Notes under the pieces: generated by a model
What the model was told of the DNA's origin: nothing
The model's database searches: none
The model's input: only the letters and a program-made list of their open reading frames with translations
Shown here: piece after piece, positions 1 through 64,000 of the stretch
Layout: the number at the start of each line of letters is the position of its first letter
Numbering within the stretch: position 1 is the first letter of the stretch
NCBI GenBank assembly: GCA_963833985.1
Contig: CAWIAD010000002.1
Coordinates: forward strand, 3,680,001-3,744,000
Length of the DNA: 64,000 nucleotides
Reading direction: 5' to 3'
DNA from: an uncultured Planctomycetaceae bacterium
GTDB lineage: Bacteria; Planctomycetota; Planctomycetia; Isosphaerales; Isosphaeraceae
Translations under genes and position numbers: made by a program

Positions 1-196
1 GAGCGGCGGGCATTTGATTGGGTAGGCTCTCGCTATAACTCGGGCAAGGTCGCCGACCTATTGCTCAATTGCCTGCCGGAAGATCGTGTGTGGGGCGAAG
101 ACGCTGATGCTACGTCGCCCAGCGGGTCCACCTGGTCTGTGAGTTGGAGCCTGCCAAGAAGGGGCGCAGACTGCCCCGTGTGGCTAACCGTGCTTC

Positions 197-706
197 CTAC
201 TGATGCTCCGCTTTCGCCGTCCGATTCAAGTAAGGTCGCATCTCCGCTTCTAGTTGCTTCCCGAACTGCATCAGCCGTTCGGCATACGAATGTAAGCTCT
301 TGTCGTCTTCGGCGTGAGGTACCCACTGGGGCACTTCCAGAGATAACCCTTTCTCATCCAACGCCACGAACACTATCACACAGTGAGTCGTCGGGATGAA
401 TTGCCGATCTTTCGGATCGCCGCTCCGCACATTCACCGCAATATGCATGCTCGATCGCCCCGTATAGATCAGTTGAGCATGTACCTCCACAATACTCCCA
501 ATATGTATGGGTTTATAGAAGCGAATGCCGCCGACATACACAGTGGCACACGGATACCCGCTCCACCCTGCGGCACAGACATACCCTGCTTCATCCATTT
601 ATTTCATTACCGCCCCACCGTAAACCTTCCCTAAGATGTTTATGTCGGTCGGTGCGGCAAAGAATCGCAAGGTGATTTCTCGAACCCGTTCAGAAGCTTG
701 TGTCAT
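197..706 (-). pseudogene. Acyl-CoA thioesterase (hotdog fold, YciA-like) with in-frame TAA at 599-601
   Basis: Reading from the ATG at 706 gives MTQASERVREITLRFFAAPTDINILGKVYGGAVMK*MDEAGYVCAAGWSG...IRFYKPIHIG..VEVHAQLIYTGRSSMHIAVNV. This is the typical motif, with the stop where Trp is expected (MKWMDE). Confidence 0.85.
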
Positions 707-875
707 GGAACTTACCTTATGCTCATGTCCGAAGCCTACTGGCTGAGCAAAACGACGTGCGGCAATGTCAGAAGGCGTCCGACGATGGAGATTGTGTCCC
801 GCAGATCCCCACAGCGAATCACCTCAAAGGTTGATCTATGACATTTCCGCTGATCGATGGCACTCCCGTCGATAA

Positions 876-1079
876 CTACCCTTCGGTCGATGGCGTAACA
901 ACGGATTCTCTCTGCTCCACTCGACGGATCGCCTCGTAGACCTCTCGCCTGTGGACCGTCACTCCCTTTGGGTGCTCAACCCCAAGCCGCACCTTGTCAC
1001 CCCTGATCTCGATCACCGTGAGGATGATGTCGTCGCTGATGACGACGCTCTCGCCTATCTTCCGGGGGAGCACGATCAC
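876..1079 (-). CDS. csrA: Carbon storage regulator CsrA/RsmA family RNA-binding protein
   Basis: GTG start at 1079 preceded by an AAGGAGGT RBS; MIVLPRKIGESVVISDDIILTVIEIRGDKVRLGVEHPKGVTVHRREVYEAI matches the CsrA signature. Confidence 0.93.
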   Translation of the reverse strand: MIVLPRKIGESVVISDDIILTVIEIRGDKVRLGVEHPKGVTVHRREVYEAIRRVEQRESVVTPSTEG

Positions 1080-1322
1080 GGCTGAACCTCCTTGATGGGT
1101 CTCTTGGATGGGAGAGTCCCGATCCCTCAGCAACCAGCCGGAAATAGAGTTGATACGCCGCGAATCTGACCATTCCTCGACCTTGCTGTCAATGCTATCC
1201 ACGTGCCCAGAGCGCCACCATATCCGATCCCTTTTTCTTATGTCCCTACGTTAGCATCTCCTGACACCGCCGAACTGGTCGTAAAAATAACCCATCCGGC
1301 AATAAGATCAGGAGATCCAGCG

Positions 1323-1781
1323 ATGACCACGACCCAAGAAGCACAAGCGCGATTCGTTGAGGTGGCGTATCCGAGGGCGTTGAAAGCAGTCCATCAGGCA
1401 TTCAAGTATTGGCACATTAAGAAGCGGCAGGATGCTGTCCAGGAATGCCTTGCGAAAATGTGGGATCAGTGGATTAGGTTGGTGAACAAAGGACGAAACC
1501 CGGAGCCAATGCTCGGACGCCTAATTTACTGGTCAATCCTCTGGGTTCGATACGATCGACGCATCGCAGGCAGAGCCCGCAACATCGACGTGACCGATTT
1601 CAGATCAGGCATGAAGCAGCAACAAATCAGCAGCAGGGGCGAGGTCAGCCCCACTGATAGAAGCGATCAGATGAACGGCTGGATCAATTGGACCGTGAGC
1701 GCGAGAGCGGACGATCCGGCTCTTCTCGCCTCTTCATTGGAGGAAGTGGGGCTCACCCTGGAACAGTGGGTGCGTGTGTAG
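1323..1781 (+). CDS. Hypothetical protein with sigma-70 region-2-like N-terminus
   Basis: ATG at 1323 after AGGAG; the segment RQDAVQECLAKMW..W..L resembles the ECF sigma region 2 'AEDxVQE' motif; no clear region 4 HTH. Confidence 0.55.
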   Translation: MTTTQEAQARFVEVAYPRALKAVHQAFKYWHIKKRQDAVQECLAKMWDQWIRLVNKGRNPEPMLGRLIYWSILWVRYDRRIAGRARNIDVTDFRSGMKQQQISSRGEVSPTDRSDQMNGWINWTVSARADDPALLASSLEEVGLTLEQWVRV

Positions 1782-1793
1782 GATGATCGTCAC

Positions 1794-1819
1794 GGGGCGG
1801 TGGGATCACCTGCCGCCCC
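1794..1819. terminator. GC-rich hairpin downstream of the sigma-like gene
   Basis: GGGGCGGTGGG-ATCA-CCTGCCGCCCC stem (with G-U pairs) just after the stop at 1781; no U-tract. Confidence 0.5.
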
Positions 1820-2188
1820 TGGCTGACAGGAGTGGAGCGGGAAATCTGGCTGCTGACTGACACCGACGAAATAGACGTGAGAGTTGTGAGGGGACGGTAA
1901 GGATGGGTTGGTTGCAGAGTTGTTAAAGCAACAATTCCAGGGTTTCTAATGAAAACTCGGTTCCATAGGCGGCGTGGGTGGAACAATACCGAGGGTGGTT
2001 TCATTTATTGTTACTTCGGAATCGGAGGATTCCCCCAGGGAGGCTGAAAAGATCGCCAGAAAGTCGAGGTCTGAAAATCGCCGTTGGGAAATCGGGGGCT
2101 GGCAGGGTTCGACTAAAGACCTCCCCACCCCTAGTCGGATCAATGTAGATCTCGATCCTCTCGTCGGGGATGGCAACTCTCTCTGTCT

Positions 2189-3295
2189 TTACTTCCCTCG
2201 TTTCCCAACTCGTCTTTCTAACTTTCGTGCGTTGGCGTTATCTGAGAGATGCCTGATGACAAGGTGATTGCAGGCGAGGTACGGCGGTGGCTGCCCAGAC
2301 CGTGGGCTATATGCCAAGAAAACCGTAGGCTCAATACGGTCTTTGGTAACCCGATCAATTAGTAGCGATGGGTGAGTGAAGACTTCCTTATCGGCGTAAG
2401 GGAGCACATGACCCTTTATAATTCTGACAGGTTTCCGCCAATGCACCCCGTCTTCCGACGTACTGAGAACCACACCACTATCCCGATGGTTATGGATGCA
2501 GTCCTCGTATCCGAAGACCATCACGTATCTCTGCCATTGGCTGGCGAACTGAACGCTCGGTACAACGCACCAATCGGGATGCTCATCAAAAATAGGCGTG
2601 GAATGACCAGGGACACCAGGCTCGGTAAAGTTGCCATTGAAGTACTTATGCCATGCCTGCGGGTTATCAGCGTCATCGAGGGGCGCTTCCGCTAGATCGA
2701 TCGTGGAATACATATCGGGCGTATCATGCCAGTGTCCGAAGTAACAACGGGCAAACTTCCGGTCACCAGTGATGACGATTGTGGGCTCACCCGTTCCCTG
2801 ACATCGCCCATTATCGCCGACTGGTTTGTCGTCGGCTCGGTGTTTGGGAGTGTCGTCGGTGATGATAGCGTGACGGGTTCCCCGCTTCAAATCGACCACG
2901 CCCACAGAAGCATAGAAGCCGGGTATCTTCCCGCTCATGATACCCATATCGCGAGCATCCTCGGCGTGGTAGAACCCCAAGAATCGGTTGCGATCCCGGA
3001 TAACGCCAGCGATCCCAGCATACCCATTGTCGAAGCCATCTCCGGGTGCGAGCAATTGCTCTAAGCGGACAGTGGAAGACCATGAGTCCCCGCCATAGAG
3101 ATAGCTTCCGCCCAATGCCAAGATGACGCGGATGGGATTACGCTCTAACACGACGATCGCCTGATCCGGGATGCCTCTTTCTGGCGACATAAGATCAATT
3201 CGTCGCCCAACGGTTACACTCACCTCGGGCGGGGGCATCTTTTCAAAAGGTGCAGCGGTGGCAAGACTCAGTGCCAGGACGATTGTGCAGATCAT
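2189..3295 (-). CDS. Secreted beta-propeller glycoside-hydrolase-like protein (GH32/43/130-like fold)
   Basis: Signal peptide MICTIVLALSLATAA at 3295; motifs GFYHAE, GEPTIV, PSVQF..WQRYVM, LSTSEDGVHW (Asp-box), HPSLL. Confidence 0.55.
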   Translation of the reverse strand: MICTIVLALSLATAAPFEKMPPPEVSVTVGRRIDLMSPERGIPDQAIVVLERNPIRVILALGGSYLYGGDSWSSTVRLEQLLAPGDGFDNGYAGIAGVIRDRNRFLGFYHAEDARDMGIMSGKIPGFYASVGVVDLKRGTRHAIITDDTPKHRADDKPVGDNGRCQGTGEPTIVITGDRKFARCYFGHWHDTPDMYSTIDLAEAPLDDADNPQAWHKYFNGNFTEPGVPGHSTPIFDEHPDWCVVPSVQFASQWQRYVMVFGYEDCIHNHRDSGVVLSTSEDGVHWRKPVRIIKGHVLPYADKEVFTHPSLLIDRVTKDRIEPTVFLAYSPRSGQPPPYLACNHLVIRHLSDNANARKLERRVGKRGK

Positions 3296-3606
3296 GATGC
3301 ATCCGGTTGTAAGAGATTTGAGTTTAGCGTCATCCACAAAGGCGTCGGCACGACACTGATAACCGTCGCAGAGTCGTATGTCGCGCCGGTTTCCCAGTCG
3401 CGGTGCGCCGGGTGACCCCCGAAGTCGTGACCGTAGCAGCCGTTGAGCCAAGCCAGGTTCATCCCGCGTACGGGCTGGTACTTCCCGTCGATCTTGAGGA
3501 GACGGGTCACCGGAGAGGGTCGAGCCTGGACCCTGTTGCTGCTCTGCACATAGAGGGGATTGGTACCTATGAGCAATAGGACTAACAACATGAACTTTCT
3601 CATCAT
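3292..3606 (-). pseudogene. Truncated paralog of the N-terminus of the clan GH-A hydrolase at 8739-9842
   Basis: LLKIDGKYQPVRGMNLAWLNGCYGHDFG..HRDW versus LLKLDGRPQPIRGINLAWLNGSYGHDFG..HPDW, after which similarity is lost. Confidence 0.8.
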
Positions 3607-3732
3607 CATTCTCCTTCGATGCTCAACATGGTCGGCCCACCTCAATACAATTCCCCGTCGCATGAGTTGTTCTTGATCTAAGTTGCCACAGGCGGCTCTC
3701 GGCGAATAGGTATTCGGGCATGACGGTCTCCG

Positions 3733-5157
3733 TCAATTGGGAACAGGATAGAGCTTGATCGTAATGGGCTGCTCTGAGCCAAATACTTCGGAGCCCCAAT
3801 CAGCGCTAGTGGCTTCGGGGATGTGTCCGCTGTAGGGCTGACGGTTGCCGTCTTGGATCAGCGGCGGTACTAGAGGCACGCCATTCTGCGTTGTCTGCAT
3901 TAGCGCTAAGCCCGTTGCACTGGTGCCGGTACACTTGGAGCTGGTACCATCGAGCACATAGCGGTAGTCGTAGACTACATCACTATTGGTTACCTTACCC
4001 GGCTCATAGGAGTTGGTGTGGGTCTCCCAGCGCTCCAGTAGGCTCAAGTGGAATGATTTCTCGCCATTCCAGTTGATGCGCCATGAGTATTGGTCACGAG
4101 ACTGGTATGAGGGTGAGACCACGATATCCATCTGTAGGCGCTTATGCACACCGCCATTGGTGAACACGAGCAATTCTTCGTTGTTACGGTAGCGATCGAC
4201 GTGGAAAGCTTGTGATTTGAAGTAGCCGAAGACACCCACGACTTGTTCTCCAGCAAGTGTTACATATAATTCGCAACCATAAGAGACATTGTGTGTGGCG
4301 TCATCTTTCGCGCCTATTTGTACGTAGTAGAGTCGCTGACCAGGCTGGACATGATCCGCTAGCGATTTGCGTAACAGGGCATTGCTGGCGGCTGGACCGG
4401 GATAGGGCTCAGGCGTAAGAACGGGTAGTGCTGGGGTCTGTGTTGGTGATGGTGTTGGTGTTATCGGTCTAGCCAAATCCCGGACCATGAGGCAAGTTTC
4501 AGTACCGATGTTCTCGCCGTCAGTATAGCAGACTTTGATGAGTTGACCAGTCTCGGGGTAGTGCATCATCTCATCATAGTGAACTACGCGAGCATGAGTT
4601 ATTTGTGTCGTAGTGACGACATATCTGCTCTTACCGTGGTGCGCATATTCCGAGAGGGGACTGTAGTAGGTCACTGTGGTTCGTGGTATACCGACCGGAA
4701 TTGTGATGATGTCGCCGATTCTGTATTTGCCGTCGTTTGTTCCGAATTGAGGACGCGGTGACGCCGGAACAGCAAGTGCCGGGTCATGAGCAATTCTCTC
4801 TGGTTCTGATCGATGGGATAAGGCGATTAGTGTGAGCAAACCACAAACACCGGTCCAAACCCACCGCTGACTCTTGGAGCAATGAGGTTTAGTCCAGGCG
4901 AGGAACAATAGGAGCGGAGGAACCATTATGCTTAGCGCCATGACGGCGGGGTGGTGATACCACCGGTTAGTCTCTTGCGGGAGCGGCGGCGGCTGCACTG
5001 GCAGTTCTGGTAGCTCTGGCGGCTTGGAGGACCGGGTGGGCGGCGCATGCAATTGCCAGGTGCAGCCGCCTCGCTTGCACGTGAGCTTGCTGCCGACCGG
5101 AATGTTGAGTTGGGTGGTCCCGGTGTGCTTGCAATTGGGACACGTGATCGGGGTCAT
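3733..5157 (-). CDS. Hypothetical membrane protein (degenerate N-terminal zinc ribbon, two TM segments, large C-terminal domain)
   Basis: Start MTPITCPNCKH after AAGGAG; Pro-rich linker; hydrophobic segments. Confidence 0.7.
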   Translation of the reverse strand: MTPITCPNCKHTGTTQLNIPVGSKLTCKRGGCTWQLHAPPTRSSKPPELPELPVQPPPLPQETNRWYHHPAVMALSIMVPPLLLFLAWTKPHCSKSQRWVWTGVCGLLTLIALSHRSEPERIAHDPALAVPASPRPQFGTNDGKYRIGDIITIPVGIPRTTVTYYSPLSEYAHHGKSRYVVTTTQITHARVVHYDEMMHYPETGQLIKVCYTDGENIGTETCLMVRDLARPITPTPSPTQTPALPVLTPEPYPGPAASNALLRKSLADHVQPGQRLYYVQIGAKDDATHNVSYGCELYVTLAGEQVVGVFGYFKSQAFHVDRYRNNEELLVFTNGGVHKRLQMDIVVSPSYQSRDQYSWRINWNGEKSFHLSLLERWETHTNSYEPGKVTNSDVVYDYRYVLDGTSSKCTGTSATGLALMQTTQNGVPLVPPLIQDGNRQPYSGHIPEATSADWGSEVFGSEQPITIKLYPVPN

Positions 5158-5354
5158 GAGAGTGCTCCTTCGCACTAGTCATTTGTCATGGTTCACGCTG
5201 CTTGGATAACAAGTCAGCCGGATCACGTTGCACGAGATCCTCGGACAGACTCGTACATCAAGTCGGCTTCGATCGGTGGGAATACTTGTCACACTGGGTG
5301 ACAACACCCCGCAGTTCATGAGGCTCTCGGCTCATAAGCCGAGGACAAGAATGC

Positions 5355-8300
5355 CTAATCCATGACCGTAATCACCCTTTCTTCACCGCCTCGAAGTAAG
5401 GTCAGCCGAAGGTCCGGCTTGATGCCCAACTCAATGGCGATTCCCGGCAATTGTGAGGAGTCGTGACAGACGGGAATCCGCTTCTCGTCAATTACGATGA
5501 GCATGTCACCGACCTTCATACCTGCGGCAGCGGCAAGTCCGTCCGGTTCGACCCTATCGACAACGACTTGCCCGCGATCGACCCTCAATCCGAGTCCGAG
5601 GGGACGGTCTCTTCGTGCTTTGAGAACCACGTTGCAGATGGACCCAGAGGGTGGTGGACCACCCTTCTTCGAGGGAAAGAACAAGGCATCCAGGGTCATC
5701 AGTTTTGCCAATTGCTGCTGCGTCTGCGGTAACAGAAGGCGCACCTCGTCAGGTCGGGACAGTTGGATCGTTCTATCGACCATCACGGATTTCTGGTCCC
5801 GTCCATTAGCTACCCCGACATCACTGCCAGCCACTCGCAGCGTGGCACTTTCCCGCAGACCGTCCTGTGACTGTAAGTTCAGTGTGACGACGGATGACCC
5901 CGAGACGAACTGGACACCGAGTTGTGCATCCGCGAACTCCGTGATGTCTAGGCTCAATGTGCAGGGGAAGCGGAAGGCTCTTGGGTAGACAAGCAGACCA
6001 GCGGGCTGCTTCGGGTCGGATGCATGGACGACGAGTGAGGCTCGCTCTTGAATTCCCGACTTTTCTTGGGTCGTTCTTGTGGAAAACCAGTTAGTGACCG
6101 GAGTAAGAGCATCTGCCGATAGCTTCGCCTCATCAGGGATCGACCGACCCAGGATCACCCGGCATTCACCTTCCTTGGATACCGTAATGCGTAGTCTGAC
6201 CGGCTCAGGCTTGGGACTATCCTCACTGATGCGAAGGATCACTCCCATCGGGAGGTCAGGGCGCTGCTCGTGATAGTAGTGGAACTCATTGTCACCTGGA
6301 CGGAGAAACTTGGTCACGTCGAGGTAGCGCTTCAGATCGGCTCTCTTGTAATCGTTGGTTTCCTCATAAGCGGTCCCCTTCGTATAGTCTTGGAAGACAA
6401 ATATATTCGGAGGCTTCCCATTGAGGAATTTGACCACGTTCTTCCCATTGATCTGAAGGTGACCTTCCCAGGCAGCATTGAGTGTCTGATCGCTCAAGTC
6501 GCCTCGATAGAAGGCAATCTCAGCCTTCGTGAATTGCTGCGGCATGGCGACGTTCCAGGTGCGTCCGCTCTTGGTCAACGTAAATGAGCCCAAATCCTTC
6601 ACGGCGGGCGAAGATCCAGTCGGTGTGACTGGATTCGCTTGCCGACTAATCACTCCCCGCATCCTCAATAGCCTAATCACCTTGTCATTCCTCGCCAGGG
6701 CACATAGCCGACCACTAGCCGAAAGCGCCAAAGAAAGGATGGGAGCCGTTTCGTCGCCGTATTCAAACACCTGCTCACCGGTCTTGGCGTCCCACAGACG
6801 GAGGGTCTTGTCCGTGGAACCCGATAGAAGATACCTGCCGTCAGGAGTGTAGGCGACAGATCTAACATTTTTCGTGTGCTTCTTGAACGTGGTCACCTCC
6901 CTGGTGCTCTTCAGGTCGATAACTCTGACGACTTCTCCATCTCCGTATGCGATGTTTGAGCCATCGGGCGAGACAACGATGCTCCAAATGCAGAGCCTAT
7001 TTTGCCCTATTGCCGCTTTTCTTATGTACGGTCGCTGGCTGACATCCCAGACCCAGATCTCAGGAGGGAGTCCGGTCTTTATGGATGGCTTCCCCCTCGG
7101 TTCGGTGTTAAAGATGGCACCCTCGAAGAGCGACTTGCCATCGGGCGAATAAGCTAAAGACCAGATACCGTTGTTCTCGGAAGGAATCGTCGTCTTGATC
7201 GGGATTCTGGGATCGGTCAGATCCCAGAAATAGACCAAGCCATTGTCAATGTCCGCAGTCGCTAATGTCTTGCCATCGGGGCTGAATGCAATCGCAAGCA
7301 CGTCGTCGATGTGCTTTCTCAGGATGTGCAGCAATCTCGGTGGCGTCTTGCTGGCATCCCAGAGGACAATACGACCAGCGTTCCCCGCCGCCGCCAGCCA
7401 TTTCCCGTCCGGTGAGAAAGCGACTTTGTTCAACTCCTTCGGTGGCTCGGTCGATGACGTTGCCAAAGTGATCTGCGTGTTACCCGCTCGGTCTCCGTCG
7501 ATGTTCCAAAGTCGGACAGTCGAATCCGCAGAGGCACTCGCCAGCCATTTCCCGTCTGGACTGAATGCTACACTCATCACAAGTCCATTGTGTCCCTCAA
7601 GCCCTTGTATGCCTTCGATTGAAGGAACGCTGTCAGCAGGCGTCGGCGTCGAAGAGTTCTCCCGTTCAGCCGGGGCAAGAGCGACATGAGAGACTGCGTT
7701 CGTTACAGCAGTTTGAGCCCGCGCTTCTTCCGCAGGAGGAGTGGCAACCGTGGGTGGCGGTTCTGGTTCGGGCTTCGCCACAAGCGGTGCTATTGAGGGC
7801 TGGGATTGTGACGTTGGCTGATTTGCATCCTGGGCGTTGCGGCTCTGGTTGATCAGGAAGTACCCGCCTAGAAGGAGCCCGAGGCAGACAAGCCCCACCG
7901 CGATTGGCAGGATCGGCTGTCCACTTCGTCTCGCATGGATTCTCGGAAGAGGCGCTGGCACCGTCTCAGGTTTATAGCCGCTCGCGACCCCCAAAGCCTC
8001 TGGGGCTTCATCGTCACTAACGACTGGGCGTGACCGGTAGGTCTTGTCTACCGGCTTTCCGTCAGCAAAGATCTCCAGCTCTTCCTTGGCATCGGCTTTC
8101 CCCGCTCGTTTCCAGAAACGCTCATTTCCCAACTCGACTTCAGAAGTGAACGATGCCCGCTTGGCTTGAGAGGAAGGCACGGGGCGCGTGGGATCAATTA
8201 GGAGCATCTCCTGAACGTCCTCACTGGCTCCCTCCTGGTCGCCAATGGCACTACGGCATTCCGCCCGCACCGAGAAGGCGGCGGCATTGCGAGGTTCAAG

Positions 8301-8612
8301 GGTCAGAGCAAATGTCGCATCGGCAATCGCTTGGTCGAAGTGGTTTCGTCGCTTGAGGATCTCGGCGCGAATCACGTAGGGACCGGACTGCTGGGGGTCA
8401 AGGCGAATAGCTACGGCGAGATCGGCAAGCGCACGTTCCAGCTTGTTTAGCTTGCGGAGAGCCTCTGCCCGCACCAGATAGGCGGCGGTTTGCTTACTAT
8501 CCAGGCGGATCGCCTCGGTCGCTCGTTCTACCGCCTGGTGTAATTGTCCTTGTACGAGATGCAGTCTGGCTGTCTGGAGCAGTTTTTGGACCTCGGATAC
8601 TGACGTACCCAT
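5355..8612 (-). CDS. TPR - TM - WD40 propeller - PDZ protein
   Basis: N-terminal TPRs (AYLVRAEA..ERALADLAVAIRLDP), TM helix IAVGLVCLGLLLGGYFLI, WD40 repeats (GHNGLVMSVAFSPDGKWLASASADSTVRLW), C-terminal PDZ (LGLGL..VVDRVEPDGLAAAAGMKVGDMLIVID). Confidence 0.88.
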   Translation of the reverse strand: MGTSVSEVQKLLQTARLHLVQGQLHQAVERATEAIRLDSKQTAAYLVRAEALRKLNKLERALADLAVAIRLDPQQSGPYVIRAEILKRRNHFDQAIADATFALTLEPRNAAAFSVRAECRSAIGDQEGASEDVQEMLLIDPTRPVPSSQAKRASFTSEVELGNERFWKRAGKADAKEELEIFADGKPVDKTYRSRPVVSDDEAPEALGVASGYKPETVPAPLPRIHARRSGQPILPIAVGLVCLGLLLGGYFLINQSRNAQDANQPTSQSQPSIAPLVAKPEPEPPPTVATPPAEEARAQTAVTNAVSHVALAPAERENSSTPTPADSVPSIEGIQGLEGHNGLVMSVAFSPDGKWLASASADSTVRLWNIDGDRAGNTQITLATSSTEPPKELNKVAFSPDGKWLAAAGNAGRIVLWDASKTPPRLLHILRKHIDDVLAIAFSPDGKTLATADIDNGLVYFWDLTDPRIPIKTTIPSENNGIWSLAYSPDGKSLFEGAIFNTEPRGKPSIKTGLPPEIWVWDVSQRPYIRKAAIGQNRLCIWSIVVSPDGSNIAYGDGEVVRVIDLKSTREVTTFKKHTKNVRSVAYTPDGRYLLSGSTDKTLRLWDAKTGEQVFEYGDETAPILSLALSASGRLCALARNDKVIRLLRMRGVISRQANPVTPTGSSPAVKDLGSFTLTKSGRTWNVAMPQQFTKAEIAFYRGDLSDQTLNAAWEGHLQINGKNVVKFLNGKPPNIFVFQDYTKGTAYEETNDYKRADLKRYLDVTKFLRPGDNEFHYYHEQRPDLPMGVILRISEDSPKPEPVRLRITVSKEGECRVILGRSIPDEAKLSADALTPVTNWFSTRTTQEKSGIQERASLVVHASDPKQPAGLLVYPRAFRFPCTLSLDITEFADAQLGVQFVSGSSVVTLNLQSQDGLRESATLRVAGSDVGVANGRDQKSVMVDRTIQLSRPDEVRLLLPQTQQQLAKLMTLDALFFPSKKGGPPPSGSICNVVLKARRDRPLGLGLRVDRGQVVVDRVEPDGLAAAAGMKVGDMLIVIDEKRIPVCHDSSQLPGIAIELGIKPDLRLTLLRGGEERVITVMD

Positions 8613-8623
8613 CGTTGCTCTCA

Positions 8624-8651
8624 CTTTCCTCGAATGATCTCCTGCCTGCCG
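8624..8651 (-). repeat. Conserved 28-bp leader copy 1 upstream of a TPR paralog
   Basis: CTTTCCTCGAATGATCTCCTGCCTGCCG (+ strand); near-identical copies at 10177-10204 and 11619-11646. Confidence 0.9.
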
Positions 8652-8738
8652 TGAGCCGATTTAAGAGGTTGCCATCCGTCACTGATCGAGGCAGTGATCC
8701 GGCTCCTACTTGGTCAATGTACTGCATCAACGGTGGTG

Positions 8739-9842
8739 TCAACGCCGCCTTCTAAGAGTCGTCTTGGGAACGTTCCACTGAAAATCTCTCAATACATAGG
8801 CGGCGGGACGCCACGCCGAACTACCATGAGCCTGAACAATCTGCATCCCGCTAGTATTCTCACACCAAGGAAAATCGTAATACCAGTAGATTGCCCCGAC
8901 GTAACCGCCATCCCTGGCGCACCCAAGAAACCTCTCTACCGTCTGGCGCTGAACGTCGTCATTTGCCGCATCCTTGCCGTCTGCGTTAAACTCTCCTAAC
9001 AAGACGGGCAGCCGAACACCCAACGAGGAAGCAGGCGGCAGCTTGCCATCAGTGTTGTACTCATGAATATCGTTGAAATCCAAACCAAGACCCGAGAAGT
9101 AACCGGACTTGACGTTCATTCCTTTAGGATGCCATCCAGAACTACAAGTGACCAAGCGCCCGGGGTCAATTCGGTGAATCAGTAATGCATTCTCTTTGAT
9201 GAATAACCGCGTGACGTGCCATGAACACCCGTTAGCGGTTTAATTTCCTTCGTTGCCAGCTACTTCTTGTTCGGGCTCGTTCTCAATGTCATAGGCGAAG
9301 ACGGTGGAATTCCCCTTGAACTGATGGACAAAGGGACGCACCACGTTGTTGAGGTAAGCCTTGCGAGCTTTGAGATCGCTGATGACTTGGGGATATCCCA
9401 TGTTTCGACAGATGGCGTTGTAGTTATTGGCAAGGCAAAAATAGACGTGGAGGTGATGCTTGGTAGCCAAGTCTACAACTTTGTGAAAGTTGTTCCTTAT
9501 CTGGTCGCTAACCTTGCTGGCATAGCCATTCTCAAATTCGATGCCCTCCAAGTCCTCGAAGACAAAGATCCTGACGACATTCAGATTCATACGTGCCATG
9601 TCTGCGAAGTAGGCATTCAGATCGGCTTGGTCCTTCTCATTCTCAAACGCAACACCCCAATCGGGATGCTCTTGAGATCGCCCGAAGTCATGTCCGTACG
9701 ACCCGTTCAGCCAGGCTAGGTTGATCCCTCGAATGGGCTGCGGTCTACCGTCCAATTTCAGGAGCTTGGTCTGGGCAAGCAGGGGATTCGCAGAACCCCA
9801 AAGCACGAGAAACGCTGCTAACAGTCGGCTGCACGGTTTCAT
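8739..9842 (-). pseudogene. Secreted clan GH-A glycoside hydrolase (GH5/GH2-like) split by in-frame TAA at 9240-9242
   Basis: ORFs 9240..9842 and 8739..9155 are in the same frame. Signal peptide, LNVVRIFVF, acid/base motif DIENEPE before the stop, nucleophile motif LPVLLGEF after it. Confidence 0.8.
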
Positions 9843-9913
9843 GGTTATCTCCAGTGTCAGCGCATATGCCTCTTGCCGCTAAGCTCGGGGTCGGAAGGCA
9901 CGTCACTTACTCA

Positions 9914-10165
9914 TTAGATCGTCATCCCATCTGGCGAGAGCCAGGGACACAAGTCCCTCTTCGGTGTGTTGATCTCGGTAAGGTTGGCGATCTCGGATGA
10001 CGCAATCGGACTGGCTCGGGGAACTTCACGTGCCATTGAGCCTGCGCTCCTATCAGCCAGATCGTAGACCCTCGCTTTTCCGACCGCCTCCTGGAGTTGT
10101 CCCTGCGCCGGATGCAACCTCGCAGTCTGGAGAAGTCGTTCGACCTCGGTAGCGGACGGACTCAT
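9914..10165 (-). pseudogene. Deleted remnant of a third TPR paralog fused to a PD40/TolB-like repeat fragment
   Basis: MSPSATEVERLLQTARLH..GQLQEAVG matches the paralog N-termini; followed by LTEINT..DLCPWLSPDGMTI and TAA TGA. Confidence 0.75.
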
Positions 10166-10176
10166 CGACGCCCTCT

Positions 10177-10204
10177 CTTTCCTCGAATGATCTCCTAGTT
10201 GCCG
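10177..10204 (-). repeat. Conserved 28-bp leader copy 2
   Basis: CTTTCCTCGAATGATCTCCTAGTTGCCG, 3 mismatches to copy 1. Confidence 0.85.
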
Positions 10205-10223
10205 GCAGGCAACTTGTAATGCC

Positions 10224-11609
10224 CTACCGTTCAGACGAACGCTTCAGAGACAGCGAGATCATCAACGTGTTGGGAGCCTGATAGGAGCGAAGACTCCTCG
10301 GTCTCTCACTGGTTTCGCTTGCGTTGTAGACGTAGCACATCCGTAGCGTGTCGCCGTCTAATTCGTAGATACCCTTGAACCATTGGTGCCCGCCGAGTGG
10401 TCCCTTCCCGTGAAAGTCGAAGGTTCGTGCTGCCTGATCGATTTTTATATTGCCAACGTAAACCCCGTTCTTGCCCTCTCTGATCCGGGACATTACGAAG
10501 TTGTCACCCGAGATGGTGATCCGACGTTCCTGGGTGATTGGGTCCGCCACACCGTTGGACTCCTCGGTAACCATGACCCAATGACCTTGAAGCTGGTTGA
10601 GGACATCCAGGGGCGCTTTAGAGGTCTCGAAGCCAGCCGGGTCTATCTGCGCCGGAATGGAAGCTGACGGCAAAGCCGCCACCCTAGGTAGCGTGAAAGG
10701 GTCCGAGGACTTGACTTCGAGAGTCTCGCCGGTGTGTTGGATCGGAACGCTCGGATTCCCACGCTGCTGCACTGTCGGCTCGGGGGAGGTGTTCTGCGTG
10801 AGTGATGGTGCCCTCGCGGCTTCGGGAGCGACCGGACCTCGGTTCGGCATCAAGAACCCGATGAAGCCAGCGCCAGCAAGCCCAAGCAAGATCCACAGCC
10901 AGGTAGGGTTGCTCCCCTGCCGTGTTGCGCGGATACGAGGAAGAGGAGTCGGAACTGTCTCGGTCTTATAGCCACTGGCTACTCCTAGGGCTTCCGGCGC
11001 ATCTTCATCACTAATGACACGGCGTGATCGGTAGGACGTATCAACTGGCTTACCATCCGCGAACACCGCTCTGTCGTCCCGGACCTTACTGCCTGCCTCC
11101 TTCCAGAAGCGCTCATCATCTGACCCAATCTTGGGAGCGGAGTCGCCGGGTGGAACCCTTGTCCCAAGGGTCGGCACTGGACGGGTGGGATCGATGAGGA
11201 GCATCTCCTGCACGTCCTCGTTGGCTCCTTCCACATCCCCGATGGCGCTACGGCATTCCGCTCGTATCGAGAACGCGGCTGAATTACGTGGATCGATGGT
11301 CAGGGCATACGTGGCGTCGGCGATAGCCTGGTCGAAGTGGTTCCGCCGCTTGAGGATCTCGGCACGAATAACGAATGGACTAGGGTTTTGAGGGTCAAAA
11401 CGTATGGCGACAGCAAGATCGGCAAGAGCCCGGTCAGGGTGCTTGAGCCTACGGTGGGCTTCTGCCCGCACCAGATAAGCGGCGGGTTGCTTGCCGTCTC
11501 GGCGGATCGCCTCGGTTGCCTGCCCGACTGCTTCGTGAAGTTCACCCTTACCCAGATGCAGCCTCGCAGCCTGGAGCAGTCGGTCGACCTCGGTAGCGGG
11601 CGAACTCAT
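10224..11609 (-). CDS. TPR - TM - TIGR03067 (planctomycete) domain protein
   Basis: Start MSSPATEVDRLL at 11609; TPR block nearly identical to the 5355-8612 protein; TM WLWILLGLAGAGFIGFL; C-terminal LQGHW..ITISGD..KGIYELDGDTLRMCY..ERP is the TIGR03067 signature. Confidence 0.85.
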   Translation of the reverse strand: MSSPATEVDRLLQAARLHLGKGELHEAVGQATEAIRRDGKQPAAYLVRAEAHRRLKHPDRALADLAVAIRFDPQNPSPFVIRAEILKRRNHFDQAIADATYALTIDPRNSAAFSIRAECRSAIGDVEGANEDVQEMLLIDPTRPVPTLGTRVPPGDSAPKIGSDDERFWKEAGSKVRDDRAVFADGKPVDTSYRSRRVISDEDAPEALGVASGYKTETVPTPLPRIRATRQGSNPTWLWILLGLAGAGFIGFLMPNRGPVAPEAARAPSLTQNTSPEPTVQQRGNPSVPIQHTGETLEVKSSDPFTLPRVAALPSASIPAQIDPAGFETSKAPLDVLNQLQGHWVMVTEESNGVADPITQERRITISGDNFVMSRIREGKNGVYVGNIKIDQAARTFDFHGKGPLGGHQWFKGIYELDGDTLRMCYVYNASETSERPRSLRSYQAPNTLMISLSLKRSSER

Positions 11610-11618
11610 CGTCGCCTT

Positions 11619-11646
11619 CTTTCCTCGAATGATCACCTGCCTGCCG
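11619..11646 (-). repeat. Conserved 28-bp leader copy 3
   Basis: CTTTCCTCGAATGATCACCTGCCTGCCG, 1 mismatch to copy 1. Confidence 0.9.
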
Positions 11647-11904
11647 CCAAACAACTGAACCTGTTGCGCTGAGTCCCACGCCCTCGTGAATGACGGTCCC
11701 AGCCCCAACGACCGCTTCTGGCTACCTGGGAAAGCGGAAGCAGATGGCAATCAGGCTCACCAGTCGCGCGATCCCGGTGAGAGAACGGTCGCCCCTCTCG
11801 GCGGTGTCAGTCCACGACACCCAGGGCTGACGGGCGACCACGCCCGCACTCCTTCCATGATAAAATGCGCCGGGGCTGAATACTAGTTATTGTCTGTCTA
11901 TTTA

Positions 11905-11941
11905 TCGACTGTCGAGTCGAAGGAGGCACCCATCATAAACT
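11905..11941 (+). promoter_or_regulatory. Palindromic operator and -10 box for a probably leaderless XRE gene
   Basis: TCGACT-gtcg-AGTCGA inverted repeat (11905-11920); TAAACT at 11936-11941, 7 nt before the ATG at 11949. Confidence 0.5.
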
Positions 11942-11948
11942 CGCCCCG

Positions 11949-12185
11949 ATGCAAGACATCCGCAAACGCTTCGGAGACCGCATCCGAGCACTCCGCAACG
12001 ACCGATGCTGGTCGCAGGAGGAGCTTGCCGACCGGGCGGGCTTGCACCGCACGTACATCGGCTCGGTTGAACGCGGCGAACAAAACCTCAGCCTGGTCAA
12101 CATCGAGCGGCTCGCCGCCACTCTGGGCGTGTCCCTGGCTGAGTTGTTCGCTCCTTTCGCAGACCAGCCCGCCCCGCCTTCCTGA
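11949..12185 (+). CDS. XRE-family HTH regulator, R-M controller (C) protein-like
   Basis: FGDRIRALR...SQEELADRAGLHRTYIGSVERGEQNLSLVNIERLAATLGVSLAELF. Confidence 0.92.
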   Translation: MQDIRKRFGDRIRALRNDRCWSQEELADRAGLHRTYIGSVERGEQNLSLVNIERLAATLGVSLAELFAPFADQPAPPS

Positions 12186-12309
12186 ATCCCCGACCAGGCA
12201 ATGCGCCCTGGACTCGCTGACACCGCCGAGCGTCCCGGACGACCGCTCCCCGACCTCCTCCGTGGACTTGGGGATTGCCAGGCGGTCCTGGGTGGGAGGC
12301 TCGGTGTTG

Positions 12310-12681
12310 ATGTCTCGGAAGCTTGACGAGAGGCTCAGGATGGTCCTGGCGATCGCTGAGGCGATGCGGCATGAGTTCGGCGTGGGGATCGACGCTCATC
12401 CCGGAGGACAAGGGATCGAAGCGGGGTCGATCAACAGAGCGCTCCGGGTGGCTGCCAGGACGATCGTCGCCGATGTCACCACGGAAGGGGACGACACGGC
12501 GAAGCTCTTGACGCAGGTTTTACGGCAGGCAGCGCTACGGCGGCTGACGGAACTTGGCGTACGGCTGGAAGACGCTGAGGTATTGATCTGTTCAGAGCCG
12601 AAGCTGGGGGACCGCTGGATCACTTACCTGGCGCTCGCCCCGGTTGCAGTCATCGATGATCTGCTTGATCATCGACACTGA
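12310..12681 (+). CDS. Hypothetical protein
   Basis: GGAGG upstream; plausible helical 123-aa protein (MSRKLDERLRMVLAIAEAMRHEFG...). Confidence 0.5.
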   Translation: MSRKLDERLRMVLAIAEAMRHEFGVGIDAHPGGQGIEAGSINRALRVAARTIVADVTTEGDDTAKLLTQVLRQAALRRLTELGVRLEDAEVLICSEPKLGDRWITYLALAPVAVIDDLLDHRH

Positions 12682-12727
12682 ACTCACTTTGCTAGCCCTG
12701 GCGTGCTGGACGCCAAGTCGCAAGTCC

Positions 12728-13363
12728 TTAAAGCCAACCCCCGCCAGCCTTTATCTTGTCAATCTCGTCGATGAACACGATGCCCCTTTGTGCGGCTTCC
12801 AGGTCACCACCGGCAGCTTGGATCAATCTGACGAGCAGGCTTTCCACGTCCTCACCGACGTAGCCAGCCTCGGTGAGAGACGTGGCATCACCAATCGCGA
12901 TGGGAACGTTGAGGTAACTTGCCAGGCTTCTGACTAGGTGGGTTTTGCCTGAGCCCGAGGGACCGATCAGGAGGATGTTGCTCTTCTCGATTCGCACATC
13001 CCGTAGGTCGCGGTCAGCGATTATCGGGTCGGGAGCGTCACGATCCCAGGCATCGATGAGACGCTTGTAGTGGTTGGTGACTCCAAGCGCGAGTCGCCTT
13101 TTGGCGATCTCTTGCCCGATGACGTATTGGTCAAGATGAGCAACCAGGGACTTGGGGGAAGGGATCGACGCGAGACGCGCCTCACGGGAGGGGGGATCAG
13201 CGGGTGGGGTTGGCTCGGGGACTGGCTGGGGAGTGATCTCGGTGACCGCCTGGGCGGCACAGGTGCCACAGATGCGGATTGGATTGTCCCACACGCCGCC
13301 CTCGAAAAGCTGGGTGGTCACTTGTTTGCCGAAGTCACAGGAAGAAGGTTGGTCATCGGGCAT
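12728..13363 (-). pseudogene. clpX: Truncated ClpX-like AAA+ ATPase (ends just after Walker B)
   Basis: [66 protein letters not shown] then stop; degenerate N-terminal Zn finger. Confidence 0.85.
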
Positions 13364-13701
13364 GGGGACACCGGGGATCAGAGGCGTACCGCGACCACCA
13401 CGATGGCAGTCGGATGCCCCCTCCGTCGGTGTCAGGCACTTGTGAGCCGATAGCTTGCAGGTCCGAAGGGAGGATGGGTCGGGCTGGCACTGGGCGGTGA
13501 TTTGAAGACCGGTACAGCCGGGGCGTGCTTCACTTGAGGGGTGCTCGGGAGGTGGGCTCTAGCAAAGGCTGATCCGGGTATTGACTCTCTTGAATCGAGA
13601 TTCGTCCGTACTCCGGTGAAGTACCCGGGAGTTAGGGTGAAAGCGAGTATCAGATCGTTGATGGATGGACTTGCGGCGGAACGCAGGGAACGTTGCAGGA
13701 C

Positions 13702-13729
13702 AAAAAAACCCTGGCGGTATGCCAGGGTT
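13702..13729 (-). terminator. Rho-independent terminator downstream of tRNA-Ala
   Basis: Minus strand AACCCTGGC-ATACC-GCCAGGGTT running into a T-tract. Confidence 0.75.
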
Positions 13730-13825
13730 CTTCTCGAAGCTCTCTAATTCTTCGGTTCCAGTGGTCTGTCAGGAGGTGCCATCTGAGGTCCGTAGATGAT
13801 GCCAACCTCCCTTTTGCCTTCCCGT

Positions 13826-13861
13826 TTTATCACAGGATTTATCACAGAATTTATCACAAAA
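13826..13861. repeat. Three tandem 12-bp direct repeats TTTATCACA(G/A)(G/A)A, putative integrase arm-type sites
   Basis: TTTATCACAGGA TTTATCACAGAA TTTATCACAAAA about 40 bp from the tRNA 3' end. Confidence 0.7.
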
Positions 13862-13899
13862 TTGGCTTGTCGCAAGTCCTTATGGCTATTGGCTTTAGG

Positions 13900-13975
<76 letters not shown>

Positions 13976-14037
13976 TGTGTCGAGCAATACCGCGACCGGA
14001 AACATCGGTCGTCGCTCGCTTTTCATCAGCAAGAACC

Positions 14038-14066
14038 ATCATAGCCTCCATCCCGATCCGGTTCAA
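14038..14066 (-). promoter_or_regulatory. Sigma70-type promoter for tRNA-Ala
   Basis: TTGAAC-17 nt-TATGAT on the minus strand about 64 nt upstream of the tRNA. Confidence 0.7.
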
Positions 14067-14135
14067 TCTCTTCATGGGACGATCTCGACCAGGGGTCGGC
14101 TAGGCGGCCGGCATACGCCCGGAGACTCGGGGCGG

Positions 14136-15632
14136 TCATGCCAGGATGTGCGCGGTGGGGATGCCCGCTTGCCGCTCGGCGTTGAGGATGGCGTCGAACG
14201 CGGCCGACTTGTAGAGACCGCCGAGCGTGGGAAGGTTGAAGCAGGTCTCGTCGAACATCTTCGCCCGGCCGTGCGCAAGCATGGCCATCATGCCAATGTG
14301 CACCACGTCGGTGGCCTGCTCGCCGATGATGTGCGCTCCGAGGAGTTCCAGGTCGGGAAGGCCGAACAGCAGCTTCAGGAAGCCGCTCGTGTCTCCGCAG
14401 ATGCGCCCCCTTGCGTTGTCGGCATAGGACGCGTGGCCAACCACGTAACCGATACCCTTTGACTTGAGGGAATCCTCCGTCTCGCCGACCATGCCGATCT
14501 CGGGAATTGTCCAGATCCCGTGCGGCAGGATCTGTGGATTACCCTCGTAGACACCAAAGCCGAAGGCGTGCCGCACGGCACGTCGGGCTTGCTCCATGCT
14601 CGTCGAGGCGAGGGCCGGAAAACCGATCACGTCGCCAGCGGCATAGATGTGGGGGATGTTCGTACGGAAGGAATCATCCACGGTGACGAGGCCGTGATCG
14701 CCCAGAGTGACCCCTGCGGCTTCCAGGTTCAGTCCGGCCGTATTGCTGTGCCTCCCCACAGCCACGAGGACCTCGTCGACCGTGAGCACCTGGCCCGAGC
14801 TGAGTTTGAGCAGGAACTGAGCAGGCTTGCCCTGCGCCGGAGGTTCCTGCCTGGTGCACGACTCGGCGCGCTCCTTCCAGTGGAAGACGATACCGCTTCG
14901 TTCCATCTGGGCGACCAGAGCACGCGAGATCGCACTGTCAAGGAACGGCATCAGCACGTCGCGACTATCAATAATATGAACCTCGGTCCCGAGCGCGGCG
15001 AAGGTGCACGCGTATTCACTGCCGATGGTTCCGGCACCGACGACGGCCATGGTCCGGGGGATGACCACCAGGTCGAGCAGCGTGTCGGAATCGTACACGC
15101 CCGGTCCGAAGGGGAACATCGCCGGGCGGACGGGTGACGAGCCGGTTGCAATGAGAATCGTTTCACCGCGGAGGCGGATCTCGCCGTCGTTGCTGGCCGC
15201 CTCCACCTTGTGCTGGTCTTGCGCCTGGCTTCGAGGAATCGTCTGCACCCGCACCGTGTGCGCGTCCTCGAACGTGGCGTCCCCGAAGACGACATCGGCG
15301 TGAAAGGCATCAAGCTGCTGAGCAAACTGGGCGTTGAGGCCGCTCTTCACCCGGCGTTCATGCCTCAGGAAGTCTCCGACCGTCGCCTCGCGGCGAAGCG
15401 AGAGATCCACGCCGTAAAGATCACGCGAGCGTAGGCCGGACAGGGCCACGGCCGTCTCGCGCAGGGTCTTGCTCGGCACTGTCCCGGTGTTCGCGCCTGC
15501 GCCTCCGAGCTCGTGATGACGATCCACGAGGGCCACCGTCTTGCCCAGGATTCGTGCGGTCGCGACTCCGTTGAGCCCCGCGGGCCCGCCGCCAATCACG
15601 ATCAAGTCGTACGATCGGAGCTCATCAGTCAT
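14136..15632 (-). CDS. sthA: Soluble (Si-specific) pyridine nucleotide transhydrogenase
   Basis: YDLIVIGGGPAG, GTVPSKTLRE lacking the redox CxxxxC, AAGDVIGFPALASTSMEQAR, FNLPTL; start MTDELRSY at 15632. Confidence 0.88.
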   Translation of the reverse strand: MTDELRSYDLIVIGGGPAGLNGVATARILGKTVALVDRHHELGGAGANTGTVPSKTLRETAVALSGLRSRDLYGVDLSLRREATVGDFLRHERRVKSGLNAQFAQQLDAFHADVVFGDATFEDAHTVRVQTIPRSQAQDQHKVEAASNDGEIRLRGETILIATGSSPVRPAMFPFGPGVYDSDTLLDLVVIPRTMAVVGAGTIGSEYACTFAALGTEVHIIDSRDVLMPFLDSAISRALVAQMERSGIVFHWKERAESCTRQEPPAQGKPAQFLLKLSSGQVLTVDEVLVAVGRHSNTAGLNLEAAGVTLGDHGLVTVDDSFRTNIPHIYAAGDVIGFPALASTSMEQARRAVRHAFGFGVYEGNPQILPHGIWTIPEIGMVGETEDSLKSKGIGYVVGHASYADNARGRICGDTSGFLKLLFGLPDLELLGAHIIGEQATDVVHIGMMAMLAHGRAKMFDETCFNLPTLGGLYKSAAFDAILNAERQAGIPTAHILA

Positions 15633-15858
15633 CGTGGTCCTCGGAATTGGCTTCCCGGTCGGCTCCTGGAGTGCAAAGCGCATTCCCGATCCAGGCCGTG
15701 ATCGCTCGCAGGTGATCATCGCGCTCACAGCGGGCCGGGTCAATCGCGATTCCACGGAACAGCACGAGCGTGGACGCTTTCCGCGTCTTTGGAATCGCGA
15801 AACGCATCCACGCTCGAAGTTCGATAGGCCAGGACGGGCTGCTCGGGGCGGGAACCGA

Positions 15859-16599
15859 TCAGCTTACCGGGTTGCATGCTTCGGAGAAGTGCGCCATGTC
15901 CTGAGCGACGGCAAGTGAGAGCGACGGAGAAACCGATGGCTTGGGTGCTCTGGAGTCGGCGAACAGAGGAAACCTGAAGAAGCGGGCGATGCTTCCGGGA
16001 GAGACCGCGAGGATATGAGGCACGGTGGCCAGGATGATGCGGATATCGAGCCAGAGACACCAGTGATCCACGTAGTGCAGGTCAAAGTCGAGCTTGCTGC
16101 GGACCATGTTGAGGTCGGTGTCGGGCGGCTGCAAGACCTGCGCCAGACCTGTCAGACCGGGACGGACGTCGAGACGACGGCAATACCTCGGCAGCGCCTT
16201 CTCGAGCTGGACAATGATTTCGGGCCGTTCCGGCCGGGGTCCGACCAGGCTCATGTTTCCCTGAAGGATATTCACCAGCTGCGGAAGCTCATCAAGGTGC
16301 GTGCAACGGAGCAGCTTGCCGACGGGAGTCACCCTTGGATCTCCGGGCAAGCACCAGCGGGCTCCCTCAGGCTCGCTATCGAGATACATGGTGCGGATCT
16401 TGTAGATCGTGAATGGCTGCCCTTTCCGGCCCAGCCGTTTCTGAGCGTAGATTACCGAGCCTCTCGAGGTCATACGGACAAGTACCAGAGCGACGACGAT
16501 GATGGGCATCGCGGCGATAAGCATCAGTAGCGCGAGAAGGAACTCAAGCAGGTCCTTGATCTGGCGCGAAGGCGGATCAAGGACCGTCTCCGGCGCCAT
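15859..16599 (-). CDS. Bacterial sugar transferase (priming glycosyltransferase)
   Basis: YKIRTM..DPRVTPVGKLLR.THLDELPQLVNILQGNMSLVGPRPERP..RPGLTGLAQV..DLHYV; start uncertain. Confidence 0.92.
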   Translation of the reverse strand: MAPETVLDPPSRQIKDLLEFLLALLMLIAAMPIIVVALVLVRMTSRGSVIYAQKRLGRKGQPFTIYKIRTMYLDSEPEGARWCLPGDPRVTPVGKLLRCTHLDELPQLVNILQGNMSLVGPRPERPEIIVQLEKALPRYCRRLDVRPGLTGLAQVLQPPDTDLNMVRSKLDFDLHYVDHWCLWLDIRIILATVPHILAVSPGSIARFFRFPLFADSRAPKPSVSPSLSLAVAQDMAHFSEACNPVS

Positions 16600-17661
16600 G
16601 GCTTGTCTGTCGTCTGAAATGGCTTGCTCATATAAAAGAGGCACGTCTTTAGATCCCTTCGACCATGGAGGCGCGAAACTCAAGGCAGACTCAACCAGGT
16701 ACAGCGAGCCGGCTGCGAGACACCCCGAGTCCCGGCAGGGCCCGGCTCAGTCACAATCGCACGTCTTGCACAACCCCAGCCCCACGTGCGGCACGATGGC
16801 TCGCCCTCAGGCTCCAGTAGCCATGGGCACAACATACCACGCGAGACCAATCTAATGCACAATAGCAACTAATCATGGCGGTTCAAGTCTTTTCCTCGCG
16901 ATCAGGACCCGTCGCGCTTTTCAGGTTGCCCGATTTCACCAAGGCTGCATTTTTCTAATCCTGGAGTAGCGTTCAGTGCACTCAGTGCCACCCGATCCAG
17001 CAACGATCGGTATCGACGGAAACGTGATCGTTCAGAAACATTCGTGATTCAAGCAGACGGCCCGGTGTACAAGAGCTTTTTTGGCAGGTTCGGATCGCTT
17101 GATAGGACATCTCCCGTGGTGCGTGAACCCGTAGCCCATATGTGGCGGCGCACAGGGGATCGCAATTCCAGTAGTCGTATGTTCGACACCAGGGACCCTG
17201 ACGACTGCTCTCCTGGAACTTAAATCGTACCAAGAGTGGTACTTACGACATCAACGATGGAAGCGATCGCGAGTATAGCCAGATCCGGTCGATCTCGGCT
17301 CACTGGCCCTATCTTCTGCCTGCGCAATGGTTCCAGGCACGTGACAATCCAAAACGCATAAGTGCAATCATACACCCGTGTACTCACGGTGGGAGCATGC
17401 GTCAATGCACAATAACATGATGCCATGCACTCAAGTTATTTTAGGCGCCACAAATGATGCACGAAAAGGTGCCCAGGCCTCCGAAGGGACTCCCGGACCC
17501 GAGATGGAGGGGCAGGCGTCGCCTCTCCCTTGACTGCCATTAGGGAGCGCCTGGTGGGCGGAGGAATGCCGTTGACCAGACCACGGAGCCCCTCAGAGCC
17601 GTTGCGAAAAAACAACACGCCCGTCGGGTCCCGGCCCGTATCGTGAGGGCCGATTCGCTTT

Positions 17662-18654
17662 CTACCCGTTCACGGCTTGCATGGCCTGGGGAGGGTAGCG
17701 ATCACCCGATGCGAGTCCGGCGGGAATCAACAGATCGATCTGCGAAAGTTCCTCTGATGTGAGGTGAATACTCAGGGCTCCGAGGTTCTCGTCGAGGTAG
17801 CCGGCCCGCTTGGTCCCCGGAATGGGCACGATGTCTTCCCCTTGAGCCAGAACCCACGCGAGAGCGAGCTGGCTGGGCGTGCAGCCCTTGGCCCGGGCCA
17901 GGTCCTTGATCCTCTCGACAAGCTCGATGTTCTTGTGGAAGTTGTCGCCCTGGAAGCGGGGCGCCTGGCGGCGGTAGTCATCAGCGGCCAGGTCATCGAT
18001 GGATCGGAACTGTCCGGTGAGGAAGCCACGGCCCAGGGGACTGTAGGCGACGAATCCGACCCCGAGCTCGCGCACGAGGGGCAGCACCTCGGACTCTGGT
18101 TCGCGGCTCCAGAGCGAGTATTCGGTCTGAAGGGCCGCGATCGGGTGAACCGTACTTGCCCGCCGGATGGTTGCGGGCGCGGCTTCGGAGAGGCCGAGGT
18201 ACCGCACCTTTCCCGCCTTGACCAGATCGGCCATGGCCGTCACTGTTTCCTCGATCGGGGTCTTTGGATCAACGCGGTGCTGGTAGTAGAGGTCGATCAC
18301 ATCCACGTTCAGCCGCCTGAGGCTTTCGTCGCAGCATTGCCGGACGTAATCACGGTCGCCCCGAACGCCGAGGAACTCTCCCTTTTCGCCGCGCACATTG
18401 CCGAACTTTGTGGCCACGACCACCTGTTGCCGCCGTCCCTGGATGGCTTTGCCCACAAGCAGCTCGTTGCGGCCCGTCCCGTACATGTCCGCCGTATCGA
18501 GGAAGGTGCCGCCGGCGTCGAGATAGCGCTGGATGACGCGGATCGACTCGGATTCATCCATCCGGGAGGGGTCATAGAACTCGCTCATCCCCATGCACCC
18601 CAGGCCCAGCGCCGAGACGCGCAGTCCACCACGGCCGAGCTCGCGTGCTTTCAT
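17662..18654 (-). CDS. Aldo/keto reductase
   Basis: [51 protein letters not shown]; start MKARELG at 18654. Confidence 0.95.
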
Positions 18655-19001
18655 TGTTCTTCCTCGCTGGCTGCGGGCAAGCCATCGTGACGATTCGACG
18701 CTGATCGCCGACGGTCCGTGCCGGTCATTGAACTCGGGATGATGCCTCGAGGACATCCGCTGGATCGGACAGGCCACTGCTGCCTAGAATAGAGTATTCA
18801 CGGTCCAGGGTCACGTGTCACATGATAGGTGCACGGGCGTAAAATGTTGTCAAATCCCCGGCCGTCTTCCACGGTTCAGGATGCTGGCTTCGCGGTTGGC
18901 GTCCTGAACGTGCAAGGGCTCTGGCCTCGACACGAGGTCGATCGGTCCGCGGGCTTGCGAGCAGGTGCGGCTCCAGAGTACCGCCACCCGGGGAGACGTC
19001 C

Positions 19002-20663
19002 ATGTTTTCAGCGTCGATCATACCAGCCGGCGGCCTGGATCAATGGACTCTCAGGGGCCTCGTCCTGGCGTTGCTGATGGTGCCTGCCGGGGGCTGCTTG
19101 GCCGAGCTCAAGGCCGCGGACCGGCCACGAGCGGGCGCGGTCAAGAGCGAGAGCGAGGGGCGTGCCGCCTTCATCGACCGGCTGCTCGAGAGCACATGGA
19201 AAAAAGCGGGCGTCACGGCGGCCAGGCCCGCAAGCGACGAGGAGTACCTGAGGCGGGCGTATCTCGATGTGCTGGGCCGGATCCCCACAGTCGCTGAGGC
19301 GCGGGCGTTCTTGCAGACGAAGGAGCGGGACAAGCGCGACAAGCTGGTGGACTACCTGCTGGGGCACGCCGACTACCCCAAGAACCTCGCGACCCAGTGG
19401 ACGATTCTGCTGATCGGCCGGGGCAACCAGGGACGGATGGTAGACAGGGCCGCGCTGGCCAGCTGGCTGCGCAAGCAGTTCGCAGCCAATCGCCCCTGGA
19501 ACGACGTCGTGTACGACCTCGTGACGGCATCCGGCTCGAACAAGGACAACGGCGCGGTCAACTACGTGCTGGCCCATCTGGAATTCGAGGCGGTGCCGCT
19601 CACCTCGCGCACTACGAGGCTCTTCCTGGGCCAGCAGATCCAGTGCACTCAGTGTCATGATCACCCCTCGAACGACTGGAAGCAGGGCGATTTCTGGGGC
19701 ATCAATGCGTTCTTCAAGGGTCTCAGGACCGAGCAAAAGACGGCGACGAGCGCGACCGGTCTGGAGGTCTACGACCACACGGAGCTGCGCGATGAGCCCA
19801 GCGACGCGTATGTCCGGTTCGACAAGCGCAACGGCCTGGTCGGCATCGCATTTCCCAAGTTTCTGAATGGAAAGAAGATCAGCCAGGGGGCCGACGTTAT
19901 CCGGCGCGTCGAGCTGGGCAAGCTGATCGTCGATCCCAGGAACGAAGAGCTGGCGCAGGCGTTTGTGAACCGGACGTGGGCGCACTTCCTCGGCCGCGGG
20001 TTCGTCAATCCCGTGGACGACATTGGCCCGCACAATCCACCGAGCAACCCCGAGCTGCTGGACGAGCTGACGCATGCATTCCAGAAGAGCCGATACGATG
20101 TCAAGCAACTGATTCGCTGGATCATGGCCAGCCGCGCCTACCAGGCCAGCAGCGTGAAGGGGAAGGGGGCCGAGAAGGAGGAGGGGCTCTTCAACGTCAT
20201 GCAGCTTCGGCCCATGTCACCCGAGCAGCTTTTTGACTCGCTGCTCACGGCGACCAGCGCCCATCGAGCGGGCAATGGCGCCCGGAGCGACCAGAAACGG
20301 GACGCCTGGCTGAAGCAGTTTCTGTTCGCCTTCGGCAATGACGAGGGGGACGAAGCGACGAGCTTCCAGGGCACGATTCCCCAGGCGCTGATGATGATGA
20401 ACGGCGAACTGCTGCGTGATGCGCTTTCCGGCAAACCGGGGAGCTTCCTTGCCGATTGCCTCGAGCAGGCAAAATCCCAGCCCCGGGCGCCCGCAGCGTT
20501 CATGGTGAGTCAGATCTATCTGGCAGCCCTCAGCCGTTATCCCACGCGCAAGGAGTTCCAGCGTGCCGGGCAGTATCTCTCGGCCTATCCGGACTCGCTG
20601 CCCGTGCTTCAGGACCTGTTCTGGGCGCTGCTCAATTCCAATGAGTTCATCCTGATCCACTGA
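19002..20663 (+). CDS. DUF1549/DUF1553 (PSD1-type) planctomycete protein
   Basis: ASDEEYLRRAYLDVLGRIPT, FLGQQIQCTQCHDHP, VNRTWAHFLGRGFVNPVDD..NPPSNPELLDEL, DLFWALLNSNEF. Confidence 0.92.
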   Translation: MFSASIIPAGGLDQWTLRGLVLALLMVPAGGCLAELKAADRPRAGAVKSESEGRAAFIDRLLESTWKKAGVTAARPASDEEYLRRAYLDVLGRIPTVAEARAFLQTKERDKRDKLVDYLLGHADYPKNLATQWTILLIGRGNQGRMVDRAALASWLRKQFAANRPWNDVVYDLVTASGSNKDNGAVNYVLAHLEFEAVPLTSRTTRLFLGQQIQCTQCHDHPSNDWKQGDFWGINAFFKGLRTEQKTATSATGLEVYDHTELRDEPSDAYVRFDKRNGLVGIAFPKFLNGKKISQGADVIRRVELGKLIVDPRNEELAQAFVNRTWAHFLGRGFVNPVDDIGPHNPPSNPELLDELTHAFQKSRYDVKQLIRWIMASRAYQASSVKGKGAEKEEGLFNVMQLRPMSPEQLFDSLLTATSAHRAGNGARSDQKRDAWLKQFLFAFGNDEGDEATSFQGTIPQALMMMNGELLRDALSGKPGSFLADCLEQAKSQPRAPAAFMVSQIYLAALSRYPTRKEFQRAGQYLSAYPDSLPVLQDLFWALLNSNEFILIH

Positions 20664-20770
20664 TCACACGATTCTCCTGCTGGAGCCGCCTGCCGGATTC
20701 AGGCATATCGCCTGTACCGGCGTGCCAGCGAGCTTGACCCGAAGGAGCCCTCGCCGTGTTCTCCGCCGAC

Positions 20771-22045
20771 ATGAGGCCTCGAATGCAGCCCAATCGACGC
20801 CATTTCCTGGGCCACCTGACGGCCACGGCCCTGGGCGTTCCGGCCCTTCAGTTTTTCTCCGCCCTGGCCGCCCGCGGCGAGCAGGCGCGGAAGAACCATC
20901 GCAGTTGCATTGTGCTCTGGATGTCCGGCGGTCCGAGCCACCTGGACATCTGGGACCTGAAGCCCGAGAGCGACAAGAACGGCGGCCCCTTCCGGCCGAT
21001 TGCCACATCCGCGCCCGGCGTCCAGATCTCCGAGCACATGCCCCGGATGGCCAGGCAAATGCAGCACATGAGCATCATTCGCTCTCTCGATTCCAAGGAA
21101 GGCAATCACGACCGCGGGACATACCTGATGCACTCGGGATACGCCCCGAACCCGACGGTGGTGCACCCCGGCTGGGGGTCGATCGCCGCTTATGAGCTGG
21201 GAGAGCAGCTCAAGAACCTGGATTTGCCCCACTGCGTGGCCATCAACGAGCCCGGCATGGGAGCGGGTTTTCTGGGCATGTCATACTCGCCGTTCGTGGT
21301 GCAAAACCCGAACGCGCCGATTGCGAACCTGAAGCCGCCAGGGGATGTCGACTCGCAGCGGTTCGATCGCCGGCTGGAGATGCTCTCACACCTGGAGAAC
21401 GACTTCATCGCCACGCGCCGCAGCTCCATGGCCGTGGACCACAAGGCGATCTATGGCAAGACGATCCGCATGATGAACTCGAAATACAAGGAAATCTTCA
21501 ACCTGAAGACCGAGGCGCCGGCCGTTCGAGAAGCCTACGGAGCCGGTTCGTTCGGCTCCGGCTGCCTGATGGCCCGCCGGCTGGTGGAGCAGGGGGTGAC
21601 CTACGTGGAGGTCGCGCTGGGCGGCTGGGACACGCACGCCAACAACTTCGAGACGCTGTCGAAGCGGCTGCTCCCCGAGCTGGACCAGGGCATGTCCGCC
21701 CTGGTGGCCGACCTGGCCCAGCGGGGCTTGCTGGAGAGCACCCTGGTGGTCTGGATGGGCGAGTTCGGCCGTACGCCCCGGATCAACCAGAATGCCGGCC
21801 GCGATCACTGGCCGCGGAGCTGGTCGGTGGTGGTCGGCGGGGGCGGGACACGAGGCGGTCAAACGGTGGGCGCGACCGACCGGGACGGCGTGGATATCAC
21901 GGAACGCCCGGTCGGCGTGATGGACCTGATCGCCACGATGACGAAGAGCATGGGCATCAACATCGATACCCAGTACACCACGCCGCGCGGCCGGCCCTTG
22001 AAGGTGGTTGACGGCGGCCAGCCAATTCGCGAGCTGATCGGCTGA
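20771..22045 (+). CDS. DUF1501 family protein (Tat-like signal)
   Basis: NRRHFL; IVLWMSGGPSHLDIWDLKP; CLMARRLVEQGV; WDTH; MGEFGRTPRIN..GRDHW. Confidence 0.93.
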   Translation: MRPRMQPNRRHFLGHLTATALGVPALQFFSALAARGEQARKNHRSCIVLWMSGGPSHLDIWDLKPESDKNGGPFRPIATSAPGVQISEHMPRMARQMQHMSIIRSLDSKEGNHDRGTYLMHSGYAPNPTVVHPGWGSIAAYELGEQLKNLDLPHCVAINEPGMGAGFLGMSYSPFVVQNPNAPIANLKPPGDVDSQRFDRRLEMLSHLENDFIATRRSSMAVDHKAIYGKTIRMMNSKYKEIFNLKTEAPAVREAYGAGSFGSGCLMARRLVEQGVTYVEVALGGWDTHANNFETLSKRLLPELDQGMSALVADLAQRGLLESTLVVWMGEFGRTPRINQNAGRDHWPRSWSVVVGGGGTRGGQTVGATDRDGVDITERPVGVMDLIATMTKSMGINIDTQYTTPRGRPLKVVDGGQPIRELIG

Positions 22046-22088
22046 AACAGTTCAAACGGCACGCAAGGTGAGTGCTCAGGGCCGGCTC

Positions 22089-25000
22089 TCACCCGTTCGC
22101 GGTGGCAGCCCGGGGCGCAGCCGGCTTGGACCAGCCCAGGCAGGCCGGCAGCAGGCCGCAAATCACGGCCGCCGGTCCGCCCAGCAAGGCGAGCATGCCA
22201 AGGCAGCCCGCCAGCATCATCAGGCACATTGTAGCCGGGTGCCTGCGCACCAGCGCCGCGGGGAGCAGCAGCACCAGCAGTCCCAGCGTCAAGATCAGCC
22301 GCGCGCGATCGGGAGGCACGCTCTCCAGGGACGTGGGGCTCTCAACCGTTCCGCCAACGCGGGTCGGCGGCTCGTTCAATCCCGAGCTCAGACCGATGAG
22401 GTAGGAAGGCCGACCCAGGTGGCGGAGCCGGTCCGGACCAGCCGGCTCGGGCACGGCGGCCCGGAAGCTGGCCGAGGTGCTCGAGCTCAGTCCCAGATAG
22501 CTGCGGGCCGCCTCGAGCTCATCATCCATGGCGGCGGTGCGGAGCAGCTCGAGGAGGGCCTTGCGCGTGGATTGAATCACTTCCAGATCACGCTCCGCGC
22601 GCTCCTTGCGGGTCCGGTCGCCGGCTCGGGCGCTGTCGCGCAGCGACTGTTCCGCGCTTCTCAGCGCCAGTTCGTGCGCAATCAGGAGGGCCGTGGCTCG
22701 TTCCCGGTCGCGGCCCGAGCTGCGATCGATCTGCGCGATGAAGTCGCTGATCTGCTGCGCGATGCGATCGGCCCGCTCCAGCTCCATGCGGTCGGGCACC
22801 GTCAGTTCCAGACCCGCGAGCGACGGCTTGGCGGCCAGTGTCTCAGGCAGGTGCAGCGTGAGCAGAGTGCTGATACGACCCAGCCCCGCACGGGGGAGCA
22901 TGAGCGACCAGTCAAAACCATGGGAGTCTCCTTGCTGGCACGCGGCGTTCCAGAAGAGTGAGACGCGCCCTGGTCCCTGGCCTCCCAGCGGAACCAGCCA
23001 CTTGCCGTCGCTGGAACGGAATGGCGACGTGGGCGTCTGGTCGACCGTGGCGTGAACCAGCTCGCTGCCGGTGGGGACCTCGGCGACGAGAAACCGTCCG
23101 GAGCGAGGCCGGGTCTCGTAGACGGCACGGCCCTGAACCGATTGATCCGGCAAGACCGTGACGTCGATATCGGCCGCAGTCACCACGGCGGATTCGCTGG
23201 CCGTTTCCGCGGTATCGTCCGCGGCGACGGGGACCTGGACCTTCAGGGACCAGATCTCTTGCTGGACATGAAACGCCCGGGAGCTCGTTCCGGGAGCCTC
23301 GCCGAACTCCGCGTCCGTGAAGTGGTTGGTGCGGCGAACCTCGTGCAGCCCGCTTGATCCCGCGGTGGTCAGCGGCCTCCCGGTGGCATAGACGAGTCCG
23401 AGATACGTATCCACGCTGCCGTACCCGAGCGGTGCGATCTCGGGAAACTGCAATTCCTGACCCGGCAAGAGACGTATCGACGAGCGCACCACGAGGTGCT
23501 GCACGCCCCAGACGGCGTGTGCGGGCGTGATCTTCCACAGCACGAACGGGCCGAGCGCATCGGAACGGACGTCGAACTTTCCTCCAGCCACAACCACCTG
23601 TGCGTTCGCGGCCCACGAAGGGGAAAGCCTGAGATGAATGGAGTCCAGCGCACCTCCTAGCACCCGGTAGCGGAGCACGGCAGTCCACTCTGCGGATTCC
23701 GGATTGACGGTGATCTGGCTCTCGATCTGCACGTTCACGCCGGGGGGAGCCGAGCTCCATTTCAGAAGACCGAGCTTCGTCGGGTCGCTTACCCGATAGA
23801 TCTGCCGCGTGGGTACACCGGACGCCCCGGTTGCCGGCTCTCCGGACCGCGGCGCCAGGCCTGCCGCCTCGCTGACCTGATGGCTCGTCGGGGAGACGAT
23901 GGTCAGAGTGGACGACGAAGCGTCCATGCCCAGGACCTCAACCCACGGCGTCGCCCGCTGCAAGGGCTGGCTACCGGTTCTCAGGGGATCCTCGGCCACG
24001 GGTATCCAGCCGGACAGCTTCAACTGTCGCCGCGATCGAGAAAAGACTCGATCGTACCGCAGCACAAGACGTCCGGGGCCGGGCCGGCTCCAGGCCGAAA
24101 GCGCATCGGAATGGACGCTCAGGACGACGAGTTCGGGCGGAATGGCCATCTCCAGGCGGTCCAGTGTGCCGGCCACGTCGTCGAGGTCGGCCTCGAACTG
24201 GACGTCGATACGACCCGGCTGGATGCTCAGTAGAACGGACGGCTTGATCTTCACGTGGGGGCGAGCCGGTCCCGTGAGCAGGCTCGGAGAATACTCGCGG
24301 CTCAGCCGGCAAGTGCCGGCGAGCGTGAGCCTGTCGTCGGGCAAGGGGCCCCAGAGCTTGACGAAACTCTCGTCGCTCAAGGAGTCCGTGCCCACGACCG
24401 GCTCGAGCCGGCCGGTCCAGTGCCCGGGCCTGCGCAGCCCGAGCAGGCCGGAGTAGCGTTCCACGCCGGTGGGCTCCAGGTACGGGAAGCGGCGGACCGA
24501 TTCACCTGCCGGCCGATCAGCCGGTGCCGTTCTCGCCTCCTCCGCGGCCGGCGGCGACACGGGCCGCCAGAGGTCGAGCATCAGGACATCGCCGTCCTTC
24601 AACGGTGGATCCAATCGCGCTGTCCACACCGGCCGCTCGGCAGTGCCGTCCCAGGAGGCGTCGATCAGGCCGGGGATCGCGGCCGAGCGGACCATCAGGC
24701 CCGGATCCACCTGAAAGCTCACGCTTGAAGCTCCCCGCGTTCCCCGGTAGGTGAACCTCGCATGAACGCGGTCGCCGGCTGGCTCGATGTCCCAGAGCAC
24801 GATGCTTTCAAGACTCACTCCGGCGCCTGGGCCGCCGGGTCGAGCCGTTCCCCGGAGTCGATCTCCACCTGCCGTACCGGGCCGAGGTCGGCCAGGAGCG
24901 GCTCGCCAGGCGTGTCGGTCAGCTTGCCGCGCGCATTCACAGAGACTTGCGTTCCGGGCCGCGACAGCAAGGAACCGGCCGGACGCTCCAGAATAAGTCG

Positions 25001-28000
25001 CGCCGAGGGCGAGGGGTTCACGGGAAAGACGAGAGTGGTCGCCGGCCCCTGGGCTGGCGCAGTGATCGACCTGCGAACTCTCAGGTTGAACATGCCTGGC
25101 CCCGGAATCGTCATCGTTGCCTGCTGCCCGCCGGCCTCGATGAACAGCGGGACGGCCCGGCCATCGAGCTCCGCGGCGATGTCATGCGCACCAGAGATGG
25201 GAACTTTCCAGGAAGCTGCCGGCCCAGCGCTGGCCTCGAACTCCAGCTCGCTCACGAGCAGGACCTCATTCGCGGCGATCCGCTGGACGCGGTGGGTCGC
25301 TCCGGTCAGGACCACCTCGCCCGGCGGCGCGGGGGCAGGGCGCCCGGCAAGCTGTTGAAGCCGCTGATAATCGGTCTCACGGAGCAAGACCTGCGTCGCG
25401 GGCCGGGCGGGGTCGTACGTACCCTCGTAAGGGAGCAACACGGGAATCGGCCCCTGAACCTCACGGCGGGCTGTGGCCTGGCCCTGCACCAGCAACAAAG
25501 CCGCTACCACCAGCAGCGGGGCACTGCGCAAAGACGGGCGCGAGAGCGCGGATCGCGCGGGTTGGCCACGCCCGGGCCGTGCTCCCCGGCCGGGCAGGCG
25601 GAAGCTGACCTGACGTCCCAGGCCGTAAAGCAAGCTGGCCAGCGCACCGGCGCAGACTCCCGCCGCCGGAGCGGCCAGGTCTCCATCGCGCCAGAGATGC
25701 AGGAGCACCGCCAGCGCGATTGTGACCAGCGCCGCGATTCCATGGAGGGGCGCGCCGGACTGGCGGCGCTGACCGGCCCAAAGGACGACAAACACGACGA
25801 TGGCGACCAGCCAGCTCACGCAGCATTCCCAGCGTTCGTCCCTCAGCTCCACCTGGCTCCTTTCGGTCGGCCAGGCCGCGCCGATGAATTTCCAGGTCGT
25901 CCAGCCGGGCAGCTCGCGCAGCACATTTTCCGCTTTGCTTCCCGGCGGCTCAAACGGGGTGATCTCGCCACGCCAGCGCATGGAAGTCTGAAACCGATCC
26001 GATCGATCGGAACCCCACAAGAGCGCCTCACTCACGGCCTGGCTCCAGGAATCTGCCTGCTCCCGCGCTGGCTGCGGTCTGTGACGTGATGAGCAGCGTG
26101 GAATCGAAGCGCAGCAGAGCCAGGCCGAACTGTTCGAGGGTAAGTACCGCGGCAGGCCTCCCCCCCGCGGCCGCGCGAATCGGATTGCACCGCGCCCGCG
26201 GCCCCAATCCGGCGGCACTCAGGGCAAGCCGGTCGACCAGCAGCGGGGTCGCCGCCGAGTCCCACCGAGTGAACCACTCAGCGACGGTCAGCTCGCCGGG
26301 CGGCGCACCGGCCAGCATCTCGTCGAGCCGGCGGTAGACTTCCTCGCCAACCAGCCGGGTGGACGGTGTGCGGTCCAACCAGCGCCATTCCGGTATTCCC
26401 AGCATTCCGAACGGCCAGCCCGGCCCGGATGCACGGTCACCGCACAACATACCCGTGCTGGTCGCAGTGAGCTTCCAGTGCGGCTGGGTGATCAGCTCCC
26501 AGCTGAAGGAAAGGCATGGCAATCCCAGTCGCGGCACCGCGGGGCGGATGGCCGAGCCCGATGCAACGGTCTTTCCGTTCGTCTCGTAGTCCAGATCCAC
26601 GGTCTTGTAGCGTAAACCCGAGGCGTTGCGCTGGAGCGCGATCGAGAGCGACGTGCCGTGAACAACTGGCGTCACGGCCGTCCCGTCAAGCTGGGCCGCG
26701 ATGAGCCGGCTGTCCGGGGGCATGTCGAACCGGAGGTCGGCGAACTGCTCGGCATGCAAGGTGATTCGCAGCCGGTTGAGCCACACTCCGCTAGTGTGCA
26801 GGACTGTGGTCAGGTAGGCATCGCGGATGACGCCGGCCCTGGGGTGCTCCTCGAGCGGCTCGGTGCTGAGCTCCAGCGCGCCTCCCGGTTCGGTGAACGT
26901 GAAGGCGCAAGCGGTCAGATCGCTCCGGCCTGGTGCTGCCGGCGGTCGCTCCGGCCTCGGTCCGGCCTCCTGCCGTCGCAGGTCGGCGACCCGTTCCGCG
27001 TAGCCTGGTTCCAGCCGGCGTAGACCCGCGGTCTTGACCGCCAGCCGCATGTGCACTGGAACCTGCACGAGCACCGTGGTCCTGGGAAGAAGCGTCCTCG
27101 GTGCCGAGAGCAGCGGTACCGGGCCGCCATGGTTCCAGGGCAGGCGCGCCTCGAACTCCAGGCGCGTGGGCACGTCAACGGGGGAGCCCAGGCGAACCCC
27201 CCAGGCCAGTCCGGCCTCAGGCAGACCGAGGAGCGACCGCACGGGCTGATCCAGGGGCTCCGCGGCCAGCGTGCTCCTGTCTCGGCCGGCTCGGAACGTC
27301 CAGGCAACCGAGCCGGAGGACGGCGAATTGATCCAGATTGGCAGGACGTCCAGCGGCCGGCTGCCCGGCTTCACCGTGATCTGCCCCGCCAGCGCCAGGT
27401 GGCTGCCGTCCTGCTCGATCCGTGCTCGGTAGCTGATCTCGACCCTGGGATCTTGATCGACCTGGTCGATCTCCACCGTGGCAGACGCAAGCTCGCCGGT
27501 CCAGCGCCAGGCAAGGGCGGGGCGGGAGTCCGGGCCAGGGACTGCGGCAGAGTCCTCCGTTTCCTTGGCCGGCGGGGGATCGAGCCATGCCAGCCCGTGC
27601 GCCGCGATCGGCCTGAGCGTCGTGCTTTCCTCGGCCGTCGCCACCCAGCTCTCGTCGCTCACAACCATGCCCAGAGGGCGGGCGCGAGGAAGGACCAGCG
27701 GTCCGCGGCCATTGGGCGCTGTGGCTGAGGCGGAGATCTGGAGGGTCTGCCCTTGTGGTGCTGCCTCTCCCCCTGGAATCAGGATGTGCAATCGGGTGCT
27801 ACCGTCGGCCTGGATCGTCGGCTGCCAGGAAATCGCGTCGTCCAGTCCGCCGTAGCGCACCCGTCCAGGCGTCCAGGTTGCCGGCAGGTCGATATCGAGT
27901 TCTCGCCCGGAAATGCTGCCGCCCAGGCCGCTCAGTTCGCATTCCATGGCGGGTGCCGACGTGCCGACCAGCAGCCGGCCCCTGACCAGGCACGGCGGCA

Positions 28001-29207
28001 CAGCGGAGGACTGGCGAAAGACGAGGTCGGCAACCGGCTCCGGGGAGCTCGATTCGAAGATGATCGCCCCGGCGCTTGCGGGCTCACTTCCTTGCGACGG
28101 CACCCGCCGGCCGGCACGCTCGCGGCAATCCTCGATGATCCGCAGCGGATCGACGGAAACCGCCGTGGTACCGCCGGTCCACACGGCGTCGAGGGGCTGG
28201 ATGGCCGGAACGGTCCAGAGTCCCTCCAGCGGAGCCCTGGCGTGCGCCTCGAAGGTCACCATCGAGGGAGTCCCGCTGACGGCGGCCAGGGAGACACGAA
28301 CCCGAGTGCCCGCGCCGGTGCGTTCGGACTGAAAGTCCTTGACGGTCGGTCCGGACACACCGATCAGCTCCAAGCCCGGGCTGAGTTCGGCCGACAGCTG
28401 GATCGGGCCGCGGCGATCCGTCTGGACAGTCCAGTCGGTTCTCCAGTTCGCCGGTGCCAGGTTGCCCGCGACGGGCGCGCCGAGAAATATCCGGGTCGGT
28501 CCGTTGACCCAGACCAGCGATTGTTCACGCGGTGACGACGGCCGGAGGCTCGGGATCAGGTGCAGGTTGGTCAGCGCCGGCTTGCCATGAAACCTCCACG
28601 ACCGGAAGCCTTCCGTCGCGCAGGGAAGGGGCCCCTCGCGAAAACCCGCGGGCCCCATGGGCACCAGGCCCACGGGTACCTCGAGGGTAAGCTCGGTGGT
28701 GTCTTCGCCGGGGAGTCCCAGGGCGAAGCTTCTGCCATCGGAACCAGGCCGCGCACGCAGGTCCCAGCTCAGGACCACGTCGCGCTGCACGCCGGGGCTG
28801 GCTGCCGGCGGCTCGACCCGCAGCACTGTCTGGCCGGCCAGATTCGTGCCGACCAGGGCCTGTCGGTCCGCGATCGGATGGGCCATCGGGGTCCATGGTT
28901 CGAGTACAAGGCTGGCTCGCCTCTCGCCCGGGACCGACACCGCCAGCCGGCTCTCTCCGTGCAAGACTCCCGCGTTCCAGCGTGCGCGGTGCCGGGCTCG
29001 GATCAACCTGGGTGCCGGCGCGAACCCCTCCGGCGGCACCGCCCGCGTGGCCGCATCCAGCAGTGATTCGAACCGTTCGGCGGAGAGTCTCCGCACCGCG
29101 GTCCCCGCAGGAAACCAGTCTCCGGCGGCGGCCGATGGAACGTGCACCCGGATGATCTCAGGGGGCGAAGCACCGGTCGTCGCAATCAGCAAGCCCAGGA
29201 GCAGCAT
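22089..29207 (-). CDS. Giant uncharacterised exported/membrane protein (about 2,370 aa if joined across apparent frameshifts near 26050 and 24816)
   Basis: Consecutive overlapping minus-strand ORFs 26028..29354, 24815..26218 and 22089..24818 with continuous protein-like character; signal peptide MLLLGLLIATTGA at 29207; internal and C-terminal TM segments. Confidence 0.6.
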
Positions 29208-29350
29208 GACGGCTCCTGGATGCTTCCCCGATCGTCCACCCCATTCCACCGGCCGTGCGGGCGCCGCGTCACATTGCCGGCGGTGCCGGGAAAACACAAG
29301 GGCACCTCCCGCGGGCCCGTCGCCGCTGGGGGCCGAGTGAGCCGATGAGA

Positions 29351-32300
29351 TCATCCCGGATGCCCCAGACGGGAGCCGCGTCCGGTGTTCTGGTCGGGCG
29401 CGAGGACCAGCGCCTGAGGCGCAAAGTCCATGGTGGAGGAAGCGCGTGCGCGGATGGCCGTCGAGTCGTCGGAGCCGACACCTTCCGGCCGCACCAGCGA
29501 GCCGTCGTCCACGGCCGACGGCGAAGCGGCCGCACCTGCCTGGGACGACGGGGCGATCGTCGGAAGCCGGGCGGACCTGGCGCGTGCAACCAGCCCCTGA
29601 AGCGTGAAGCCCAGCACGGTCAGTACGATGCCGCCGAATGCCGACTGTACCGCAAGGACCAGGGCGCTATGATGCACAATAGCAGAGAACACCAGGCCGA
29701 GGGTGGCGACAACCACCCAGATCGCGCGGAACGGCACCCGGGAAAACATGAGCACAAAACCGACCAGCAGCACGCCGCCGGAGCAGCAGACGATGAGGCC
29801 CACGCGGCTGGCCAGCCACGGGTCCAGGGGTGTGGGCTTGCCCGCGCGGCCGAAGAGGTAGCCGTGCGCGCCGTCGGGCTCCTCCGCCGCCAGTTCGTCC
29901 TCGGGCTCGGTCGTCTGTGCCGCCGATCCGGCAACCCAGCTCAGCAGCTTGGCAGCAGCCCTTGATGGCCTTCGTTTCCAGACGTAAGCATCCCAGTACC
30001 AATCGTTGGCGTCATCCCAGCCGCGCGGAACGCCCACGATGGCCTCGGTCCAGGGAATCCGGACTTCCCAGAGCGACTGCCCCAGCACCGCGTCGTCGGG
30101 CAATTGGGGCGGTGGGCAGAGCCCGCCGGAGGGACGGCTCGCGAGCTGATACTCGACCTCCAGGAGCACTGGCCGCGTGGGCGGCTCGGCAGGCAAGGCG
30201 ACACGATACGATTGGCCCGGAGCTTCGCGTTCGACCTGGTCGGTCACGCGGCCGTCCACGCGTGCCCGGATCCAGCGGGCGTCATCGGGCAGGCGCAGCG
30301 AGACGGCGACCGGATGCGTGTCCATCCAGTACCAGGCACGCGTTCTCGACTCGTGATCGGCAGTCAGCACGGTGCGTAGCAGCGTGCGGGGTACGACCAG
30401 GGACGGCAGCGCGAGTTGATCGAGCAGTCCCACCGACAGCGCGAAGCCGGATGCGGGATCAGCGGGCCTGGTGAGGCGGTAACTCCGCGTGCGCTCCCCG
30501 GCGGTGACGGTGTCGGCTGGAGCGTCCAGGGGTGTCCAGGCTCCATCGCGACTGGCGAGTGTCACTCCCGGTGCGGACGTGAGGTCGAGCCTGGTTGACG
30601 ATGACGTTCCTTGCTCGAAGACAAATCGGGGAATGAGCGCCTGCGTCTCGGCAGCTCCCGGTCCGGCCAGCCCCAGTGGAAGCTGGAAGCGGAAGGTCAG
30701 CAGCGTGCTTTCGGTGACCGGCGGATCGAAGACGAGCCGGAATCGCCCGGGACCCTCGGGCGGGTGATCCAGCTCCTCTCGCCTGAGCGTCTCCTTGCCC
30801 TGGACTTGCCAGACCTGCGAGCGCGACAGCGGTACCAGGACGACCAGAGCACTCAAGGCGCCGTGGCGGACGTGCAGCTCGGTGTCCTGCCGCACCTCGA
30901 TCAGCCGCTGGTTCACCCTGGCCGAGATCCGGGTGTCATGGTCAATCTGCGTCCTGTGCCGGACGAGCCGGCCGGTCAACCAGCGCGGGTTCTGGCTACT
31001 CTTGAGCAAGGCGATGGGCATGCGCTCGATGGACCCGGCTTTCGGGATGGCCGTCGCTTCCGGGGTTGGCAGTTGCCGGAACGACCCGGATTCTCCGCGT
31101 CCACGTTCCGCGAGACCGTCGGCAACCTCGAAGCTCACCCGGCGGTCAGCAAGCAGGGACACCAGGTTGGTGTTCGATAGGCCGTCGCGAACCGAGAAGA
31201 GACCCAGCCGAACCGGGCCATCACCGCCCGTGCGCTCCTGGCCGCGCAGCCGGAGCGAGAACATCTTCAGAACGCGAGCCTGCGGAGTGAGGTGAAGCAC
31301 CAGCACCTGCCCCTGCCCATGGTCCGCCTCCCTCTGATCGAGGACGCCCGCCGTGGCTGATTCCGGATGGGCGACCGCGGACTCCACCACTTCCGCCGGT
31401 CCCACCGAGGTCAGTTGCAAGCCGGGCGGCACGAGGATCTCGATCTCGAAGAGCCGCCCGCGCACGCGCTGCACCTGGAACACCGAATCTACCTGGACAT
31501 TCTGTTCATCGATGACCAGCCGGGTCGTCGCGTCCGCGCGATAGAGCGGAGGCGAGCTCCTCGATGCCCAGCGTGAGTCGGAAGGGCTGATCGACAAACT
31601 GGTAAGCCGTGGTGGTGCCCGGCCGCGCGCAGCTCGGTGGGCAGTTCGCGGGGATCAATGCGATGCAACCCCTGAGCGGCCTTCACCTGGACCCAGAGAT
31701 TCGCCGCCTGCGTGATCCCGATGGCGCCGGACTGCTCGGCGGCATTGCCAAGGGGGAACCCGGAGAATGCGTAGGTCCGCGGGGCGGCGATCGGGAAGGC
31801 GCGCCGCGTCTCCATCACCAGATGATGTGTCATTCCCGGCCGCATCGCCTCGCCAAGCGGAATGGAAAGCAAATCATGCTCGATGCCCGCGACCAGGAAC
31901 TGGTCGTCGAGCTTGAGCGTTTGCACGACGTCTTGCTCGTCGATGCGGATCTCGAGCTTGCGGGCGATGCCCCGGACGCAACGGACGACCCACGAGGAGC
32001 GCGTGGTCACGGCCTCCAGGTCGGCGTCGATCGAGATCTCCACCTGGGTGGCCAGCAGTGGAGGCGCAGGCGCTCCCGACCCGGCTTCATCGGTCCAGTC
32101 CACGATCAACCGGGATCGCGGAGAGAGATGCGCCGTGATGCGCGTTCCCTTTCCTCCCGCAATGGCGGTCCTGGAAAGGGTGCCCGCGGGGCCGACCTCC
32201 ACGTCCTGCACGGGATGCGGAATCTCCAACTCCAGGGAGGTCGAGGCCGCTTCGGGAATTGCCAGCGCCAGGCGAGTCCGGCCAAGGCTGGAGCTGACCG

Positions 32301-32837
32301 GCACCTTCAAGGCCAGCCGCACTCGATGCACTCCGGGGCCGTGCAGCCGGGCTTCCCAGAGACCGCCGGGTGTGGCGCAGCTCGAAGAGGTTGGTCACCG
32401 TCACGAGCCTCACCGACGATCGGGCCGTCGATACCCAGCGGCACCCATCTCACCTCCGGCGACAGCAGGTTCAGGACCAGGTCGACTCTCAGCTCGGCGA
32501 GACTCTCGTCCAGGCGCCCCTGGACCTTGATCGCGGACGTCACGTGTTCAGGAGTGGCGGCAATCCCCGTCCCGGGCGGCTGCGCAGCCGGCGGCAGACT
32601 CCCTGGCGGAGGTCTCGTGATGATCAGATCGGGCTGCTTGATCTGCTTCAAGAAATCGCCCAGGTCGGTGCCGTTCTTCAGGATCACCACCTCGCGCGGC
32701 CAGGTGTCGGCAGTCCCGGCACTTTTCCCCTGCGCTTGCTCGCCAGCCGCGGCGCCCTGCCCTGCCGGCGAAGGCGTCTGGGCAAGGGATTCCAGTCCCG
32801 GGGCAAGAAGCAACGCCCCCAGTCCCGCGATCAGCAT
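29351..32837 (-). CDS. Large uncharacterised exported/membrane protein (joined across apparent frameshifts near 32330 and 31620)
   Basis: ORFs 32307..33047, 31489..32331 and 29351..31597; signal peptide MLIAGLGALLLAPGLESLA; three C-terminal TM helices and DDSTAIR tail. Confidence 0.6.
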
Positions 32838-33234
32838 CACGCTGCGATTCAAGTTGCCTGACCCTCTGCAAGACCCGGAGCAGCAGTCTCGAAGTGAAAT
32901 CAGCCCGCGTACAAGATCCGGCCTCGAGCCGTTCATGCAAGAACAGCGAAGAGGGGCGAAAGCGGGCACTGGGCAAGGTGAATCATACCACGATCCACAG
33001 ACCCGTTCCAACGAATGCAACGACCGGGCAAACTGAAAGGGCGGCAACGCTTGCGGACGTCATCATCCGCGTGACGAACACGGCCACCGTGGCAGAGCGT
33101 GCACGGTGGCCGGCTGAGTATCGAGTACAACAGCGCAAGTTCGAGGCCGGAGAAGGCTTGCGAACAGTCAACCAGTCAACCGCTCAACGCACCCTTGGCG
33201 CGTAGCGCGGACCGCTCATGCTTCCTGCCGCCCG

Positions 33235-35203
33235 CTATCCGGCGGCCTTGCGCCTGGCCGCCGCCTTCAGCTCGTTCCTCTCGAGCAGTGACTTCCACGC
33301 GGCGAAGGCCTTCTCCGTCGGATTGTCGGGGTCGTAACCCAGATCATCGCGGCCGGTGATTGTTTCCAGGTTATCCAGCGCAAGCTCACGCACGGCCAGG
33401 GCCTGGTCTCGTGGCGAGAGCAGTTCGACCAGTCTCTGGAAGGTCTCCTTCCGCGCCGTTTCGTCGGCGGAGTAGCCAACCAGCAGCTTCTCGACGACTG
33501 CCGCGGTCGGATCGCCGAACTCTTCACCGAGGCTCGCCCGCAATTGCTTGGTGGCCAGGGGGCCCCGGGCCAGGAACGAGCGCAGGGCCGCAGCCGTGCT
33601 CTGGCGTGCGTCGCGGTCCTTCGCACGCGACAGGAGCGGCGTCACGTAAGAGAGATCGCCGAGGGCCTTGACCGCGAAGATGGCCAGCTTCTTGGTCACC
33701 GGCGAATCGCTCTCGGTGGCCAGCACGGTGTCCTCGATCACCGAGTGATCCTTGGAGAACTGCTCGAGGAACTGTTCGGCCAGCTTGTGCTCCTTGGCGG
33801 AAGGCTCGTTCTCGGTCACCCAGGCGGGCAGGTCACTCCTGGAGAGAGGTTGAAACCGGCCGCCGGGATCAGCCACGGCCGTGCCCGGGCCGGTGACCGT
33901 CTGCTTCGTGCCATCCAGTGCGAGTGTGACCTCGCCTTCCGTCGCATGCGCGGCCAGAGGCGGAAGCTGCGTCCCCCCCCGACCGTACTGCCACTGGCTG
34001 AGACGCTCCAATCCCAGGACGCCCGCCGAGGGGTGATCGATCGTCACCGTCAATCCCGCGAAACCGACCTTGAGTGTGCCCGGCGGTGCCGAGCCGTCGA
34101 TCCGCGCGGCCCTCGCTCAACTCGAAGGCGGGCGGCTCCTGCACGGCCTTGGTTGTCAACACCACCAGGGTCTCCCCGATGAGCGTGATGGGTGTGCGGG
34201 CGATGAGGATTCGAGCGCGGAAGGGTTCCAGACAGAGCAGTCGATCGGACGTGCTCAGGGGTGTACCCTCGGCGATCCGCTCCCACGCCCGCTTCTCCGC
34301 GCTGAACCGCAGCAAGAGCCCATCCACCTTGTCCACGATCCCGATGGATCCCGACGGAACCGCACGCGCGGGGGCAATCGGGGCCGCTTCCCTGGCGGTC
34401 TTCTCGGTGTCGACGCTGCCGGCCGGCTTTGCGACCTCCGGTTCCGCGTCCGTGGTCGCGGAGGGCGCCGGAGCGTTCGCGACCAGGGGGCCTGGGACGG
34501 TATCGCCAGCGTGTGGCTCCGCTTGACCGGGTACAGGGTTCGCCCCTTGCTGCTCTACGGGGTGCGGCGCCTGAGGATTGACAACGGCCACTGGCTGCTG
34601 CACAGGAGTGACCGGTGATGCAGCCGGACGCTCAGGGGTGAGGCTTTGATAAGCCGACCAGCACAGAACTCCAATCAGGAGCAGGCAGCCGGCCAGCGGG
34701 CCGAACCTTTCCACCCAGTGCCGGCTGGGCGGCGGCGGCGCCACCCATGGCTGAATTGGCTCGGTCACCGGAGTGCGGACAGTCTTCTTCGCTCCATCCC
34801 CACGGTGCTTGGGAATCGATTCGCGGCCCTTGACAAGCTGGTACATCCTGGCCTTCGCCTCGTCGGGCACGTGGACCTTCTGGCCCAGCAGGCTGAGGAT
34901 CTGGTGAACGCAGGAAGCTTCCGCCAGGTTGACGTCGGAGCTCAGGCACTTCTTCTCGTATTCGGCGACCTCGTCGGCATCAAGGTCGTTGTCGACATAA
35001 CCCGCAACGACGTTCGGATCCGTCCCGTCCGGCCCGGACCGGCTCGGCACGGTCAGCCTGCGTTGCCGCGTCACTCGATGGATGCGTTCCACCAGCTCCT
35101 GGGCGTAAGGGCTTTCAGCCACCTGCCTGCCGATTTCGCGGACCTGCGTCGGGGGAAGCGTGTCGTCCAGCCAGGCGAGCAAGGTTCGCAGCGTCAGTCG
35201 CAT
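33235..35203 (-). CDS. Conserved planctomycete membrane protein with anti-sigma-like N-terminus (frameshift near 34100)
   Basis: MRLTLRTLLAWLDDTL...DPNVVAGYVDNDLDADEVAEYEKKCL..DVNLAEASCVHQIL, TM helix, Pro-rich linker; continues in ORF 33235..34053 with a helical (HEAT-like) end. Confidence 0.65.
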
Positions 35204-35368
35204 CGCGGAGGTCCTCCCGGGACAGCAGGATGAATCGAGCGAGCAGCCGCGGACGGTACGCCTGCGCCGCACTCGTTTTGGATATATGTGCCTGCTGGCG
35301 CGCCATTCCGTGCGAGATTTTCAAAAAAATGAAATGGGAGCAGCCGGACTGGCGTAGCGAACTTGCCG

Positions 35369-37607
35369 TCAGGACGACCCGCGCAGCCGGTAAAGCCGGA
35401 ACCAGGGATCGTTCTGCCGTGCGCCGTAGAGCGGCTCGAAGAGATCGGGATGAGCGTCCGCCCATGTTCTCTCGATGGGAAATCCCTGGGCGTCGGCCAC
35501 GTTGTGCTGCCCCTCGCCGGGATTGGCACGCGTCACCACGATGAGCTGGATCTTCTGATCACGGAGGTTGGCCAGCCAGGCCTGGAAGTCCGGATGAGCG
35601 CGGTCCCAGCCCGGGCGCGCGTTTGGCCAGGTCGGCGCCTGGCGTGCCACCGCGGCCCTGTGGTAATCGTGCATCAGCCATCCTGGGTGGGCGTCGATGT
35701 TGACGTATCGCACCTCGTTCCGCAGCCCGGTCCCGAAGAGATAGTAAGGGATGTTGGTCCCCGAGTACGCCACCCGCGTCCCCGCTGGTCCCGCACGGCT
35801 CTCCAGTTCCAGCCAGCCGGCGTAGAAGTCGCGAAACGGCGGATAGAAGCGCTGCCTGGAATCGAGCACGGGTGCGCCGGTCTCCAGTGCCCCGAGCGCG
35901 GCAAGGCCCGCAACACCGGCCACGGCCAGTGCGAGACCTGCGCACGGTCACCTCGTGACGCCGTCCATCGGCCTCCCGCCCACGCCGCCAGCAACGACAG
36001 ACTCGCCATACCAAGCGGCAGCAGTATCCCCACGACAGCCCTGGAATCCCATCCCGGGGCCAGCACCCGTGCAAGCCGAGTGGCCAGCGGCAGCGGTGGA
36101 CCCACCGCGTTGGGCACGTACCGGCTCAGATCCCAGGGGATCCCGGAGTCCTCGGCCGCGACTGGCCATGCCTGCGGCGTCAGCAGGTGGAGCCCCAGCA
36201 ACCCCGCCGCGGTCAGGCGCAGCCACCGTCCCCGGTCCAGCAGCCGGCTCAGGGGGATTGCGGCCAGTCCCAGCGACTGGAGCATGAACCGCTGCTGGGT
36301 GCGGTAGGGAATGCAGATCCAGTAGAGCGCGACGTTCAGTACCGCCAGAACCGCCAGCGCCCAGGTCAGCCGGTCTTGCTGCTTTGATCCGCAGCTGCCG
36401 ATTGCCCAGGCACCCGCCAGCGCTGCGATCCAGAGCAGCGCCAGGCGCGGGTCCAGGAGGGCCATCAGCATGTCCACCAGGGCCCCCCCGTCCGACATCG
36501 GCAGGTAGTACACACTGAAGCGCATGGCGTCGCGCCCGTACCAGCCCGTGAGCAGCGACGTTCCGAAGAGCTCCAGGTGCAGCGGATACAGCGGGTTTCC
36601 CGTGATCCGGCAGTTCCGGACGAACCAGAACCCGGTGCTCAAAAACAGGCAGCCCAGCATCAGGCCCGTCGCGGCCGCCATGGCCTTCAGTGCGGGCCGT
36701 TTCCACAGCTGGGCCGCCAGTATCAGCATGAGCAGCGGAGGAACGAAGACGATGCCGACGGGCTTCGTCCCCATTGCGTTTCCCGCGGCAAGGAAGCACA
36801 GCGCCAGTGCGCCGAACCCCGCGCTCTCGTGCAGGCTGCGGAGAAAGAAGGAGACGGCGATGAGGTAAAACGCGACGAAGATCGTGTCGACGTTCGCCTC
36901 GAACGAGAAGATCAGGAGCGGTGTCGACGTGAGGAAACAGCACGTCGCCAGGAGCGCCGCGTTGCGGCCCGCGCCAGCGCGCGGGCGATCCGGTGGACCG
37001 CCATTGCCGCCAGCAGCAGAAAGGGCGCCTGCCCGACTCTGGCCAGGCGGTCGCCTCCCCAGGCGGCCATCAGCCAGGTGAACCAGAGATCGCCATTGGC
37101 GGGAAAATAGGTTGCGGCGCTCTCACCGAACGGTGCCGGGACCAGAAACAACCTCCCGGCCTTCCACCACTGGACGGCGAAGTAAAGATGATAGATCGGG
37201 CCGTCGCTCACCACCTTCACCGGCAGGAGGAGCGACTGCATCGCCAGTTCGGCCGCGACCCAGAGCACCAGAGCGATCGCGATCAGCGTCTCGCATCGCA
37301 GCTTCTCCGGCTCCGCTGCACGCCCGCAGGTCGCGATTCCGGCCGCTGCCGGGCCCAAGGCACGCCACCGCCACCGTGCCGCCAGGCCGGCAACGAAGAG
37401 CAGCCCCATCCAGATCGCGAGCGGCTCGATCGTCAGCCAGCCGGCAGAACCCAGGAGCTCCAGCCCGAGCAGGCACCAGGTGAAGGCAAGGGTCGTGGAA
37501 GCCAGGACGCAGTCCAGCACGCGCGCCTGGCCGAACCCGTATGCGGCCAGCCACCATGCGCCTGAGAACAATAACCCGTTCGCCAGCAAACCAAGCCAGA
37601 CGGCCAT
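35369..37607 (-). CDS. Multi-TM membrane protein, GT-C/ArnT-like (frameshifts near 36965 and 35930)
   Basis: SDGPIYHLYFAVQW, YFPANGDLW, GTKPVG, WFVRN..TGNPLYP, QQRF motifs typical of GT-C fold membrane transferases. Confidence 0.6.
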
Positions 37608-37739
37608 GCGCGTCAGCGATCTCCCCGGAATCCGCTGGGACCCGAGCTGATTGTACCCGCTGATCGAGCCGCGGCGCACGGTTCAACACTCGCGACACGG
37701 CTCATGGCCGTGGCAGGCAGGCGCCCATGATGAACGCGA

Positions 37740-38891
37740 TCATGCCGGAACGGAAGCAGCCAGATCGCGTCCGCAGAGGCGGGAACCGGTCGACCATCGG
37801 CCCGCCTCCCGGATGACCTCGTGGTACAGGGTGTCGCGCTCGACCGGCACGCGACCGGCCTCCCGGATCAGGCGGCGGATCTCCTCGGCGGTGGCTTCCT
37901 GGGGCGTCTCCGCCCCGGCGTCGTGATAGATCTTCTCGTGCACGACGGTCCCATCCAGATCGTCGGCACCAAAGGACAGGGCCACCTGGGCGGTCTTCAG
38001 GCCCAGCATCACCCAGTAGGCCTTGATGTGCGGGAAGTTATCGAGCATGAGCCGGCTGATGGCCATGGTTTTCAGGTCCATGAGTCCCGAAGGTTTGGGA
38101 ATGTGAGCCATCTCGGAGTTGTCCGGATGGAAGGCCAGCGGAATGAAGGTCTGGAAACCCCCCGTCTCATCCTGGAGCTCGCGCAGGCGGATCAGGTGGT
38201 CGATCCGGTGCACCGGTCCATCGATGTGGCCGTACAGCATGGTGGCGTTGGAGTGCAAGCCGAGCCGGTGGGCCGTGCGATGTACGTCCAGCCATTCCTC
38301 GGTGGACGCCTTGGCGCCGCAGATCCGCTCACGCACCTCCGGATGGAAGATCTCCGCACCGCCGCCCGGCAGGCTGCCCAGCCCGGCGTCGATCAACTGC
38401 CGGAGCACCTGCTCGACGGAGAGCCTCGCAATCCTGGCGAAGAACTGGATCTCCACCGCGGTGTACGCCTTGACGTGAATCTCCGGGGCGGTCTCTTTGA
38501 TCCACCGCACCACGTCCACGTAATAACTGAAAGGAAGCTTGTGATGAAGCCCGCCGACAATGTGCAGCTCGGTGGCCCCGCGGTCGTGCGCCTGCCTGGC
38601 CCGCTCGACCACGGCCTCCCGCTCCATCACGTACGCCTTCGCGTCGTTCAGGTCCGCACGGAAGGCGCAAAAATCGCAGGTGTACACGCACACGTTTGTC
38701 GGGTTGATGTGCGTGTTCACGTTGTAGTAACCCAGATTGCCGTTGTAACGTTCGCGCACCATGTTGGCGAGCGCTCCCAGCGCGAACAGGTCGGAGGATG
38801 CCTCGAGCGCCAGGCCGTCCTCGAACGTCAACCGGGCCGCGGCCTCCACCTTTTCCCGAATGGTGCTCAGATCGGTTCCCTCGCTGGGCAT
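37740..38891 (-). CDS. mqnE: Aminofutalosine synthase MqnE (radical SAM)
   Basis: NTHINPTNVCVYTCDFCAF, GLGSLPGGGAEIF, SNATMLYGH, FIPLAFHP, NFPHIKAYW, FGADDLDGTV.HEKIYH.AGA. Confidence 0.93.
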   Translation of the reverse strand: MPSEGTDLSTIREKVEAAARLTFEDGLALEASSDLFALGALANMVRERYNGNLGYYNVNTHINPTNVCVYTCDFCAFRADLNDAKAYVMEREAVVERARQAHDRGATELHIVGGLHHKLPFSYYVDVVRWIKETAPEIHVKAYTAVEIQFFARIARLSVEQVLRQLIDAGLGSLPGGGAEIFHPEVRERICGAKASTEEWLDVHRTAHRLGLHSNATMLYGHIDGPVHRIDHLIRLRELQDETGGFQTFIPLAFHPDNSEMAHIPKPSGLMDLKTMAISRLMLDNFPHIKAYWVMLGLKTAQVALSFGADDLDGTVVHEKIYHDAGAETPQEATAEEIRRLIREAGRVPVERDTLYHEVIREAGRWSTGSRLCGRDLAASVPA

Positions 38892-39015
38892 CGCTGCTCC
38901 CTTCCCCGTGCGTTGCTCACGAGCCGGTCCGCCGGCCAGTGACGCGATTCTGGCTTGTTCAACCCCGACGCAGCCCACATCTTTTTTGAAATTTTAGTCG
39001 AATTTGAAGGCTCCA

Positions 39016-39933
39016 TCAACCTGCGGCGAAGGGATGCAGCCCAAGGCCCGGAGCGAACGCCTCAGCGATCAGGTCCGCAACACCGAATAACAGCAGGCCC
39101 ATGCTGATGATCACGTTGACGTGGAAGAAGGCAAGGTTCACGCGCGTCAGGTCGTCCGGCCGCACCAGCGTGTGCTCGTAGAAGAGCAGCGCGGCAACCG
39201 CGACGATCCCCAGCGCGAAGATGAGGCCCAGGGGATAGGAGAGTTCCAGTCCAATCAGGCACACAATCATCACCGCATGGCAAAGGGCGGCCAGGCGGAG
39301 GGCACCCGGAATACCCAGCCGTCGCGGAATACTCTGGAGGCCGGCCTGGGTATCGAACGCGACGTCCTGGCAAGCATAGATGATATCAAAGCCGGAAACC
39401 CAGCAAAGGACGCCCAGCGCCAGCAGCAGCGGTGGCCACGCAAGGGTTCCGCGGATGGCGATCCATGCCGCGATTGGTGCCAGGCTGAGCGAGGCTCCCA
39501 GCCAGAAATGAGCAAGTGCGGTGAACCTTTTGGTGTAGGAGTAACCGAGCAGCCAGAGCAGGACCGGTACGGCCAGCAGCAGGGGCAGGCGGTTGGGCAA
39601 GAACAGCAAGGTCGACGCCAGAAATGCAATCGCGGAAATGCAGGTGAAGAGCAGGACCGAGCCGGCCGAGAGCCGCCCGGCTGGCAAGTGGCGGCTGGCA
39701 GTTCGCGGGTTCAGCGCGTCGAACTCTCGATCCACCAGCCGGTTGAAGGCCATGGCGGCGGTCCGCGCCGTGGCCATGCAGAGGAGAATGCCGGCCCAGT
39801 CCTGGGGACGTCCCCGCCAGCCCTCAGCGCTGTGCGCCGCGAGCGCTCCGCCCAGCAGGGCGAACGGCAACGCGAAAAGGGTGTGGTGGAACTTGACGAG
39901 GTCCAGGTACTCGCGCGCGATCGCGGTGCTCAC
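39016..39933 (-). CDS. ubiA: UbiA-family polyprenyltransferase (MqnP-type, futalosine pathway)
   Basis: VKFHHTLFALPFA, ARTAAMAFNRLVDREFDALNPRT..RHLP, YSYTKRFT, GFDIIYACQD. Confidence 0.92.
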   Translation of the reverse strand: MSTAIAREYLDLVKFHHTLFALPFALLGGALAAHSAEGWRGRPQDWAGILLCMATARTAAMAFNRLVDREFDALNPRTASRHLPAGRLSAGSVLLFTCISAIAFLASTLLFLPNRLPLLLAVPVLLWLLGYSYTKRFTALAHFWLGASLSLAPIAAWIAIRGTLAWPPLLLALGVLCWVSGFDIIYACQDVAFDTQAGLQSIPRRLGIPGALRLAALCHAVMIVCLIGLELSYPLGLIFALGIVAVAALLFYEHTLVRPDDLTRVNLAFFHVNVIISMGLLLFGVADLIAEAFAPGLGLHPFAAG

Positions 39934-40613
39934 GGGCTCAGGCCTCCGGATCTCTGAACGCTGGGATCGGCGCCCTCATCGCCCGGGCGTTCCCCGCCCC
40001 ACCGTGCGATCAGGGAATTGCGGATTCCGAGCTGATCGCAGATCCGGCCGACGATGAAATCGACGAGGTCGTCCAGCGTGCTCGGGCGGTGATACCAGCC
40101 GGGCATGGCGGGCAACACAACGGCCCCCGCCCGTGTGACTTGGAGCATGTTTTCCAGGTGAATCAACGAGAGCGGGGTTTCGCGCGGCACCAGGATCAGC
40201 TTCCGCCGTTCCTTGAGATGGACGTCGGCCGCGCGCGTGATCAGGTTGGAAGTCACGCCGTGCGCGATGGCCCCCAGGGTGCTCATGCTGCACGGGATGA
40301 CCACCATGCCGCCGGTGAGGAACGAGCCGCTGGCGATCCCTGCCATGAACTCCGCATGGTGATGGTAGATCAGCTTGCCCGGGGCGAGCTCACCGAAGGC
40401 CGATGCATCGAACCGCTTCAGCGACAGCGCGATCCCGGTTTCCTGGAGGAGCACCTGCACGGCACTCGGGCTGGCCGTGAAGTGGATGGTCCGACCCAGG
40501 CGGCCCAGCGCGTGGAGCAGCCGCACCGCATAGGGTGCGCCGCTGGCCCCGGTCATGGCAACGACCAGGTCCGGTGAGCGCGCCTCGGTGCTGGCGGTAG
40601 GTTCCGGGCTCAT
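39930..40613 (-). CDS. ubiX: Flavin prenyltransferase UbiX
   Basis: VAMTGASGAPYA, IASGS, PCSMSTL, RAADVHLKERRKLILVPRETP, PAMPGWYH.P. Confidence 0.95.
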   Translation of the reverse strand: MSPEPTASTEARSPDLVVAMTGASGAPYAVRLLHALGRLGRTIHFTASPSAVQVLLQETGIALSLKRFDASAFGELAPGKLIYHHHAEFMAGIASGSFLTGGMVVIPCSMSTLGAIAHGVTSNLITRAADVHLKERRKLILVPRETPLSLIHLENMLQVTRAGAVVLPAMPGWYHRPSTLDDLVDFIVGRICDQLGIRNSLIARWGGERPGDEGADPSVQRSGGLSP

Positions 40614-41455
40614 CGCACAGGCTCCGGGCCACGGCTTCCGGCGTCCGTTGCTCCAGCCGGCTTGGTGCCCACGTAGAGCGTGGCGATCCCGAATGTCAGG
40701 GGATACATCCTCAGGTCCACGAGCCCGCGTGATCCCAGCAGGTCGAGCAGCTCCTGGCCGTCGGGGAAGTTCATCACCGTTTCCGGCAGGTAATGGTAGG
40801 CCTGGTCCGGGTTGGGCGCAATGGCCTGGCCAATACGCGGCAGCACCCGCCGGAAGAACGCGCGGTAGAGCCGTCCCACGAGACATCCCCGGGGCCTCGA
40901 GAACTCCAGGACGGCCACCTTCCCACCTGGCCGCGCGGCGCGGATCATCTCGTCGATTCCGGTGACCGTGTCGCGCACGTTCCGCAGGCCGAAGGCAACG
41001 CTCACCACTCCGAAGGTGTTGCTGGGCACAGGGAGGCGCTGAGTGTCGCCCTCGACCAGGACGACCCGTGCCGAGGCGTCCCGCCGGCGCACCTTACGCT
41101 CGCCGAGAACGAGCATTTCGCGGCAGAAGTCGGTGCCGACCACGAGACTTCGTCCGCGACCTGCCCGATCATAGGCCAGTGCCAGGTCGGCTGTTCCCGT
41201 GCAGCAATCGAGGACCGGGACGCCCGGTTCGGGAGGGACCTTGCGGGTGGTCAGGCGCCGCCATGAGCGGTCGATGTTCAGGCTCAACAGGTGGTTCAGC
41301 AGGTCGTACCGCGCGGCGATCGACGCGAACATCCTCCGCACCCGCCGGTCGGACTTGTCGACCCGGTCCGGGGCAAGTGCCGAGGAGGTCTCGCCGCGAT
41401 CACGCGGAGCCTGCGGAAAACCAGTAGCAGCAGCGTTCGTGCCATGTCCGGACAT
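40610..41455 (-). CDS. ubiE: Demethylmenaquinone methyltransferase UbiE/MenG
   Basis: MFASIAARYDLLNHLLSLNIDRSWR, VLDCCTGTADLA, SVAFGLRNV, PGGKVAVLEFS. Confidence 0.95.
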   Translation of the reverse strand: MSGHGTNAAATGFPQAPRDRGETSSALAPDRVDKSDRRVRRMFASIAARYDLLNHLLSLNIDRSWRRLTTRKVPPEPGVPVLDCCTGTADLALAYDRAGRGRSLVVGTDFCREMLVLGERKVRRRDASARVVLVEGDTQRLPVPSNTFGVVSVAFGLRNVRDTVTGIDEMIRAARPGGKVAVLEFSRPRGCLVGRLYRAFFRRVLPRIGQAIAPNPDQAYHYLPETVMNFPDGQELLDLLGSRGLVDLRMYPLTFGIATLYVGTKPAGATDAGSRGPEPVR

Positions 41456-41896
41456 GCCGCGAGTTCTCGACTGGGCGGTGCACAGAAAGGGTTATTGTGA
41501 TCCGGGAGACGGCCTGGCGGCAAGGCGAGAGGCCGTTTCGCAACGCTTTCTCCGCAGCCGCGCCCGCACGATCCGACCGCCGGGTGACGCGGGTCTCTGG
41601 ATCTGCCTCGGTGGGGCTCTCCACCCCTGGAAATGATTCGCACACCATAGAGACCAAGACATCTCGAATAATAGGCTGGGTTTTTTTCGGATTTCCTATT
41701 TTTTTTCCCCTGCTTCCTGATACACTTACAGCGGTTGGTCTGACGACTGAGTGAGCATGTCGGTTTCTCGTTGAACCGTCTTCGGCTTCCCGCTCTCGCC
41801 TTTCCCACCTCCTGGGCGCAACTGTGTGCCCCTTTCTCTTCGACCCAGAAAGCGTCTAAAGGGGTCGGATGCTCTTTGCCACATGGGAGATGTCTT

Positions 41897-42283
41897 GTGG
41901 GAAAGAAACTGTACGTTGGCAATTTGACCTATTCGGTGACTTCATCCGACCTTGAGGGGTGGTTCGCCCAGTTCGGGACGGTGCAGAGCGCACAAGTCAT
42001 CCAGGACCGGGACACCGGGCGGAGCAAAGGCTTTGGGTTCGTGGAGATGGATACCGAGGCGGAAGCTCAGGCAGCCATCCAGGGACTGCATGACCAGGAG
42101 TATGAGGGCCGCCGGCTGACCGTGAACGAGGCCAAGCCGCGCGAGCCGCGGAGTGGTGGCGGTGGCTACGGCGGCGGTGGCGGTGGCGGCGGTCGCTCCG
42201 GCGGCGGCGGCGGCGGCCGGGGCTACGGCGGTGGCGGCGGTGGCGGCTACGGCGGTGGTGGCGGCGGCCGCGGGCGCTATTGA
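41897..42283 (+). CDS. RRM-domain RNA-binding protein with Gly-rich tail
   Basis: GTG start; KLYVGNL (RNP2), RSKGFGFVEM (RNP1), LTVNEAKPRE, poly-Gly tail. Confidence 0.95.
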   Translation: MGKKLYVGNLTYSVTSSDLEGWFAQFGTVQSAQVIQDRDTGRSKGFGFVEMDTEAEAQAAIQGLHDQEYEGRRLTVNEAKPREPRSGGGGYGGGGGGGGRSGGGGGGRGYGGGGGGGYGGGGGGRGRY

Positions 42284-42312
42284 GCTCCCGATCCCCGCTT
42301 GCAGGTTCTACC

Positions 42313-42340
42313 AGGGAGCCCGGAAGCAACCGGGCTCCCT
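42313..42340 (+). terminator. Perfect 11-bp hairpin after the RRM gene
   Basis: AGGGAGCCCGG-AAGCAA-CCGGGCTCCCT. Confidence 0.6.
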
Positions 42341-42495
42341 ACCAAGATTTTGATCGCGCGGATGAACAGATTTGTTCGCGCGGATGATCCGGCGTTCCTG
42401 GTCCGTGGCCAGGTGCGCTCGGCGTCTGCCCATCATCAAGTTCGACCGCACTTCAGCTTTGTTGGACGTCGAACGCACGAGAGCAAGGATGCTCG

Positions 42496-44114
42496 ATGTC
42501 GTCCAAACACGCCCTCATCCTGTTAATCATTGCCTCCGCCCTGCTGCGTCTGCTCGCTGCGGGAGTTCTGGGCCTCGGCAATGACGAAGCCTACCACTTC
42601 CTGTACGCTGTCCATCCCGCCTTCAGTTACTACGATCATCCACCGATGCTTGCTTGGATTGAGAGCGTCGGGCTGAATCTTTTGTCCTCGCCCTTCTCCA
42701 TTCTGGCGTTGCGCAGGGCTTCATCATCCTTTTTGCCGGTTCCACGGTCCTGATGTGGCGGGTCGCGGGGCGCTGGTACGGCCCTCGTGCCGCCTTCCTC
42801 GCCGCGTTCGGGCTCAATGTCACGGCCTACTACGGGCTGGCCGTCTCGACCTTTGCCCTGCCCGACGGACCCCTCTTGTTCTTCTGGCTGCTCACGCTGG
42901 ACCGCCTCAGCCGCGCGATGGAGCAGCCGTCCAGGACATGGCCCTGGATCGGGGTCGGCCTGGCGTGGGGCGGCGCAATGCTCAGCAAGTATCACGCAGT
43001 CTTCCTGCCGGCTGGCATGGTCTTGCTGCTGCTGCTTCACAGGCCCCTGCGGCACTGGCTCTTCAGGCCCGGGCCCTACATTGCTGCCGGCCTGGGATGC
43101 CTGGTCTTCAGTCCCGTGCTCGTCTGGAACGCCAGCCACCACTGGGCCTCGTTCCTGTTCCAGGGGGGCCGGGCCGTGGGCGGGTTGGTTCCCCATCCTG
43201 ATTACCTGGCCACCGCCTTGCTGGCACAGGCAGGCTACCTGTTGCCGTGGATCTGGATCCCGCTCGTGGTTCTCCTGTATCAGCATGTGAGGAACTGGAA
43301 CCGTCTCGGGAACGACCACGAGCGGCTGGCACTTTGCCTGTCGGTCCTGCCGGTCGCGGCGTTCACGGGGGTCGCCTGTTTCCGGCCCGTGCTCCCGCAC
43401 TGGGGACTGATCGGCCTGGTGTCGCTCCTTCCGGCGCTCGGCGATTCATGGAGCAAGCAGCTCGACCGCCATCACGCGCGTGCCCTGCGCGGGCTCTGCT
43501 TCGCGGCGGTCTTCCCGGTGTTGCTCATGGGCCTGACGATCATCGAGCACCGCACCGGCTGGCTACAGCGCGGGGGCCCCGCGCGATGGGGCCTGTTCGA
43601 GGCCCGCAACGATCCCACGGCGGATCTCTACGGTTGGGACCTCGTGGCCGAGCGCCTTGAAGAGCTGGGCGTCCTCGACGAGCCCAATACCTTTCTCTTC
43701 ACACGCAACTGGTACCAGAGTGCGCAGCTCGCTCACGCCATCCGGCTCAGGCTTCCCGTACTCTGCTACAACCTGGACGACCCGCGCGGGTTCGCCTTCT
43801 GGAGCAAGCCGGACGACTGGCTGGGCCACGACGGCATCCTGCTGGTGATCAACGATGACTTCGTACCCGTGTCGTTCTACCGACCCTGGTTCCAGGACGT
43901 GGTGCCGCTGGCCGAGTTCACCATCGAGCGCAGTGGCCGCCTCATGCGCAAGGTCCAGGTATACCGGCTGATTCAGCAACGGGCACCGTTTCCTTTCGAC
44001 TTCTCCCCCGAGCGGCTGGCCGCGCGCGAGGCCTTGCGGGCCGGCGGTCATCCGCTGGGTCCACTCCGCCGGACGGTGCAGGGCACGGCCCCGGGCGGCA
44101 CGTTGCGACGCTGA
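42496..44114 (+). CDS. Glycosyltransferase family 39 / ArnT-like (frameshift near 42715)
   Basis: LGNDEAYHFLY..HP..SYYDHPPM in the first ORF; PDGPLLFFW, LSKYHA, PVLVWNASHHW.SF.FQ in the second. Confidence 0.85.
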
Positions 44115-44169
44115 TCTCTGCCGGCCCTGGCGATTTCCCAACCGCCGCCCGTCTGATTAAGATGAGTCA

Positions 44170-44754
44170 TTGATTGGCCCACACGCGCGAGCCGTTCCGG
44201 AGGCGACCCGATTGGACTGGCATGCGACGACAATTCTGGCGGTCCGCAAGGCGGGCAAGGTTGCCATGGGAGGCGACGGGCAGGTGACGCTCGGCACCCA
44301 GGTGATGAAGGCCGACGCGGTCAAGGTCCGCAAGCTGCTGGATGGTCAGGTGCTGGTCGGCTTTGCGGGATCCGCGGCCGACGGCTTCGCCCTGCTGGAA
44401 CGATTCGAGGGCAAGCTCAAGGATCATCCCAACAACGTTCCGCGCACGGCGACCGAGCTGGCCAAGCTCTGGCGGACCGACCGGATGCTGCGCCGGCTGG
44501 AAGCAGTGCTCCTGGTGGTGGACTCGCGGCACAGTCTGCTGCTGAGCGGCTCTGGCGACGTGATCCAGCCCAGCGACGGCATCCTGGCGACAGGCTCCGG
44601 CGGAGGCTATGCGCTGGCGGCCGCCCGGGCACTGCTGAAGCATACGGGGCTCTCGGCCGCCGAGATCGTCCGCGAGTCACTGGCCATCGCCGGGGGAATC
44701 GACATCTATACCAACGGCAACCTGACGGTGGAGGAGCTGGAAAGCCTGAGTTGA
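44170..44754 (+). CDS. hslV: ATP-dependent protease subunit HslV
   Basis: [57 protein letters not shown]. Confidence 0.96.
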
Positions 44755-44861
44755 CGGGTGGGAGCCCGTTCTTCTCTCTCTATCGCTTCTGCCAGAGCCG
44801 GAGAGATCGCCGGAAGCTCCGCAGTATTCATGGGACACCCGATTGGTCTGGAGCCATTGCC

Positions 44862-46239
44862 GTGCATGAGTACAAACCCGAGTTGACTCCCCGGCAGATC
44901 GTCACCGAACTGGACCGCGATATCGTGGGCCAGGCCGACGCCAAGCGGGCCGTGGCCATTGCCCTGCGGAACAGGTGGCGCCGGCGCCAGTTACAGGAAG
45001 ATCTGCGCGCCCAGGTCACTCCCAAGAACATCCTCCTGATCGGGCCGACCGGTGTGGGCAAGACCGAGATCGCCCGCAGGCTGGCCATGCTCGTGGGGGC
45101 GCCGTTCGTCAAGACCGAGGCCACGAAGTACACCGAGGTCGGGTATTACGGCCGCGACGTCGAGAGCCTGATTCGCGACCTGGTCGAGGCGGCGATCCTG
45201 CTGGTGCGAACCGCCGAGCGGCAGACCGTTGAAGAGCAGGCGAAGCTGCGGGTCGAGCAGAAACTTCTGGACCTGCTGCTGCCGCCTGCACCCCATCAGC
45301 CGGCGAACTGGAGCGACACCGAAGCGGCCCAGGCCGATGAGGCCTCCGAGCGCCGCCAGCGCTCGCGAGAGAAGATGAAGAACCGGCTGCTCGCCGGCGA
45401 GCTCGAGGACCGCGACATCGAGGTTACCATCCCCGGCCGCACGGGTGCGCCGATCTCGATCATGGGCGCGGCCAACATGGAGCAGATGGAGATGGATCTC
45501 CAGAGCATGTTCGAGAAGATCATGCCGAAGCAGACGCAAACCCGCCGCCTGACGGTACGCGAGGCCCGGCCCATTTTGCTTCAGCAAGAGACCGATGCAC
45601 TCATCGACCCCGAGAAGATCAACCAGGCCGCCGTCCGTCTGACCGAGGATTCCGGGATCGTCTTCATCGACGAACTCGACAAGATCGCGGGTGACGAGGG
45701 TGCCGTACGGGGCCCGGACGTGTCGCGCCAGGGAGTGCAACGCGACCTGCTGCCCATCGTCGAAGGAACCACCGTGAACACCAAGTACGGACCCGTGAAG
45801 ACCGACCACGTCCTGTTCGTGGCCGCCGGGGCCTTTCATCGCTCCAAGCCTTCCGACCTGATGCCGGAGCTACAGGGACGGTTTCCGATCCGCGTCGAGA
45901 TGCACGACCTGGCGCGCGACGACTTCGCGCGGATCCTGCGCGAGCCCCGGGCATCGCTGCTGCGGCAATACGAGGCATTGCTGGGGGCCGAAGGCGTCAC
46001 GCTCCAGTTCACCAGCGCGGCCATCGAAGCCATGGCCGACCTGGCGTTCCTGGTCAACAGGACCACGCAGAACATCGGTGCACGCCGCCTGCACACCATT
46101 CTCGAGCGCGTTCTCGAAGACATCAGCTTCGAAAGCGCCCGACCGCCAGAACGAGACCATCGTGATCGATGAACCGCTCGTCCGCGAACGGCTCGAGACC
46201 CTCTCGAAGGACGAGGACCTGAGCCGGTACATCCTCTGA
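44862..46239 (+). CDS. hslU: ATP-dependent protease ATPase subunit HslU (frameshift near 46138)
   Basis: LTPRQIVTELD..IVGQ.DAKRAVAIALRNRWRR, GPTGVGKTEIARRLA, GVQRDLLP, NIGARRLHT; canonical C-terminus KDEDLSRYIL* in the shifted frame. Confidence 0.95.
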
Positions 46240-46457
46240 TCGCCCCGGCACACCCTCCACCGTCACCTCAAGGCGCCCGTTGAATCTGGAATCGTGTGTG
46301 CGCTCCGGACGCACTTGATTTCGCTGGTTTCAGAAATTACTATAACTGAAGCACTGCCGCGAGAACCGCTCCAGCAGTGAGACCATTTGTATGAACGTGA
46401 GCGAGGTTGCCACGTCTCATCCGCGTCTTCGGGGTAAACCCAGTGAAGACCACTTCT

Positions 46458-47669
46458 ATGCTGCGCAAGGTCACCAGAGACGGTCACGGTTATTCGGTCG
46501 TTGACCTCAATGACGTGAGGCATGTGCTGGCGGTCGCGGTCCCGCGCGGGGATGGCGACCTGAAAACGCAGGCACAGGAAGCGCTGCGGACAATCGAGGC
46601 CGTGCACGATGAAGAAGACACTCTCGGCTCGATCGTGCACCAGGCGGTGTTCGTTGCCGATCCGGAGCTGATTCCGTCCTGCCGCGCAATCATCCGCGAG
46701 TTTTACGGTGAGGACCTGCCTGCGACCTCGTTCGTGATCCAGCCTCCCTGCCAGGGGAAGTTGCTGGCCATCGAGGCGATCGGCGTGGGCCGGGGCAAGG
46801 CGGACGTCCGGATCGAGCGGTTCAGCGACCAGCTCGTCCGCGTCACTCACAACGCGCTCTCGTGGGTGCACTGCGCCAACATCACGCCGCGCGCGGGCGT
46901 CAGCGGCGTGTACAACCAGACCGTCAGTGTGCTCTCGCAACTCCGCGGGATGCTGGCGAAGCTCGACGTCGGGTTCGACCACATCATCCGCACCTGGTTC
47001 TACCTGGGTGACATTGTCGGCGACGAGGGAGATACCCAGCGCTACAAAGAGCTGAACCGCGCCCGCACTGCTTTCTTTGAGGGCGTGGAGTTCCTGGCCG
47101 GCTGCCAGCCCGGCCTGCCCGAACCGCTCTCTCCCTATCCGGCGAGCACGGGCATCGGCGCGCAGGGCAGGGGCCTCATGCTCGGCTGCATCGCGCTGGC
47201 GACCAATCGCCCCGAGATCGTGGCCATGCCGCTGGAGAACCCGAACCAGACCTCGGCTTTCCACTACGCATCCTCGTACAGCCCCAAGAGCCCCAAGTTC
47301 GCCCGGGCGCTGGCCCTGTCGTGCGGCAACTACGCCACCATTTTCATCTCCGGCACGGCCAGCATCGTGTCCTCGGAATCGCGATATCGGGACGACGTTG
47401 AGGCGCAGACGCGCCAGACGCTGGACAACATCGAGCTCCTGATCTCCGAAAACAACCTGAAGCGGCATGGCCTGCCGGGGCTGGGTGCCACGTTCGAGAA
47501 CATGGGGCTGGTGCGCATCTACATCAAGCGCCAGGAGGACTACGAGAAGACCCGCGCCGTCTGCCAGGCACGGCTGGGCGACGTGCCCACCATCTATGCC
47601 GTGGCCGATGTCTGCCGTCCCGAATTGCTGGTCGAGATCGAGGGGATGGCCTTCTCCCGGCGCGGTTGA
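46458..47669 (+). CDS. FkbO/Hyg5-family chorismatase-like protein (YjgF/Rid fold)
   Basis: RTWFY, YKELNRAR, YPASTGIG, ENPNQTSAFHY...SPKFARA, FISGTASIV, ADVCRPELLVEIEG. Confidence 0.75.
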   Translation: MLRKVTRDGHGYSVVDLNDVRHVLAVAVPRGDGDLKTQAQEALRTIEAVHDEEDTLGSIVHQAVFVADPELIPSCRAIIREFYGEDLPATSFVIQPPCQGKLLAIEAIGVGRGKADVRIERFSDQLVRVTHNALSWVHCANITPRAGVSGVYNQTVSVLSQLRGMLAKLDVGFDHIIRTWFYLGDIVGDEGDTQRYKELNRARTAFFEGVEFLAGCQPGLPEPLSPYPASTGIGAQGRGLMLGCIALATNRPEIVAMPLENPNQTSAFHYASSYSPKSPKFARALALSCGNYATIFISGTASIVSSESRYRDDVEAQTRQTLDNIELLISENNLKRHGLPGLGATFENMGLVRIYIKRQEDYEKTRAVCQARLGDVPTIYAVADVCRPELLVEIEGMAFSRRG

Positions 47670-47750
47670 GCGAACCCCTCCTGGAGTATCATGGATTCCG
47701 GGGGCATGTTCGATGCTCCCCTTGTGTCGACCCCGTGGAGCGTAGGCACG

Positions 47751-50700
47751 ATGGTTCGCCTGCATGACCGTGTTTGCCCCAGACGCTTCGGGTTGCTCGC
47801 CTTCGTCATCACCGTGCTGGCAGCGGGTGGTTGCCATGGGCCCGCCCCCGAAGCACCGGTGCCCGCACCGCCGGCCGCGCCAGCGCACGACCAGGCGGGC
47901 GTGACCGGCGCGACGGCCGGGGCCCTCTCGGCCTTCAACCGCGGAGCGGCCCAGCTGGAACAGTACCAGTACGCGGCTGCCGCGAAGACGCTCGAGGGAG
48001 TCGTCGCCTCGTCTCCGGGCTGGATCGCGGCCCGGTTCAACCTGGGCCTGGCGCTCCTCAACCTGCCCGAGACGCCCGACGCCCTGGACCGCGCCGAGGC
48101 TCAGTTCCAGAGCGTGCTCGCGTCTGAGCCCGAGAGTCCGTGGGCGCACTTCTGCCTGGGCGCTCTCTACCAGCACCGCGGAGAGTATGACCGGGCCGCC
48201 GATCATCTCGCGCGGGTCCATGCGGTCGATCCCCACGACCCCTTCGTGAGCTTTGAGTACGCCGAGTCGCTGCGCAAGCTGAATCGCGACCCCGAGGCGC
48301 TGCGCATCCTGGAACAGGTCGTACAGCGTGATCCGGGGTTCGTCTCGGCACTGTACAGCCTGGGCATGCTGTACAACCGGATGCACCAGCGCGAGAAGGC
48401 GGTTGCCGTCCTGAAGCGGTTTGGCGAGCTCAAGCCCCAGGAGCTGGCGGTCGGGTCTTACGGAGTGGTGGAACCTTATGCCGGCCGGGGCAAGTATTAC
48501 ACCGCACTGGGAGCTGACGGTCTGCCGGTTCCGGCCAGTGCCGGCACAGAGGCGCCCCGCGTGCTGTTCTCGCCTGAGATCCGCACGCTCGACGCACGGC
48601 TGGCGGCATGGACCTGGCACGGCGGCAAGGTGAGCGTCCCGGGCATCGCGGTGGGCGACGTCGATGGTGACGGCGACCAGGACCTGGTGATGGCGGGCAC
48701 CGGCTCCACGGGCCAGGCGCGCGTGCTGCTCAACGACGGCAAGGCGCATTTCCAGGGCGGACCGATCCTGGCGGAGCAGACCGTCGCACCCTGCCTGGGC
48801 GACATCGACAACGACGGCGATCTCGACCTCTGGCTGGGCCGGGAGGGGCAGGACCTGCTGCTTCTGGGTGACGGCAAAGGGACCTTCACCAGGGTTCCCG
48901 CACAGCCCGCAGCCGCCGCCGAATTCCTGACCACCTGTGCGCGCCTGCTCGACCTGGATAGTGACGGCGACCTCGACCTGCTGGCGATGCGCATCAAGGG
49001 CGGGTCGCTGCCCGCAGGGAACGAGCAGGTGCCCGCGGCCAGCCGCGTTTTCAACAACAACCTCGACGGCACCTTCGCGGACCTGGCGGCCAGCCATGGT
49101 CTGGCGCTGACTGGCCAGGCAATCTCGGCTGTCGTCCAAGACGACTTTGACAACGACCGCGACATCGACATGATCCTGCTTTCGCCCGCTGGCCGGCCAC
49201 TGGGATGGGAAAACTTCCGGATGGGCCAGTACCGCGTGCGGGACGCTCAGGAGACACAGCTTGAGATTGACCATCCCGTGGCAGCGACCACCGGGAACCT
49301 GTTCGGCACCGGCAACCGCGATCTGCTCGTCTTCGCCGGCAAGGAGCTGGCCCTGTTCCGGAATCGGGGCCTGTGGCGATTCGAGCGCGACGAGAGCTTC
49401 TCGGCAAGTCACGGGTCGCTGGGCGGGACGAGCGGTCAGTTCGTCGATATCGACAACGACGGCGACCTCGATCTGGTCATCGCCGATGCGCACCGCAGCG
49501 ACGGGACGCGCGGGCCAGCGCTCTTGCTCAATGACTGGCCAAACCGGCGGTTTCTCGATGCGGCCCGCGTCGATCCGGGGAACCTGCTCACGCAATGGAA
49601 GTGCGCTGGCCCCGCGCTGGTCGTGGCCGCCGATTTCGACGGCGATGGTAGACCGGACCTGCTCTTCGCGGCCATGGGCCAGGCGCTGTGGTCCTGCTCA
49701 ACGCCACGCGGGGGGGGAACTGGCTGGCACTCGATCTGGTCGGCCAGCGCGGGCAGGACCAGACCAGCCGTTCGCCGACCTCGGCCCTGGGCGCAAGGGT
49801 CGAGTTCCGTGCGGGACACGTCACGCAACAGCTCGTCGTGGGCACGCCATCGGGTGCCACCGCGCTGCCGCCCCTCCGCCTTCTGGCCGGGCTCGGGCCG
49901 CATCGCTCGGTGGACTGGCTGCGGATCCAGTGGCCCGATTCGCTCCTCCAGGCCGAGCTCGAGGTGGCGGGCAACCAGGTGCTGACGCTGCCGGAGGTGT
50001 GCCGCCGGACCAGCTCCTGCCCGCACCTCTTTGCCTGGGACGGCCACGGCTACGCATTCGTGTCCGACTTCGGCGGGGTCGGCGGGCTGGGTTACCGGAC
50101 AGGCCCGTCCTCCTTCGCTCGCCCCGATCCCACCGAGTACGTCACCCTGCCCGGGCTCGCGGTGCGCGACGGCGATTACGTCCTCCAGGTCGTCGAGCCG
50201 CTCGAGGAGGTCGTGTATCTCGACGAGTTGAAGCTGATTGCCGTGGATCATCCCCGGGGCACGCAAGTTCAACCCCGCGAGATGGCCGCCGTCGCAGCCG
50301 ATCCGCCGCTGTTCGAGCTTTACTGCTTCAGCCAGGTCGTCGCGCCGGTCCGCGCGGTGAACGACTGCGGTCAGGATGTCACGGCCGCGCTGGAGAAAAC
50401 CGATCGCGTCTACGCCAGCCCCGCGCTGCGCGACAGCCGCTTCACCGGGTTTGCCCGCGAGCATTTCGTGGAGCTGGATTTCGGGGATCGCCTGGGTGGG
50501 TTACCTCCGTGCGTGCACCCCGTGCTCTTGCTGGACGGCTGGGTTGAATATAGCACGTCCACGTCCAACTTTGCCGCGAGCCAGGCAGGGTTGCGGCTGA
50601 AGGCGCCGAGCGTCCAGGTCCTGCGTGGCGGCCGATGGGTCGAGCTGCGCACGAGGTCGGCTACCCCGCGGGGATTCGCCATACCATGACCATCGACCTT

Positions 50701-51272
50701 GCCGGCAAGCTCCGGCCTGGCGACGTCAAGCTGCGGATCACCAGCAACATGGATTTGTCGTGGGACCGGATCACCGTGGCGGCTCATCGCCCCGAGGCGG
50801 CCCCGAGACTGACTCAAGCACCCGCGCGCACGGCGGAGCTGCATTTCCTGGGCTATCCCCGCGAGTACTCGCCCGATGGGCGGCAGCCCAACCTGCTGGA
50901 TCATTCCAACGTCGATCCCTCCGACACATGGAGGCGCATGCCGGTGCCTACACCCGTTACGGCCAGGTCCGGCCCCTGCTGGAGTCCGCCGATGATCGAT
51001 TCGCGATCCTGGGCGCCGGCGACGAGGTCACGCTTTGCTTCCCGCAGAGCGCATTCGGTCCCATCCCGCCGGGCTGCACGCGTAGCTTCCTGCTCAAGAC
51101 CGATAGCTTCTGCAAGGACATGGATCTGTACACGGGCGGATCGGCAAGCGTGGACCCGCTGCCCTTCCATGCCATGAGCACTTACCCTTATGGTCCTGCC
51201 GAGCGGTACCCGGAGAGCGCGGAGTTTGTGCGCTATCGCCGGGAATACAACACGCGGATCATCGCCCCTTGA
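47751..51272 (+). CDS. Lipoprotein: TPR - FG-GAP repeats - ASPIC/UnbV - C-terminal domain (frameshifts near 49685, 50650, 50940)
   Basis: Lipobox VLAAGGC; TPRs; many DxDxDGDxD repeats; NWLALDLVG..ALGARVE..GLG..IQWPD; SSCPHLFAWDG; FCKDMDLYT..VDPLPFHAMSTYPY..YRREYNTR. Confidence 0.85.
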
Positions 51273-52488
51273 TGGAGCACGGCGAAAGGGCCGGTTCGGC
51301 CTGGACTGTCCGCCCGGATCGAATGGTGCCGAGCACCACGCGACGACTGTTGCTTCCCAGGCTGTCCCAGGCGATGACTCCGGTGACACCCTCGTAGGGG
51401 CTGACCAGGCGCAGGGCGTCGCCGATTCTGGAACGGTTCAACCCGGCCTTGCGGATCGCCGCGATGAGCAGCTTGACCGCATCGTACGTGTGTGCCGCGG
51501 CATAATCAGGCAGCGCGTGGTACCGCGTTTCGAAAGCAAGGCGGAACGAAGGCGGCAAGGCGTCTGGGTTGCACAATAACGGGAAGAGCACGCCGTCGGC
51601 GGCAGGGCCGGCCGTGGCCGCGAATCGCCTCCGGCCCATGGCGTGAGTGCCCAGGATCAATCCGGAAAAACCGGCCGTGCGCAGTTCCCGGACCAGCAGG
51701 CCCGATGTTTCCGCCCCGGCCACGAGTACCACCGCGGTCAGGCTTTCCGCCAGGACGGTGCGTACCGTCGCGCTCATGCCGGCCCTTTCCGGCGGCAAAA
51801 CGTGCACGAATGACGGAGCGGAATGCCGGCGTTTCAGTTCTCGATCAAGCTCGGTGACGAACCGCCTGGAATCATGATCGGGGGCTGACACAAAACCATA
51901 CTTTCGATCGTTGCAGCGCTCCAGCAGAACCGTCGCCAGCACCGGTGCCTGGAGGTGGTCGCCCGGAAGCACAGAGAACATCCAGGGAACATTCGCGACG
52001 TTCGCGCTGCGGTCGCTACTGGCAGGGCAGACCAGCGGCAGCCGCGCCTTGGCGACAACCTGCTCGGCCAGGTGCGCCGAGGGGCCGTCGCTGCCGCCCA
52101 CGACCGCCCACACGCGATCGCGGTACGCCATCCGGGCGATGAGACCGGCTCCGGTTTTCCAGGGCTCGGCGCTCCATGCGGCGCGGAATCGGAATGGTTT
52201 ACCGTGGTAGCCGCCCTGGGCGTTGGCCTCATCCACGGCCAGCACCGCGGCCTTCCAGAGATCGCCGCTCTCGGGGTCATCCGGATTGTTCGTGCCGAAA
52301 TAACCGAGCAGCACCTCTGACACGTCGGCAGTCGTCTCGCGCTCGCGCCCGGGTCCGGCGTAGGGCTGGGCCTGGAGCCGGAAGTCGCGAAACGGCTGGA
52401 CCGGCGAAGCCCGTGGAGCAAGCGACGTCTGAGCCTGTGCGGTGGCCGCGGACGCCAGAACAGCCAGGGTGAGCAACGGCCAGCGCAT
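51259..52488 (-). CDS. LivK/LivJ-like (periplasmic binding protein type 1) substrate-binding protein
   Basis: Signal peptide; LAVDEANAQGGY.G.PF, VWAVVG, NVPWMF, PDYAAAHTYDAV.LLI.AIRKAG, YEGVTGVI.WD. Confidence 0.85.
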   Translation of the reverse strand: MRWPLLTLAVLASAATAQAQTSLAPRASPVQPFRDFRLQAQPYAGPGRERETTADVSEVLLGYFGTNNPDDPESGDLWKAAVLAVDEANAQGGYHGKPFRFRAAWSAEPWKTGAGLIARMAYRDRVWAVVGGSDGPSAHLAEQVVAKARLPLVCPASSDRSANVANVPWMFSVLPGDHLQAPVLATVLLERCNDRKYGFVSAPDHDSRRFVTELDRELKRRHSAPSFVHVLPPERAGMSATVRTVLAESLTAVVLVAGAETSGLLVRELRTAGFSGLILGTHAMGRRRFAATAGPAADGVLFPLLCNPDALPPSFRLAFETRYHALPDYAAAHTYDAVKLLIAAIRKAGLNRSRIGDALRLVSPYEGVTGVIAWDSLGSNSRRVVLGTIRSGRTVQAEPALSPCSIKGR

Positions 52489-52500
52489 GCGGTTTTTGCC

Positions 52501-53945
52501 TCACTCCCTGGCGCCTGGGGCCGCGGACCTGGAGATCCCCATTTGCTCACGCGAAAGGTACTTCCAGCGGGCCTGCTCGCGCCGGGCCAGGAACACCTCG
52601 CCCACATCGTCGAGCACGGGGCTGAAGCGGATCTCGCCGGTCACTCCTTGCCATGGCTCCCTGCGGTAAGCGATCAGGTCGCGCACCTTCGCCCGGTTGA
52701 GGCCGGCCTGCTGGATGGCCCAGATCAGCATGTTCATGCCGTCATAAGCATGTGCGGCGTACGTTTCGGGCTCCTCATGGAACCGGCGCGGAAGCGGTTG
52801 CGGAATTCCAGGTACATCGGCGCGGTCCGCGTCGGGTCCCACGGGTAGGCGCACACGACGCCTTCGGCATTCGCGCCGGCGATCCGAACGAACTCGTCGG
52901 AGACGCAACGGTCGCACGCCACGAACGGCTGGCTCATTCCCGCTGCCCGCATCTGGTTGAGGATCCTGGCGCCGTCGGCGGCGTCGCCCCAGTGGATGAC
53001 CACGTCCAGGTTCGCGGCCCTGAGCCGCTCCAGCTCGAGGCTGAAGTCCTCTGCGCCGATCTTGTACGCCATCTCGATCTGGATGGGACGCTCGAGCCGC
53101 CGGCTGGCATCGCTGATCTCGCGCACGCCGAATCGCCCGTAACGATTGCTCGCCCGGATGATGCCCGCGCGGCGGTACCCGGCCTTGCGGTAGAGGTAGT
53201 CGACCAGGATGTAATTCATCTGGCGGTCGTCGCCGATGCAGCGGGCGACCCACGGAATATTGGTCTCGATGAACGTCGGGTCGGTGTCGCCGGTGTTCAT
53301 GATCAGGACCTCGCACTTGAGCGCGACCCGGATCGCGATGTGGCTGTTGGCGCCGTCGATGGTGCCGAGGATCGCCCAGACCTTGTCCTTGTAAACCTGC
53401 TTGATGATCTCGTTGGCGGATGAGCCCCAGAGTCCGTTGTCGTTGGAGACAACCAGCTCGAAGGGAAGCTTGCGCTTCCGATAGCCGCCCTGTGCATTGG
53501 CCTCCTCGATCGCCAGCTGGCTCCCCTGGTACATCCTTCTGCCCAGCACTTCCTCATGGCTCTTGCCGCCGGTGGCCGCCGACACGGTCGGGTAGAGCGG
53601 CCCCAGGAAGCCGATCTTCACCGTGGACACAGAGACGGGCTCGGGCACGGCCCGGCCTGCCCCGGTCGCTTCAAGCTGGGTCAGGAAATGGGTCCTGAAC
53701 GGCTCCACGTGGTGAAACGGCTCGAGCTCCTTGACCGTGTGCGCGTACTGCTGCTCGGTCTTCAGGGGAAGACGCGGAACCTGGTAGGCGTTCAGCGCGT
53801 TGATCTCCTCGAGGATCGCCCTGGCATCGGCGTCAACGGCCGGTCCCGTCTCCGGAGGCTTCCCCGGCGGAGAGGAACCCTGCCCGAACGCGGGCGGGAT
53901 CAGCGCAACAAAGATCGACACACAAACAACTCGAATGTATTTCAT
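52501..53945 (-). CDS. Second LivK-like substrate-binding protein (frameshift near 52785)
   Basis: MKYIRVVCVSIFVALIPPAFG signal; VKIGFLGP, LAIEEANAQGGY, VWAILGTIDG, NIPW; continues EEPETYAAHAYDGM..GVTGEIRFS. Confidence 0.85.
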
Positions 53946-53983
53946 ATTATTGACATTTCTTTTTAAAAAGACATGAGATGCTT

Positions 53984-55180
53984 CTAGTGATTGCCAGCAC
54001 GCCGGACTCCGGGGTAGTATCCGTCGCCCTTGCCCCATCCCAGCCCCCTGGCGGTGGCCACCCAGACGTCGTTGCCGTCGAAATCAAGATTGATCACGTA
54101 ATTGTGCGGCACGGTACGCTCGAGCTCGATGGTCTTGATTGGCTTTCCCCGGCGAAAGACCTTTGCCTCGCCGCGCAGAGTCTGGGGGTTCCGGGTGTAG
54201 GCGACATAGGTGTCGGAGAAGAAGTCGGCGACGACGCCCATCCCCTTGTCGGTGGCGAACCAACCTTCCGCCGAGCTGCGCCCCCGCACCGCGTTGGTGA
54301 AGTCGCTGGGGATGCCCGTCTCATTGGCATAGAACCCCCGCCAGTTGCGGCCGTCGTAGCGGCAGTTGCCGAAATACGTGGAGACCCAGAGCGCATCACC
54401 CACATGGCTGGCTCCGGTGACGATCACGTGGACAATACCGTCATCGCGGTACAGGTCGATCTCCATCTCGCCGTCGGGATCGATGTACTCCTTCCAGTGC
54501 GCGGTCTTCAGGTCGTACTCCAGGCAGCCGCTTCCCCACACGCCCAGGTAGACCTTCCCCTGGTCGACGCTCACTGAATAGTTCCAGATCTCCTCCATGG
54601 GGGCGTTCTTCTCGTTGAAGATCGCCCACTCGCGCGCCTTGGTGTTGTAGCGGCTGCACCCGGCGGTGGTTGCCGCCCAGACATTGTCGCCCTCCACGGC
54701 CACGCCGTAGACGACGTCGTTGACCAGCCCGCTGTTGAGCTGATGGAAATGGTCGAAACGCCCGCCACTGAACCGCGCCAGACCGCCGCCGAACAGCCCC
54801 AGCCAGACATCTCCGGTGTTGCGGTCCACGTCGATCGCGGTCACGGCCTGAAACGGCAGGCCGTCCTTCTCTTTCCAGCTCCGGATCTTGCCCGTTCGCT
54901 TGTCATAGCAGGCCAGACCGTCCTCGGTGCCGATCCACACTCTGGGCCCGTCCGCCTTGACGGCGAAGATGTGGTCGTTCGGCAGGCCGTCGGCCACCGT
55001 GAAGTGCTTCCACTGCGTGTACACGAAGGGCAGGGCGTCATCGGGCACATCCGCGCGCTGGCCGGCTGCCAGCAGCGGCGCCGGAGTGGGGGGTCTGGGC
55101 TCATCGCCGCCCAGCAAGCAGGGCAGCAGCGCACCCAGCAGGGCCGGTGCGAAGCCGGCGTTGGTTCGGGCTCTCTTCAT
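53984..55180 (-). CDS. Secreted beta-propeller with two-component-regulator propeller (Reg_prop-like) repeats
   Basis: FTVADGLPNDHIFAV..VWIGTEDGL, KDGLPFQAVTAI..VWLG..GGL, NSGLVNDVVYGV; no kinase or TM module. Confidence 0.8.
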   Translation of the reverse strand: MKRARTNAGFAPALLGALLPCLLGGDEPRPPTPAPLLAAGQRADVPDDALPFVYTQWKHFTVADGLPNDHIFAVKADGPRVWIGTEDGLACYDKRTGKIRSWKEKDGLPFQAVTAIDVDRNTGDVWLGLFGGGLARFSGGRFDHFHQLNSGLVNDVVYGVAVEGDNVWAATTAGCSRYNTKAREWAIFNEKNAPMEEIWNYSVSVDQGKVYLGVWGSGCLEYDLKTAHWKEYIDPDGEMEIDLYRDDGIVHVIVTGASHVGDALWVSTYFGNCRYDGRNWRGFYANETGIPSDFTNAVRGRSSAEGWFATDKGMGVVADFFSDTYVAYTRNPQTLRGEAKVFRRGKPIKTIELERTVPHNYVINLDFDGNDVWVATARGLGWGKGDGYYPGVRRAGNH

Positions 55181-55213
55181 ACCTGTCCCTCGATCACTAT
55201 CTTGAAACTTGCA

Positions 55214-58139
55214 TCAGAGCGTTTTGAGGTACTCGATCAGATCGTTGAGCTGGTCCTTGGTCATGTCGTTGGTGACGCCGTGCCGGTCGTCGGGGTTGTA
55301 CCGCGTCCAGATTTCCTCGAGAGTCTCGGCAATGCCGTTGTGGAGGTAGGGGGCCGAGTCGTAGATGTTGTTCAGGTGCGGCACGTCCACCCGGTCCTCG
55401 ACGTCCAGCGTCATGCGCGTGCCGACGTCGTGCTTTTCGCGGTCAGTATAAAGCGGTGGAAAATGGCACGAGGCGCACCGTTTCAGCTTGGGTATCGGCC
55501 GGCCGTCGGCCGTGACGGCCCGGTCGAAGAGCTGCTTGCCCCGGCGCTGGGCGGCTGTCAGCTCCACGCCCGGCGCGATGGCGGTTCGGCGGCCGGGCGA
55601 TGGTGCTGATGTAATGATCCACGGCCGCGAGCTCATCCGGAGTGAAGGGCTGGATGCGTGTGAAGTAGACCGACAGCCGTGGTCCGCACTGCCGTGACAG
55701 CGTGGGGTTGGTGCCAGCCCACTTGAAAGGGCCGGTGTCGAGAATGCCGCGCAGCGTGCGGTTGTCCACGGGGGCCAGCCCAATGCCGTCGGCCTCGATG
55801 TCGTAGGTCAATCCGTCCACGTGACCATCGGGGTGGCACGTATGGCAGGAGAGCTGGCGATGGAAGGAGATGCCGGCATTGTGGAAGAGCCGCTCGCCGC
55901 GCCGTGCCTCGGTGACGACCCGCGGACCGCCCAGGTGCACCGTACCGGCCGCTTTCCTGCCGGGGATGTCGATCACCGTCAACGCGTCGTCCAGGGCGCA
56001 GGCAACCCACGCCGTCTTGCCGTCGGGAGCAATCGCCAGGCCGCGCGGGTTGCGGCCCGTGGGGACCAGCGCCGTGACGAACCGCGTCGCCTGACCCAGA
56101 TGGTTGGGCAGCACGTCCCGGCGCTCGTCCTCGGTCGCGCCCTGGACCAGTCCGGTAAGCTGTGCGAGGTCGACGATGGCGACCTGGTCGGACCCGGCGC
56201 TGGTGACCAGGGCCAGGGCCCCATCGGGCGTGACGGCCACGTCGGTCGGATCCGGAAACGATTCTCCGGCCTGGTCCAGCAGCACCTGGTCCACCCGGCC
56301 GTCCTCCCAGACCAGGCCCAGGCCGCTGGTGACCGTCCAGCCCTGGAGCATCCGGGTCATCGGCACGAGGTTCTTGGTACGCAGCAGCGTGGCCAGCGCG
56401 AACCGGCCCGAGGGATGCCAGGCCACCCCCTGGAGCATGTTGGCATCGGGCACCACGAGCCGATCGTCGATCGTCGCGCGGCCGCTGTCGATGATGCTGA
56501 TCTCGGACTGCGACGACTCCCGAAACTTGACGAACCGCGACAGGGCGTTCGTGACCAGAATCCGGGCGCCGTCCGGCGAGATCGCCAGGGCCCAGGGGCT
56601 GCGGCTGGCGGAGAGGCGCTTCCGCTCCCGCAGCGAGGCGGCGTCGAACACCGAGATGTCGTCCGAGGAGGTGTTCAGCACGTAGATCGTCTTGCCGTCA
56701 CGGTCAGTGCACACCCCGTGCGGCTCATCGCCGACCGGCACGGTGGCGACCACGCGCGCCGCGGACGCGTCCACCACCGACAGGGTGTCATCCAGGCGGT
56801 TCGTGACGTAGGCCCTCTGGCCGTCGGGGCTGAACGCCAGGCCGGTCGGTTGACCCCCGACGACGATCTCCGCGCGCTTGCGGCGCTGCGCCGCGTCCAG
56901 GACGCAGACCGTCGCGGACGCCTCGCAGGCGACCCAGATCTCCTTGCCCCCCGGCCGGAACGCCACGTTGATGGGAGTCTTGTACACGACCCGCTCGGCC
57001 AGCGCCGGCGCTCCTGCCGGGTGGGCGATCAGCGGCATGGCCGCCTTGACATCGAACGGCTTGCCATGCGCCTGGCCATGGCAAGAGAGGCAGGCCGTTT
57101 CCCGGACCGCGACCATCCGCTCGGCGGCCACGGCCCCCTGCGTCCTGGCCGCCCGCTCGGTCGCGTGCGAGCTGCCAGGCCCATGGCACGACTCGCAGCC
57201 CACGCCTTCCAGGATCGAGTAGCTGTCGGCCGTTCCGGCCGCGGCCCGATGAAAGGCCGTGCTGTGGCATTTCAGGCAGGCCGCGCTGCGCTGGGGGTCG
57301 GCCGTGACGCCCGTCTGAACAGCCATCCGGGCGGCTTCCGGAGTGCCAAGCGAGGCGTAGGCACGAGCATGCGGCGTGATCTGCCAGCGGCTGAACGCAA
57401 AGCCCTTCTCGGCGGAATCATGGCACTCGGCACAGGCGCTCGAGCCGATGTAGCGGGCCTTTGCGTGGTTGTCGACCGGAGGGATCACGGCAGGCTCGCT
57501 GGTCTTTCGCTGCCCGTTCCCGGGTGTGGGATGAGCCAGTTCATGAAGCGCACGGGCAAGGTCAAACGGAACCGCCGGCGTCGCCGGGTGGGCCGCCGGC
57601 CGCGCCGGCGCCGCGGAGGCGCGGGCCAGCGACCTCGTGTGCGAGGGCTTCTCCTTGTGGCACTTCATGCAGTCGGCCCCGCTGGGGCTGGTCATGTGAA
57701 CCGGCGATTCGGCTCTCAGCGCGCCGCCAGCCGTCCAGGATTCGGCATGCTCGCTTCCCGGACCGTGGCATTTCTCGCACTGCACGCCGTTGCGGATGGA
57801 GAAGGTCTCGTCCTTTTCCCAGTTTTCGGCGTCGGCGGCCGTGGCATGGCAGCCGAGGCAGAGGGGCGACTTCTGCGGCTCGACGGGCACTCCGCTGATC
57901 GCGGCGATGGCATGCGCCTGCGGCGCGGCCAGGCTGGCGTACGCCCGCGCGTGCCGCGAGTGCTGCCAGATGGTCGTCTGGTGCCCCATCCCCGCGCCGT
58001 CGTGACAGGTCGCGCACACGCCGGCACCTACGTACACCGGACGCCGCGGCTGGGCCTGAGACGGCGAGCCCGCTAGGATCAGGATGGCGCCGAGCACCAG
58101 GCCGGAACGAGGCAACCGGGGTTCGCACGCCGCACTCAT
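55214..58139 (-). CDS. Fused octaheme cytochrome c - YVTN beta-propeller (HzsB-like) - diheme CCP-fold (HzsC-like) protein (frameshift near 55575)
   Basis: Eight CxxCH (CATCH, CLGCH, CEKCH, CMKCH, CAECH, CLKCH, CESCH, CLSCH), YVTNRLDDTLSVVD repeats, then CHTCH and CASCH with KHDVGT, YLHNG.A.TLEE, DRHGVT..QLNDLIEYLKTL. Confidence 0.88.
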
Positions 58140-58155
58140 GGCTTGATCACTCCGT

Positions 58156-59901
58156 TCAGCGGGCAGGTTGAACGATGCGCAGGAACTGGTTCGCCGCCAC
58201 GTCCTTGAGCGCAGTGGTCGTGCCGTCCGGCCAGCGCACCTCGACCTTGTCGGCCCTGACCGCCTTCCCCAGGCCGAAGTGCAGCCGTGCGTCCCCCTGT
58301 GAGAGATAGCCGCGCACCGGAATCAGGTCGTCCACCTGCACGAGCGATCCCGCCGTGACGACGACGCGAGCGCCGATGGCGTCGGTCCTGCCGTTGGCAA
58401 GCCGGGCCGACACGGTGAGCCAGTGGCCCTGGGTATTGCCGCCGTCGTTGCGCAACAGACGCGGCGAGTCGTTGAGGTTCACGACCAGCAGGTCGACGTC
58501 GCCGTCGTTATCGAAATCTCCCCAGGTGGCGCCCCGGCCGACGAACTTCTGGGAAAAGTAGGGCCCGGACCTTCTGGCCACGTCGACGAAATGGCCCTTG
58601 CCGTCATTGTGGGCCATCACCGCCCCCTCGCCGTACTCGTGGTGGGCGTCGCCGTTGGCGATGAACAGGTCGAGGTCGCCGTCGTTGTCGAAGTCCTGAA
58701 GCACCGCGCCCCAGCCGGTGTACTGGCCACAGATGAGCGCCAGCCCGGAGGCGTTGGTCTGGTCCTCGAAGAACTCGCCGCGGTTCGTGTGCAGGCATCC
58801 GTAACCCATGTCGGGAATGTAGAGGTCAAGCCGGCCGTCGCGGTTGATATCGCCGAAGACCGGCCCCATCGAGGAGACGCCCTGGCCACCCTCGCCAAAC
58901 GCCAGCCCGTAAACCAGTGCGTCGCTGGCGAACTTGCCATGACCCAGGTTGCGGTAGAACGCGCTCTCCATTGCGTCGTTGGCCACGTAGACGTCGAGCC
59001 GGCCCGTGTTCAGAAAGTCGGCCGCGGTGGCGCTCATGGCGCGGCCGTCCTTGCTGAAGACGCCGGCATCGCGGCTCACCTCGCGGAACGTGCCGTCGCC
59101 ATTGTTGCGCATCAGGTGGTCCGGCTGGCCGGGATAGCTCAAGGGCCCGGGATAGCCGGCGGCCGCGTAGTAGTTGCGGAACTTGCCGCCATCATATTTC
59201 AGGTACGTCGCCACGAACACGTCGAGCCTGCCGTCGCCGTCGTGGTCGAACCAGACTCCCGAGACGCTCCAGCCGGGCAGGTCCAGGCCCGACTGCTTCG
59301 AGACGTCCGTGAAGGTGCCGTTGCCGTTGTTGTGGTAGAGCACGTTCGGCCCGTAGTTCAACACATAGAGGTCGACATGACCGTCACCGTCGTAGTCGGC
59401 CGCCGAGCAGGCCACGCCGTAGCTTTCGCCTCCGCCCACGCCGGCCCGGTCGGTCACGTCGGTGAACGTGCCGTCATGGTTGTTGCGGTACAGGCGGTTG
59501 CTCAACTTCCCCCGGAGCCGACGGCCCGTGTTGTCGTTCACGTCGCTGCGATAGCGCCCGGAGAGCAGATAAAGATCCAGCCAGCCGTCGCCGTCGTAGT
59601 CGAAGAACATCGCACCGGCGCCGGTGCCCTCGACGATGTTGCTCAGCTCGGCATCACCGAAGCTGTGCTTGAAATGGATCCCGGCCTGCTCGGTGACGTC
59701 GGTGAATACCGGAACCGGCGGATCGTCGGCCAGCGCCGGCCGTGATCCCAGGACCGCCATCAGAAAGAGCAAAGGCAGGAGCATCCGTCCGCCACAATGA
59801 GCGAATTGCCATCCATCCGCTGTGTGGCTGCGGTGAAACGTGGCGCAGGCCCACGCGCTGCGGACCCGGGATTGTTGCTTGGCGTTCATTGGCGTGCTCA
59901 T
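58156..59901 (-). CDS. CRTAC1-family protein (FG-GAP repeats + ASPIC/UnbV)
   Basis: FTDVTEQAGI.F.H, multiple DYDGDG/DFDNDGD repeats, HWL.V..DAIGARV..GYLSQ.D.RLHFGLG..VEVRWPDG; start overlaps the upstream stop (ATGA). Confidence 0.92.
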   Translation of the reverse strand: MSTPMNAKQQSRVRSAWACATFHRSHTADGWQFAHCGGRMLLPLLFLMAVLGSRPALADDPPVPVFTDVTEQAGIHFKHSFGDAELSNIVEGTGAGAMFFDYDGDGWLDLYLLSGRYRSDVNDNTGRRLRGKLSNRLYRNNHDGTFTDVTDRAGVGGGESYGVACSAADYDGDGHVDLYVLNYGPNVLYHNNGNGTFTDVSKQSGLDLPGWSVSGVWFDHDGDGRLDVFVATYLKYDGGKFRNYYAAAGYPGPLSYPGQPDHLMRNNGDGTFREVSRDAGVFSKDGRAMSATAADFLNTGRLDVYVANDAMESAFYRNLGHGKFASDALVYGLAFGEGGQGVSSMGPVFGDINRDGRLDLYIPDMGYGCLHTNRGEFFEDQTNASGLALICGQYTGWGAVLQDFDNDGDLDLFIANGDAHHEYGEGAVMAHNDGKGHFVDVARRSGPYFSQKFVGRGATWGDFDNDGDVDLLVVNLNDSPRLLRNDGGNTQGHWLTVSARLANGRTDAIGARVVVTAGSLVQVDDLIPVRGYLSQGDARLHFGLGKAVRADKVEVRWPDGTTTALKDVAANQFLRIVQPAR

Positions 59902-61977
59902 GGCCCTCTGGCTGCCCTGGAGTCTTCGTACGGCCCGGCGGTCCGGCGTGCTCCGAGGTCGATCCAGCGCACGATGGTCCGCATTTCGGCGGCAGTAAGC
60001 GGCGCGCTCCTGCCCGCGGGGATCGGCCGGGCGGCCGTCGACCCGGCTGCACCGTCCCAGGGCCGGGACGTGTTCCGCCCCAGCAGATGCCAGACCAGAG
60101 GGCTGGTCCGCGCACGCCCGGGGTGGACGTACTTTCCCAGCCCGGAGGAGGGATCCGCGGCTGCATCGGGCGCGAGCAGGGCACGGTAGAGGTGATCAGG
60201 CGCGGCAGCCCGGTCCCCTTCCGCCGCGGCTGGAGGTGCCAGGTCAATCCCTGCCGCGGCCGAACCGCCCTGATGACAGGGCAGGCACCTGGTGCGAAGG
60301 ATGGGAACGACGTCGCGCGCAAAGTCCGTGAACCCCTCACCCTGGACGCCGATCGCCGTGGCCGCCGGCGCGTTCAGCGCGTCTGGTACCCGGTTGGGAG
60401 GAGTGCGCTCGGGGTCCTCGTGGCAGCCAATGCAGCCCTGTGCCTGGTGATTCCGCGCCCAGATCCAGCCGCAGCTCCGTACCGCGATGCCCTGCTCGTC
60501 GAGCAGTTGAAGCTGGATCGGCCGGCTTGCCGGTACGACCACCTGGAACGACCCGTCGCTCTGGATGGGCAGCTCGGTCAGGATCCGCCGCGCGGAGAGC
60601 TGGGGAAGCGGTCCCGATCCGTTTGTCGTGCAGGCGGCGCCGAGTCCGCTCGAGCCCTCAGGCGCCGGCAGTCCCTCAACCACGCGGAGAGTCTTCATCA
60701 TTCCGTGGGTTCGCCACATGCGGTCCGGCAGATCGCTCGTGAAGACGCTCATGCAGTAGAACCTGGCCAGCCGATCCGCGGGGTCGACCACGCTCGAGCG
60801 GCCATCGGGGCGCGGCCGGCTGAAGACGGCGCGGGGCTTGAGCTCGTGGAAGCGGGGATCATCGAGAATCAGCGCCCGCTGGCCGGTCGCCGGATCGAAG
60901 CGGTACAGGCCGAACGACGAGCCCGCGTCTCCGGAACGCCAGGCCACGACCAGCTGGCCGTCGGGAAACGCCGAGGGAGAGGAATACAGCCCGTCATGCG
61001 GCCCGGTGATCGTCCGGTACGTGTGCAGGGGACTGCGCAGCGACGCCCCCGCCAGCCGCCCCGCGCCGTCGCGGGCCGCAGGGTCAGCCTCGACCACGAC
61101 GAGGTTGCCGTCGGTGGTGATGCACGGCATCCGCCGCAGTCTCCCCGGGCTCCGCGGGACGAGGATGGCCCGATCCGATCCATCGGTGTTGACCGCCTCG
61201 AGGGCCAGCCGTCCGGCCACGCCGAGGTCGAGCGTCGCTCGATGCCACGACGCGTAAGCTATCCGCCCATCGGGCATGATCGCCGGGTCAAGGTCGCTCG
61301 AGAGATTGTAGGTGATGCGCTCTGGCAGCGAACCGCTGAGCTTGCAGGTGTACAGGCTGGTAACCGGGCCCCCGTCGCGCTCGTCGAGCTGGCCGCCTTG
61401 CGTCTTCACGAAGGCGATCTGCTCCCACGGCTCCGGCTGGCTGATCGTGAAGAAGCTCGACGTGTAAATGGGCGACTGGCAACGGCCGACATTGCGGGTG
61501 ACCTGCCGCTCCTTCAAGCTTTGCAGGTCCATCTCGTACACATCCCAGGCGTCTCCGGGCCGCTTCTGGCCCGCGAACAGGATCCGCCGTCCATCCGGGG
61601 AAACGTCCGCGTCGGTCGCGCTGTGGAACGACGGCGTGAGGACCCGCGTCGATCCGTCAGGGGCGAGCAAGACCAGCCGCGCGGGCGGATCCGGGCTGGA
61701 CACCGAGCCGGCGGACTGCGGCCAGTTCGGCTCTGGAGTCACCGGGACCTGCGTGAAGACCAGCGCGGGCCGGGCGGGCGAGTGGCGGCCGGCGGCCGCG
61801 GGGGGCTGAGCAGCGGCCCATTCAGTTCCGCAAAGCGCTGCCAGGCAAGCGAGGACCGCCCGGATGGAACGCCTGGCGCCGCGGGACCGGGCGCGGCACA
61901 CCGGGCCGACCTCCGGGAACGGCAGTGGCCGTGCCCCGGGGCCGGAGAACGCGTGGATGGCGGTAAGCTCCCTCATG
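59898..61977 (-). CDS. Hydrazine synthase alpha subunit (HzsA)-like diheme protein
   Basis: Propeller RVLTPSFHSA.D.DVSPDG..ILFAG, GRCQSPIY, RITYNLSSDLDP..MPDGRI, GLYSSP..PDG; middle domain LRVVEG..SDGSF..PA..PIQLQLLDEQG..W..GCIGCHE; C-terminal DFARDVVPIL..CLPCH, PGRAR.S.LVW, WIDLGA. Start uncertain. Confidence 0.85.
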
Positions 61978-62309
61978 GACGTTGAAACCATTACAGGGAT
62001 CGGCGACGGCTTCCGCGGCGCCGGCGGTCTTGGTGGCTGGCAACCATCGGCGCAGCCCAAACCCGTACTAGCGAAGCTTCATTGCTGCCTGGCCCGAGCC
62101 GGACATGCGCGGGCGGGCTTCACCGGGTCCGCCCTCGGGCACGGTCCGGGAGGCGCGGCACGATCGATTGATCTCCGCGGCTTCAGTCGGCGCTGCGGAG
62201 ATCAGCAGGGATCGTCTCGCGATCGCTTTATCCTACGACGCAACCGTCGAGAAATCGAGGGCCCACCCACCGTGAAGCAGGCAGTTCCTCTCCCGTGCTA
62301 CGGGCCCTT

Positions 62310-64000
62310 TCACTTCGCCCCGTCCGGATGCTCCAGCGCGCGATGCTCCCAGGCCAGGGCCGTGGCGCTGGGGAACCCCGCGTAGATCCGGCCGTCGGGT
62401 CCGATGGCGAGGGCCGTGACCCGTTCGCCCGGGCTCGCAATCTTGCCCTCGAGCTGCCAGCTTGCGGTGTCGCGGAGCTCGATGGACCCTTCAGGGGCCG
62501 CAAGGACCGCGGTCCTGCCGTCGGCGGAAAACGCCAGCACCTCGGGCACACTCCATTTCGGCCGGGACGGCGTGTTCACCTCGTTGCCGGTAGCCAGGTC
62601 CCAGAGTTTCACGATTTCGTTCTCAGACAAGCCGGGGGGACGCGCGAAGCCGAGGGAACTCCCGTGCGAGACGACCGCCAGGCGCTTGCCATCCGGCGAC
62701 AGGCGAGCCCGAAAAACCTGTGATCCCGCCTCGCCGGCCGCCGGGAATGACCGCACGACCTGGCCGCTGGCCACGTCCCAGAGCCGGACGGCGGCGTTCA
62801 AGCCGAAATACTGGACCGTCACGAGTGACTTTCCGCCATCGATGAAGAAGACGGCGCCGGCGTCGCCTTCAAAGCCGGCGAACCGGTTGATGGGTGCACC
62901 GCTGGCCAGGTCGATCATGCGCAGCCTGCAACCCGCGAGGGTGGCGTTCGGCTGCGCGGGGTCCTTGTACTGGACCGTCTCGTCGGCCGCGGGCCAGACG
63001 AGATAGCGTCCATCCGGACTGAGGGCAAACCCGCGCTGCGCAGACACGTTCACACGGCGAAGGTGCTCGCCCGTGCGAGCGTTCCAGACGTGTGCGTCGC
63101 CGTCTTCGCCACGGGTAACGATGTGCTGGCCGTTGGGCGTCACGGCAATCTGGGCGACGGGGCTTTCGCCTCCCTCCGGAATCAGCACCTGGCCAGTGGC
63201 CGCATCCCAGCGATCGATCGTGCCGGCGACTGCTGCCACCAGCGTCCTGCCGTCCGCCGCGTAGCGGAGGCCGATCGCACCACGGTCGATCTTCAGGCGT
63301 TCCTGGCCGGTCGACGTGTCAAAGAGCCGAGACGTCGAGCTGCCCGAGGCCGCGAGCGTGCGGCCATCCGGTGAGAAGGCAAGCGATCGGACGCGCAGCG
63401 GGTCGGGAAAGTCGATGCTCAGCCGCTCCCGGCCGCTGGCGGTGTCGAAGAGCTTGATCGCCAGCGTGTCCCTCGCACGGTCGCCGCCGATGGCGATCGT
63501 CGCGCCGTCGGGCGCGTAGGCGACGCAGCGAATGCCGGCCTGGCCGTAGGGCAGCCGGCGCACCTCGCGGCCTGTATCCACCTCCCAGATGCGGGCGAAG
63601 TAGACATCGTTCTCGCTGTCGTACCCGCCGGCTACGAGTTCCTTTCCATCGGGCGAGAAGGCGGCCGCGAAGACGACGTTCGCGTGCCGGTACGTGCGTA
63701 CCACCTTGCCCTGGGCAAGGCTGATCAGGTCCAGGGCGGGGCCCTCGGCGGACGTCATCGCGAGCTGCGTTCCGTCGGGTGAAAAGACGAGGAGGTCGGT
63801 GATGATGGTGCTGCTGGGGTAGGGGTACACGACCTGAGCGGTCTGCTCGCCGCTCGTGGCGCTGTAGGCTGTCACGGTGTGTCGGAACGCGTCCCTGGCC
63901 GCGATCGTCTTGCCGTCTGGCGAGAGCGCGACGGCCTCGATGAGCACGCCAGGGTCAAAGGTCCGCAGCGCATCGCCCGTGGCAAGATCATAGAGGCGGA
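62310..64000 (-). CDS. WD40-repeat protein (5' end outside the window)
   Basis: Repeated FSPDG..LA..WDV/WDL motifs; the ORF runs to the window edge. Confidence 0.88.
   Translation of the reverse strand, partial: RLYDLATGDALRTFDPGVLIEAVALSPDGKTIAARDAFRHTVTAYSATSGEQTAQVVYPYPSSTIITDLLVFSPDGTQLAMTSAEGPALDLISLAQGKVVRTYRHANVVFAAAFSPDGKELVAGGYDSENDVYFARIWEVDTGREVRRLPYGQAGIRCVAYAPDGATIAIGGDRARDTLAIKLFDTASGRERLSIDFPDPLRVRSLAFSPDGRTLAASGSSTSRLFDTSTGQERLKIDRGAIGLRYAADGRTLVAAVAGTIDRWDAATGQVLIPEGGESPVAQIAVTPNGQHIVTRGEDGDAHVWNARTGEHLRRVNVSAQRGFALSPDGRYLVWPAADETVQYKDPAQPNATLAGCRLRMIDLASGAPINRFAGFEGDAGAVFFIDGGKSLVTVQYFGLNAAVRLWDVASGQVVRSFPAAGEAGSQVFRARLSPDGKRLAVVSHGSSLGFARPPGLSENEIVKLWDLATGNEVNTPSRPKWSVPEVLAFSADGRTAVLAAPEGSIELRDTASWQLEGKIASPGERVTALAIGPDGRIYAGFPSATALAWEHRALEHPDGAK

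Follow-up and report, generated by a model that had tools for sequence, protein, structure and literature searches.

A conserved operon for a predicted exported multi-haem enzyme related to anammox hydrazine synthase in an Isosphaeraceae bacterium

Genes and frame breaks at the locus

The window is the whole 64,000 nt stretch of DNA analysed here. As proposed in an earlier note on this DNA, the host is a high-GC, non-anammox member of the Isosphaeraceae; it shares its genus with genomes whose proteins carry the name Aquisphaera. The ORF list and Pfam searches bear out six co-oriented minus-strand genes at positions 51259-62060. As open reading frames, these span 59898-62060, 58156-59901, 55443-58139, 53984-55180, 52734-54038 and 51259-52488. 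The features, including two flanking genes, are as follows, with broken genes given frame by frame and the supporting evidence in brackets.

59898..62060, minus strand: HzsA-like alpha subunit (Pfam HZS_alpha, 5c2v_A match)
58156..59901, minus strand: FG-GAP / UnbV_ASPIC (CRTAC1-family) propeller protein (Pfam, CRTAC1 match)
55576..58139, minus strand: fusion protein, first frame (CXXCH count, Cytochrome_C554 twice, 5c2v_B)
55214..55575, minus strand: fusion protein, continuation in second frame (5c2v_C, alignment to intact orthologues)
53984..55180, minus strand: exported Reg_prop beta-propeller protein, 398 aa (Pfam Reg_prop, PDB 4a2l)
52787..54038, minus strand: LivK-type binding protein 1, first frame (Pfam Peripla_BP_6, LivJ 1z15)
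52501..52786, minus strand: binding protein 1, continuation in another frame (frame reads EEPETYAAHAYDG...)
51259..52488, minus strand: LivK-type binding protein 2, 409 aa (Peripla_BP_6, PDB 3hut)
47691..50689, plus strand: convergent TPR + FG-GAP + UnbV_ASPIC gene (Pfam)
46407..47669, plus strand: FkbO_N + RidA (Ribonuc_L-PSP) tandem protein (Pfam; no obvious signal)

The alpha gene and the FG-GAP/CRTAC1 gene share an ATGA overlap. Putative export signals, with basic residues followed by a hydrophobic stretch, were recognised by eye at the N-termini. The other gaps had been described as under 40 bp. This is correct only if the broken frames are joined and binding protein 1 begins at its likely internal start (MKYIR..., about 53945).

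In the fusion ORF the frame is lost near 55576/55575, and the last ~120 residues are encoded in another frame at 55214-~55575. Alignment to intact orthologues places the join at PPNRHRA / PGVELT. For binding protein 1 the break is near 52787/52786, and the remainder runs on to 52501 in another frame. The earlier description of the locus did not mention that these two genes are broken. The window is 2 bases shorter than four congeners at the fusion site, and 1 base shorter, in a C run, than four relatives at the binding protein 1 site. Because the relatives are in one frame, and because the assembly as a whole has about one break per 6 kb, the two frameshifts are most likely assembly errors; on these sequence comparisons, the operon is most likely intact in the living cell. 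We consider it improbable that the frameshifts are real mutations in a decaying, non-functional relic. In favour of decay, the assembled sequence has frame breaks in two genes of the operon and in the convergent FG-GAP gene (split over 47691-49985 and 49688-50689). However, 19 of 68 orthologues of long ORFs from genome G004 change frame, giving 20 breaks in 125.6 kb. This rate (~1 per 6.3 kb) is too high for a free-living bacterium scored 96% complete and predicts about 1.7 breaks in 10.8 kb, where 2 were seen. Furthermore, both sites are short C/G runs, the frames downstream of the breaks keep 78-84% identity to relatives, and two other few-contig congeners (G002 and G010) are broken at other places.

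Homology to hydrazine synthase and conservation of the operon

The alpha protein comprises 720 aa as the longest ORF. Translation probably begins at a more internal start, with a signal-like stretch up to about residue 95. The protein has three domains: a propeller, the HZS_alpha domain in the middle (71 bits; cut-off 26.6) and a haem domain at the C-terminus, with CXXCH motifs at residues 543 and 592. The sole PDB sequence match was 5c2v_A (E 4.9e-45), in four stretches across query residues 100-706. The same chain was the top Foldseek match of the alpha model (E 2e-36, TM 0.65/0.62), followed by TolB (TM 0.32); model quality was moderate, with a mean pLDDT of 70 and values below 50 in the haem region. 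Judged by these matches, the alpha protein is related to HzsA over its full length.

The first frame of the fusion gene encodes a signal and two modules resembling cytochrome c554, which hold eight CXXCH motifs. An HzsB-like propeller with seven blades and the first half of an HzsC-like domain, including the ninth CXXCH (CHTCH), complete this frame. The second frame supplies the second half, with the tenth motif (CASCH), HDVGT and DLIEYLKTL. Hence, the octahaem-propeller-dihaem fusion described previously is present only once both frames are joined. In intact orthologues one ORF of 976-987 aa encodes the whole fusion, and 53/53 have 10 CXXCH motifs. Pfam detected Cytochrome_C554 twice, a YVTN-type propeller and, weakly, CCP_MauG. 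The beta part matched 5c2v_B (E 8.3e-37, chain residues 14-347 of 352). Both halves of gamma had 5c2v_C as their best match; for the first half this was with the C-terminal piece of the first frame, and for the second half (E 1e-09) a di-haem peroxidase came next (E 0.05). The two tandem haem modules match Cytochrome_C554 with 109 bits, and one matches cytochrome c554 (CycA) of Nitrosomonas europaea (1bvb/1ft5; E 4.1e-09 to 1bvb). Whereas CycA is a free electron carrier of HAO, its counterpart here is the N-terminal domain of a larger enzyme. Profile matches also gave the octahaem part a weak resemblance to MtrC/MtrF domains and decahaem families.

Four motifs listed in the earlier note match the reference HZS sequences in our alignments: ITYNLSSDLDP (reference ITYNLSSNFDP), GRCQSPIY (GTCRSPIY), HDVGT (HDVGT) and DLIEYLKTL (DLVEYLKAL). 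The others, TKNLVP (PKNWLP) and PGRARTSPLVW (PSAAINSLLVW), correspond only partially. HZS subunits are the sole or best solved sequence relatives of the alpha, beta and gamma modules. The suspected kinship of alpha and fused beta-gamma with Kuenenia hydrazine synthase is upheld by the 5C2V sequence matches, Pfam HZS_alpha and the fold match.

The CRTAC1-family protein (FG-GAP_3, 172 bits; UnbV_ASPIC, 83.5 bits) is the most conserved member, with a mean column identity of 70%. Its sole PDB relative is CRTAC1 9etn (model pLDDT 92.6, TM 0.79), and the model matches only CRTAC1, lectins and integrins. The Reg_prop protein matches the BT4663 sensor propeller (4a2l, E 9.5e-31) and is 67-86% identical in relatives. 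Binding protein 1 (Peripla_BP_6, 89 bits; LivJ 1z15, E 1.3e-15) and binding protein 2 (Peripla_BP_6, 109 bits; 3hut, E 4.9e-18) are both distant relatives of LIV-binding proteins. No transporter genes were found beside the two binding-protein genes in the loci surveyed.

We scored gene order cumulatively, at each step using the loci (44 to 66) sufficiently long to score. Alpha was followed by the FG-GAP/CRTAC1 gene in 66/66 loci. The order extended to the octahaem part in 60/60, propeller-gamma in 55/56, Reg_prop in 49/50, binding protein 1 in 46/47 and binding protein 2 in 39/44. The hosts of these loci belong to Planctomycetota, Acidobacteriota and Chloroflexota (one Anaerolineales bin), so that the six-gene order is strictly conserved across phyla; the Planctomycetota and Acidobacteriota hosts are from soil, peat and sediment. 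Since the order is kept in dozens of genomes, the cluster is far beyond chance. The convergent FG-GAP gene, syntenic in G002, G004 and G031, is an occasional partner, found after binding protein 2 in 15 of 38 loci. FkbO/RidA-like homologues are a frequent but facultative neighbour, co-oriented directly upstream of alpha in 21/55 loci by tblastn and 25/51 by clustering. Carbon-nitrogen hydrolase neighbours occur at 8 loci. No conserved outer-membrane porin or Mtr-type partner was found near the cluster in the loci surveyed.

Active-site residues and described relatives

In alignments of the window and 69/69 orthologues, residues of the hydrazine-forming alpha site are lost: gaps stand at the alpha-Tyr591 stretch and at alpha-His772, and no sequence has Cys at alpha-303. 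The beta-loop Glu is replaced by Arg in 50/53 orthologues. In gamma, Asp168 is Leu and His144 is Trp in 53/53, and Cys165, the third haem link, is retained in 53/53. Invariant residues gather around the haem motifs (GC[IV]GCHED). The NCBIfam hydrazine_alpha profile gave 179 bits against a cut-off of 800. Overall, equivalog scores (179/800, 143/560, 49/625 and 121/1250) were 4- to 13-fold short. True HzsA scored at least 1518 bits in 17 of 401 sampled Planctomycetota genomes, and 75 bits was obtained for this genome. The window contains neither HAO nor HDH, as noted earlier. Profile searches of the genome found no HDH (best match 61 bits, cut-off 900) and no NirK above cut-off; one HAO-family octahaem gene lies about 130 kb away, with a non-HDH multihaem protein as its best match.

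The equivalog scores, residue losses and lack of HDH argue that this is not a hydrazine synthase, and the operon likely does not make hydrazine. A genuine but divergent hydrazine synthase, conferring cryptic anammox-type capability outside Brocadiia, has been put forward for 'HzsA' in ten phyla, at least in the text available to us (PMC11828985). Here, such an enzyme is extremely improbable. Homologues of all three subunits are present and co-located, with an HZS-like fold and the gamma-Cys165 link, and the genome has its HAO-family gene. Conversely, the alpha tyrosine ligand, zinc site, distal His, beta Glu and gamma-Asp168 are all missing, the scores fall far below cut-off, neither HDH nor NirK above cut-off accompanies the operon, and the HAO-like gene is distant and closest to a non-HDH protein. 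The accessible sections of Hagglund et al. 2025 (PMC12758564; Genome Biol Evol, Dec 2025) likewise conclude negatively.

The operon is one of the 'clade I HZS homologue' clusters that Hagglund et al. describe, and is already known. Sections 7 and 8 report the same cluster and residue losses in Aquisphaera giovannonii, a sister species; other clade I hosts named are Thermogutta terrifontis, Novipirellula artificiosorum, Syntrophobacter fumaroxidans, Paludibaculum fermentans and Opitutus terrae. The novelty implied by the earlier note falls away, as that paper already shows the arrangement of the genes, the eight haems at the N-terminus, the FG-GAP gene and both genes for binding proteins. According to its text, clade I has alpha upstream, FG-GAP/CRTAC1 between, a beta-gamma fusion extended at its N-terminus by two c554 domains with eight haem motifs, and two binding-protein genes. 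Both alpha haem motifs are present; alpha-Tyr591/Ser590 is a gap; neither alpha-Cys303 nor alpha-His772 nor the beta Glu is present; gamma retains Cys165 and has Trp at position 144. We re-checked these residue and gene-order features in the window and orthologues and saw no difference in kind; the window comes from another Aquisphaera genome, its alpha and fusion proteins being 51-66% identical to those of G004. Small additions, not found in the main text of PMC12758564 as available, are the fixed membership of the Reg_prop propeller, the frequent FkbO/RidA-like neighbour and gamma-Asp168 to Leu in 53/53.

Anammox HZS of Kuenenia stuttgartiensis (5C2V/5C2W) likewise has co-located genes, a three-domain alpha with two c-type haem motifs, a seven-bladed beta propeller with a blade-6 loop and a CCP-fold dihaem gamma with a third Cys link; in Scalindua beta and gamma are also fused (NCBIfam NF052342). 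Here, by contrast, the operon starts with alpha and adds eight haems and four conserved genes. It lacks the hydrazine-forming-site catalytic residues, the NO-reducing site's Asp168 and an HDH partner, and it scores far under the equivalog cut-offs; the host lineage is heterotrophic and non-anammox. Related reports describe hzsA-like and fused hzsBC-like genes in Phycisphaerae UBA1845 MAGs (Dalcin Martins et al. 2023, PMC10732223) and a 'previously undescribed HzsA' in cold-seep MAGs (PMC11828985, Feb 2025). In the portions available, both concern a divergent HzsA-like gene adjoining a fused BC-like gene outside Brocadiia, with bit scores of about 90-160 against Kuenenia. They weigh a possible anammox role, against which the residue pattern here argues, and propose that HZS-like enzymes may form a wider family acting on other substrates.

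Predicted function

We favour, with a probability of roughly 0.5, a predicted HZS-like 12-haem reductase that likely does not make hydrazine. The exported alpha protein and the 10-haem beta-gamma fusion would assemble into a 12-haem complex. Electrons would run down the fused cytochrome c554-like octahaem wire to the HzsC-like catalytic haem, where a small oxidant (either a peroxide or a nitrogen oxide such as NO or hydroxylamine) may be reduced. Lacking a catalytic fold, the CRTAC1-like protein, the Reg_prop protein and the two LivK-type orphans may serve for binding or as scaffold; the earlier suggestion that a nitrogen substrate is captured by the binding proteins is pure inference. The single complex is predicted from homology and synteny, and its substrate and the direction of electron flow are inferred. 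Eight extra CXXCH motifs in two Cytochrome_C554 domains count for the electron wire, and conserved gene order for one functional unit.

Two observations sit poorly with a reductase. Gamma-Asp168 is proposed to supply the proton when haem gamma-I reduces NO, according to the available text of PMC12607021, and its loss argues against HZS-like NO-to-hydroxylamine chemistry. Trp at gamma-144 points to CCP/MauG-type chemistry, which can be oxidative; it is the residue that CCP and MauG use between haems (PMC12758564, section 8, as available). Nor does a simple reductase model explain two transporter-less binding proteins. Both gamma changes would also suit an oxidative enzyme, in which gamma would use activated peroxide or O2 to oxidise either an amine or amino acid passed on by the LivK-type proteins or a partner-protein residue, with the octahaem part as electron sink or buffer; N-N or C-N chemistry on organic amines would then be possible. 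The two amino-acid/amide-type binding proteins are fixed members, and the FkbO/RidA-like and carbon-nitrogen hydrolase neighbours hint at imine, amide or ammonia chemistry, but these neighbours are facultative. Dihaem CCP, MauG and MbnH proteins (PF03150) share the gamma fold, two CXXCH motifs, the inter-haem Trp and a PYxHxG motif, and give weak family matches. However, the broken gamma copy in the window is below gathering (17.8 vs 25.6 bits), and gamma is closer to HzsC, keeps the HZS-specific extra Cys link and is fused to a propeller and octahaem domain. The second gamma haem has, in our alignment, what we take to be an HzsC-like His at the Met position of CCP. No target protein or cofactor-bearing partner is evident. 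We rate such an oxidative enzyme as less likely than the reductase.

It is unlikely that the 12 haems form a periplasmic or surface conduit that exchanges electrons with a polymer or an insoluble partner (humics, metal oxide or a glycan-bound species, for example) held by the propeller, CRTAC1-like and binding proteins, without small-molecule nitrogen chemistry. The weak MtrC/MtrF and decahaem resemblance, the binding-type folds of 4/6 proteins and the soil, peat and sediment hosts fit such a role, whereas the buried-active-site architecture kept by alpha and gamma, the clustering of invariant residues at haem motifs and the lack of a conserved porin or Mtr-type partner nearby do not.

Taken together, the data support the earlier proposal of an exported, uncharacterised redox enzyme built on the HZS scaffold. 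The operon is real and strongly conserved, and encodes a predicted exported multi-haem enzyme related to anammox hydrazine synthase.

The six genes and their resemblance to hydrazine synthase

The source genome (G000), that of an uncultured Isosphaeraceae planctomycete, comprises 10.16 Mb in two contigs and has a GC content of 65%; the window spans C2:3680001-3744000. The cluster consists of six genes.

Genes of the cluster (window coordinates)
59898-62060, minus strand: gene 1, alpha; Pfam HZS_alpha, 71 bits (cut-off 26.6)
58156-59901, minus strand: gene 2; FG-GAP_3 and UnbV_ASPIC; its ATG overlaps the gene 1 stop
55443-58139, minus strand: gene 3, beta-gamma fusion; two Cytochrome_C554 domains with eight CXXCH motifs, a YVTN-type propeller and a ninth CXXCH
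53984-55180, minus strand: gene 4; Reg_prop propeller
52734-54038, minus strand: gene 5, binding protein SBP1; Peripla_BP_6
51259-52488, minus strand: gene 6, binding protein SBP2; Peripla_BP_6

All six N-termini have a basic and then a hydrophobic stretch, judged by eye, and these are putative export signals. The earlier note had described six exported-type genes on the minus strand with one ATGA overlap, and both points are confirmed. It did not report two frame breaks, and spoke of 'joined proteins' with no reason given. Counted across both frames, the fusion has 8+1+1 CXXCH motifs. With 2 in alpha, there are twelve c-type haem motifs in total.

The earlier note also proposed an enzyme built on the scaffold of anammox hydrazine synthase (HZS), and this is well borne out. 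Among all PDB sequences, the sole match of gene 1 was HZS alpha (5c2v_A, E 4.9e-45). The alignment has four stretches, covering residues 100-706 of the query and 32-767 of the chain. We also modelled gene 1 with AlphaFold2 (mean pLDDT 70, pTM 0.72; unreliable over the first 94 residues and in the haem-motif loop). Foldseek again placed 5c2v_A at the top (E 2e-36, TM 0.65/0.62, 763 columns), followed by TolB at TM 0.32. The gene 3 propeller aligned with residues 14-347 of the 352 in HZS beta (E 8.3e-37); a Methanosarcina YVTN surface-layer protein scored slightly higher, via repeated local matches. For both halves of the gamma-type domain, HZS gamma was the best match (E 0.0024 and 1e-09), and a di-haem peroxidase came next (E 0.05). 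The CCP/MauG family PF03150 reached 17.8 bits against a gathering threshold of 25.6, in the window's first frame only, the domain being split by the frameshift. On the HZS alignments, in which gamma falls into two pieces, the three modules of the cluster share the overall HZS fold and are arranged in the same domain order. The motifs that the earlier note likened to Kuenenia subunits can be seen in the printed alignments. Since the PDB and fold matches point to HZS subunits, the affinity for HZS, as judged from sequence and predicted fold, is specific rather than that of generic propeller or CCP proteins.

Conservation within the cluster is highest for the FG-GAP protein (mean column identity 70%, versus 51% for alpha). 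Its model is confident (pLDDT 92.6) and has the CRTAC1 fold (9etn, TM 0.79). No enzyme was found among the fold matches of this model; the next were lectins and integrins, at TM 0.5 or less. The Reg_prop protein is similar to the propeller with which BT4663, a hybrid two-component sensor of Bacteroides, senses its ligand (4a2l, E 9.5e-31), and SBP1 and SBP2 are distant relatives of Leu/Ile/Val-binding proteins (E 1e-15 to 5e-18). Hence, all four partner proteins look like binding or scaffold parts.

Scans of 50500-62500 were at chance level for promoters (1 promoter-like site, 1.0 expected) and for terminators (6 terminator-like sites, 5.6 expected). The WD40 gene upstream of the cluster (62310-63998) was rejected as a member because it had no match above 60 bits in the loci of five relatives. 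Elsewhere in the window, four consecutive large minus-strand ORFs at 22089-31597 (909, 467, 1108 and 748 aa) have high GC3 and no Pfam match at E 1e-5. The GC content of positions 1-10000 is 54-56%, against 64-70% for the remainder, and this stretch may be foreign DNA. It contains:
5355-8624, minus strand: WD40 protein, 1089 aa
9240-9842, minus strand: GH5-like short ORF

Frame breaks in the assembly

In a stop-to-stop translation, the frame of gene 3 is lost after ...STIARPPNRHRA. A second frame, from 55214 to about 55575, reads PGVELTAAQRRGK...CASCH...HDVGT...DLIEYLKTL. The frame of gene 5 is lost after ...EFRNRFRA; the other frame runs to 52501, with ...EEPETYAAHAYDG. DNA alignment places both defects in short C/G runs. 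Gene 3 is two bases short relative to four congeners, between 55576 and 55575, and gene 5 is one base short (GCCCGG to GCCGG), between 52787 and 52786. Both sites read CGCGCCGG, which might suggest a common methylation or error motif; the chance of such an 8-mer agreement, estimated post hoc, is about 7%. We rejected programmed frameshifting: both the fusion and SBP1 are single-frame in two genomes of the same genus (G004 and G013) and in G031, from another family of the class, and in 53 further loci the fusion is a single ORF containing exactly 10 CXXCH motifs.

We compared the breaks with the rest of the genome, to distinguish local decay from a poor assembly. Long, high-GC3 ORFs (144 in all) from twenty 20-kb stretches of G004 were searched against the source genome. 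Matches were found for 115, and 68 of these counted as orthologues (identity of 50% or more in the best segment, chain spanning 70% or more of the query). The frame changed between collinear segments in 19 of these 68. The 20 breaks, in 125.6 kb, amount to about one per 6.3 kb; example junctions are C2:5603994, C1:252658 and C2:1002877. This rate predicts 1.7 breaks across the 10.8-kb cluster, and 2 were observed. We infer that the cluster frameshifts are assembly indel errors, because the genome-wide rate accounts for them. Such errors will spoil gene calls throughout the source assembly, and gene calls in the few-contig assemblies of congeners will likewise be unreliable. In two of the same-genus genomes, G002 and G010, cluster genes are broken too, at different places.

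The convergent TPR/FG-GAP/ASPIC gene beside the cluster is likewise split (47691-49985 and 49688-50689). A 1110-aa minus-strand ORF, 46263-49595, was rejected as a real gene: it has no Pfam match, and the plus-strand RidA-like and TPR/FG-GAP frames carry domains. It is a shadow, and an example of the spurious long ORFs of high-GC DNA.

Conservation of the cluster and the published clade I

The six genes occur in the same order in G002, G004, G010, G013 and G031, where identities are 38-60% for alpha and 65-86% for the FG-GAP protein, propeller and SBP1. A strong alpha match was present in 5 of 13 other same-genus genomes searched (completeness 65-100%). A pattern scan of one genome per species returned at least 599 stretches, at least 566 of which encode a relative. 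The best 80 of these at least 566 relatives belong to Thermoguttaceae, Pirellulales, Phycisphaerae/Sedimentisphaerales, Bryobacteraceae, Solibacteraceae, Vicinamibacteria and one Anaerolineales bin.

That the gene set is conserved elsewhere is evident from gene order, counted at each stage only in loci long enough to judge. Alpha was followed by FG-GAP in 66/66 loci and then by the octahaem part in 60/60. Extension to propeller-gamma held in 55/56, to Reg_prop in 49/50, to SBP1 in 46/47 and to SBP2 in 39/44. The exceptions are L102, from the propeller-gamma stage onward, and L062, L063, L065 and L071, which have no SBP2. L102 (Phycisphaerales bin164 chromosome, 13516-14043 onward) is the sole long locus to end so early; its cluster breaks off within the octahaem part of the fusion gene despite 7 kb of further sequence. 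A rearrangement or decay of this copy may be the cause.

Among the neighbours, a convergent FG-GAP gene follows SBP2 in 15/38 loci. Clustering of the flanks gave one more recurrent neighbour, a tandem FkbO_N/RidA protein. Its gene is co-oriented and about 200 nt upstream of alpha in 25/51 loci by clustering and 21/55 by tblastn. In Aquisphaera it lies instead at 46407-47669 (plus strand), ahead of the convergent TPR/FG-GAP gene. A carbon-nitrogen hydrolase is found downstream of the cluster in 8 loci, and the clustered flanks contained no conserved transporter genes.

A cluster of this type has been described by Hagglund et al. (Genome Biol Evol, Dec 2025, PMC12758564) as 'clade I', with Aquisphaera giovannonii among its hosts. 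In that description alpha is upstream, a CRTAC1-annotated FG-GAP gene lies between, and a fused beta-gamma gene, whose two c554 domains contribute eight extra haem motifs, is followed by two substrate-binding-protein genes. The window shares the order alpha, FG-GAP/CRTAC1, fused beta-gamma. It also shares the eight extra N-terminal motifs, both alpha haem motifs and the two downstream ABC-type binding-protein genes (here Peripla_BP_6 twice). The paper finds the same residues lost, gamma-Cys165 retained and Trp in place at gamma-144. Its stated conclusion is that clade I proteins cannot make hydrazine, and no function is offered there. A term search of its main text found no mention of the two-component-type propeller, RidA or Asp168; the supplements (Fig. 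4c, Tables S4-S7) may already show the propeller and RidA-like genes. Related reports describe hzsA-like and fused hzsBC-like genes in Phycisphaerae MAGs, for which a wider family of HZS-like enzymes acting on other substrates was suggested (Dalcin Martins et al., 2023, PMC10732223), and HzsA relatives in ten phyla, read as potential anammox (Nat Commun 2025, PMC11828985). The cluster type is thus already known, and is not a new discovery.

We also built a quick alpha tree (FastTree, 77 rows, SH-like support), in which the clade labels of PMC12758564 are not reproduced. The two true HzsA fall into a clade of their own (support 100), and the homologues make up the other (99). The window alpha is placed among the homologues, those of Aquisphaera included, and not with true HzsA; its nearest neighbours are G002 and then G004/G013 (support 100).

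A second, far more divergent HZS-like pair is present in the same genome (L019, G000:C1:1672000-1691000). It is probably 'clade IV' of PMC12758564. It lacks an octahaem domain, FG-GAP and binding-protein genes are missing too, and the gene ahead of it encodes an arylsulfotransferase-like propeller. Its ORFs, beta-gamma-like (CCP_MauG) and then alpha-like (HZS_alpha), are:
13562-15544, minus strand
15430-17535, minus strand
17899-18987, minus strand

Active-site residues and possible chemistry

We compared the cluster with true HZS. The best NCBIfam models were the HZS equivalogs NF052339/40/41 and the fusion model NF052342, all far under cut-off (bits/cut-off: alpha 179/800, beta 143/560, gamma 49/625, BC fusion 121/1250). 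True HzsA scored 1518-1606 bits in 17 of 401 sampled Planctomycetota genomes; the source genome scored 75 bits.

Residue columns were read from alignments of the window proteins and their orthologues (69 for alpha, 53 intact for the fusion) to the hzsB-hzsC-hzsA locus of G169 (L032), whose numbering agrees with published Kuenenia numbering for alpha and gamma. The roles assigned to residues are those given in section 8 of PMC12758564 and in PMC12607021. In haem alpha-I of HZS, Tyr591 is the proximal ligand and His587 and Cys303 hold zinc (PMC12758564, PMC12607021). Across the window and 69/69 orthologues, His587, the histidine of the CXXCH motif, is conserved; a gap takes the place of the Tyr591 stretch (CIGCHEDPER); no sequence has Cys at position 303; and the column of His772, distal ligand of the bis-His haem alpha-II of HZS, is a gap. 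The second alpha haem motif is CXXCH in 53/69 orthologues and CX3CH (e.g. CATAACH) in 16/69, mostly acidobacterial (L077, L083, L086, L088, L110, L114, L116, L124, L129-L132, L134, L137-L139). The beta blade-6 loop is present (TKNLVPMTRMLQGW); the columns of its Mg-binding Glu hold Arg in 50/53 and Leu in 39/53, with ORF numbering about 1 off the Glu253 of PMC12758564. In gamma, Cys165, the third covalent haem link, is kept in the window and 53/53 orthologues. Asp168 is replaced by Leu, and His144 by Trp, in 53/53. In HZS, Asp168 lies 4 Å from the gamma-I iron and is the proposed proton supplier for hydroxylamine formation (JBC 2025, PMC12607021).

A search of the source genome for hdh, hao and nirK found no hydrazine dehydrogenase (HDH; best NF052343 match 61 bits, cut-off 900), no NirK match above cut-off, and a sole HAO-family octahaem gene:
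G000:C2:3872180-3876034 (L056), 1291-2616, plus strand: PF13447 at 88 bits; best PDB match 4qo5, an Ignicoccus multihaem protein, E 1e-36; HDH model 64 bits, cut-off 900
At about 130 kb from the cluster, this gene was rejected as a partner. Taken together, the equivalog scores far under cut-off, the missing site residues and the lack of HDH argue from sequence that the cluster enzyme is not a hydrazine synthase.

What the enzyme might do instead can be sketched from its parts. Alpha and beta-gamma would form one HZS-like complex, in which the c554-like octahaem domain would wire electrons to the dihaem gamma part. The first gamma haem, with the HZS-type triple covalent attachment kept, is the likely catalytic site. 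The first alpha haem would be an ordinary His-ligated haem, so that the comproportionation step of HZS would be lost. Given such a complex, haem wire and gamma site, and the lost alpha chemistry, we favour a multi-electron reductase that acts on a small oxidant (an N-oxide or a peroxide). An oxidative, MauG-like enzyme is a live alternative to the small-oxidant reductase, since gamma-Asp168 is lost and gamma-144 is a CCP/MauG-type Trp. The two fixed binding proteins, of amino-acid/amide type, and the facultative neighbours, RidA-like and C-N hydrolase genes, hint at amine, imine or ammonia chemistry. An unlikely reading, at roughly one chance in eight, makes the module an unrecognised periplasmic N-transforming system. 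It would reduce NO or hydroxylamine all the way to ammonium via the octahaem wire, or combine a haem-bound N-oxide intermediate with amines delivered by the binding proteins. Either version, if true, would be a new branch of the nitrogen cycle, and the amine-coupling version would mean that N-N or C-N bonds are formed biologically outside anammox.

At least several hundred Planctomycetota and Acidobacteriota species carry the module, cultured aerobic heterotrophs included. Aquisphaera giovannonii is an aerobic heterotroph. The discussion of PMC12758564 places it among obligate anaerobes.

Hydrazine synthase was long regarded as exclusive to anammox bacteria. Its distant relatives are now known to be widespread, with at least 566 loci among species-representative genomes, and have been over-read as 'anammox potential' in metagenome surveys. 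A match to HZS_alpha (PF18582) must not be taken as anammox; this family exceeds its cut-off in the control genome of Bacteroides thetaiotaomicron, and so is, alone, no marker of anammox or of an HZS-like complex. The window adds one more member, in a genus with cultured strains, and confirms the absence of hydrazine-forming residues. In heterotrophs of soil and freshwater, this strictly conserved, predicted complex of 12 haems, with its four partners of binding type, is a worthwhile target for enzymology that is testable in Aquisphaera.

Follow-up and report, generated by a model that had tools for sequence, protein, structure and literature searches.

A ten-heme relative of the hydrazine synthase beta-gamma subunit in an uncultured planctomycete and a predicted electron path from its c554-type modules to its diheme domain

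The stretch of DNA analysed here (64,000 nucleotides from an uncultured Planctomycetaceae bacterium; hereafter the window) carries a gene in which two tandem tetraheme modules of the cytochrome c554 type are fused to a propeller resembling HzsB and a diheme domain resembling HzsC (Table 1). The fusion gene is a real feature and an added member of a published family, and its place within the clade I homologues of hydrazine synthase (HZS) is virtually certain. The reading we prefer, to which we assign a probability of roughly 0.45, is that it encodes a fused beta-gamma-type subunit whose octaheme part would act as an electron reservoir, discharging via module 1 and heme gamma-II into gamma-I as the likely catalytic centre. 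Because the family is already in print, this copy adds little in itself; the useful output is a wiring model that lends itself to testing and runs from module 1 over gamma-II and the Trp to gamma-I, together with natural six-heme minimal forms usable for expression, a candidate partner gene with a Rid/FkbO fold and a carrier that is cultured and strictly aerobic. These widespread relatives matter for the question of how hydrazine synthase arose; their genes also risk being miscounted as anammox markers in metagenomes.

Table 1. Features of the window, with the residues of the fusion protein discussed in the text.
Feature	Position	Strand	Remarks
HzsBC-like decaheme fusion gene, clade I	55214..58139	-	975 aa on read-through of the break
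c554-type tetraheme module 1, predicted to dock	57525..58043	-	PF13435; complex model
Candidate distal ligands, module 1			H63, H131, H167, H203
c554-type tetraheme module 2	57015..57458	-	PF13435; 1bvb, E 4e-9
Candidate distal ligands, module 2			H257, H325, H358, H373
HzsB-like seven-bladed propeller with blade-6 insertion	55959..56987	-	Arg replaces the HzsB loop Glu
HzsC/CCP-like diheme domain	55214..55937	-	heme gamma-I motif 55833-55847; heme gamma-II motif 55463-55477
Residues of the diheme domain in this copy			W807, Q817, third Cys C818, distal His in HGVT
2-base deletion relative to relatives (frameshift)	55575..55578	-	four congeneric loci
HzsA-like diheme subunit (PF18582)	59898..62060	-	5c2v_A, E 4.9e-45; no Tyr after heme alpha-I
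CRTAC1-type FG-GAP/ASPIC-UnbV protein	58156..59901	-	
Reg_prop beta-propeller with N-terminal hydrophobic leader	53984..55180	-	
Periplasmic binding-fold protein 1 (SBP1)	52501..54038	-	frameshift near 52787
Periplasmic binding-fold protein 2 (SBP2)	51259..52488	-	
TPR + FG-GAP + ASPIC protein, accessory	47691..51272	+	three frame changes; 15-17/80 loci
Rid/FkbO-fold protein, accessory, co-travels with operon	46407..47669	+	

The minus-strand reading frame from 58139 to 55443 encodes 898 residues with nine CxxCH motifs (first bases 58016, 57860, 57779, 57671, 57434, 57278, 57197, 57092 and 55847), and the tenth motif, CASCH at 55477, lies in the next frame, which terminates at the stop at 55214. 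A hydrophobic leader at the N-terminus and a GGAG element 10 nt upstream of the ATG support the start at 58139, and the protein is likely exported to the periplasm. PF13435 matches it in two stretches, residues ~33-205 and ~228-375, with an E value of 2e-31 and 109 bits against a gathering cut-off of 20.8. Residues ~385-727 match HzsB (5c2v_B), blade-6 insertion included, at E 8e-37. For the diheme part we used the intact homologue P0005, which is 66% identical to the fusion protein and matches HzsC (5c2v_C) at E 2.7e-17; a profile of the domain finds HzsC at E 3.5e-27, with the next diheme enzyme following at 2e-6. The AlphaFold model of P0005 (mean pLDDT 80.5, pTM 0.79) has HzsB as its top structural match (Z 48.1, rmsd 1.8, 340/352 aligned; next Z 38.8). 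Since the propeller filled these whole-model fold searches, the c554 and diheme folds are assigned from sequence; the diheme domain modelled alone reached a pLDDT of 39, and confidence over residues 794-828, the distal side of gamma-I, is below 50. The initial annotation had described a ten-heme fusion of tandem c554-type modules, a propeller like HzsB and a diheme domain like HzsC, and all of this is borne out, with its domain borders correct to within ~15 codons.

Relatives are plentiful: 118 of 119 non-self homologues (from the best 120 of 1813 matches) carry ten CxxCH motifs in one frame, which rules out chance. Two of those best 120 have nine motifs, P0087 and the truncated protein of the window itself. 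The break in the window's copy corresponds to two extra bases, at ~55576, in the four congeneric loci. Past the break, identity to six intact homologues is 76-88% and there is no decay, and a region of ~11 kb holds six frameshifts across four genes; besides that of the fusion gene, the TPR-ASPIC gene has three, and binding protein 1 and the housekeeping gene hslU (near 46135) have one each. Given this clustering, and given that the homologues have the ten motifs in frame, the break is very probably an indel error in the assembly and the gene intact in vivo, in keeping with the suspicion first raised about it. It is improbable that this copy is a real pseudogene that ends short of heme gamma-II: the deletion is present in the assembly and one congener (G002) also has the gene in two pieces, split at another site, but neither the frameshifts in neighbouring genes, hslU among them, nor the well-preserved downstream frame fit such decay.

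The ten-heme fusion is not new: in Genome Biol Evol, Hagglund et al. 2025 (PMC12758564) describe in their clade I proteins with two c554 domains and up to ten heme sites, in which Cys165 is kept and position 144 is Trp, encoded in the order alpha, CRTAC1, beta-gamma and then two binding proteins; Aquisphaera giovannonii is among the organisms they place there. The window matches this description throughout, with a pair of c554 domains at the N-terminus that bring eight additional heme motifs to a fused beta-gamma part, with C818 in the position of Cys165, W807 in that of His144 and the loop Glu lost, with the gene order alpha-like, CRTAC1/FG-GAP, beta-gamma-like and two binding proteins, and with an alpha-like partner that keeps both heme motifs and lacks Tyr591 and His772. 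It is not different at the family level, its own features being a His at a variable ligand site and the frameshift. The docking prediction, the ligand swap, the choice of module in six-heme forms and the Rid/FkbO link, all described below, are additions that the accessible parts of PMC12758564 do not discuss. The open-access literature searched holds no assay of any clade I protein.

The fusion gene lies in a same-strand run of hzsA-like, CRTAC1/ASPIC, fusion, Reg_prop propeller and two binding-fold protein genes, and this context is conserved. We surveyed the best 80 of 298 related genome stretches, whose carriers are labelled Planctomycetota, Acidobacteriota and one Anaerolineales bin. Where at least 6 kb of upstream sequence was available, the hzsA-like gene was present in 51 of 52 loci and CRTAC1 in all 52; with at least 6 kb downstream, the propeller occurred in 53/54, SBP1 in 54/54 and SBP2 in 52/54. 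These sequences and loci are related by descent, so that the counts overstate independence. No quinol dehydrogenase, membrane redox partner or other donor gene recurs among the open reading frames of at least 120 aa in the 80 loci, nor does a permease recur in the operon context of these loci. The Rid/FkbO-fold gene was found in 21 of the 80 loci (17 of the 37 that span at least 20 kb), at a position that varies by lineage. The 10-Mb host genome contains one to three Rid/FkbO matches, the best of them adjoining the operon, and across 41 related genomes, many of them incomplete and kin among them not independent, such a gene accompanies a close fusion match in 8/8 cases (one partial, one split) compared with 4/33 of the others. 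We regard it as a candidate partner or accessory gene of the operon. A nitrilase/amidase-like neighbour (11/80 loci) was also considered as a specific partner and rejected: it occurs in 23 of the 41 genomes, many of which have no fusion, and in the host genome it sits elsewhere rather than at the operon.

The two c554-type modules resemble cytochrome c554 of Nitrosomonas europaea (1bvb; PF13435) in the spacing of their four motifs and in the His of the HA[RK]A motif, and differ from it in that the unit is duplicated and fused and in a His/Met swap at one ligand site; the protein scores 61 against the cut-off of 400 of the Nitrosomonas CycA equivalog model. Nitrosomonas c554 has one open, five-coordinate heme. 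Each module of the fusion has four candidate sixth ligands, one of them at a site that varies among the 118 homologous sequences: in module 1, Met occupies it in 101 sequences and His in 15, while 2 have neither; in module 2, 100 sequences have just Met, 17 just His and 1 has both, so that exactly one of the two residues is found in 116/118 and 117/118 sequences, respectively. In the window's copy the residue is His, not Tyr or Met. An extra His past heme motif 4 is also conserved (H173 in 118/118; H357 in 114/118), which speaks against a five-coordinate heme and so sets these modules apart from c554. Four candidate ligands per module and the alternation of His and Met together suggest that all eight hemes of the wire are six-coordinate electron carriers.

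How such an octaheme part might communicate with the remainder of the protein was addressed with a complex model of P0005, in which residues 36-377 (octaheme) were folded against residues 378-974 (the beta-gamma part). The complex scored 0.83 compared with 0.00 for the best of three controls, the score mark being one that 116 of 157 solved pairs reach and only 2 of 215 mismatched pairs; the runs share at least 96% of their contacts and the partners have a pLDDT of at least 81. This pass was favoured by the design, since the alignment was self-made and perfectly paired, the controls were unrelated and both chains come from one natural polypeptide; the model contains no hemes. In PDB sequence searches no single chain spans both the octaheme and the beta-gamma parts. 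Every confident contact joins module 1 to the diheme domain, and module 2 makes none: residue 101, beside the second heme motif of module 1 (102-106), touches residues 895-896, just past the gamma-II motif (888-892). The model thereby predicts that module 1 docks on the diheme domain, beside heme gamma-II. Natural variation mostly points the same way. Among 120 shorter matches are 22 six-heme relatives, of which 15 retain a module-1-type unit behind the leader; the other seven have a module-2-type unit and five of these look truncated by eye, leaving P0212 and P0167. P0212, a six-heme form with a clear leader, counts against module 1 as the docking unit. The conservation of the module 1 interface (0.71, against 0.59 at the equivalent positions of module 2; n=18) lies below that of the rest of module 1 (0.75), a weak signal and one that goes against the wiring model. 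On balance we think it probable that the octaheme part is wired to gamma-II and gamma-I as modelled. The initial annotation had proposed an electron wire that hard-wires a reservoir to the catalytic heme: its connection of the c554 modules to the diheme domain survives as a prediction from modelling only, as does the notion of a 'hard-wired reservoir'; in that modelling it is module 1 that docks, not module 2.

The expectation that the fusion might serve as a Rosetta stone for anammox has to be given up. Kuenenia encodes no c554 homologue and its tetraheme protein Kuste2854 exchanges electrons with HZS (PMC8388095, as far as its available text goes), so the fusion does not reveal the anammox donor. 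With the anammox enzyme (Kuenenia, PDB 5c2v; fused in Scalindua) it shares the propeller fold with its blade-6 insertion, a diheme domain with a third Cys and a distal His on gamma-II (His332), and the presence of an alpha-like partner gene. It differs in having a propeller of only ~24% identity, eight extra hemes, no Asp168, Trp in place of His144 and an invariant Arg in place of the loop Glu, and its alpha-like protein is without Tyr591 and His772. Scores fall far below the NCBIfam equivalog cut-offs for HZS: for P0005, 175 against 1250 with NF052342 (beta-gamma), 154 against 560 with NF052340 and 73.5 against 625 with NF052341, and, for the window's alpha-like protein, 179 against 800 for NF052339 (alpha).

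Residue conservation, given in P0005 numbering for 118 sequences, is high around gamma-I. N792, K805, W806, Q816, C817, R820, L821 and T826 are invariant and H953 is kept in 117/118; C817 aligns with Cys165 of HzsC, W806 with His144 and H953 with His332, and the HG column bears the label H332 in Fig. S7 of PMC12758564. The equivalents of HzsC Arg143/Lys are retained, and the motif [QE]CG[PA]RL is present in 80 of 80 reading frames from the loci. In alignments the HzsB loop's first Glu falls on the invariant R595, and the gamma-I pocket and blade-6 loop as a whole are nearly invariant. The residue that is missing is Asp168, which in HZS lies 4 A from the gamma-I iron (bioRxiv 10.1101/2023.01.22.525020): its position is occupied by Leu in the profile, as also in Fig. 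S7 of PMC12758564, or by Arg in one pairwise alignment, and never by an acid. A charge swap from Asp168 to Arg, suggested by that single alignment, was dropped, as the profile and Fig. S7 pair the Arg with a conserved HzsC Arg. On the alpha side, the HzsA-like partner in the window has its CIGCH and CLPCH heme motifs; a Tyr within eight residues after the heme alpha-I motif was found in 0 of 59 alpha-like proteins, His772 aligns to Arg in the partner, and the distal position of alpha-II, which is Met in 35/60 alpha-like proteins, is Ile in the window. With both gamma Asp168 and alpha Tyr591 missing, hydrazine synthesis is unlikely, and these residues indicate that the product is very likely not hydrazine.

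The presence of homologues of all three HZS chains in one operon supports the preferred reading of a reservoir feeding a catalytic gamma-I. Electrons would enter the octaheme part from a donor encoded elsewhere and be stored in the periplasm on its eight c554-type hemes, before passing from module 1 to the bis-His gamma-II and, over the conserved Trp that is predicted by analogy with diheme peroxidases to bridge the two hemes, to gamma-I. There, a heme with three Cys links, a distal Gln and no acid would carry out a several-electron reduction of some small oxygenated compound, whose product would then be handed to the HzsA-like partner's heme, following the two-site design of HZS. The multi-electron chemistry that the initial annotation took the fusion to imply is a tentative reading, the gamma-I pocket being without Asp168. 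The reductive direction of flow is somewhat favoured by analogy with HZS, where gamma-II (~-310 mV) is stated to feed gamma-I (~0 mV) in the accessible part of bioRxiv 10.1101/2023.01.22.525020. An N-O compound would be the most likely substrate, although we hold that identification to be doubtful. A more far-reaching version, which we consider quite speculative, is that the operon specifies a self-contained, ancestral-type two-site tunnel enzyme of soil and sediment heterotrophs, in which the octaheme battery, docked by way of module 1, powers the reduction of an N-O compound at gamma-I, the alpha-like heme joins the reactive product to an amine or amide through an N-N or N-C bond, and the Rid/FkbO-fold protein clears imine by-products. 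If this were true, the chemistry that gave rise to hydrazine synthase could be tested in pure culture, because a cultured aerobe has the whole gene set.

The best-placed alternative, unlikely though still to be reckoned with, is a peroxide-handling enzyme of the diheme peroxidase or MauG type, in which electrons from the octaheme part reduce H2O2 or a high-valent species formed at gamma-I takes electrons from the alpha-like partner or from a small molecule. The diheme domain shares with CCP, MauG and MbnH the diheme fold, the bridging Trp and the distal Gln; Trp806, Gln816 and Asn792 are the same in 118/118 sequences, and the Trp and Gln, which align with those of the CCPs 1zzh and 9qdt, fit peroxide chemistry equally well. 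A strict aerobe among the carriers and a host with two heme-copper oxidases also fit such an activity. CCP and MauG have a distal catalytic Glu, and the distal ligand of their second heme is Met in CCP and Tyr in MauG. In the fusion the second heme instead has a distal His as in HzsC, making it bis-His, and gamma-I has a third Cys link; the propeller and octaheme part are a further difference. Within columns 816-830, which we take to be the region of that Glu, Asp or Glu occurs in at most 5 of 118 sequences in any one column, so that the acid looks absent, although the CCP alignments end before this site and the P0005 model has a pLDDT below 50 there. The HzsC score is also some 20 orders of magnitude better than that of any CCP, and the NCBIfam models for MauG and MbnH give 25 against a cut-off of 444 and 24 against 363.

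Less probable again is a non-catalytic periplasmic electron store or redox sensor, with the diheme domain doing no more than passing electrons on and a scaffold or sensing complex built from the propellers and binding-fold proteins. An operon with several propellers and two binding-fold proteins, and no recurring permease or membrane redox partner in the 80 loci, would suit this role, as would the loss of the acid at gamma-I, but it sits poorly with the near-invariance of the gamma-I pocket and blade-6 loop noted above. Across the 118 sequences, columns 816-830 contain no conserved His or Met that could act as sixth ligand, which fits an open catalytic site. True hydrazine synthase activity of the protein outside the anammox bacteria, for which one could cite the three subunit homologues in one operon, the retained Cys165 and His332 and the proposal of genuine hydrazine synthesis by Suarez et al. 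2023 (PMC10732223, in its available part) for other hzs-like fusions in Phycisphaerae, is very hard to reconcile with the low NCBIfam scores for beta-gamma and alpha, the alpha-like proteins without Tyr, the loss of Asp168 and the loop Glu and a genome with one HAO-family gene only, and Hagglund et al. 2025 (PMC12758564) reject an anammox function for the clade I homologues.

The biology of the carriers also bears on these readings. The genome that encodes P0005 (G004) is congeneric with the window genome, has the same gene order and is labelled Aquisphaera giovannonii, a species listed as strictly aerobic in Table 1 of PMC7716859. The window genome itself has two heme-copper oxidases, cytochrome c assembly genes and a single HAO-family octaheme gene (a 446-aa frame). 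In that genome NarG/NxrA and NirK gave no match over cut-off and NrfA-family proteins only weak partial ones; these outcomes, together with a strictly aerobic congener, give no pointer to nitrogen respiration. The window genome also holds a second pair of hzsA-like and beta-gamma genes, in which the third Cys is missing. Finally, a cultured, strictly aerobic carrier contradicts the obligately anaerobic hosts given, in the part available, by Hagglund et al. 2025 (PMC12758564).

Among the alpha-like proteins, a Met-x-Cys is near-invariant (M311 and C313, each in 57/60) and an acidic E-D-x-E is also shared after heme alpha-I; these may be ligands or active-site residues. Among relatives of the decaheme fusion protein, P0216 has seven motifs, with module 1 complete and module 2 reduced to a remnant, and is apparently an intermediate stage of module loss. 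The genome also encodes a second alpha-like/beta-gamma-like pair, in which the beta-gamma gene is the upstream member and lacks both the c554 modules and the third Cys, and which probably belongs to clade IV of Hagglund et al., 2025 (PMC12758564). No alpha-like Pfam match was found near the third propeller-diheme fusion, and a short HAO-family octaheme gene lies ~135 kb from the operon. As to lifestyle, A. giovannonii is an obligate anaerobe in the Discussion of the 2025 paper and strictly aerobic in species Table 1 of PMC7716859.

In Acidobacteriota, Pirellulales/Phycisphaerae and Isosphaeraceae, the operon has Rid/FkbO-fold genes as neighbours, which vary in length and position. The conserved nitrilase/amidase-family gene, which TPR-containing genes adjoin, was rejected as tied to the fusion because it is widespread across the class. 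Past the break in hslU, a usual-looking C-terminus picks up in a different frame; taken together with the breaks in the fusion, binding protein 1 and the TPR-ASPIC gene, this points to assembly indel errors as their source.

Coordinates of features in the window, elsewhere in its genome (G000; contigs C1, C2) and in related genome stretches (L028, L033, L069)
Feature	Position	Strand	Remark
hslU	window 44751-46236	+	frameshift near 46135
Rid/FkbO-fold gene	window 46407-47669	+	adjoins operon
Rid/FkbO-fold gene	L069:6179-6658		adjoins operon
Rid/FkbO-fold gene	L028:3-875		adjoins operon
hzsA-like (alpha-like) gene	window 59898-62060	-	
Second hzsA-like + beta-gamma-like pair	G000:C1:1685561-1689639	-	
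Third propeller-diheme fusion	G000:C2:3182362-3184143	+	
HAO-family octaheme, short	G000:C2:3873455-3874792	+	446-aa frame
Nitrilase/amidase-family gene	L033:16856-17872	-	conserved
Nitrilase/amidase-family gene	G000:C1:309372-310391		conserved
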